From an uncultured Clostridia bacterium (GTDB lineage: Bacteria; Bacillota; Clostridia; Christensenellales; UBA1242): a stretch of 32,882 bases of DNA. The stretch lies in assembly GCA_944381255.1 (NCBI GenBank), contig CALWKL010000025.1:1-32882 (forward strand). Reading direction: 5' to 3'. Within the stretch, counting starts at the first letter, position 1, and every line of letters starts with the position of its first letter. The translations under genes were made by a program, and so were the position numbers. Positions 1-32,882 of the stretch are shown here, piece by piece. The notes beneath the pieces were generated by a model. That model had not been told where the DNA came from. It searched no databases and saw only the letters and a program-made list of their open reading frames with translations.

Positions 1-1050
1 ATACTGCTTCTTTGCATTAGCGAGCGACTTTATCTGCGCTATCAATTCAAAATCACTGCCTATTGACATACCACACTGACTACTCAAGACATTGTAAAAT
101 AATCCTTCTTTTGGGACTAAATTATAAGTGATTTTACCATTTCCCATTTCAATACTTGATAATACTATTGGTTCAAAATGTTCACTGTTTTCGAATAACA
201 CTGCACCTTTATCAAAGTCGCCAATTTTAATAACGTCAGCCCCTACTCGAGTTACTTCGGAAGCAATCTCACCGATAATTTTGTCTTCGAAAGGCAACGC
301 TGTCAACCATTGAGGCATATTCATCTCAATACCGACAAAAGGAAATTCTTGCAAAATTTTTTCAAAAATAGTTACGACATCTTTCTGATTAAGTTGAGCT
401 ACATTTATAGCAACTGCGCTAACCTTGTACTTCTGTTCTAGCGCATTAACCATTTCGACAGTAGAAGCCTGCTTTGGATGTGTAGAATTTACTACCACGA
501 CAAAGGGCTTGTTGTACTGCCTTAACTCGTATACTAGTTTATCTACCGCTGGAGCAAAGTTTTCACTAGCTATCTCGCCGAAACTACCATCAGAAGTCAG
601 TAAAACTGCTACCGTACTATGTTCTGCGACCACTTTCCTTGTACCAATTTCTGCAGATTTTTCAAAAGTCATAGGTTCAGGATCCCATGGAGTCTTGACC
701 ATACGTGCTTTACCATCTTGTAGATGACCTTGCGCACCGTTGACAAGATACCCCACACAGTCTATCAAGCGAACATTTGCTGATATATTGTTTCCCAAAT
801 CTACATGCACTGCTTCTGCTGGCACAAATTTGGGCTGAGTGGTCATAATGGTATTACCATCTGCACTCTGAGGTAATTCGTCTAATGCGCAAGCACGCAT
901 ATTCTCACTACTAATATTGGGTAAAATAAATTGCTCAGTAAATTTTGTAATAAAAGTGGATTTTCCCACACGCACAGGCCCCACTACCCCAACATAGAGG
1001 TCTCCATTAGTGCGAGTGGCAATGTCATGATAAATATTATAAGGGTTCAT
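1..1050 (-). CDS. spoIVA: stage IV sporulation protein A (SpoIVA), N-terminal ~350 aa; the C-terminus lies beyond the left window edge
   Basis: My reverse-strand translation from ATG (1050..1048) reads MNPYNIYHDIATRTNGDLYVGVVGPVRVGKSTFITKF...MRACALDELPQSADGNTIMTTQPKFVPAEAVHV. This matches the SpoIVA Walker-A N-terminus as I remember it from B. subtilis (GDIYLGVVGAVRTGKSTFIKKF...DELPQSAAGKTIMTTEPKFVP). GGAG lies 6 nt upstream. The ORF stays open to position 1, so it is absent from the complete-ORF track. Confidence 0.9.
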   Translation of the reverse strand, partial: MNPYNIYHDIATRTNGDLYVGVVGPVRVGKSTFITKFTEQFILPNISSENMRACALDELPQSADGNTIMTTQPKFVPAEAVHVDLGNNISANVRLIDCVGYLVNGAQGHLQDGKARMVKTPWDPEPMTFEKSAEIGTRKVVAEHSTVAVLLTSDGSFGEIASENFAPAVDKLVYELRQYNKPFVVVVNSTHPKQASTVEMVNALEQKYKVSAVAINVAQLNQKDVVTIFEKILQEFPFVGIEMNMPQWLTALPFEDKIIGEIASEVTRVGADVIKIGDFDKGAVLFENSEHFEPIVLSSIEMGNGKITYNLVPKEGLFYNVLSSQCGMSIGSDFELIAQIKSLANAKKQY

Positions 1051-1110
1051 AACCTACTCCTTTTTGGATTGTTCCCCATATAATTATGCGAGCAATTTTA
1101 TCTATATGAC

Positions 1111-1146
1111 AAAAATAAAAGACAGTGTTCAAAAGAACAACTGTCT
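1111..1146 (-). terminator. intrinsic terminator downstream of the lipoprotein gene
   Basis: Inverted repeat AGACAGTGTTC/GAACAACTGTCT (one bulge). On the minus strand it is followed by TTTTATTTTT. Confidence 0.55.
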
Positions 1147-1156
1147 AATTTTTAGT

Positions 1157-2605
1157 TTATTCACTTTCACTTGATTCTGAAACGTAATCAGCTTCCAACA
1201 ATTTACCAACAAAGTGTGTATATGCACTACTATCAGTTATTGAAGTTTGAATACCATAATCTACATAGTGCATGTAATAATTCTCTGAATATTGTACAAA
1301 GAAGTAAACTTTATCTCCATTTACACTAAAGTTGTTGACAATATCACCTTTTGCTGTAACTCCACTAGGTATCAAAGCCTCTCTAGACTGATTAGGCTCG
1401 GTATACTTAATCTTATATAGGCTACTGTCTGCTAGATAGTACACATATTCACCTTGAACACACAAAATATTAGATATAATATTACTATCAATTACTTGAG
1501 TGGCAGAATTAGCAGATGCTAACTTATAATATGTGTTCGTACCGTCTGTATATAGGATACCCATCTCTTGAGTTGGGTCAGTAAGAGCGTAAGCAGTAAT
1601 ATCAGCATTATCTCCTACACTTTGATTACTTATAATTGTCTCGTTGTTAGATGTATCCAAAGCATATACTTTGGCAGAAAATCCTGGCTGAAGTGAGATA
1701 GTCTTGGTGTAATACAATTTATTACCGTTAGTTCCCTTAATCTCATACTTTTCACCAGTACTACTAAATACTTCGGTAGTTATCTTATCTGCCAAATTAT
1801 ATCTTTTGAGTATAGTTGTGTTGTCATCATCTTCTACAGTTGTAGTAAAGTAAATAGATTTATCAATCTCTTTTACCGAAATATCACTCCTTGGGTAATA
1901 TGGCATACTAGCGCTAGATACATCGTTAGAGATGTGATTTACTTGATAATTGCTACCATTGATAAATACAATACTCAAATGATTGCCATCAAGTATAGTC
2001 ATATAAACGGTCTCTCCTACTTGATGCATTGTCCAAGTAACATTTGCAGTCTCGCTCTCACTAGAGTAAACCAAATCATTACCACCAGAACGGTCAAGAC
2101 TTACACGATAAATGTGCAAATAGTCAGACATGATAGTACCACTACCATCACGCAAATTGTTAGGAGTGGCATAATAAAGGTAGTCGCCAAAGATAAATAA
2201 CTTGGTATATTCAAAACCTGCTACCAATGGTACTAAAATATCAATATTCTGTAAACTTTGAGTCTTGTCAAAAATTTCCTCTCCGTCTTCATCATATTGC
2301 TTTTCGGCTTCAGTAACACGACCTTCGCTGTCTAGCTTAACCCTATAAATAGCAGATTGGTCTACATTGCCATAATGATTGCTATCTCCTATATCACTAG
2401 TGTTGCGATATCCATTGACAAAATATAGATAATCGCCTTTTTGAACAGCTAGACTACCATTGCCACTTACCACATCATCAGCTGATGGTCCATCGCTTAG
2501 ACGACTCAAGCCACAACCAGCAAATAGCAAAGCCACGCAACCTAATGTCGCAAGCAAAAGTGCAAGCTTGATAAAAGTTTTATTAAAAATTCTCGAAATA
2601 GACAT
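1157..2605 (-). CDS. putative lipoprotein with repeated beta-propeller-like blades (DUF5050-like)
   Basis: The internal ATG at 2605 gives MSISRIFNKTFIKLALLLATLGCVALLFAGCG, a signal peptide plus lipobox-like FAGC. AAGGAG lies 10 nt upstream. G[DE]x[LV]Y[FY] motifs recur (GDYLYFVN, GDYLYYAT, GETVYMT, DKSIYFTT, GNKLYYTK, GEYVYYLA, GDKVYFFV). The track ORF extends to 2650, but that extra N-terminus has no RBS. Confidence 0.7.
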   Translation of the reverse strand: MSISRIFNKTFIKLALLLATLGCVALLFAGCGLSRLSDGPSADDVVSGNGSLAVQKGDYLYFVNGYRNTSDIGDSNHYGNVDQSAIYRVKLDSEGRVTEAEKQYDEDGEEIFDKTQSLQNIDILVPLVAGFEYTKLFIFGDYLYYATPNNLRDGSGTIMSDYLHIYRVSLDRSGGNDLVYSSESETANVTWTMHQVGETVYMTILDGNHLSIVFINGSNYQVNHISNDVSSASMPYYPRSDISVKEIDKSIYFTTTVEDDDNTTILKRYNLADKITTEVFSSTGEKYEIKGTNGNKLYYTKTISLQPGFSAKVYALDTSNNETIISNQSVGDNADITAYALTDPTQEMGILYTDGTNTYYKLASANSATQVIDSNIISNILCVQGEYVYYLADSSLYKIKYTEPNQSREALIPSGVTAKGDIVNNFSVNGDKVYFFVQYSENYYMHYVDYGIQTSITDSSAYTHFVGKLLEADYVSESSESE

Positions 2606-2709
2606 ACAAGCATATCTCCTTATACAACACAAATGAAAAATTGTTATCATATATTAGCATTAATTGAAGTTTTAGTCAATTATTTAGAGTAAATTAAAAG
2701 GAAAATATT

Positions 2710-2988
2710 ATGAAAAGATTTGTTGAACACGAGGAACAAGTACATATTTTATCCTCGCCTATTGTCGAAGAACAGCAATCAAAAGGCTTGGATATAACTA
2801 AATTATTGCAAATTTTACCTAAATTAAACCTAAAATCACTCTTTCCCAACACTAAGCAACAGGTTCCCTCCCCTCAGCCAGAAAACTACCAGCCAACCGT
2901 AAATTTTATGGCAAATTACAACAAAGCTACAGCAATAGATGCAATAGAAAGGCATAAGGAAAGCGTAAAAAGATTACATAATAGTTAA
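2710..2988 (+). CDS. hypothetical small protein (92 aa)
   Basis: ORF preceded by AAAGGAAAA and followed by a hairpin terminator. I recognise no motif. Confidence 0.5.
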   Translation: MKRFVEHEEQVHILSSPIVEEQQSKGLDITKLLQILPKLNLKSLFPNTKQQVPSPQPENYQPTVNFMANYNKATAIDAIERHKESVKRLHNS

Positions 2989-3004
2989 AAAAGTGATTTA
3001 AATC

Positions 3005-3036
3005 AAAAACACCCTTATTAAAAAGAGTGTTTTTTA
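3005..3036. terminator. bidirectional intrinsic terminator between convergent genes
   Basis: Stem AACACCCTT/AAGAGTGTT (9 bp, one mismatch) with an A-run upstream and a T-run downstream. Confidence 0.55.
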
Positions 3037-3073
3037 TTAAAAATAATTTACAAACTAAATATTAGATTCAAAA

Positions 3074-3907
3074 CTACAGGCGAATATTTTCCCCTGTTTC
3101 TGCACTTTGATACATTACCCAATAACCTGCACCATCTGGCTCGGATAATTTGAGAGGCAACCATTGACAGTAATCTACAAGACTCTCTGGTGGCGCTGTA
3201 GCCCTAGAAGAAGCAGGAATTCCATAACAAAGATGAGTAACTACTTCGCCATCAAATAATTTGCCTAAAATATAATGCTGAGTATCATCTGGAGCATAAT
3301 TTACCTTTATCCACTCAGTATTAGCAACCAAATCTTCCAACTCTCGAAAATGTGGGAATTTAGCGAATAATTCATCGAGTTGAGGTTGTATAAGCGAATA
3401 AAAGTTGCCTGTAGGCTCAGGATACTCCTCCTCTACTTCATCTGTTTTCCTTTGACTCAAATTATCATCATTTTCTTCCTGTTGTATGGCAGGATTACTG
3501 ATAGAATCGTCCAATTCTCGTTCAATGATTTCATCTAATTCTTTATCAGATAATTCATCAAAGAGAGCAGAATAGTCAGGGCTAATAGTAGCACTGTGCG
3601 CCATGGCAAGTGGACTAACCACGCCATCTATATTAGTTGCCAAAAGCAAGGTTATATCATCATCATTTGTGACACCAGATATACGAAAGTCATAATTTTG
3701 TGGTGTGTCTATATCGGAAAACAGAAATTTTTTATCCCCTACTTTTACCACCATATCTATAGGTAAAAGTTCATCTCGTATATTGAATACTTTGATATTT
3801 CCAGACAAACTATCCCCGCCTGAAAATGTGGCAAGCCCACGGATAGGCTTGGAATTCATATTATTGTATTCAGGCAATTGATTGACTATCAAATTTTTTG
3901 TAATCAT
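3074..3907 (-). CDS. hypothetical protein (277 aa) with an acidic central linker and a conserved-looking C-terminal domain
   Basis: ORF with a GGAG RBS (rc: TAGGAGTAAATATG). The central stretch is D/E-rich (DELSDKELDEIIERELDD...EENDDNLSQRKTDEVEEEYPEP). The C-terminus reads HLCYGIPASSRATAPPESLVDYCQWLPL...GAGYWVMYQSAETGE. I cannot assign a family. Confidence 0.7.
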   Translation of the reverse strand: MITKNLIVNQLPEYNNMNSKPIRGLATFSGGDSLSGNIKVFNIRDELLPIDMVVKVGDKKFLFSDIDTPQNYDFRISGVTNDDDITLLLATNIDGVVSPLAMAHSATISPDYSALFDELSDKELDEIIERELDDSISNPAIQQEENDDNLSQRKTDEVEEEYPEPTGNFYSLIQPQLDELFAKFPHFRELEDLVANTEWIKVNYAPDDTQHYILGKLFDGEVVTHLCYGIPASSRATAPPESLVDYCQWLPLKLSEPDGAGYWVMYQSAETGENIRL

Positions 3908-4012
3908 ATTTACTCCTACAATTTTGTTATAAATTATATATTATAGGAGTGTCAAAAAGTTGACAAAAAAATGACTAAATATGCACTTGTTTGCCCCTTT
4001 ATGTAATAAAAA

Positions 4013-4849
4013 CTAATTTTGTAAATTCTCTATTTCTTGAGATAGTGCTACAAATTGATTTTTATCCAATTTTTCCGCTCTAATGTCTAATGGCAAATTT
4101 AATTTAGTTAGCACCCTATAGGCTTCCTCTCTAGATAACTTAAGACCTTCTATCAAGTTATTTACCAAAGTTTTACGGCGCATAGCAAAGCACGCCTTTA
4201 CTACTTTTGCAATGCTTATAATAGGCAAACTTGTCGGCTGTATTTCTATATTTAAAATCGCACTATCGACATTTGGCATAGGTGTAAACATTTGGCGTGG
4301 CACATCACGAGTCTTTGTAACACGACCATATAGGCTCAAGATTACTGTAAGCGCACCATAATCTTTTCCCCCTGGCATCGCTGTAATCCTATCGACCAAT
4401 TCCTTTTGAAGCATTACTGTAATACTTTGGATAGGCAAGCCACTCTCTATTAGATAAAAAATTATTGGACTAGAAATATAATATGGTAAATTAGCGACTA
4501 CTTTAAATGGCTTCCCGCCAAATTTTGCCATAATTTCCTCAGTTGGAATGCGCAAGATATCACCAAAGACAAATTCTATGTTCGCTGTATTTGCAAATTT
4601 TGTCAACAAAAATTCACGCAAAGTATAGTCAATCTCTACACTCACAACTTTACCTTTGGTAACAACAGCACAAATTTGAGTAGTAAGTGCACCTGCACCT
4701 GCACCAATTTCTAGTACATTATCATTATCCTGAACCTTCGCATCAGCGACAATTGCTCGCAACAAATTGGTATCTTTTAAAAAATTTTGCCCAAATTTTT
4801 TCTTAAACTTAAATTCATTAGGCAAATTAATTTTATTTTCTTTATTCAT
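4013..4849 (-). CDS. rsmA: 16S rRNA (adenine1518-N6/adenine1519-N6)-dimethyltransferase RsmA/KsgA
   Basis: KKFGQNFL N-terminal motif, SAM-binding VLEIGAGAGALT, and NLPYYISSPI. It overlaps the end of tatD by 8 bp, consistent with an operon. Confidence 0.92.
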   Translation of the reverse strand: MNKENKINLPNEFKFKKKFGQNFLKDTNLLRAIVADAKVQDNDNVLEIGAGAGALTTQICAVVTKGKVVSVEIDYTLREFLLTKFANTANIEFVFGDILRIPTEEIMAKFGGKPFKVVANLPYYISSPIIFYLIESGLPIQSITVMLQKELVDRITAMPGGKDYGALTVILSLYGRVTKTRDVPRQMFTPMPNVDSAILNIEIQPTSLPIISIAKVVKACFAMRRKTLVNNLIEGLKLSREEAYRVLTKLNLPLDIRAEKLDKNQFVALSQEIENLQN

Positions 4850-5624
4850 TATTATCCTTCATTTTATCAAAAAATTTATAAGCATTCTGTGTAGTCGCTT
4901 CTGCCACTTGGCTAAGAGACAAGCCTTTTAATTCTGCTACCTTCTCTGCTACTAATTCGGTATACTCTGGGCGATTAATTTTACCACGGTATGGCTCAGG
5001 AGCGAGATATGGCGCATCAGTCTCTACCATTAGTCTATCCATAGGTATAGCCATCACAGCCTCTCTCAAATCAGCACGAGGTTTGAAAGTAATGAGTCCT
5101 GTTACCGAAATCATCAAATCGTGGTCGAGCACTCTAAGTGCAGTATCTTTGTCACCATCGAAGCAATGCACTACCCCACTTTTAAAGCGATGGCGATTGT
5201 CCTTTAGCCAGTCTAAGAAATCATCAAAAGCATCACGCACGTGAAAAATTACTGGCAAATTATACTCACTAGCAATATCAATTTGCTTATTGAGTACAGC
5301 GAATTGCTCTGCACGATTATCCATACCATAATGGTAGTCTAAGCCAATTTCTCCTATTGCTACGACCTTAGTATCTCCTGCATTTTTTCTCAAAAAAGCA
5401 TCACACATAGCATTATACTCTATGCAATTTTCTGGGTGAATACCTATCGCACAAAAAACTTTGGGTTGGCTACGCGCTAGTCCTAAAGCAGTGATACTAC
5501 TTTCTAGCGAAAAACTTGGACAAATTACCTTTTGCACAACCCCTGTCTCTAGATTTTGTAAAATTTCTGGTAAAATATCAGCCATTCTCTCTACATTGAT
5601 ATGTGAATGTGTATCTATTAACAT
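4842..5624 (-). CDS. tatD: TatD family metal-dependent hydrolase/DNase
   Basis: MLIDTHSHIN start with the HxH motif, plus IGEIGLDYH, VIFHVRDA, VHCF and ETDAPYL signatures. RBS AGGAGAG. Confidence 0.9.
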   Translation of the reverse strand: MLIDTHSHINVERMADILPEILQNLETGVVQKVICPSFSLESSITALGLARSQPKVFCAIGIHPENCIEYNAMCDAFLRKNAGDTKVVAIGEIGLDYHYGMDNRAEQFAVLNKQIDIASEYNLPVIFHVRDAFDDFLDWLKDNRHRFKSGVVHCFDGDKDTALRVLDHDLMISVTGLITFKPRADLREAVMAIPMDRLMVETDAPYLAPEPYRGKINRPEYTELVAEKVAELKGLSLSQVAEATTQNAYKFFDKMKDNNE

Positions 5625-5715
5625 AATTCTCTCCTAACTTAGGTTTATTTTATCAAGTTTTATCTAAATAGTAAAGTTTTTTCATAAAAAACTACACAAA
5701 TTCATATGGTATCAT

Positions 5716-6291
5716 ATGAAAAAAATTTGGTTTTTTATGGTTCTATCCAGCATAGTTACGCTTATTTTTGTCAACCCAGAAGATTGTATAAATGCAATGA
5801 TGAATGCTGGTAGTGATGCAGTAGCATTGACTATCAAATTATTAGGTATATATGCTGTATGGTTAGGCATCATAGCCTTAGTCGATGCCACTGGTCTATC
5901 CAATAAAATTGCAAATTTACTAGACCCTGTGATAGATTGGTTGTTCGGTCGCACAGATAGTGAAACAAAAAAATATCTAGCCTTGAATATGTCTGCCAAT
6001 CTCTTAGGGTTGGGCAACGCCTGTACCCCTACTGGACTAAAAGCCATGGAGGGCCTTGACAGGCAAAACAACTCGCTCACAGCTTCGACCGCTATGATAA
6101 TGCTAGTAGTAATCAATGCTACCAGTATCCAACTCATTCCTACCACAGTTATTGGACTAAGACAGCAATACGGTTCAACTAGCAGTAGTGATATAATTGT
6201 GCCCACCTTGATTGCCACAATCATAAGCACAGTCCTTGCAGTATTCCTAGTCAAATTATGCGCAAAAATCAAGGAGCGCCTAAAGAGATGA
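5716..6291 (+). CDS. spmA: spore maturation protein A (nucleoside-recognition/Gate domain)
   Basis: NLLGLGNACTPTGLKAME and INATSIQLIPTTVIGLR match the SpmA pattern I remember (GLGNAATPLGIKAME, NTSSITLIPTTVIAIR). A spmB-like gene follows. Confidence 0.85.
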   Translation: MKKIWFFMVLSSIVTLIFVNPEDCINAMMNAGSDAVALTIKLLGIYAVWLGIIALVDATGLSNKIANLLDPVIDWLFGRTDSETKKYLALNMSANLLGLGNACTPTGLKAMEGLDRQNNSLTASTAMIMLVVINATSIQLIPTTVIGLRQQYGSTSSSDIIVPTLIATIISTVLAVFLVKLCAKIKERLKR

Positions 6292-6800
6292 ATATCAGTG
6301 TATATATTACCCCTGTACTCCTTGTCTTGTTGCTACTATACTGCGCAAAAAAGAGAGTCAATGCGTATGGGACTTTTGCCAATGGCGCAAAGGACGCAAT
6401 CAAACTTTGCCTTGATGTATTGCCATTTTTAGTAACGATTTTTGTAGCGATACAACTATTCAAAATTAGTGGATTGACTAGCCTGCTAGCGAATTTTTTG
6501 AGTCCGATAATGAATACTATCCAAATACCTAGCGAACTTACTGAACTTATGCTTATACGCCCCTTTAGTGGTAGCGGCAGTCTTGCATTGCTAGAAGATA
6601 TTTTTTCTACCTATGGCGCAGATAGTTATATCGCAAGGTGCGCTAGTGTAATTATGGGCAGTAGTGAGACAATATTTTATGTAGCGACTATATATCCAAG
6701 CCAGACAAAAGCAAAAAGGCTAGTGTATGCAATACCTGTGGCACTAGTGTGCAACATTTTTTCTGCAATAATTGCTTGTATCGTATGTAGATTTTGCTAA
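6288..6800 (+). CDS. spmB: spore maturation protein B
   Basis: The ATG at 6288 overlaps the spmA stop (ATGA), and AAGGAG lies 11 nt upstream. It encodes a membrane protein with RPFSGSGSLALLEDI. The track start at 6258 lies inside spmA with no RBS. Confidence 0.85.
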   Translation: MNISVYITPVLLVLLLLYCAKKRVNAYGTFANGAKDAIKLCLDVLPFLVTIFVAIQLFKISGLTSLLANFLSPIMNTIQIPSELTELMLIRPFSGSGSLALLEDIFSTYGADSYIARCASVIMGSSETIFYVATIYPSQTKAKRLVYAIPVALVCNIFSAIIACIVCRFC

Positions 6801-6814
6801 GCAAAATATAATGG

Positions 6815-7462
6815 TTACTTTCTCCACTCTGCTAATTTAAAATCTTCGCCATGCCCAGGGTGTACCATAGTGCTACTAGGTAAATTTTCAAGTTTTTCTA
6901 AAGTATTTACGAGTTCTCTCCTGTCCCCTGTGGGTAGGTCGTACCTTCCAAAAGAATTACCTGCAAACATTACATCGCCCACAAATAAATTTTGGTCTTT
7001 ATATATACTAATTGAACAATTTGTGTGGCCTGGGGTATCTATTACCTCCCAAATTTCATCACACAGAATTATTTTGTTGTCTTGAGGAAATTCTGCTAAA
7101 TTTTTGGGAATGATAATTTCTAGTGGTTTGTCGTTTAACATACAAGAGTAATTAATGCTACTTGACTGCAAATTTTGATAACATTTTCTACTCAAAACTA
7201 TAGGAATATCGCTTTCAATAAAATCTTGAATTTTCTCGACATGGTCAAAATGACAATGAGTTACTATTACTTTGTCTAATATAAGTTCATTTCCCGTAGT
7301 CCTATCTTGATTAGGTAGTAAAAAATCGCCCAAGACTTCTCGTATTTGTACTAAACTATGACTAGGGTCAACGACACAAAACTTTCCATTCGATATAATA
7401 ATAAAAGTGTTACTTATAGGTCCTAAAGAGGTCTCTTTGCCCTCTATTTTTTTTATTTCCAT
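6815..7462 (-). CDS. MBL-fold metallo-hydrolase (glyoxalase II-like)
   Basis: HxHxDH motif (THCHFDHV), later TPGHT and PGHG histidines, about 215 aa. Confidence 0.85.
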   Translation of the reverse strand: MEIKKIEGKETSLGPISNTFIIISNGKFCVVDPSHSLVQIREVLGDFLLPNQDRTTGNELILDKVIVTHCHFDHVEKIQDFIESDIPIVLSRKCYQNLQSSSINYSCMLNDKPLEIIIPKNLAEFPQDNKIILCDEIWEVIDTPGHTNCSISIYKDQNLFVGDVMFAGNSFGRYDLPTGDRRELVNTLEKLENLPSSTMVHPGHGEDFKLAEWRK

Positions 7463-7581
7463 ATATTTACCTCAAAAAAATTTTATCAAAAATATATAAT
7501 TTATGCAATTGTTTTGATAGACTAAATTTCGCTTTTGGGGTATAATTAGATTTAGTACTTTACAATAAATAGGAGTGAAAA

Positions 7582-9690
7582 ATGAATAAAGATTTATTTA
7601 CCTTAATGCACCCAAATAGTGTAGCAATCATAGGAGCGTCTGCCAAACCTGGTAGCGTAGGTAACGAATTAATACTGCGTGCTACAGAAGCAAGATTTAC
7701 TGGTAGGCTGGTGGCTATCAATCCAAAAAACGATGAGATAAATGGCGTACCTTGTTATCCAAATATCGCTAGTGTACCTTTTAAAGTGGATACGGCTATA
7801 ATTGCTGTCCCTGCTGCTGGGGTTTTGCAAGTACTAGAGGAGTGCCATGCCTCTGGTTGTAATCATGCAGTCATTATCTCTAGTGGTTTTAAAGAAGTCG
7901 GCGATGCTGGTCGTGCACTAGAGCAACAAATAGCAGATTTTGCTAATATGAATGATATGACTGTAGTCGGTCCAAACTGCTTAGGTATCATAAACACTGC
8001 GACAGAATATTCACTAAACGCATGTTTTGCCCCATTACAACCTATGCGTGGTTCGGTAGGTTTTGCGACACAATCAGGAGCTCTCGCTAGTGGTATTATT
8101 AATGTATTGCCTAATTTACGCATCGGCTTATCCCAAATGATTTCACTTGGCAATCAATGTCAAATTAATAGCATTGATGTATTAAGATGCTGGGAAAATG
8201 ATGACTCAATAAAGGTAATATTGCTATACCTAGAATCAATTCCAAATGAAAAGGAATTTAGAGAAGTCGCTAGTAGAATATCACTCAAAAAGCCAATACT
8301 TGTCATCAAATCTGGTAGGTCTGAGCGAGGGGCAAGGGCTTCGGTATCGCACACAGGTAGCCTCGCTGGAGATGATACAACTGTATCAGGAATGTTGGCA
8401 TCTAGTGGCGTAATTCGCGAACTTGACCTTAGAGAATTATTTGACACTGCCCAAGTACTCAGTAAGTGTCCTCTCCCAAAAGGAGAAAATCTAGCTATTA
8501 TTACCAACGCAGGTGGCCCTGGAATTATGGCTACCGACACTGCAAGCGATTATTCAATCACTATAGCAAACCTTACTGACGATACAAAGCAAAAATTACG
8601 CAGTGTACTCTCTCCTCAAGCCAGTGTAGCAAACCCAGTAGATGTAGTAGCCAGTGCTACAGCAGAACAGTATTCTGCTAGTGCAAAGATACTATTAGAT
8701 GCCCCTGAAGTAGATATGCTGTTGGTAATTTATCTATATATCACAGGTAAAAATGATATACGCATTATGAAAGAACTAGAGGAATTGAAAAAATCTCACC
8801 CTACAAAGCCAATCGTAGCTATGCTACTCACTACCCCAAACTTCAATAATGAATTAGATGCAGAATTGCCTAACTGCTCTATCCCTACATTTAGTTACAT
8901 TGCAGATGCTATGCATGGTCTGTCTAGACTAATAGAGCGCAAACACTTTATCGAGGACAAACAGTCAGAGCGAGTATATAATCTAAACATTGACTCAAGC
9001 AAGACAAAAGCCATATTAGATTCTGCAAAAAGAGATGGTATTAAACAATTAACCACGCTTCAAAGTCTACAAATTTTTGCTAATTATAACTTACCTACAC
9101 CAAAATTTGGTAATGCTCAAAGTCTAAACGATGCCAAAAAAATTGCCAAGGAAATCGGCTACCCAGTAGTACTCAAAATGTCTAGCAAGACTGTAACACA
9201 CAAGTCAGATATTGGTGGCGTGGTTACTAATATAAAGACGGAAGAAGAACTCGCAGAACACTGGAATAGGCTCATGGATAGATTGCGCGAAGCTAATGTT
9301 ATCGATACGCTAGACGGAATAGTAGTTATGCAACAAATTAGAGGAGCCAATCGTGAACTTGTCGCTGGTATAGTAGAAAAAAATGGTACTCACCAAATGA
9401 TGTTTGGCCTAGGAGGAATATTTGTAGAAGCTCTACACGAAGTGGCTTTTCGCCCTTGCCCTCTTACCTATTTAGACGCAGTCAGCTTACTCAATAGTAC
9501 AAAAGCAAAAAATATAATCGGAGCACTAAGAGGTAATTTGGCAGCAGACCCTCAAGAGATTATCCTTACCCTACTACGACTTAGCCAATTAGTGAGTGAT
9601 TTCCCAGAAATCAAAGAAATTGATGCTAACCCTCTTATGATTAATGACAAAGGCGAACTTTTTGTCGTAGATGCTCGAATTGTGCTATAA
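7582..9690 (+). CDS. ADP-forming acetate/acyl-CoA ligase family protein (fused alpha/beta: CoA-binding + CoA-ligase + ATP-grasp)
   Basis: N-terminal CoA-binding SVAIIGAS...PGSVG, then GPNCLGI, SQSGAL-like TQSGALAS and SHTGSLAG, with a C-terminal ATP-grasp (GYPVVLK...HKSDIGGV). RBS AGGAGTG. There is no C-terminal GNAT domain. Confidence 0.85.
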   Translation: MNKDLFTLMHPNSVAIIGASAKPGSVGNELILRATEARFTGRLVAINPKNDEINGVPCYPNIASVPFKVDTAIIAVPAAGVLQVLEECHASGCNHAVIISSGFKEVGDAGRALEQQIADFANMNDMTVVGPNCLGIINTATEYSLNACFAPLQPMRGSVGFATQSGALASGIINVLPNLRIGLSQMISLGNQCQINSIDVLRCWENDDSIKVILLYLESIPNEKEFREVASRISLKKPILVIKSGRSERGARASVSHTGSLAGDDTTVSGMLASSGVIRELDLRELFDTAQVLSKCPLPKGENLAIITNAGGPGIMATDTASDYSITIANLTDDTKQKLRSVLSPQASVANPVDVVASATAEQYSASAKILLDAPEVDMLLVIYLYITGKNDIRIMKELEELKKSHPTKPIVAMLLTTPNFNNELDAELPNCSIPTFSYIADAMHGLSRLIERKHFIEDKQSERVYNLNIDSSKTKAILDSAKRDGIKQLTTLQSLQIFANYNLPTPKFGNAQSLNDAKKIAKEIGYPVVLKMSSKTVTHKSDIGGVVTNIKTEEELAEHWNRLMDRLREANVIDTLDGIVVMQQIRGANRELVAGIVEKNGTHQMMFGLGGIFVEALHEVAFRPCPLTYLDAVSLLNSTKAKNIIGALRGNLAADPQEIILTLLRLSQLVSDFPEIKEIDANPLMINDKGELFVVDARIVL

Positions 9691-9697
9691 AATAATT

Positions 9698-9725
9698 TCA
9701 CCCTATTGTTGGGTGATTTTATTTT
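9698..9725 (+). terminator. intrinsic terminator after the acyl-CoA synthetase gene
   Basis: TCACCC-TATTGTT-GGGTGA hairpin followed by TTTTATTTT. Confidence 0.6.
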
Positions 9726-9817
9726 ACTTTTTTGTTAAATTTTTGTATAATTACTGGAGATGACTGGAGGCTTAAACAGAAAAATAGCCCTCAGACTCTT
9801 ATAAGGAGGATTATGTA

Positions 9818-10273
9818 ATGCAAAAATACTTTATTGCTTATGGTACCAATATAAAAGCTGATGAATTAGCCAAGAGTTTCCCTGAAGCAAAAATTATTAG
9901 TTATGGTTATGTAAAAAACTATACGCTAGAATTTGTAGGCTACAATGGACACGCCATAGCAGTTGCTGTAAAAAAGCGAGGCGAAAGACTGCCTGTAGCT
10001 ATTTGGGACTTTCCCAAAGAAATGCGCTACACTTTATCTAACTTCGAACCCTTCCCTTATCTATATGAGCGCAAATCAGTTACAGCACATGTAGGTAAGA
10101 TTCGTATGCGTGGCGAGATTTATGTAACAAGGCAACAACTAAACTATGGTAAGCCTAGTCCTGAATATCTCCAAACTCTACGTGAAGCATATAGCGAGGC
10201 TGGATTTGACCCTCGCCTAATAGATATTGCGTTATCTAGGCAACCTGATAGCGACCAAACGCCAGTAAAATAA
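9818..10273 (+). CDS. gamma-glutamylcyclotransferase (AIG2/GGCT-like) family protein
   Basis: YFIAYGTN N-terminus typical of the YGS/TN motif, about 150 aa. RBS AAGGAGG. Confidence 0.65.
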   Translation: MQKYFIAYGTNIKADELAKSFPEAKIISYGYVKNYTLEFVGYNGHAIAVAVKKRGERLPVAIWDFPKEMRYTLSNFEPFPYLYERKSVTAHVGKIRMRGEIYVTRQQLNYGKPSPEYLQTLREAYSEAGFDPRLIDIALSRQPDSDQTPVK

Positions 10274-10283
10274 TGAGGTAAAT

Positions 10284-11441
10284 ATGCGTATTGAATACCC
10301 TGATTATGATAATTGTTGTGTAAATATTATCTGCTCTATTCAAAAATTTTTTGGTATCACCCCACAGCACACTACTCTACCTATAGTAGATGCAGAGTTA
10401 TCAAAGGACTACAAAAATATTGTAGTCTTACTTCTTGATGGCTTGGGACAAAAAATTTTGCAAGATACCTTACCACCTACTGCTTTTTTGCGGAAAAATT
10501 TTGTACAAGAGTTAAGTGCCGTATATCCTAGTAGCACAGTACCTGCAACAGTAAGTATAAAGACTGGTCTTACCCCAGCAGAGCATGCTTGGTGGGGACA
10601 CTTCTTGTATTTTAAAAATTTAGGTCAGACTATAAATGTATATACAAATAATGATGCATTTAGTCGAAAACAAGTTACCAAACCTGATGCTGCACATTAT
10701 GATATTCCCTACCTTAATTTTTTAGATCAGATAGCAGAGAAAAATCCAGAAGTACACGCTTATACCGTTTGTCCAGCAAAAGCTCGAGATAATTTTGGAG
10801 TATCACAAGTAATCTGCAATGATTACTCTGAGATATGTGAATATGTGCATTCCTTGTGTGAATTGGACGGCAAACGCGTAATATATGCTTATTATGACCA
10901 GCCAGATATTGAGATGCATCATTATGGATACAATCACGCACAAGCGAATAAATTAATTAATGACTTAAACTACCAGACAGAATATTTATGCCAAAACACG
11001 CCAGACACACTATTCTTAATTACTGCCGACCATGGTCAGACTCTATTAAAAGAAGTTCGGGATATTACTCTCTACCCAGATTTTTGTGATACCTTATATA
11101 TGATGCCTACAGGTTGCTCCCGTGCAATGAGTTTCGTTGTAAAATCTGACAGACACAAAGAATTTGAAAAACTTTTTAAAAAATATTTCTCTGATAAATT
11201 TATATTATTTAGCAAAAATGATATAAAGAAAAACAACCTTCTAGGTACTGGCAAGTGGCATACCGAACTAGATAATCTCTTAGGCGACTACCTAATTTGC
11301 GCCACAAGCGACTGCTCTCTTCAATATTCCACTATCTATGGCTCACCTGCAAAAGAGCCAATAGGCATACATGGTGGATTAACCAGTGAAGAGATGCGTG
11401 TGCCTCTCATAATGTTCGGCGGAAAAAACAGTTCACGATAA
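10284..11441 (+). CDS. alkaline phosphatase superfamily protein (type I phosphodiesterase/nucleotide pyrophosphatase-like)
   Basis: VVLLLDGLG metal-site Asp strand, YPSSTVPATVSIKTGLTPAEH (nucleophile Thr region) and ITADHGQ. It starts 10 bp after the GGCT-like gene. Confidence 0.75.
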   Translation: MRIEYPDYDNCCVNIICSIQKFFGITPQHTTLPIVDAELSKDYKNIVVLLLDGLGQKILQDTLPPTAFLRKNFVQELSAVYPSSTVPATVSIKTGLTPAEHAWWGHFLYFKNLGQTINVYTNNDAFSRKQVTKPDAAHYDIPYLNFLDQIAEKNPEVHAYTVCPAKARDNFGVSQVICNDYSEICEYVHSLCELDGKRVIYAYYDQPDIEMHHYGYNHAQANKLINDLNYQTEYLCQNTPDTLFLITADHGQTLLKEVRDITLYPDFCDTLYMMPTGCSRAMSFVVKSDRHKEFEKLFKKYFSDKFILFSKNDIKKNNLLGTGKWHTELDNLLGDYLICATSDCSLQYSTIYGSPAKEPIGIHGGLTSEEMRVPLIMFGGKNSSR

Positions 11442-11500
11442 AAAAGATTAAAGTCTTAATAACAAAAGTCAATATAAACTACTTATTTTATCAACTAATA

Positions 11501-11540
11501 AAAAGGAATTTAATTTAGTTTATAAAATTCCTTTTTTATT
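11501..11540 (+). terminator. intrinsic terminator
   Basis: AAAAGGAATTT ... AAATTCCTTTT 11-bp stem followed by a T-run. Confidence 0.65.
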
Positions 11541-11699
11541 TTTATTAAGCAAATGTTTAACCCACTTTATAGAGCACTTTGTAACTAAAAAATCCCTTAG
11601 TGTTAGTCAGTATGGTTCTTAAAAAAGACGCCCCAAGAAATACATCTATTTGGTATGTATATTTTAACTTTTGTCTGTTTTAAAGGAAAGTTAGCAATA

Positions 11700-11728
11700 T
11701 TGACTTTGCTTTATTTTTAGTGTAATAT
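11700..11728 (+). promoter_or_regulatory. sigma-A-type promoter for the HExxH gene
   Basis: TTGACT, 17-nt spacer, TAATAT, about 28 bp upstream of the ATG at 11757. Confidence 0.45.
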
Positions 11729-11756
11729 ATTATAAAAATAACTTTGAGGTGTAAAT

Positions 11757-12419
11757 ATGAAATATGAAAATGATATTTTTTCAATTGAATATGACAGACA
11801 CGATGAAGAATTTATAAAACTATTAATTGAAAGTTTAGAGCAGAAAAGCAAACCAATAATGAATTTTTTTGAAATTGATAAGTTATCTAAAAAATTTCAA
11901 GTAATAATTTACCACAATTTACAAGATTTTATAAATTTAATTACAGAAAATGGAGAAAAACCACAACAATACGCACCATGGATTGTCGCAAGTGCAAAAG
12001 ATGGTAACATAAATATTTTAAGCTTAGATTTGTATAAAAAAGCAGAAGGGCACGAAAATTGCGATATGAGACACTACTTAAAGACTCTAGTACACGAATT
12101 TGTACATGTCTGCCATCATGAAATAATATTGGATAAAAAAATTAGGCCACCATTATTGATGGAGGGTATAGCCACTCAGCTTGCAGGACAACCTTATAAA
12201 GTAAGCCATATTGATTGCAAGGCTGAGGACTTAATAAGAAACTTTTATGATACTGCAAATTGTTATGAATATTCGAATTCAATAATGGGCTATCTATTAA
12301 ATACAAAAAGTCATGATGAAGTTTTAGATATACTGCGTGAACCACACAAAGTAGATGTTGCAGAACTTATAGAGCAAACAAATAATTTTTTAGACAAAGA
12401 AAACGCAATGCAACAGTAA
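11757..12419 (+). CDS. peptidase-MA-like metalloprotease-domain protein (HExxH...EG)
   Basis: LVHEFVHVCHHE contains HEFVH, followed 19 residues later by LLMEGIATQL. This resembles the Peptidase_MA_2 pattern HExxH...W/L-x-EG-x-A. RBS GAGGTG. I see no signal peptide or TM segment. Confidence 0.65.
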   Translation: MKYENDIFSIEYDRHDEEFIKLLIESLEQKSKPIMNFFEIDKLSKKFQVIIYHNLQDFINLITENGEKPQQYAPWIVASAKDGNINILSLDLYKKAEGHENCDMRHYLKTLVHEFVHVCHHEIILDKKIRPPLLMEGIATQLAGQPYKVSHIDCKAEDLIRNFYDTANCYEYSNSIMGYLLNTKSHDEVLDILREPHKVDVAELIEQTNNFLDKENAMQQ

Positions 12420-12452
12420 AACTTTAAGTTTTGACTGTTATTTTACTAATAT

Positions 12453-12487
12453 AAAAAGGAACTTAACTTCTGTAAGTTCCTTTTTTT
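12453..12487. terminator. bidirectional intrinsic terminator between convergent genes
   Basis: AAAAAGGAACTTA-loop-TAAGTTCCTTTTTTT. The GGAACTTA/TAAGTTCC stem is perfect (8 bp), flanked by A- and T-runs. Confidence 0.7.
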
Positions 12488-12537
12488 ATTGTTAATCACA
12501 AAATTATATTAAGCATAATTATAATATTTAGATTATT

Positions 12538-13038
12538 TTAACTATCTTTCTCTTGATAATGCCCTATATCTTGCTCACTAATTTTTAACAAATCACTAGC
12601 AAGCGAGGTAACTTCTTGAGATTTATAAGGAATTCCCAAATACTCGTAAATTTTTTCACGGCTTGCTTCCTGTTTTCTCCTATCTTCCTCTATACGCTCT
12701 TTTTCTTTTAATTTTTCATTTATATGCTCTTGATACGCTTGAGTATATTCTGCACCAAATTGCCCTGACAAAAACTGACAGTACAAATCATGGCATTGAT
12801 TCAATTGCTGTATACCCGGAATTTCTTTTGCACCACCGTACACATAGAAGCAACCAAAATCAAAAAACATATAACCTTGCTTGCAAGTATTATTACTCTC
12901 ACATTGAAATGTTTGCTCAACAAACCAGCCATTATTTATTTTCTCTAGTGAAAAATAAATAGGCCTCTCCATTAAATGAGCATAACTGCTCTCAAAAAAT
13001 TTAGCTAACTCTTCTTCTTCTACTTTCTCTATAAACAT
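12538..13038 (-). CDS. hypothetical protein (166 aa) with a charged coiled-coil-like C-terminal segment
   Basis: ORF with a GGAG RBS (rc: TATGGAGAAATTATG), its own promoter and a shared terminator. I recognise no motif. Confidence 0.6.
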   Translation of the reverse strand: MFIEKVEEEELAKFFESSYAHLMERPIYFSLEKINNGWFVEQTFQCESNNTCKQGYMFFDFGCFYVYGGAKEIPGIQQLNQCHDLYCQFLSGQFGAEYTQAYQEHINEKLKEKERIEEDRRKQEASREKIYEYLGIPYKSQEVTSLASDLLKISEQDIGHYQEKDS

Positions 13039-13074
13039 AATTTCTCCATAAACTAGTAAAATATTTACACAAGA

Positions 13075-13103
13075 CTTATATCATAGTACCTTTATTTTGT
13101 CAA
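13075..13103 (-). promoter_or_regulatory. sigma-A-type extended -10 promoter for the 166-aa gene
   Basis: Minus strand reads TTGACA, 17 nt, (TGa)TATAAG. Confidence 0.5.
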
Positions 13104-13130
13104 GGAATAAATTTTAATAAAATTAATTTT

Positions 13131-13173
13131 TAGCAAAAAAATAAAACTCGCATTTAAAATTTCTGCAAGTTTT
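13131..13173 (-). terminator. intrinsic terminator downstream of metG
   Basis: AAAACTCGCA/TGCAAGTTTT stem. Its single mismatch becomes a G-U pair on the minus strand, where TTTTATTTTTTT follows. Confidence 0.55.
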
Positions 13174-13179
13174 ATTTAA

Positions 13180-14796
13180 CTACATTACATCTTTGTCAGT
13201 TAATCTTGTAAACAGTGCCTCAAATTTACCAAAATTCTTCCCTGTCTCCGCCTCAATGTAATTCCAAGTTGGCTTATTATTTAGTTTTAAATATTCTCTA
13301 ATTTTTTCTGCACTAAACGGCATAAATGGCTCAAATAAATTTGATAGATTGGCTATGATTTGTACACAAGTGTATATACAGTTATTGAATGCGGTCTTAT
13401 CCTCATTCTTATACAATACCCAAGGTTGCATAGTATCATAATATTTGTTAGCATCTTCTACAAGTTGCATGACATTACTCAATGCATCTCTAAAATTACA
13501 TGACAAAATATTCTTTTCTACACATTGATAGGTAGTCTCTATTTTCTTGCGTATATCATTATCCATTTCCCCAGCTGGCAAGAACCCGTCTAATCCTTTG
13601 TAATTTAAAGTACGATTTACGAAATTACCAAACTTATTTACTATTTCACCATTGTGCTGAGCGTGGTATTCTTCAAAAGTAAAATTTGAATCTCTTTTCT
13701 CTGGTCCATTAGCAATGCAGAAAAATCTCAAACTATCAGGATTGAATTTATCCAGCATATCTAGCATTGGCCAGCCATTGCCTTTACTTTTACTGATTTT
13801 TTCGCCATTGATATTGAGGAACTCCGAACTTACACAATGCTCAGGCATCAGGTATGGGTCTTTAGTCGCCATAAGTAATGCAGGGAAAATTATAGAGTGG
13901 AATACAATATTATCTTTTCCATGACACATATAAATTAGATTTTCTTGATTATCTTTTTTAAACCAATAATCTCTCCAATCTAGTCCATGCTGTTCACAGT
14001 ATGCCATAGTCGCAGTAACATACCCCCACACAGCCTCAATCCACACATAAATACGCTTATCCTCGAAGCCTTCAAAAGGTACTGGCACTCCCCAATTTAA
14101 ATCTCTGGTAACTGCTCTATCCTGTAGTCCTTCATCGAGAAATTTTGCAGTTTCATTGACAGTATTTTTGCGCCAATATTTAGCACATTTTTCAAAATGT
14201 TCTTTCAAAGGTTTGCTAAACTTCGACAAAGCAAAGTACAAGTTAGTATTGTCTCTAATTTCTGTCTGACTACCACAAATACGACATTTACCACGCAGTA
14301 AGTCTTGAGCCTGAAAAACATAATCACAGTTGCCACACTGGTCGCCTTTGCTGACTGCGCCACATTTTGGACATACCACTTCTACTTCACGGTCATATAC
14401 AAACTTACCGCACTTTGGACAAAAACTTGCAGGCTCTGTCTTAGAATAAATATATCCATTGGCATAAAGTTTTTTTATCATATCTTGCACTTTTTCTGCA
14501 TGATAGCTAGTAGCCGTCATTGTGTAATAATCATAACTCATACCAAGTCTACGGAATACCTCTACATACTGCTCGTGATATCTCTCTACAATTTCCCTAG
14601 GAGTTTTACCCTCACGAATAGCACGCTCTGTAGTAGGTGTACCATGGCAGTCGGTACCACTTACCATAAGGACATTATCACCCTTAGCACGATGAAATCG
14701 AGCCAACACATCACCAGGCATATATGCAATGATATGCCCTAGATGAATATCACTATTAGCATAAGTCCACGCAATACCTATCAAAACATTCTTCAT
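13180..14796 (-). CDS. metG: methionine--tRNA ligase
   Basis: HIGH-type SDIHLGHI, KMSKS-type KISKSKGN, and four CxxC zinc knuckles (CPKCG, CPKCG, CGNC, CRICG). Start chosen at MKNVLIG, with AGAGGTGA 4 nt upstream. The track start at 14823 lacks an RBS. Confidence 0.93.
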   Translation of the reverse strand: MKNVLIGIAWTYANSDIHLGHIIAYMPGDVLARFHRAKGDNVLMVSGTDCHGTPTTERAIREGKTPREIVERYHEQYVEVFRRLGMSYDYYTMTATSYHAEKVQDMIKKLYANGYIYSKTEPASFCPKCGKFVYDREVEVVCPKCGAVSKGDQCGNCDYVFQAQDLLRGKCRICGSQTEIRDNTNLYFALSKFSKPLKEHFEKCAKYWRKNTVNETAKFLDEGLQDRAVTRDLNWGVPVPFEGFEDKRIYVWIEAVWGYVTATMAYCEQHGLDWRDYWFKKDNQENLIYMCHGKDNIVFHSIIFPALLMATKDPYLMPEHCVSSEFLNINGEKISKSKGNGWPMLDMLDKFNPDSLRFFCIANGPEKRDSNFTFEEYHAQHNGEIVNKFGNFVNRTLNYKGLDGFLPAGEMDNDIRKKIETTYQCVEKNILSCNFRDALSNVMQLVEDANKYYDTMQPWVLYKNEDKTAFNNCIYTCVQIIANLSNLFEPFMPFSAEKIREYLKLNNKPTWNYIEAETGKNFGKFEALFTRLTDKDVM

Positions 14797-14869
14797 AAAA
14801 TCACCTCTAAATGAATATACCATATTCCCATAATTTTTGCAATGTTTTGATTTAATTTTATATTATAAG

Positions 14870-16648
14870 TTAGACATTTTGATACAAAGTTTCAAAAAGT
14901 CGAAACCACATTTTGCTGGCTGATTTTATTCGCTTATCTTTGTAATTATTTAGCAAAAATTGACTAAATAGGCTGGCTAAATGCTTCCTAAAATCACTAG
15001 GTATACTCTTAATTTTACTTAATGACTCTACCTGCTCTAAAAATGGAATATTACTATTAAAGGCAATATTTTTACCAAAAACCTTTATTAAATAATCTCT
15101 AGCACTATCTACCAAGAGTTCAGTAGGCACTAAATCTTCCATACTACTAGCACGGAATAAATCTTTTAGCACAATAATTTTATCCTTGTTTTTGCCATAA
15201 TTTGCCTTTAGGTTATCTGCTACTTTATAAGTCTCTAGGCTCTCCTCTACCAGCACTAATGGCAAGACATTTTGTCTTTGAAGTACTTGTGCTGTACTCA
15301 GAGTAGCATCTGGACTTGATAATATTGATAAAATTGGTTTTTTGAGCATATCACCGAAAGTTTGTCCACTCTCAATCAGGTAATTTTTGAACGAATTGAG
15401 ATAAATCTCCACAGCGTCATTCATCACTATGATAGGAGTGCTCTCACGCAAAACCGATGCGCTAACCTGCATATTTATAGCTGTACTTACTGGCACAATA
15501 GCGGCTTCGCTTGAGCGAGTCTTCTCTCTAAATGACATATCACTACTTACCAAACTATGCCCCAAGTTGTCTTTGTACACTACCCTTGTTCTATTTAGGT
15601 GGTCGACAGGCAACATAAAACTACTATGTGTAGAATAAATTATTTGGTTTGTCTTTGCCAATTCATCAAAGAAGTGTACCAAATCTTGCTGTGCTAATCC
15701 GTGCAAAGTAGCACCACTTTCGTCCAAAAGCATAACGGTATTTGAAAAAAACAGTTGGCTCTCAAGAGAAAATACCAAGAAGAAGGACAAAAACCACTGT
15801 ATACCTACACTTCTATCATCTAAAGGAGCACGTATGCCATTCTTGTCTGTTACAAAAATAGTAAGATTACCTGCATCAAATGCAAATTCAAAGCGATATT
15901 CACCTTGATGCCACCACTGATTGAACTCCTTGGTTAATTTTTCACTAGCGACAGAAAAAAGCTTTTGATAACGCGCATTAGTTTCAGTCAATTCTTTTAG
16001 TTTTGCTGAGGTCAACTTCATTTGATTTTGAGAAGCACCACTCAACAAATCTGCATCACAAGCCAACATTTCTGGTGTAATACCTATGTACAAAAGCAAC
16101 AATTTTATTGTGCGTTGCTTTGATTTACTAATCGTATTTATTCCACTTTTGTTAAATTTAGCTAGCATTTGCGGTAAATAAATATTGCTATCTAGATTAC
16201 CATAATTACTGTAGTACACGAATCCTGGCATAATTTTAATGACAAATTCATCAAGTTTTTCCTTGATAGCCGAATCTACATTTATAGGATATTCTACCAA
16301 ATATTTACCGCTTAAATATCTGCTAACTCGCACGTTTTCAAAAGTAACATTGCCACCAAACTTTTTCTTTATCAATTCTCTATCATATGGGCGAAGTTTA
16401 AATTCTGCAGTGATGAAAATGGGCAGGTTTTCCCCGTCCATAATCTCATCAAAGCGATCTATTGGCACATCATTTTTTAATATTTTATTGTCCCCTCTAA
16501 AAGCAGGGTTTAGCTTCCACAAGGCACGCAAAAGATTACTCTTCCCAGCCTCATTTACCCCAGCAATAGCAGTTACATTATCACAAGTAACCCAACCACT
16601 ATCTACGAATGACCTAAAATTCTGGACTCGAAATCTCGTTAATTTCAT
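14870..16648 (-). CDS. RecF/SMC-like ABC ATPase of the OLD / AAA_15-AAA_21 type, with a divergent Toprim-like C-terminal region
   Basis: MKLTRFRVQNFRSF...IAGVNEAGKSNLL (Walker A), RSVGIQWFLSF (signature-like), VMLLDESG (Walker B/D-loop) and IIYSTHS (H-loop). For the C-terminal blocks IIVMNDAVEIYL / ILSILSS / LVLVEES / SMEDLVP see findings. The ATG overlaps the upstream stop (ATGA). Confidence 0.8.
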   Translation of the reverse strand: MKLTRFRVQNFRSFVDSGWVTCDNVTAIAGVNEAGKSNLLRALWKLNPAFRGDNKILKNDVPIDRFDEIMDGENLPIFITAEFKLRPYDRELIKKKFGGNVTFENVRVSRYLSGKYLVEYPINVDSAIKEKLDEFVIKIMPGFVYYSNYGNLDSNIYLPQMLAKFNKSGINTISKSKQRTIKLLLLYIGITPEMLACDADLLSGASQNQMKLTSAKLKELTETNARYQKLFSVASEKLTKEFNQWWHQGEYRFEFAFDAGNLTIFVTDKNGIRAPLDDRSVGIQWFLSFFLVFSLESQLFFSNTVMLLDESGATLHGLAQQDLVHFFDELAKTNQIIYSTHSSFMLPVDHLNRTRVVYKDNLGHSLVSSDMSFREKTRSSEAAIVPVSTAINMQVSASVLRESTPIIVMNDAVEIYLNSFKNYLIESGQTFGDMLKKPILSILSSPDATLSTAQVLQRQNVLPLVLVEESLETYKVADNLKANYGKNKDKIIVLKDLFRASSMEDLVPTELLVDSARDYLIKVFGKNIAFNSNIPFLEQVESLSKIKSIPSDFRKHLASLFSQFLLNNYKDKRIKSASKMWFRLFETLYQNV

Positions 16649-17760
16649 TCTTTTTTCTCCGATAAATTGTTATTTTGTCTTCTCATTTTGTCAAGTAACT
16701 CTCTACGAATAGTCGAAGCACTAGACCTATCGTTTATCACATTAGTGTTTGAAAATCTGGCGCTTAATTTGGCTTGCAGAGGGGTATTTGTATCTATATT
16801 CGGTGTATAAGTAAATATATAATTATCCTTTTTGTCTTGAGCAATTTTCTTGTGAGTAATTACCTTGCGTTCCTTGGTAGGAATATCGCTCAAGTTTGAC
16901 TTCTCCACCTTTTTTACCACTGTTTTCTTTGGCGCAGAAGCCTTTTTGTTTTGTTCTGCCGTCAAAAGAATGGGCGCAATCTCACGCTCAAAGCCTAAAG
17001 GCTTGTCAATAGAATCTTGTATATTCTTGTCAAGTTTATCATCACTACTTTGAGTCGATGACTGTATAATAGTTCTGGCATCAGATACTTCATCTTCCTG
17101 TATAAAAGTGCTTATAGGAGAGTCCTCTGATTTAATTTCTACAGTATCACTCTGTTCAATACTATTAGAATTCTTGCTACGATGTGATGATTTTCGTCTT
17201 ACTTTGCGAGGCTTAGCGACTACAGGCGCATCATCTGACAGGACATCAATCCAATTATCAAGATTCATCTGCCCTTGAGCCACTTGATTGTATTTGTCTA
17301 CATAATCAGCATATGTTGGCCTTGTAGGAGATTTCCTAGATGAAACTCTTGAAGCTTTGCGCTTCTTAGGCTCTTCGGCTACGCCTACAAAACTTGGCAA
17401 AGTCAATTGATAAAAGGGATCAGAAAACACGGGACCATAGATGACTATGCTCTCTTTATTGGGTGCTTGAATTAGTGGTACATCCTTGGTATTATCTTCG
17501 TCTTCTTGGACTGCAGAAAAAGAAGCCTCGACTTCGTTACTCTTGTTTTCTTCCTTATGTGGGAAAAAGTCCAAAGCAATAAGTGTGGCAGTCATAATGA
17601 TTATGACGGCAGGTAAAATAAAGAAGCAAATCAATACCACCGTGCTTACCTCACCCATACCCAACGATATCAAACCACCACTAATAAGCAATAGCAAACA
17701 AACACTCACTATTAGGATATAAGAAATTATCCTCTGTTTTGTTACGACTTTGTTTGTCAT
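16645..17760 (-). CDS. membrane protein: two N-terminal TM helices plus a ~300-aa low-complexity, basic-patch-rich tail
   Basis: Hydrophobic segments IISYILIVSVCLLLLISGGLISLG and VVLICFFILPAVIIIMTATLIALDFF. The remainder is S/K/E/D/T-rich with KKRKASRVSSRKSPTRP and KPRKVRRKSSHRSK patches. G-rich RBS, own promoter. Confidence 0.75.
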   Translation of the reverse strand: MTNKVVTKQRIISYILIVSVCLLLLISGGLISLGMGEVSTVVLICFFILPAVIIIMTATLIALDFFPHKEENKSNEVEASFSAVQEDEDNTKDVPLIQAPNKESIVIYGPVFSDPFYQLTLPSFVGVAEEPKKRKASRVSSRKSPTRPTYADYVDKYNQVAQGQMNLDNWIDVLSDDAPVVAKPRKVRRKSSHRSKNSNSIEQSDTVEIKSEDSPISTFIQEDEVSDARTIIQSSTQSSDDKLDKNIQDSIDKPLGFEREIAPILLTAEQNKKASAPKKTVVKKVEKSNLSDIPTKERKVITHKKIAQDKKDNYIFTYTPNIDTNTPLQAKLSARFSNTNVINDRSSASTIRRELLDKMRRQNNNLSEKKE

Positions 17761-17801
17761 GGAATCGCCCCCAAACTCTAGTCTAACCCCTATTTTTAGT
17801 T

Positions 17802-17830
17802 ATTTTATCACAACTAGCAAGATTTGGCAA
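17802..17830 (-). promoter_or_regulatory. sigma-A-type extended -10 promoter of the TM-protein/ATPase cassette
   Basis: Minus strand reads TTGCCA, 17 nt, (TGa)TAAAAT, about 40 nt upstream of the ATG at 17760. Confidence 0.5.
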
Positions 17831-17843
17831 TCAATTTGGGCAA

Positions 17844-17870
17844 TAAAAAAGCACCCAAATTATGAGTGCA
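17844..17870 (-). terminator. intrinsic terminator after the 233-aa gene
   Basis: GCACCCA/TGAGTGC stem (one mismatch) starting 8 nt after the stop. A T-run follows on the minus strand. Confidence 0.5.
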
Positions 17871-17877
17871 TTTTTAA

Positions 17878-18579
17878 TTATACAGAGAATTTACCTTCGT
17901 CGTAAAGAGCCTGTAGCACATTGTATAATCCTACATAATTACCATATGCTGTATAATAAAATCTTGTTGTTGTACTGCTAGTTGCGGCAGTATCTCTACG
18001 CAAATAGAAGTAAGAGTATTTTGCTTGGTCTCCTTGACTCACTGCAAAAGTAGCAGCTACATAGTAAACTGGGTCTGTTACTTGAGTACCATTACTTAAC
18101 TCATAAGTAAACTGCTGACCATTTTTATCGGTCATAAGTTGCTTCTCATCCCAATAGAAAGTTACAGAGTAAGTAGTAGCATTAGCCAAACTTCCATATG
18201 ATTTTGAAGATTGTGTATCATATACTGCAGTCATACCCTTGCCAGCATAACCATTGAATATTGTCTCGATAACTACTGGGCTACTAGAATTATTATAAGC
18301 GTCCCAAACTCTATAAAAGTCTACACGAGTACTTTCTGTATCTTCATACAATGTAAGGGTCTGCGATTCACTCTTGATAACTACACGATCAGGAGTTGAA
18401 TTGAACTTGGCACCAGTATAAGTAGGTACTACTGCCAAAATGATAGTAGTGATTATTAGCGCAGCAATAATTGAATAAGAAACAATCATAATAATACGAT
18501 TAGTCAATGTCATACGCTCAAAAAATGATTTATGAGCAGTACTTGTAATAGCGCTATTAGTAATTTCTTGATTTTCCAT
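17878..18579 (-). CDS. single-pass membrane-anchored protein with a beta-rich extracytoplasmic domain (hypothetical)
   Basis: N-terminal anchor IIMIVSYSIIAALIITTIILAVV, then a Y/T/S-rich domain. RBS AAAGGGAAC. I cannot assign a family. Confidence 0.7.
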   Translation of the reverse strand: MENQEITNSAITSTAHKSFFERMTLTNRIIMIVSYSIIAALIITTIILAVVPTYTGAKFNSTPDRVVIKSESQTLTLYEDTESTRVDFYRVWDAYNNSSSPVVIETIFNGYAGKGMTAVYDTQSSKSYGSLANATTYSVTFYWDEKQLMTDKNGQQFTYELSNGTQVTDPVYYVAATFAVSQGDQAKYSYFYLRRDTAATSSTTTRFYYTAYGNYVGLYNVLQALYDEGKFSV

Positions 18580-18632
18580 AGTTGTTCCCTTTTTAAGTAA
18601 AATTGAAGCAAAGCACTAAATTTTGCTAAAAT

Positions 18633-18661
18633 ATATTAGCACAATTATAGAGGTCGGTCAA
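18633..18661 (-). promoter_or_regulatory. candidate sigma-A promoter for the 233-aa gene
   Basis: Minus strand reads TTGACC, 17 nt, TAATAT. The -35 abuts the ftsH stop codon. Confidence 0.4.
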
Positions 18662-18662
18662 C

Positions 18663-20936
18663 TTATTTTTCCTCTTTTTTTGTTTTTGCCTTACTTTTTG
18701 CAATTTTCGCATCTGCATTATTTTGTTGTTCTGTTGCATCGGTTTTATCTTTTACTTCTTCTTGTGAAGTTGAATCCTGAGTTGCCTTTGCATCAGTGGC
18801 ATTATTTTGCTCATCTTTGTTAATTTTAGGTTGTGTATCAGTATTGGCTTCATTTACGATATCAGTCTTTTGCGCTGGACTAGATTGTGCTCCAGTGTAA
18901 GCCTTAAAGGCGGTACGCTCCAAGTCATTCATAACATTAACAGAATTAGCGATACGCTCCTCTTCTAATTTCTTCTTACGAGCGAGAGCCTCAGCATCAC
19001 GTTGTTTACGCTCCTCAGCACGTTTGTCCATAGCCTCTATAACCTCAGTAGAACTCTTGCCACTCATCAACTCATCTACCTCTTCAGAGTAGATAGTTTG
19101 CTTTTCAATCAATGTCTTAGCCATTTCGTCTAGGATAGAACGATTTTGCTTCAACACTTCTATTGCGCGTTGCTCACAATCTACAATAATTGACTTAATC
19201 TCTTCATCAATCAAACGAGCAGTGTCATCACTTATATTTGAGCGTTGTTGGAAATCTCTGCCTAAGAATACTTCCCCACCGTCAGCATAACATACAGGGC
19301 CGAGCTTTTCACTCATACCGTATTTAGTAACCATATCACGAGCAATGTTGGTAGCAACTTCTATATCATTGCTAGGGCCAGTCGCCAATTGACCAAATAC
19401 CAATCTCTCAGCAGCACGACCACCCATCAAACCAGTGATATGCTTAATCATCTCATCACGGGTAAGTTGGTAAGTATCTCCACCATGTTTATGGTCCACT
19501 TGAGAGGTCATACCACCAGAAACACCACGAGGAATGATAGTTACTTCCTGAACCTCTTTGTCATCACCATGCAAGGTCTTAATCACTACAGCATGCCCAG
19601 ACTCGTGATAAGCAGTAATCTTCTTCTCCTCATCACTTTGCTTACGATTTTTCTTTTGAGGACCATATTCTACCTTCAATGAACCTTCAAAAATGTCGCT
19701 TTCGGTAATAATATTTCTTCCATCACGGACAGCCAAAATTGCTGCCTCATTAAGTATATTCTCTAGGTCAGCACCAGTGGTAGAAGGCAATCTTCTCGCA
19801 ATTCCCTCCCAGTCAATATCATCTGCGAAAGGTTTATTCTTAGCATACAGCTTCAAAATCTTGATTCTGCCGTCTAGGTCTGGCACATTGACTACGATTC
19901 TTCGGTCAAAACGCCCAGCACGCAAGAGTGCAGGGTCAAGTACATCAGGTCTATTGGTTGCAGCGATTACCACAATACCAGCACTTGACTCAAAACCGTC
20001 CATCTGCACTAGCAATTGGTTAAGAGTCTGCTCACGCTCATCGTTAGTATTACCTAATCCAGCACCACGCTGACGACCCACAGCATCAATCTCATCTATA
20101 AATATTAGACAAGGGCTACTACGCTTAGCAGTCTCGAACAAATCACGCACACGAGCAGCACCGACACCGACATACATTTCTACAAAATCACTACCAGTGA
20201 TACTAAAGAAAGGCACACCAGCCTCGCCCGCAATCGCCTTAGCTAGCAAAGTCTTACCAGTACCTGGAGGGCCTACAAGCATTACACCCTTAGGTATACG
20301 AGCACCCATTTCGGTAAACTTACGAGGATTTTTCAAGAATTCTACAATTTCTTGCATCTCTTGCTTCTCTTCATCGCAACCAGCCACATCACTAAAGCGC
20401 ACCTTTAAGCCACTATCCATTCTAGCTTTGCTACGACCAAATTCTCCATTTCTGCCTGACATCTTGGTCATCGCTTTGTACACGAAGTATCCTAAAACTA
20501 TAAGCATTAATATATAGATGTATGGTAGTATCCGGGATAAGATAGGCTCACTTACAGGCTCAGATTTGATAACTATATCATTAGAAACTGCCTGTACTCT
20601 CTCTTGAATTTCTTGTATTTGGAAAGAGTAGGCTACTGTGATATAAAAATCATATTCTTTAGGGAAATTCTCCAATTTCTTGGCTGTCTCTTCCTCGGTC
20701 TCACCTTTCAAAACACCGTAAACAGTGGAACCATAAAAATACACGCCGGCCACCTTTTGCTCTTCTACAGGGCTCTCGGCAGTACCTAGATACTCATAAA
20801 AAGTATTGATACTTATTTCCTTCTTACTGTCTCCAGTATTGATAAAAGTCAATAGCAGTACAATGACCAAAAAAGCAATTAATAATATTGGGAAAATAGA
20901 TATACGCCTAGGTCCATTGTTGCTTGGTCTATCCAT
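18663..20936 (-). CDS. ftsH: ATP-dependent zinc metalloprotease FtsH
   Basis: [13 protein letters not shown] (Walker A), LIFIDEIDA (Walker B), [19 protein letters not shown] (SRH), HESGHA zinc site, and two N-terminal TM segments. Start set at MDRPS (8 nt after AAGGAG). The track start at 20942 is only 2 nt from the RBS. Confidence 0.93.
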
Positions 20937-20968
20937 TATCATTACTCCTTAAAATTATATATTTATTA

Positions 20969-20997
20969 ATTCTATTGTTATAATTAATACTTGTCAA
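20969..20997 (-). promoter_or_regulatory. sigma-A promoter of ftsH
   Basis: Minus strand reads TTGACA, 17 nt, TAGAAT. Confidence 0.5.
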
Positions 20998-21158
20998 GTA
21001 TATCACATTTAAAACAAAAAATAAAGCATTTATACCTAAATTTTGCAAAAGACGACTACCAAAATGTATATTGAACAAATCTTAATATTTTATCAAAAAT
21101 TTTATGCCATATTAATTAAAAATATAATTTAAACAACTAAAGTCGTCCTTTAGTAAAT

Positions 21159-22121
21159 CTAGATAGCACTCACATTACTAACAAAATAAAGTAGAGCATT
21201 CTTTTCATTCATTGCGCCTGATTTAATTTGAAAATCAAGTGAAGCGCCCAAGTCTAGTATACGCTTTAATTGAGCTGGAGTAAATTTTGAACCTACTTCC
21301 CTAGCCACCTTTATAGCATATTCCTTTACCCCAAGTCTAGACGCAATATTTGCATTGCTATCCTTACTCGAGATTGAATAGAACATTCGACGGAAATTAC
21401 TCAATATCATCATCAGTAAAACTTGAGGAGATTCCTTCTTTAATAGCAACTGATTGATTATTTCCATTGCCTTTGCCCCATCTTTTACCGATACAGCCTT
21501 ACCCAACTCAAACACATCAAATTCTACTTCACGATGAACATTCTTTTGCACTATATCAAGGGTAATGACTTCGTTGCTATTTAGCATATTACCAAGTTTA
21601 ATTACCTCATTATTTATGCGGGTATAATCATAATTACAGTACTTGACTAAAGTTTCCAAGGCATCACTATTGATTTTTATACCATAGCTAGATAACTGTG
21701 TAGCTACTAATTTACCTAATAGCACAATATCTAGAGGGCTACAATCTACCAATTCACACAAGGGCTCAATTTGGCGATACGCATTGTTATCTAATGAATC
21801 TACTATTATTAGGACGGTAGTGTCTAGCGGAGCCTTGAGATACTGTAATAGGAGTGATAAGTCATCGGCTTTCTTTACCAAGATATCACGCACTACCACC
21901 ACTCTGCGCTTATCCATCATAGGTATACTTTTGCAAGCAGACACGATAGCAGAAATATCTGCATTCTCATCGGTAAATACTGACAAATTAAGCTCTTTGT
22001 AACTTAGCGAATGTGCAGTAATCATTTCTACCGCCTTCTGTCGCAAAAAAGCATCACCGCCACGTATTAGATAAGCGTGTTTTATATTACCTAGCGATTT
22101 TTTTAAATCTTGAAATTTCAT
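21159..22121 (-). CDS. holA: DNA polymerase III subunit delta
   Basis: About 320 aa with the N-terminal pattern HAYLIRGGDAFL. It lies immediately downstream of comEC, as in the Bacillus comEC-holA arrangement. RBS AAAGGTG. Confidence 0.75.
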   Translation of the reverse strand: MKFQDLKKSLGNIKHAYLIRGGDAFLRQKAVEMITAHSLSYKELNLSVFTDENADISAIVSACKSIPMMDKRRVVVVRDILVKKADDLSLLLQYLKAPLDTTVLIIVDSLDNNAYRQIEPLCELVDCSPLDIVLLGKLVATQLSSYGIKINSDALETLVKYCNYDYTRINNEVIKLGNMLNSNEVITLDIVQKNVHREVEFDVFELGKAVSVKDGAKAMEIINQLLLKKESPQVLLMMILSNFRRMFYSISSKDSNANIASRLGVKEYAIKVAREVGSKFTPAQLKRILDLGASLDFQIKSGAMNEKNALLYFVSNVSAI

Positions 22122-22187
22122 AATTGCACCTTTTTATTATATTATCACAAAGGCAAAATATTGTAAAGCAAAAATATTATTCTAAAT

Positions 22188-23795
22188 TTACATTAGCAAT
22201 GATAATACAAAGCCAACAGAAAATACCGAAAGAGATACTACTGCCAAAGGCACTTTGATTCTTCTTTTTGCAATACAGTGCTGACTACAATAAAAAGCAC
22301 CTGTGTAATATCCTACCAAAGCCCATTCTGGTATAGGTCTTAGTAGAGCAACGGCATTAGGCACACAAGCGAATAGCCAAGCACCTTTGTCCACTATCCA
22401 GAAGCCCCATTGTATTAGCCAGAGGAGTTTTGCAAGGAAAGGCAACAACAGCACTATCAGCGTTACGCCAAACAAAATCATAAATACATAACCAAACAAC
22501 GGCACAAGAATTAAGTTTGCAATTAGTCCAATTATAGAGAAGTAACCAAAAGCATTGATTATCATAGGTGCTGTCATAATAGTAGCAGAAAGAGTCAATG
22601 CTACAGGAGATGCAAAACGGCCAAACTTGATACTTGTAAACATCTTGGTAAGAGGCTTATATAACAAAAATATTCCAAATACACCTAGGTAACTAAGCAA
22701 GAAACTTAAGTCGAATACATATAAAGGGAATAAAAGTAATAAAATTATGCCCGACAGAGAAATACTTGTTAAATCATCACGTTGTTTACCAAAAAGCTGG
22801 GCACTTATCAAAAATACAGACATCATACTACTTCGTACCACACTAGGAGTCATATCGCATAATAGCGCATAAAACCCAAGTACCAAAATTATAATCGCTA
22901 ATTTTACCCAACGATTTATGCGAAACTTATTCATAACCCACAACAATAATAGCATTATAAAAGCAGTATTCAAGCCACTCACTGCCACGACATGCATGAT
23001 ACCTGATATCTGGAAATTATATGCAATCTCTGGATCTAATTCTGTCCTATCACCCACTAGCACGCTAAAAGCAAGACCTGCATAACGAGAATCCATATTT
23101 TCCTTATAAATATTGCGAATATGTTCTCGTACCGAGTCCCAAAAACCCATATTACCTTCAATAAATGTAATGTTATCTAGCGTAACAAAAGTGGAATATT
23201 GGTAGTAATTGTTATAAGCAAAAGTATTGATTCCATCTTTATCAAATATTAAAGAGGTAGATAGTTTACCCGAAATCATCACCTTGTTGCCCGGTAATAT
23301 TTTATCTAATTCAGCATCTGAATAACTTGTCTCACCTTCACGGTAATAGACATATACAAAAACATTGTAATCAAGTTTGTGGGTGTCTACTGATTCAAAA
23401 TTCTCAGCAACGACAGTAACATCACTAATTACAAAATAGATACCTTTTTCCTTTGCTATGTAATTCATATCCACCGTACCATAAATACTGTAAGTGGTAT
23501 CATAATCTGGATAAAATTGAACTTTGTATTGCGAAAAACATAAATGATAGAGCCCAAAGCCTATACCCAAAAATATTGTAATAACCAAAAGAAGCCATTT
23601 TCTTGTAAAGAAATAATCAAAAAATCTACATTTTTTAAAGATAAAATGCAATGCAAAAAAGACTAGCCACAATCCTAGAATAATGAGAATAGCATATAAA
23701 TACCACATACTTTCGTATTGGCATAGTTTTGCTATCCATATTCCAAGCGCTAGCGACAAAAAAGCAAAGAAAATAATTCTAAAGTGCGCTATCAT
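22188..23795 (-). CDS. comEC: ComEC/Rec2 family competence protein (short form: OB/DUF4131 + competence domain, no MBL domain)
   Basis: Polytopic membrane protein with ISGIMHVVAVSGLN (the competence-domain SGxxHxxAxSGL motif). It ends at 535 aa with no HxHxDH region. Confidence 0.8.
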   Translation of the reverse strand: MIAHFRIIFFAFLSLALGIWIAKLCQYESMWYLYAILIILGLWLVFFALHFIFKKCRFFDYFFTRKWLLLVITIFLGIGFGLYHLCFSQYKVQFYPDYDTTYSIYGTVDMNYIAKEKGIYFVISDVTVVAENFESVDTHKLDYNVFVYVYYREGETSYSDAELDKILPGNKVMISGKLSTSLIFDKDGINTFAYNNYYQYSTFVTLDNITFIEGNMGFWDSVREHIRNIYKENMDSRYAGLAFSVLVGDRTELDPEIAYNFQISGIMHVVAVSGLNTAFIMLLLLWVMNKFRINRWVKLAIIILVLGFYALLCDMTPSVVRSSMMSVFLISAQLFGKQRDDLTSISLSGIILLLLFPLYVFDLSFLLSYLGVFGIFLLYKPLTKMFTSIKFGRFASPVALTLSATIMTAPMIINAFGYFSIIGLIANLILVPLFGYVFMILFGVTLIVLLLPFLAKLLWLIQWGFWIVDKGAWLFACVPNAVALLRPIPEWALVGYYTGAFYCSQHCIAKRRIKVPLAVVSLSVFSVGFVLSLLM

Positions 23796-24036
23796 TTTTT
23801 CTCTTTTGTAAATGGAATTGCGTTCATTTTAACACAACTTTATTACATTTTCAACCCCCATACTTAGTTTTAAGAAAAATGAATAGTAGTTTAATTTAAT
23901 CATATTATTTATAAAAATGGGCAAAATTGTAGACTCTAAAGTTTAATATAATCTAGGCAATCTATAAGCGCTGAGTCTAAAATATGTATAAAAAATTATT
24001 ATTTTAAATAAAATCTAAAAATTTTACAAAAAACAC

Positions 24037-24065
24037 TTGAATTTTGCACTGCCTTATGATATACT
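24037..24065 (+). promoter_or_regulatory. sigma-A extended -10 promoter of the tRNA gene
   Basis: TTGAAT, 17 nt, (TGa)TATACT, ending 21 nt before the tRNA 5' end. Confidence 0.55.
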
Positions 24066-24086
24066 AAATTTACACATTAATACTTT

Positions 24087-24161
24087 GCCTTCATAGTATA
24101 AGGGTTAGTACACCAGCCTCTCACGTTGGATATAGGGGTTCGAATCCCCTTGGAGGTACCA
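24087..24161 (+). tRNA. tRNA-Glu (anticodon CUC), CCA encoded
   Basis: Hand-folded cloverleaf: acceptor GCCTTCA/TGGAGGT (two G-U pairs), D arm GTAT-AAGGGTTA-GTAC, anticodon arm CCAGC-CTCTCAC-GTTGG, 4-nt variable loop, T arm AGGGG-TTCGAAT-CCCCT, discriminator A plus CCA. The anticodon arm resembles Bacillus tRNA-Glu. Confidence 0.85.
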
Positions 24162-24167
24162 TTCATT

Positions 24168-24197
24168 GAGCCTTGTTAATAGGCTCTTTCTTTTTTC
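24168..24197 (+). terminator. intrinsic terminator after the tRNA
   Basis: GAGCCT-TGTTAAT-AGGCTC followed by TTTCTTTTTT. Confidence 0.7.
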
Positions 24198-24300
24198 TCT
24201 TACACGACATCTATCTTGAAATTTAATTAAAATTTAATTATTTGCTATTACAATTTTTACATTTTTTAGTAGAACAAAATAGCAAAAACTTCTATTTCAC

Positions 24301-24329
24301 TTGCCAAATCTGACCTACAGTGATAAAAT
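24301..24329 (+). promoter_or_regulatory. sigma-A extended -10 promoter of the hydrolase gene
   Basis: TTGCCA, 17 nt, (TGa)TAAAAT. It matches the promoter at 17802..17830 at 22 of 29 positions. Confidence 0.5.
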
Positions 24330-24362
24330 TTTACAGTCAATCAAAATTTGGAGAAAGAAAAT

Positions 24363-24923
24363 ATGCAAAATATTGTAATCATTCACGGAATGAGTTGTGG
24401 ACTAGATGAATGTTTCGGGTTAGGTTTAAAAGAGAAACTTCATCGAGTAGATAAATATAACATAATAGAGCCTAAATTTGCCATACACCCTAATATTACC
24501 CTAGAAAAATGGATAGATGAAATGGATAAATTTATCGACAAACTAGGTAAAGACTCAATCTTTGTCTGCCATAGTCTAGGCACTCTCTTTGTCATTAAGT
24601 ATATGCACTTACGCAAAATAAAAAGTAAATGTCTAATATGTGTAGCAGGTGGATATCCTGACAGAGTGGTAGACCCAAACACAGCGTATCTTGAACCTTT
24701 TATGCCTAATAGCGAGGACTTTGAATGGGTCAAATCAAACTGTCCTATTAGGTATAATATTTTTAATTCAAAAGACCACATTTGGACTCAAGATATGATA
24801 AAAGAGTATATAAGGCTCCTAGACGCACAGCCTATAGAATTGCCTTACGGAGGGCATTTTGGCAGAAGTTCTGGGGTAAAAGATATACCTGAAATTTTTG
24901 AGATAATTGAAAATATTAAGTAA
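24363..24923 (+). CDS. RBBP9/YdeN-family alpha/beta serine hydrolase
   Basis: IVIIHGM, nucleophile elbow VCHSLGT, then SKDHIW and GGHF (Ser-Asp-His order of the PF06821-type fold). ATG at 24363 lies 9 nt after GGAG. The track start at 24348 is a TTG overlapping the RBS. Confidence 0.75.
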   Translation: MQNIVIIHGMSCGLDECFGLGLKEKLHRVDKYNIIEPKFAIHPNITLEKWIDEMDKFIDKLGKDSIFVCHSLGTLFVIKYMHLRKIKSKCLICVAGGYPDRVVDPNTAYLEPFMPNSEDFEWVKSNCPIRYNIFNSKDHIWTQDMIKEYIRLLDAQPIELPYGGHFGRSSGVKDIPEIFEIIENIK

Positions 24924-24951
24924 AGTAAGCAATTATTCCCCACCAAATAGC

Positions 24952-24984
24952 AAAAAAGCCAATTCTTTTTTAGAGTTGGCTTTT
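24952..24984. terminator. bidirectional intrinsic terminator
   Basis: AAAAGCCAA ... TTGGCTTTT stem between convergent genes. Confidence 0.6.
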
Positions 24985-24987
24985 GGT

Positions 24988-25677
24988 TTATTTTACAATA
25001 TTATTAGTTTGATAATTTTCATTCAAGAAATCATCAAAACTTTCCTTTAGCACATATTGAAGATTGTCAGTAGTAGATAATTTGTTTATTGACACTTCGT
25101 ACGCCGTACGAGTTTCCGAAGTATTCTCATCAATTCTCTTTTGGTACTGACGGCTCTGGATACGGCCAGTAAGATAAAGTTTTTCCCCTACAGAGAGGTC
25201 GCTAACAAATCGTGCATTCCTACCCCAAGCAATACAAGGAAGATAATCTGACTTATTATATGCTCGATTGATAGCCAATAGCATATCACAGATTTCTCTT
25301 TTGAAAGGGGTCATTCTATATACTGGCGCTTTACATATATACCCTTCTAATTCTATTATGTTAGAGTTTTGATTAGCCACTGGCTCTACAATTTCTCTCA
25401 CAAAGACAGTAAGCATCAATTTGCTCTTGCCATCTACAAATTTATTATAACTACGGAATTGCCCGCGCACCGCAAGAGTCGCCCCAATAGAAAGATTGTT
25501 TTCGCCAATCAAGCGCTCAGAAACAGTGATAGGTATCATATCAAATTGCTCTGATAACCTATCCACCTCCAAATTAATGTCATAAAAGCCCTCGCCGTAT
25601 ACCTCGTGGCTAAACACTGGCGAACTAGCCACCTTACCACATAAATACACACGATTGTTATCAAAATCAAAACTCAT
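24988..25677 (-). CDS. single-stranded-DNA-binding-like protein with two tandem OB folds
   Basis: Both halves show the SSB pattern. First: NRVYLCGKV...FYDINLEV...LAVRGQFRSYN. Second: NIIELEGYICKAP...LLAINRAYNKSDYLPCIAWGRNARFV...LYLTGRIQSRQY...AYEVSI. Start at MSFDFD (25677) with a GGAG RBS. The track extension to 25779 overlaps the upstream gene. Confidence 0.75.
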   Translation of the reverse strand: MSFDFDNNRVYLCGKVASSPVFSHEVYGEGFYDINLEVDRLSEQFDMIPITVSERLIGENNLSIGATLAVRGQFRSYNKFVDGKSKLMLTVFVREIVEPVANQNSNIIELEGYICKAPVYRMTPFKREICDMLLAINRAYNKSDYLPCIAWGRNARFVSDLSVGEKLYLTGRIQSRQYQKRIDENTSETRTAYEVSINKLSTTDNLQYVLKESFDDFLNENYQTNNIVK

Positions 25678-25702
25678 AATAATCTCCTTGGTTTTTTGTT
25701 TT

Positions 25703-26482
25703 TTAAGAATTTGTATTTTTGTTAAGTTTTTGGACACCTGCCCTATCGATAATATAATTATCTTTGTATACCAAATCACCTATACAAGTAATCGTATATC
25801 CTTGTTTTTTCAAACGATCTAGCACAATAGGTAATGCGTCTAAAATATGGTCGGAATTGTTGTGACATAGGATAATTGAGCCATTCTTTACTCGTGAAAG
25901 TATCCTATTTGAGATTTCGCTACCACTTATACCTTTCCAATCTAGGCTATCTACGTCCCATTGGATAGTCTGCAAGCCCATTGCACTAGCCGTATCTATG
26001 ACAGTATTGTTGTACGAACCAAATGGAGCACGAAATAATTCTACATCGACATCTACAACTGATTTTATTTTCTGCACAGACTGCTCTAACTCTAGTCGAA
26101 TTTGCTCTGCACTGAGTTTGACTAAATCTGGGTGGGTATTGCTATGTGTACCTATTTCGTAGCCATGCTCTTGTATAAGCTTTACTTCATCTGGATATTT
26201 ATCTACCCAAAATCCTACCAAAAAGAAAGTAGCACCGACATCATATTCATCTAACAATTCTACAATTTTGGCTGTTTTATCAGCACCCCAAGCAGCATCA
26301 AAACTAATCGCTACCTGTTTTTTGTCAGTCTCTACATTGTAGACAGGAATTTTACGCAGATTATCCCCAAAGAACACAGCCGACATTGCGTTCTCTCCCA
26401 AAGGCATAGATAGTACAGCACACAAGACAATACTAGCCAAAGCTAGCCACAAAACTGACCGCTTTATGATAAGAAATTTCAT
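25703..26482 (-). CDS. pdaB: polysaccharide deacetylase (NodB) family protein, PdaB-like sporulation type
   Basis: N-terminal TM/signal segment, then ISFDAAWG, GATFFLVG, GYEIGTHSNTHPD and LFRAPFG NodB motifs, about 259 aa. RBS GAGGAAG. The PdaB versus PdaA assignment is tentative. Confidence 0.75.
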   Translation of the reverse strand: MKFLIIKRSVLWLALASIVLCAVLSMPLGENAMSAVFFGDNLRKIPVYNVETDKKQVAISFDAAWGADKTAKIVELLDEYDVGATFFLVGFWVDKYPDEVKLIQEHGYEIGTHSNTHPDLVKLSAEQIRLELEQSVQKIKSVVDVDVELFRAPFGSYNNTVIDTASAMGLQTIQWDVDSLDWKGISGSEISNRILSRVKNGSIILCHNNSDHILDALPIVLDRLKKQGYTITCIGDLVYKDNYIIDRAGVQKLNKNTNS

Positions 26483-26523
26483 AACTTCCTCACAATTCTA
26501 TTTTAGCAAAATTGGTTTATTTT

Positions 26524-26639
26524 TTTATAACAAAAGGTTGTCTAAAAAATGTATCTTTTGTCTTTTTTTTGTTATAAAATGTCAAAATACAAAAATGCTT
26601 TGATATAAAATATGCAGTATAAAAAAAGTTTATAACAAA
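26524..26639. repeat. three copies of the 11-mer TTTATAACAAA (two direct, one inverted)
   Basis: Exact copies at 26524..26534 (+), 26568..26578 (inverted, TTTGTTATAAA) and 26629..26639 (+), upstream of the pdaB-like gene. Confidence 0.6.
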
Positions 26640-26688
26640 GAAATAAAAATGCTTTTCGTTTATAAAATCAAAAGCAGTATAAAAAAAG
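26591..26688. repeat. imperfect tandem direct repeat (two units, period about 54-60 bp)
   Basis: Both units share the blocks AAAAATGCTTT, TATAAAAT and GCAGTATAAAAAAAG in the same order (26591..26628 and 26645..26688). Confidence 0.55.
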
Positions 26689-26730
26689 ACCACTATTGAG
26701 GAATAAACCTTAATAAGTGGTCTTTTTTAT
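26681..26730 (-). terminator. intrinsic terminator downstream of the topoisomerase operon
   Basis: AAAGACCACT ... AGTGGTCTTT long hairpin (inner ATTGAGG/CCTTAAT pairing) with T-runs on both strands. Confidence 0.65.
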
Positions 26731-26785
26731 TTAATTTTATTCTAAAATTTATAGAGTTTATTGAGTTTCTAAAATAAAAATTTAA

Positions 26786-29245
26786 TTATTTTTCATTAAT
26801 AAAGCCTGTAACGACTCGGCTAATGCCTTTGAGTGCCACACCCTTTTTCTCACGTGGAATGATAGATATTTTTTCCGAATTAATACCGACATTTTCTGTA
26901 TCGGTAACTAGCACTATTTCTTTTGGCTCACGCACGCAGGTTGCGAATGTTATCTTGTCCCCAGCATTGAGTAATATTAGGCGCACACCCTTGCGATACC
27001 TAGCAGTTTTTGGAATTTGTGCTAGAATTACTCGTTTTGCCTGTCCTCCTGCAGTGGCTAGCACTACTTCTCCCTCTTCGCTTGTTATATCAGCATATAT
27101 CAAATTGTCTCCATCGTATAGACTTACACCACGCACACCACCAGATACACGGCCTTGCAAAGGCACATCATCTTTGGTCGCTAATAAGACTTGGCCTTGC
27201 TCTGTAACAAAAATTAAATCTTTGGCTGAGTCTTCAAATACTACATTTATAAGTTCATCATCATCACGGACTTTAACTGCCTGGATATAACTTTTTACCG
27301 TATTATATTCAGAAAATGCAGTCTTTTTTACAAAACCGAGTTTAGTAAAGAACAGCAACTCTCGTTTTTCTTCTTCAGCAAAATCTGCCAAAGCAAAACC
27401 TACTATGCGTTCGTTAACCGCTAAGTCCATAAAAATATCTTGAGGAACGATGCCTTTGTCGCGATACTTGCAAGTCTTGATATCACTCATATTAAATTTG
27501 ATACTATATCCTTTGCTAGTAAATGCGAGCACATCACTATCACTCATTACTTTTAATATTTGAGTATGGACTTGAGTTAGACTTCCTCCAGTCTTAAAAT
27601 CTTTGGTAGCATTGTTATATGTCTTTTGGTCCATTGCTTTAATACAGCCTTGAGCTGTCAGTCCTAAAACCATAGGTACAGCTACATCTACCTTTACAGT
27701 CTGCACATCGATTTCGTCCTCAGAGGATATAATCTGTGTACGCCTTGGATTTTTGTACTTACGCTTTATCTCGAGAATTTCCTCACGCACAATACCAAAT
27801 TGAAGGTCTTTGCTCTTAACTATCGCAGTAAGTTTGTCTATCAAAATCTTTAATTCTTTTAGTTCGCTAGTGATTTTGTTTACTTCTAGGCTAGTTAACC
27901 TAGCAAGCCTCATATCTAGTATTGCTTGTGCCTGACGCTCAGACAATAAGAATTTGTCCTTTAACTTCATCTTTGCATCAGCCGGAGACGCAGCTTTTTT
28001 AATTATTCTTACTACTTCATCAATATTTTTAATAGCGATGAGCAGACCCTCTAAGATATGGCTACGCTCTTTGGCAACCTCTAGGTCGTATTTACTACGG
28101 CGGTAAATTATCTCACGCTGGTACTCTACATAGTAAGATATGATATCAAGTAGCCCCATAGTTTTTGGCTTACCACCTGCGATTGCTACCATATTGATAG
28201 CAAAACTGCATCGCATATCGGTAGATTTAAGTAATTGGTCTAGTATTGCCTGTACATTCCCTTCCTTTTTGATAGAAATTACTGCACGCATACCCTCTCT
28301 ATCTGACTCATCTCGTACTTCAGCGATATCACTAAGCACGCCCTCTTTTTCTTCGCTCAACTCGACAATGTTTTGCAATAATTTTGACTTGTTGACTTGA
28401 TAAGGCAATTCGGTAATGATGATGTTCTTTTTCTCACCCTTACCCTCTTCTATGTGATATTTTGCGGACATAATGATTTTGCCTTTACCTGTCTCATAAG
28501 CCTTGTAAAGTTCGTCAACAGTCATTGTACCACCAGTAGGAAAATCTGGTCCCTTGATATGCTTCATCATTTGCTTAAGGGTAATCTTAGGGTTGTCTAT
28601 ATATGCTACTACACCATCGATAACTTCAGCTAGGTTGTGTGGTGGAATATTGGTGGCTAGTCCTACTGCTATTCCACTAGCACCATTGACCAAAAGATTT
28701 GGGAAGCGACCAGGTAACATATCTGGCTCTTTAATCGTATCATCGAAGTTTAGACTCCAGCGTACTGTATCTTTCTCCAAATCACGCAACAACTCCATAG
28801 CGAGAGGGGCAAGTCTTGCCTCTGTATAACGCATCGCTGCAGCGCTATCTCCATCATTACTACCAAAGTTTCCATGACCTTGTACTAGTATCTCTCGCAT
28901 ATTATGAGGCTGTGCTAACCTTACCATAGCATCATATACAGACGAATCACCATGAGGGTGAAATTTACCCAAGCAGTCTCCTACGATACGAGCAGACTTT
29001 TTGAATGGCTTGTCTGGCTCTAGCCCCAGAAGCAACATATCATATAATATTCGGCGTTGCACAGGTTTTAGTCCATCTTCCACCCTTGGTAATGCTCGAT
29101 CCAATATAACGCACTCACTATATGGAATCATACTTATGTGCAATACTTGATCCAGACTGCGCTCAATTATAGAGCCACTAGATGCTTTTATCTCATCAGC
29201 GACTGATGCATCTGCTTTTATTTTTTCATCTTTATTCTTACTCAA
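26786..29245 (-). CDS. parC: type IIA DNA topoisomerase subunit A, GyrA/ParC family (ParC-like: no GyrA box seen)
   Basis: [28 protein letters not shown] and [10 protein letters not shown] (active-site Tyr). TTG start at 29245, 5 nt after AGGAGA. The first CTD blade region ([17 protein letters not shown]...) has no QRRGGKG-type box. Confidence 0.85.
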
Positions 29246-29254
29246 TTTTCTCTC

Positions 29255-31210
29255 CTAATCTTGTTTACCAGCAAAAGTTTCTTCTCTATTAAAATTAGCG
29301 TGTTCTGCGATGTAAGCTTTACGAGCCTCGATATTATCCCCCATAAGAGTAGTAATCATCAATTCTGCATTTGCTACATCGTCAAGAGTTACCCTAAGAA
29401 GCGAACGCTTAGCAGGGTCCATAGCAGTATCCCACAACTGCTCAGGATTCATCTCACCCAAACCTTTGTATCGTTGAATTGCATAGCCCTTACCTACACG
29501 CTCGATAGCCTCAGGCAACTCTGCATCAGAATACACATATTCTACAGTATCTCGCTTTGAAACTTTGTATAGAGGTGGCAAACCTATATACAAATGACCA
29601 TTCAAGATTAATTCACGCATATATCTAAAGAAGAAAGTTATTAAAATTGCACGAATGTGCGCTCCATCTTGGTCGGCATCGCTTAGTATTATAACCTTGT
29701 GATATTTCAAATTAGACAGGTTAAAATCTTCCCCAATGCCAGTACCCAAAGCACTTATAATAGTACGAATTTCCTCATTCGCTAAGATTTGAGCCAAACG
29801 CTTTTTCTCTGCGTTCAAAGGTTTACCACGCAGAGCAAGTATTGCTTGGAAAGAGCGGTCTCGAGCTTGTTTTGCACTACCACCAGCACTATCACCTTCC
29901 ACGATGAATAGTTCGTTCTGCTCTGCTTTTTTACCACTACAACTGCTTAACTTACCTATCAAGTTACTATTCTCAATGCTATGTTTTGCTCTAGTAATCT
30001 CTTTTGCCTTTCTCGCCGCTTCACGAACTTTGGCAGCCTGTTTTGCCTTGCCAACAGCTAATTCCAGCACTTGTTTATTGGCACCTTTGTCAAAGTACTC
30101 CATCAATTTTTGATAACTCAGACTCTCTACTTCTGGTTTTATTTCTGTATTTCCGAGTTTCGTCTTTGTCTGTCCCTCAAATTGAACGTTGCGCATCTTG
30201 ATAGCCAACACAATAGTAAGCCCTTCTCGAAAATCTTCGCCAGTTAGTGCCAAGTCTTTATCTTTAATAAAACCAGCTTTTTTACCCAAATCAGTAAAAG
30301 CCTTTGTCAATGCAGACTTCAAGCCTAATTCATGAGTACCACCTTCACTAGTTGGAATATTATTTACATAGCTAAATGTGTTCTCGGTATAACTATTGGT
30401 ATATTGCATTGCACATTCGATTTGGCAAAGATCGCTCTTTGCCTCAAAATATATAGGTTTGGCATGCTCTACTGTTTTATTCTCATTCAAATATTTTACA
30501 AAGTCAGCCAATCCGCCATCATATTTAAACTCAACGGTCAGAGGCTCTCCATTGGTCAATTTTCTCTCATCTATTAATTTTATGCGAATACCTTTGTTCA
30601 AAAATGCTATTTCTCGCAAGCGCTTAGATACTGTCTCAAAATCAAATACAATATCTTCAAACACTCTATCATCAGGCAAGAAGCGTACGACCGAACCTTG
30701 CAATTTTGTCTTACCCACTTTCTTCAGAGGGGCAACAGGCACACCACTTTTAATATTCTTACCCGTGCCTCTACTCTCAAATTGCATCTCATATTCATAG
30801 CCATCTCTATACACTGTAACAGTTAGCCACCTTGACAACGCATTTGCTACCGAAGCACCTACACCATGTAGACCACCAGAGAAATTATAGTTATCACTTT
30901 CAAACTTACCACCAGCATGGAGCTGAGTAAACACAACCTCTACACCACTGACTTTCTTCTGTGGGTGAATATCTACTGGTATACCACGACCATTATCCTC
31001 TACCTGCGCACTGCCATCTTCCTCTAGAGTTACGATAATCGTGTCTCCATATCCGTTAGCAATTTCATCTACACTGTTGTCTACGATTTCCCACAACAGA
31101 TGATGCAAGCCTTTAGTTCCCGTGGTACCTATATACATACCGGGGCGCATGCGTACTGCATCTAGCCCCTCCAATATAACTATATCTTTTGAATCATACT
31201 CTTTTGACAA
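29255..31210 (-). CDS. parE: type IIA DNA topoisomerase subunit B, GyrB/ParE family (ParE-like)
   Basis: LEGLDAVRMRPGMYIG, HHLLWEIVDNSVDE, GGLHGVG, Toprim ELFIVEGDSAGGSAKQ and LSDADQDGAHI. Start taken as TTG at 31210, 7 nt after AAGGAG. The track start at 31267 (also TTG) has no RBS. Confidence 0.85.
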   Translation of the reverse strand: MSKEYDSKDIVILEGLDAVRMRPGMYIGTTGTKGLHHLLWEIVDNSVDEIANGYGDTIIVTLEEDGSAQVEDNGRGIPVDIHPQKKVSGVEVVFTQLHAGGKFESDNYNFSGGLHGVGASVANALSRWLTVTVYRDGYEYEMQFESRGTGKNIKSGVPVAPLKKVGKTKLQGSVVRFLPDDRVFEDIVFDFETVSKRLREIAFLNKGIRIKLIDERKLTNGEPLTVEFKYDGGLADFVKYLNENKTVEHAKPIYFEAKSDLCQIECAMQYTNSYTENTFSYVNNIPTSEGGTHELGLKSALTKAFTDLGKKAGFIKDKDLALTGEDFREGLTIVLAIKMRNVQFEGQTKTKLGNTEIKPEVESLSYQKLMEYFDKGANKQVLELAVGKAKQAAKVREAARKAKEITRAKHSIENSNLIGKLSSCSGKKAEQNELFIVEGDSAGGSAKQARDRSFQAILALRGKPLNAEKKRLAQILANEEIRTIISALGTGIGEDFNLSNLKYHKVIILSDADQDGAHIRAILITFFFRYMRELILNGHLYIGLPPLYKVSKRDTVEYVYSDAELPEAIERVGKGYAIQRYKGLGEMNPEQLWDTAMDPAKRSLLRVTLDDVANAELMITTLMGDNIEARKAYIAEHANFNREETFAGKQD

Positions 31211-31378
31211 AACAATTCTCCTTAGCAAATTTTCTTTTATTCTATCTATTTTACCACAAATTATCAAAAATCAAAAATCAATTTTAATAAAATTATAAAA
31301 AATTTTTAATATTTAATCACAATCAAGCATAAATTTACCCCAAAAACAAAGAATAACTGTATAAAAGGAAGTGCGAAT

Positions 31379-32437
31379 TTGTCTACAATTATATTCACTG
31401 GTGGAGGTACTGCAGGGCATGTAATGCCAAATATTACCCTAATACCTTACCTACACCAACATTTCGAAAAGATAGTATACATAGGCAGTGAAAAGGGACC
31501 AGAGCGAAAACTAGTGGCTCGATTCCCTTTTGTAAAATTTTACCCTATCACTACAGCAAAATTGATACGAAGCTTTACTCCTAAAAACTTACTTATACCA
31601 TTCCTTGTGCACAAAGGCAAACGAGAAGCTTTACAAATTTTAAAGGAAACTATGCCTGATGTCATCTTTAGCAAGGGTGGCTATGTAGCCTTACCTGTTG
31701 CACTAGCAGGTAAAAAACTAGGCATTCCAATGATAAGCCACGAAAGTGATTTTTCTCTAGGGTTATCAAATAAAATTACTAGCAAATTTTTTGATACTGT
31801 ATGCACCACTTTCCCTCAGACTGCCGATAAGTTAAAAAATGGATTATATGTAGGCCCTCCTTTTGAAAAAAAAGATTTTTCAGCAGAAGAAATTTTACAA
31901 GTAAAGAAACAATTTAAGTTATCTTCAAGCAAGCCCATATTATTAGTTGTAGGCGGAAGTCAAGGTTCAGCTAGCATTAATAAATTAATAGAAGACAACA
32001 TTACAGAACTTACTAAGACTCATCAAGTAGTACACTTAACAGGTCATGGTAAATTAAATAAAGCACTAAATGTAGTAGACTACCACCCAATCGAATTTAC
32101 CAATCAACTAAATACACTTATGAGTATCGCTGACTTGGCAATCACTCGAGGTGGCAGTAATACAATTTTTGAATTACTAGCATACAATGTACCTATGCTA
32201 ATCATTCCACTTTCAAAAGGTTCTCGTGGCGACCAAATACAAAACGCAAAATATTTTGAAAGTCAAGGATATGCTATCACCTTGCTAGACAACAATATTA
32301 CCTCAAATGAATTTATAGAAAGTTTCAACAAATTACGCACAAACGCCCGAAAAATGCGACTATCAAATAAAAATGCATTACCTCAAGACACTATTCAAAG
32401 AATTGTAGCACTACTACTTAAATACAAAAAACAATAG
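31379..32437 (+). CDS. murG: undecaprenyldiphospho-muramoylpentapeptide beta-N-acetylglucosaminyltransferase
   Basis: IIFTGGGTAGHVMPN glycine loop, VVGGSQGS and ITRGGSNTIFELL. TTG start 7 nt after AAGGAAG. Confidence 0.88.
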   Translation: MSTIIFTGGGTAGHVMPNITLIPYLHQHFEKIVYIGSEKGPERKLVARFPFVKFYPITTAKLIRSFTPKNLLIPFLVHKGKREALQILKETMPDVIFSKGGYVALPVALAGKKLGIPMISHESDFSLGLSNKITSKFFDTVCTTFPQTADKLKNGLYVGPPFEKKDFSAEEILQVKKQFKLSSSKPILLVVGGSQGSASINKLIEDNITELTKTHQVVHLTGHGKLNKALNVVDYHPIEFTNQLNTLMSIADLAITRGGSNTIFELLAYNVPMLIIPLSKGSRGDQIQNAKYFESQGYAITLLDNNITSNEFIESFNKLRTNARKMRLSNKNALPQDTIQRIVALLLKYKKQ

Positions 32438-32578
32438 ATTTTGTTATACGCAAAAATGCATATTATACAAAAAGCATATAATTTTTATTCAATCGCAATT
32501 TTACACAAACTAATCTTAATTCAACACTTATTTATATATTTTTAAAATTATATAGTAAAATCTTTATTATATTTAAAT

Positions 32579-32602
32579 ACTATGCATAGTATTATGCATA
32601 GT
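32579..32602. promoter_or_regulatory. two adjacent copies of the palindrome TATGCATA (operator-like)
   Basis: acTATGCATAgtatTATGCATAgt. The first copy is part of the perfect 12-bp palindrome ACTATGCATAGT. Centre-to-centre spacing is 12 bp. Confidence 0.35.
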
Positions 32603-32844
32603 TTATTTTAATTTATAATATATTTATAAAAAATTTAATAATTTATAAATATAAATAATTTATGTATAAGTTTAACATAAAAATATCCTACCTTTCAACC
32701 ACTAAAATTTAATTTAATTTGTATTTTAGTACAAATTAATACAAAGATTTTGCTTGCTTTGAATAACTTTTTTCTTACTAAAGTAGCATTATATTGTATA
32801 AACACTTAACTATACAGAATTAAAATATTTTTTATTAAAATAAA

Positions 32845-32877
32845 AACGCATCTACTAACTAAATAGTAGAATGCGTT
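32845..32877 (-). terminator. strong hairpin, probably the terminator of a minus-strand gene beyond the right window edge
   Basis: AACGCATCTACTA-loop-TAGTAGAATGCGTT (13 bp with one bulged A). The minus strand continues TTTTATTTTAAT. The plus-strand tail is cut off by the window end. Confidence 0.4.
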
Positions 32878-32882
32878 CTTTA

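Follow-up and report, generated by a model that had tools for sequence, protein, structure and literature searches.

A gene pair in an uncultured Clostridia bacterium, lying in the stretch of 32,882 nucleotides analysed here (the window), is probably best explained as a domesticated, nuclease-dead and membrane-tethered OLD ATPase that is resident and vertically inherited, rather than as a mobile defence insertion. The larger gene, encoding a 592-aa protein, would go back to an OLD-family nuclease of the single-gene (Class 1-like) kind and would now be a chromosomal resident in an uncultured lineage of gut Clostridia, having kept the ATPase and lost the nuclease active site, such that cutting of nucleic acid would no longer be possible. 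The protein may then act as an ATP-driven sensor, clamp or scaffold without nuclease output, comparable to the heads of OLD, AriA and PtuA. The tail of its 371-aa partner is predicted to be a flexible cytoplasmic polyampholyte of ~230 aa ending in a conserved motif of ~65 aa, and this motif is the likely candidate docking site by which the ATPase would be tethered to the membrane.

Both open reading frames are real genes, since the ATPase has hundreds of homologues and a full HMMER scan of 1.84 billion proteins, clustered at 50%, finds 9 representatives of the partner. The two ORFs, their ATGA overlap and the GGAG 8 nt before the ATPase ATG are all as a preliminary description of this DNA had placed them (Table 1), the partner TGA (16647..16645) overlapping the ATPase ATG (16648..16646). 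The exact overlap recurs outside the window in one lineage only (L009/L108), and gaps of 3-22 nt separate the genes in the remaining lineages. In some public annotations the partner begins at M56 and has 316 aa; the 371-aa form is favoured, since the protein is conserved from its first residue onwards. In the inner clade, which includes the window, the two genes would be co-transcribed and are probably translationally coupled. The T-run hairpin proposed earlier as the terminator of the preceding gene is found, and so is the TTGCCA-17-TAAAAT sequence with TG that had been taken as the pair's own extended -10 promoter; since promoter-like sites show no enrichment (37 found versus 31 expected in shuffled sequence), the latter is a consensus match only.

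Table 1. Features of the gene pair and of the conserved block around it (positions in the window)
Feature	Position	Strand	Basis
metG, short-form MetRS, downstream anchor; likely true start 14796	13180..14823	(-)	NF001100/TIGR00398
592-aa OLD-family protein: ABC ATPase head and (predicted) inactive-site Toprim-derived domain	14870..16648	(-)	ORF, AAA_15, Foldseek, 42-sequence alignment
Toprim-derived domain, residues 376-592: beta-alpha-beta core 404-493, then helices	14873..15523	(-)	hhalign; AF2 domain pLDDT 89
Third acidic motif, partly kept: SMEDLVP (relatives ExEDxxP)	15125..15145	(-)	per-column counts
Degenerate DxD: LVLVEES (relatives (L/V)DSDxxG)	15239..15259	(-)	per-column counts
Degenerate Toprim motif 1: IIVMNDAVE (relatives (I/V)VEGxSDQ)	15407..15433	(-)	per-column counts
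ABC ATPase head, residues 1-375, helical insertion ~158-245	15524..16648	(-)	Pfam AAA_15; AF2 pLDDT 86
H-loop YSTHS (H341)	15623..15637	(-)	T340, H341, S342 invariant (42-sequence alignment)
Walker B VMLLDESG (D309, E310) and D-loop His316	15701..15736	(-)	D309, E310, H316 invariant (42-sequence alignment)
Walker A GVNEAGKS (K36)	16538..16561	(-)	invariant in 42/42 aligned homologues and all loci
Junction: GGAG 16660..16657, 8-nt spacer, ATGA overlap 16648..16645	16645..16660	(-)	direct sequence reading
Membrane partner, 371 aa: 2 TM, polyampholyte tail, conserved C-terminal motif	16645..17760	(-)	ORF
Conserved C-terminal motif, residues 297-362, K.I.HKKP..DKRDDYVY..DTN.PIK..L..RF...S.ELL.KMRR	16675..16872	(-)	16-partner alignment
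TM2, residues ~39-63	17572..17646	(-)	hydrophobic peak ~38-63; Kyte-Doolittle windows up to 2.9
TM1, residues ~13-33	17662..17724	(-)	Kyte-Doolittle 19-residue windows >1.6
Promoter-like site, TTGCCA-17-(TG)TAAAAT	17802..17830	(-)	consensus scan, consensus match only
Putative terminator: hairpin and T-run downstream of the 233-aa gene	17851..17869	(-)	consensus scan
p233: 233-aa protein, N-terminal TM segment	17878..18579	(-)	homologues directly after ftsH in every locus
ftsH, upstream anchor of conserved block	18663..20942	(-)	TIGR01241, E 1e-219

The assignment of the 592-aa protein to the OLD-type ABC ATPases, made at first from its motifs, stands. Pfam AAA_15 covers residues 1-345 (E 1e-20), and Foldseek with the full-length model gives as top matches the Thermus scotoductus (Ts) OLD structure 6p74 and GajA, over 620-680 columns, 6p74 being the best PDB match by structure and by sequence. 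All five motifs quoted in the preliminary description are found: FRVQNFRSF at residues 6-14, GVNEAGKS at 30-37, SVGIQWFLSF at 280-289, VMLLDESG at 305-312 and YSTHS at 338-342. The protein aligns to the Walker B and D-loop of Ts OLD, H316 falling on the D-loop His of that enzyme (PMC7049728), and the Walker A Lys, Walker B Glu, D-loop His and H-loop His of OLD-family heads are all kept. The head is constrained as strongly as MetRS: dN relative to the L015 locus is 0.125 for the head, 0.122 for MetRS and 0.169 for FtsH, and rises to 0.446 in the C-terminal domain and 0.72 in the membrane partner. The corresponding omega values of 0.014 (head), 0.16 (C-terminal domain) and 0.21 (partner) come from the single pair with estimable dS, which is near saturation.

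The ATPase had been thought to lack a nuclease half; a Toprim-derived C-terminal domain is present and it is the metal ligands that are lost. In hhalign the C-terminal domain of the clade matches the same domain of intact-motif relatives at a probability of 100% (E 7.6e-42, 207 columns); this homology ties the last 217 aa of the protein to the Toprim domain found in some 80 relatives with the E / DxD / ExE metal ligands in place. Because Foldseek with the C-terminal domain alone gives no Toprim structure at a significant E-value, the Toprim-derived label rests on this homology to intact relatives together with the full-length Foldseek matches to OLD and GajA. The motif table comprises about 95 homologues, and its per-column counts set 77 relatives against 17 ftsH-linked clade members. 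All 77 relatives and none of the 17 clade members keep E409, and G410 remains in 1/17 of the latter; D468 and D470 occur in all 77 relatives versus 6/17 and 4/17 clade members; E502, present in 77/77 relatives, is kept in 0/17 of the clade, E504 in 16/17, and D505 and P508 in 17/17. The ftsH-linked clade has lost the metal-A Glu, most of the DxD and one metal-B Glu, while its ATPase catalytic residues are invariant. The window protein itself has M409, E468-E469-S470 and S502 in the metal-ligand positions, and neither it nor its clade carries the OLD Toprim ligand set. In P2 OLD the equivalent residues E398, D453, D455, E402, D541 and E543 are each needed in vivo, and in both P2 and Ts OLD cleavage as well as in vivo activity depends on the Toprim metal ligands (PMC7049728). 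Because some acidic residues remain (E504 and D505; D413 in 11/17; E468/E469 in the window protein), there is a slight chance of non-canonical catalysis. The intact relatives score best with PADLOC "Old", which extends over their Toprim part; PHROG 4747 matches P0103 over its full length and the window protein over the ATPase part only. Judged from its sequence, the 592-aa chain spans the full length of an OLD-family protein, with a Toprim-derived domain whose active site is predicted to be inactive.

The upstream partner, first described as a membrane-anchored disordered basic protein, does have two TM segments and a long low-complexity tail, but this tail is not basic overall; it is a mixed-charge polyampholyte (51 K/R, 47 D/E, net +4) with basic patches. 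No PADLOC (E<=0.1), PHROG or Pfam match is obtained for the partner, and in inner-clade loci an HMM of its C-terminal motif matches no gene but the one upstream of the ATPase (E 1e-18 to 1e-32). The partner lies directly upstream of the ATPase in 9/9 inner-clade lineages. No such partner occurs in 7/9 outer-clade lineages, which keep the dead-nuclease ATPase, so that the proposed conservation of an upstream 2-TM gene with the ATPase is true of the inner clade and fails in most of the outer one. An ATPase sensor with a membrane effector, as previously modelled, can therefore not be the general mode of the orthologous group, and the persistence of the dead-nuclease ATPase without a partner in most outer-clade lineages points to a core function that is independent of the partner. 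In the two other outer-clade lineages (L017/L053 and L106) a TM + beta-domain + TM protein without the tail and motif is encoded upstream of the ATPase, and the same architecture is found downstream of a dead relative in L047, a distant high-GC relative; this recurrence of a related membrane protein indicates that the pairing is not accidental. An extracytoplasmic beta domain is present in most partners. The partner is a fast-evolving positional partner with a conserved C-terminal motif.

The preliminary description regarded the pair as the clearest accessory insertion of the window. This does not hold, given the same ftsH-metG block in all relatives sampled, native composition and co-divergence with FtsH and MetRS. 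In more than 20 loci with 47-100% ATPase identity the ATPase lies in the ftsH-p233-…-metG block wherever the sequence suffices (L001-L006, L108, L109, L015, L017, L019, L021, L022, L053, L054 and L105-L107 share the block). ATPase-anchored loci are biased towards presence; absence was sampled in seven p233-anchored loci, all MAGs, and none shows an empty site, i.e. the block without the ATPase. The ATPase is inside the block in 7/7 loci found via p233 with enough sequence, and among L008-L014, found through p233 and not through the ATPase, it is followed by metG in 6/6 with enough DNA. The presence/absence comparison of the ftsH-metG interval that had been suggested thus finds the ATPase always present. 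p233 itself has no family match in Pfam, PADLOC and further profile searches. Pairwise ATPase distances correlate with those of MetRS (r 0.83) and FtsH (r 0.84; Mantel p about 2e-4), the GC content of the ATPase gene is 0.355 versus 0.358 for the window, and its codon-usage distance is the lowest among all window genes. The ATPase is vertically inherited within this block. Its position is fixed at identities of at least 47%, in place of the stand-alone, patchy and often mobile distribution of OLD nucleases; nine IMG/VR viral contigs carry intact relatives (L104, a tenth locus, is unscored), as do plasmids of several phyla, and no member of the dead-nuclease clade is found on viral contigs (IMG/VR) or plasmids. 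No defence genes were found near the pair in the window, and an Rfam scan of the window gives tRNA only. Vertical inheritance alone is compatible with an immune function. Of the contrary possibility of a core pair conserved at this locus with a housekeeping role, the position is borne out and the role is not.

A lineage-specific housekeeping or surveillance role would on this evidence be more likely than a mobile abortive-infection module. A stronger form of domestication can be proposed tentatively, in which an OLD immune ATPase was long ago turned into a core nuclease-dead ATP switch with a cellular, not antiviral, job; its depth would be roughly family to order, since FtsH identity is only 49-55% across the clade, and the membrane tether would probably apply in the inner clade and ancestrally. 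Such a switch could couple nucleic-acid or nucleoid state to the envelope or, by analogy with the tRNA-targeting OLD-type Toprim and with the metG, mnmEG or rlmN neighbours in mind, could serve non-cleaving tRNA surveillance. If this stronger form is true, no earlier case of an OLD-family member exapted into core cell biology is known to us. That the pair is instead an active two-gene abortive-infection or defence module, its ATPase sensing infection and its membrane partner acting as the effector (e.g. by membrane damage) in a role moved from the dead Toprim to the partner, appears unlikely. Such a module would fit the ancestry in an OLD defence family, the tight coupling of both genes, the very fast evolution and changing architecture of the partner, as is often seen in arms-race genes, the pairing of ATPase and membrane protein in another gene order in L047, and the variable lineage-specific genes that accumulate in the ATPase-metG spacer. 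It accords poorly with a fixed place in a housekeeping block having no empty site in 7/7 independently anchored loci, with the co-divergence of the ATPase with FtsH and MetRS, with a head as constrained as MetRS, with the 7/9 outer-clade lineages whose dead-nuclease ATPase has no such partner and the outer-clade partners that lack tail and motif, or with a partner free of PADLOC or PHROG matches in a clade never found on viral contigs or plasmids and a locus without nearby defence genes.

An envelope, FtsH-linked or sporulation-linked process, e.g. membrane-protein quality control or nucleoid-membrane coupling, with the ATPase as a membrane-recruited ATP switch working with the 371-aa protein and p233, is less probable still. 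In nearly all loci no more than a few kb lie between the ATPase and ftsH and p233, both adjacent lineage-specific genes encode membrane proteins, spoIVA adjoins ftsH in L107, and the beta domain of most partners could sense envelope state; however, the adjacency may reflect inherited synteny only, as L018 and L019 have rlmN upstream and no ftsH within the 6.5-8 kb upstream examined, in the window p233 and the pair have a terminator-like hairpin between them, outer-clade p233 has almost no cytoplasmic part, and we know of no OLD-type ATPase that acts with FtsH. Very improbable is a role in tRNA or translation homeostasis, e.g. the shielding or sensing of tRNA by a dead Toprim that still binds it, although this would account for the persistent position beside tRNA-related genes: metG in most loci, mnmE-mnmG in L006 and L105, and rlmN in L018 and L019. 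K421, Q539 and a basic residue at 554 are also conserved in the dead domain. A recent report describes P2 OLD as a tRNase (bioRxiv 10.64898/2026.07.10.737580), and published abstracts describe tRNA targeting by the relatives PARIS and Septu/retron-Eco7 as well. Against this, no other part of the protein evolves as fast as the C-terminal domain, which shares 25-28% identity with the outer clade, RNA binding by the dead domain is hypothetical, and metG, mnmE-mnmG and rlmN are ordinary origin-proximal housekeeping genes, so that adjacency to them may mean nothing. A decaying relic of an old defence gene, without current function, would explain the lost nuclease active site and the fast-evolving C-terminal domain, but is close to refuted by the intact frame and constant length (587-596 aa) of all orthologues, the invariant ATPase catalytic residues, a head dN at the MetRS level and an omega of ~0.01-0.16.

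OLD-type ABC ATPases are sensor modules in a number of major anti-phage systems, namely OLD, Gabija, PARIS, Septu and some retrons, and what the head does alone is still debated. The clade offers a natural experiment in which the nuclease output is gone and the head is under housekeeping-level constraint over long evolutionary time; that the head is kept without a nuclease, sometimes with a membrane protein and sometimes alone, suggests that sensing or scaffolding is separable from cutting. A cellular role, if found, would make this a documented exaptation of an immune ATPase. The PADLOC AriA, AbiLi and Old matches seen here also show that profile-based defence finders may flag core vertical genes as defence.

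The usual partners GajB, PtuB and AriB are absent next to the ATPase, as noted from the outset. PARIS AriA, itself a non-cutting sensor or scaffold, is likewise an OLD-type ABC ATPase, and its model PDLC02979 gives the best PADLOC score (E 2e-22), a match to the generic ATPase head only (1-346 versus 373 model positions); there is no sequence match to the solved PARIS chains at E<=1. Unlike PARIS, the locus has no DUF4435/Toprim AriB adjacent, the partner and p233 being without Pfam or PADLOC match, and the window ATPase has its own dead Toprim domain, AriA being ATPase-only. With Septu/retron PtuA and Gabija GajA the ABC head fold is shared (Foldseek 8eea, 8sux, 9n69, 8u7i and 8sm3, probability 1.0), but no HNH, UvrD-like helicase or reverse-transcriptase genes are near the pair in the window; no PtuB-type HNH ORF of Septu or retron type I-A surrounds it there, its neighbours are the membrane partner and metG rather than a UvrD/PcrA-like GajB, the best GajA PADLOC matches cover only short parts of the ATPase, and GajA keeps an active Toprim. 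AbiL (AbiLi/AbiLii) is also a two-gene system that includes an ATPase gene, AbiLi being the second-best PADLOC match (E 1e-16); unlike AbiL, the partner here is a membrane protein without AbiLii or other PADLOC match (E<=0.1), and the locus is core, not mobile. Class 1 OLD proteins (P2 Old; Thermus scotoductus OLD, PDB 6P74; Vibrio cholerae Class 1 OLD) share with the window protein a single chain of ~520-600 aa, an ABC head with helical insertion, the D-loop and H-loop His and a C-terminal Toprim-type domain, and its nearest intact relatives resemble them in having PADLOC "Old" as best model and in being stand-alone genes in varied contexts, phage contigs and plasmids. The window protein differs from Class 1 OLD in the loss of the metal-A Glu, the DxD and one metal-B Glu, and its gene in being fixed in a housekeeping block, vertically inherited and, in the inner clade, coupled to a membrane protein.

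From its sequence the 592-aa protein appears to be a member of the OLD family in which a live ATPase is joined to a dead nuclease. The preliminary description had read it as an OLD-like ABC ATPase, and this is upheld: Pfam detects AAA_15 only, over the head (residues 1-345), the best PADLOC matches (AriA, AbiLi, Old) are confined to that head, and the AF2 model (pLDDT 86) best matches, as a whole, the Thermus scotoductus Class 1 OLD nuclease (6p74) and GajA, over 620-680 columns. However, the protein is more than a head, since the model reveals a second domain, a dead Toprim, with a beta-alpha-beta-alpha-beta-alpha-beta core (residues 404-493) followed by helices. The profile of the ATPase alignment gave a match in the PDB that stopped short of the Toprim part, and Foldseek with the C-terminal domain alone (AF2 pLDDT 89) found nothing significant in the PDB, GajA ranking sixth with a probability of 0.41. 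Relatives at 30-37% identity carry (I/V)VEGxSDQ, (L/V)D[S/G/A/D]DxxG and ExEDxxP in 77 of 77 non-redundant sequences. Judged by alignment, these three motifs correspond to the metal-ligand pattern of P2 OLD, where E398, D453 and D455 are the ligands of metal A and E402, D541 and E543 those of metal B, all of them needed for in vivo activity (PMC7049728). For these intact relatives "Old" is the best PADLOC model, Toprim part included, and the only one scanned against PHROGs, P0103, matches phage family PHROG 4747 from end to end. Intact-motif relatives occur on nine IMG/VR viral contigs, and full-length relatives on plasmids of Deinococcus, Paracoccus and Hymenobacter; a further viral-contig locus, L104 (42% in its best segment), was left out because its reading frame is not clean.

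The clade linked to ftsH and metG, to which the window's ATPase belongs, is represented by 17 non-redundant sequences, and none of them retains the first Glu (E409) of Toprim motif 1, which is replaced by M, L, T, V or I. The Gly after it survives in one, D468 and D470 of the DxD in six and four, respectively, and the first Glu of ExE is T or S in all 17. K421, P463, E504, D505, P508 and Q539 are conserved in the clade, and profile-profile comparison with the C-terminal domain of the intact relatives (probability 100%, E 7.6e-42, 207 columns) makes the dead domain homologous to the live one. Inactivation of the Toprim site appears to have been a single event at the base of the clade. In the head, K36, D309/E310, the D-loop H316 and the H-loop H341 are invariant. 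Divergence of the C-terminal domain outpaces that of the head some three- to fourfold, with 49% versus 84% identity to L015, a locus of the clade's inner section (which includes the window), and 25-28% versus 60-64% to the outer section; despite this its length is kept and purifying selection appears to persist.

Full-length homologues of the ATPase (~590 aa) form an unbroken identity series from 100% to 46%, and loci at 70%, 57% and 54% share the order ftsH, homologue of p233 (a 233-aa one-TM protein), membrane protein, ATPase, metG, sometimes with an extra gene between the last two. As a test independent of the ATPase, GTDB species genomes were scanned with p233 as anchor; of the seven loci obtained, six had enough downstream DNA, and in all six the ATPase and then metG follow. 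Two further p233-anchored look-ups gave one complete block (L108) and one sequence that stops within the partner gene (L109), and no empty ftsH-metG site lacking the ATPase was seen among any of these loci. In a second set, obtained by scanning metagenomes with the ATPase as anchor, loci of at least 47% identity with enough flank have ftsH, p233 and/or metG, the exception being L018, where rlmN lies upstream. The sequences of L016 and L020 did not extend far enough for the BLAST neighbour check, although a p233 fragment is visible in L020. Three additional outer-clade loci conform to the same block. Near the ~70 loci of 30-37% identity no ftsH, p233 or metG was found, apart from two weak opposite-strand AAA+ matches.

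Pairwise ATPase distances follow those of both MetRS and FtsH, with r of 0.83 and 0.84, respectively (Mantel p ~2e-4). Because dS is saturated in most pairs, dN was compared, together with one pair of finite dS: between the window and L015 dN is 0.125 for the ATPase head, 0.122 for MetRS and 0.169 for FtsH. In the one pair with a finite dS, itself near saturation, the head has an omega of 0.014, the C-terminal domain 0.16 and the partner 0.21. FtsH of the window is only 49-55% identical to that of the outer clade, so the association of the ATPase with the ftsH block is old. The pair has the GC content of the window (35.8% over 32,882 bp, the complete NCBI contig), and the codon usage of the ATPase gene is the most typical of all window genes. 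The ATPase gene thus has the marks of a vertically inherited resident, and the accessory insertion of the preliminary description is contradicted by the block shared among relatives, the lack of any observed empty site, the native composition and the co-divergence with FtsH and MetRS. In one lineage (L003, also L008) an opposite-strand DUF5131 gene separates the p233 homologue from the partner, a small local insertion within an otherwise conserved block. Where metG or ftsH is not adjacent, the ATPase adjoins other origin-proximal, tRNA- or rRNA-related genes, mnmE-mnmG-parA-parB (L006, L105) or rlmN (L018, L019), which is probably plain synteny.

Reading of the window sequence confirmed both ORFs, the GGAG, the ATGA overlap formed by the partner TGA and the ATPase ATG, and all five ATPase motifs quoted earlier. 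The pair had also been credited with its own promoter; a site matching the consensus is present, but by the same scan such sites are no commoner in the window than in shuffled sequence. The partner, described as membrane-anchored and basic, has two hydrophobic segments (~13-33 and 38-63), but the 305 residues that follow form a mixed-charge polyampholyte tail (51 K/R versus 47 D/E, net +4) with basic patches only. In some public annotations the partner begins at Met56 (316 aa) and so loses TM1; the 371-aa form is supported by other annotations and by an alignment with L003 and L015 that begins at residue 1. A word-indexed homologue search returned only the partner itself and a full HMMER scan only nine representatives, while neither partner nor p233 has a match in Pfam, NCBIfam, PADLOC or PHROGs. 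The partner family is narrow and, with a dN of 0.72 against L015, very fast-evolving.

Conservation of the partner with the ATPase is seen in the inner clade, where all nine lineages have a membrane-protein gene directly 5' of the ATPase gene, with a 4-nt overlap or a 3-22 nt gap. In six of them the protein consists of a TM segment, a ~130-aa extracytoplasmic beta-rich domain, a second TM segment and a long charged tail; in the window, L003 and L015 (and L109) the beta domain is missing, so that the two TM segments lie side by side ahead of the tail. A signal-peptidase-like assignment of that domain was dropped, as Pfam and PDB profile searches gave no support. Common to all inner-clade partners is only a C-terminal motif of ~65 aa, K.I.HKKP..DKRDDYVY..DTN.PIK..L..RF...S.ELL.KMRR, whose HMM matches inner-clade partner genes only. 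By the positive-inside rule tail and motif would be cytoplasmic, on the same side as the ATPase, which makes the motif the obvious candidate docking site. In the outer clade the conservation breaks down: L017/L053 and L106 have an upstream TM – beta domain – TM protein without tail and motif, which has no globular domain in common with the window partner, and seven lineages (L006, L018, L019, L020, L021, L105/L054, L107) have no such gene beside the ATPase. A high-GC metagenome contig, L047, encodes a distant ATPase relative (30% identity) with degenerate Toprim motifs (VAEVSD / LPSTP / ELEQ), an H-loop that is also degenerate (STPNP) and Walker B LLFDECG. The gene 72 nt downstream encodes a protein of 234 aa with the TM – beta domain – TM architecture, which matches an HMM of the partner N-terminal part (E 4e-7), the same pairing in reversed gene order. 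From this distribution and L047, the link between ATPase and membrane protein is old and recurrent yet dispensable.

The genes surrounding the pair in the window are all housekeeping, in the order gyrB, gyrA, polysaccharide deacetylase, ssb, tRNA, comEC, holA, ftsH, p233, partner, ATPase, metG and, further on, phosphodiesterase, ADP-forming acyl-CoA ligase, tatD, ksgA and murG. The ORF listed as ssb overlaps the end of the deacetylase ORF by 77 nt; ssb itself probably starts within the listed ORF. The metG gene, which encodes a short-form MetRS of ~538 aa, most likely begins at 14796, where AGAGGTG precedes the ATG, rather than at 14823. The only Rfam match in the whole window is one tRNA, with neither a T-box nor any further RNA element near the pair. 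The ATPase-metG spacer, with no gene and by Rfam no T-box inside, has one weak promoter-like site (TTGCAA-17-TATATT), so metG may be read through from the pair. Homologues of p233 (~200-235 aa, 23-57% identity), with a single TM segment at the N-terminus and an extracytoplasmic domain, directly follow ftsH in every clade locus; in L020, L021 and L107 p233 is the gene immediately 5' of the ATPase. No conserved downstream gene emerged as a missing ATPase partner: genes between ATPase and metG vary by lineage, and only the L020, L021 and L107 spacer proteins (about 210-226 aa) are interrelated, at 27-37% identity.

Coordinates of features in the window and in homologous loci (L handles)
Locus	Feature	Position	Strand	Remark
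Window	ATPase ORF, 592 aa	14870..16648	-	ATG start at 16648..16646
Window	Partner ORF, 371 aa	16645..17760	-	TGA stop at 16647..16645
Window	Partner segment lost with Met56 start	17596..17760	-	
Window	GGAG	16660..16657	-	8 nt 5' of ATPase ATG
Window	Promoter-like site with extended -10	17830..17802	-	consensus scan
Window	Terminator-like hairpin	17869..17851	-	consensus scan
Window	p233	17878..18579	-	
Window	ATPase-metG spacer	14796..14869	-	~73 nt
Window	ssb ORF as listed, 263 aa	24988..25779	-	begins with GTG; SSB domain residues 141-234 only
Window	Polysaccharide-deacetylase ORF	25703..26482	-	
L001	p233 homologue	5223-5891		
L003	p233 homologue	3824-4522		
L005	p233 homologue	4936-5631		
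L006	p233 homologue	3817-4422		
L017	p233 homologue	6522-7178		
L001	Spacer gene	8872-10230		452 aa
L017	Spacer genes	9995-11599		260+269 aa
L107	Spacer genes	7781-9226		209+186 aa
L020, L021	Spacer genes	2339-3019, 2807-3481		224-226 aa
L006	Spacer gene, ATPase to mnmE	8950-9789		HTH-pentapeptide protein
L003	DUF5131 gene	4846-5589	-	
L006	Adjoining mnmE-mnmG-parA-parB	9979-13607		
L105	Adjoining mnmE-mnmG-parA-parB	8206-11633		
L018	Adjoining rlmN	5097-6302		
L019	Adjoining rlmN	6746-7795		
L047	ATPase relative	1149-2927		
L047	234-aa protein gene	3000-3704		

The protein has kept its ATPase site, lost its nuclease site and been inherited vertically with a strongly constrained head, and in the inner clade its gene is coupled in operon-like fashion to that of a membrane protein. 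On balance a lineage-specific cellular role is favoured over a mobile abortive-infection module. By analogy with how the ABC head works in OLD, AriA and PtuA, the 592-aa protein could serve as a sensor, clamp or scaffold that depends on ATP; for the P2 OLD head, recognition of aberrant DNA structures is described (preprint 10.64898/2026.07.10.737580). In the window's lineage a flexible linker of ~230 aa would tether the ATPase to the membrane. The ATPase sensor with membrane effector proposed in the preliminary description cannot be the core function, because dead-nuclease orthologues without the partner persist.

An active two-gene defence system seems unlikely, and a role linked to FtsH or the envelope is a slimmer prospect still. 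A tRNA-linked role is suggested by the neighbours metG, mnmEG and rlmN and by the fact that OLD-type Toprim domains have tRNase activity, but it is judged very improbable; that the gene is a functionless relic is hardly credible. Of the preliminary description the observation is confirmed, with the caveats given above on promoter and tail, and the interpretation is supported only in part.

No core, Toprim-dead OLD clade and no OLD-type ATPase with a membrane-protein partner was found in the literature covered, the key ABC ATPase classification (Krishnan et al. 2020) lying outside the search. In this clade, whose hosts are uncultured, nature has separated the ATPase and nuclease functions of the OLD family unusually cleanly, and the pair's ATPase is a defence-finder match that is really a core gene. 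The usual partner genes of OLD-type ATPase systems are absent near the pair, as had been claimed and is borne out within the window, so the pair belongs to none of Gabija, PARIS, Septu, the retron systems and AbiL. In its mode of action the 592-aa protein probably resembles the sensing half of an OLD, PARIS or Septu system. It descends from the OLD family to which the Class 1 nucleases belong, but lacks their catalytic Toprim residues, and whereas those nucleases are stand-alone and mobile, its gene does not have that distribution.
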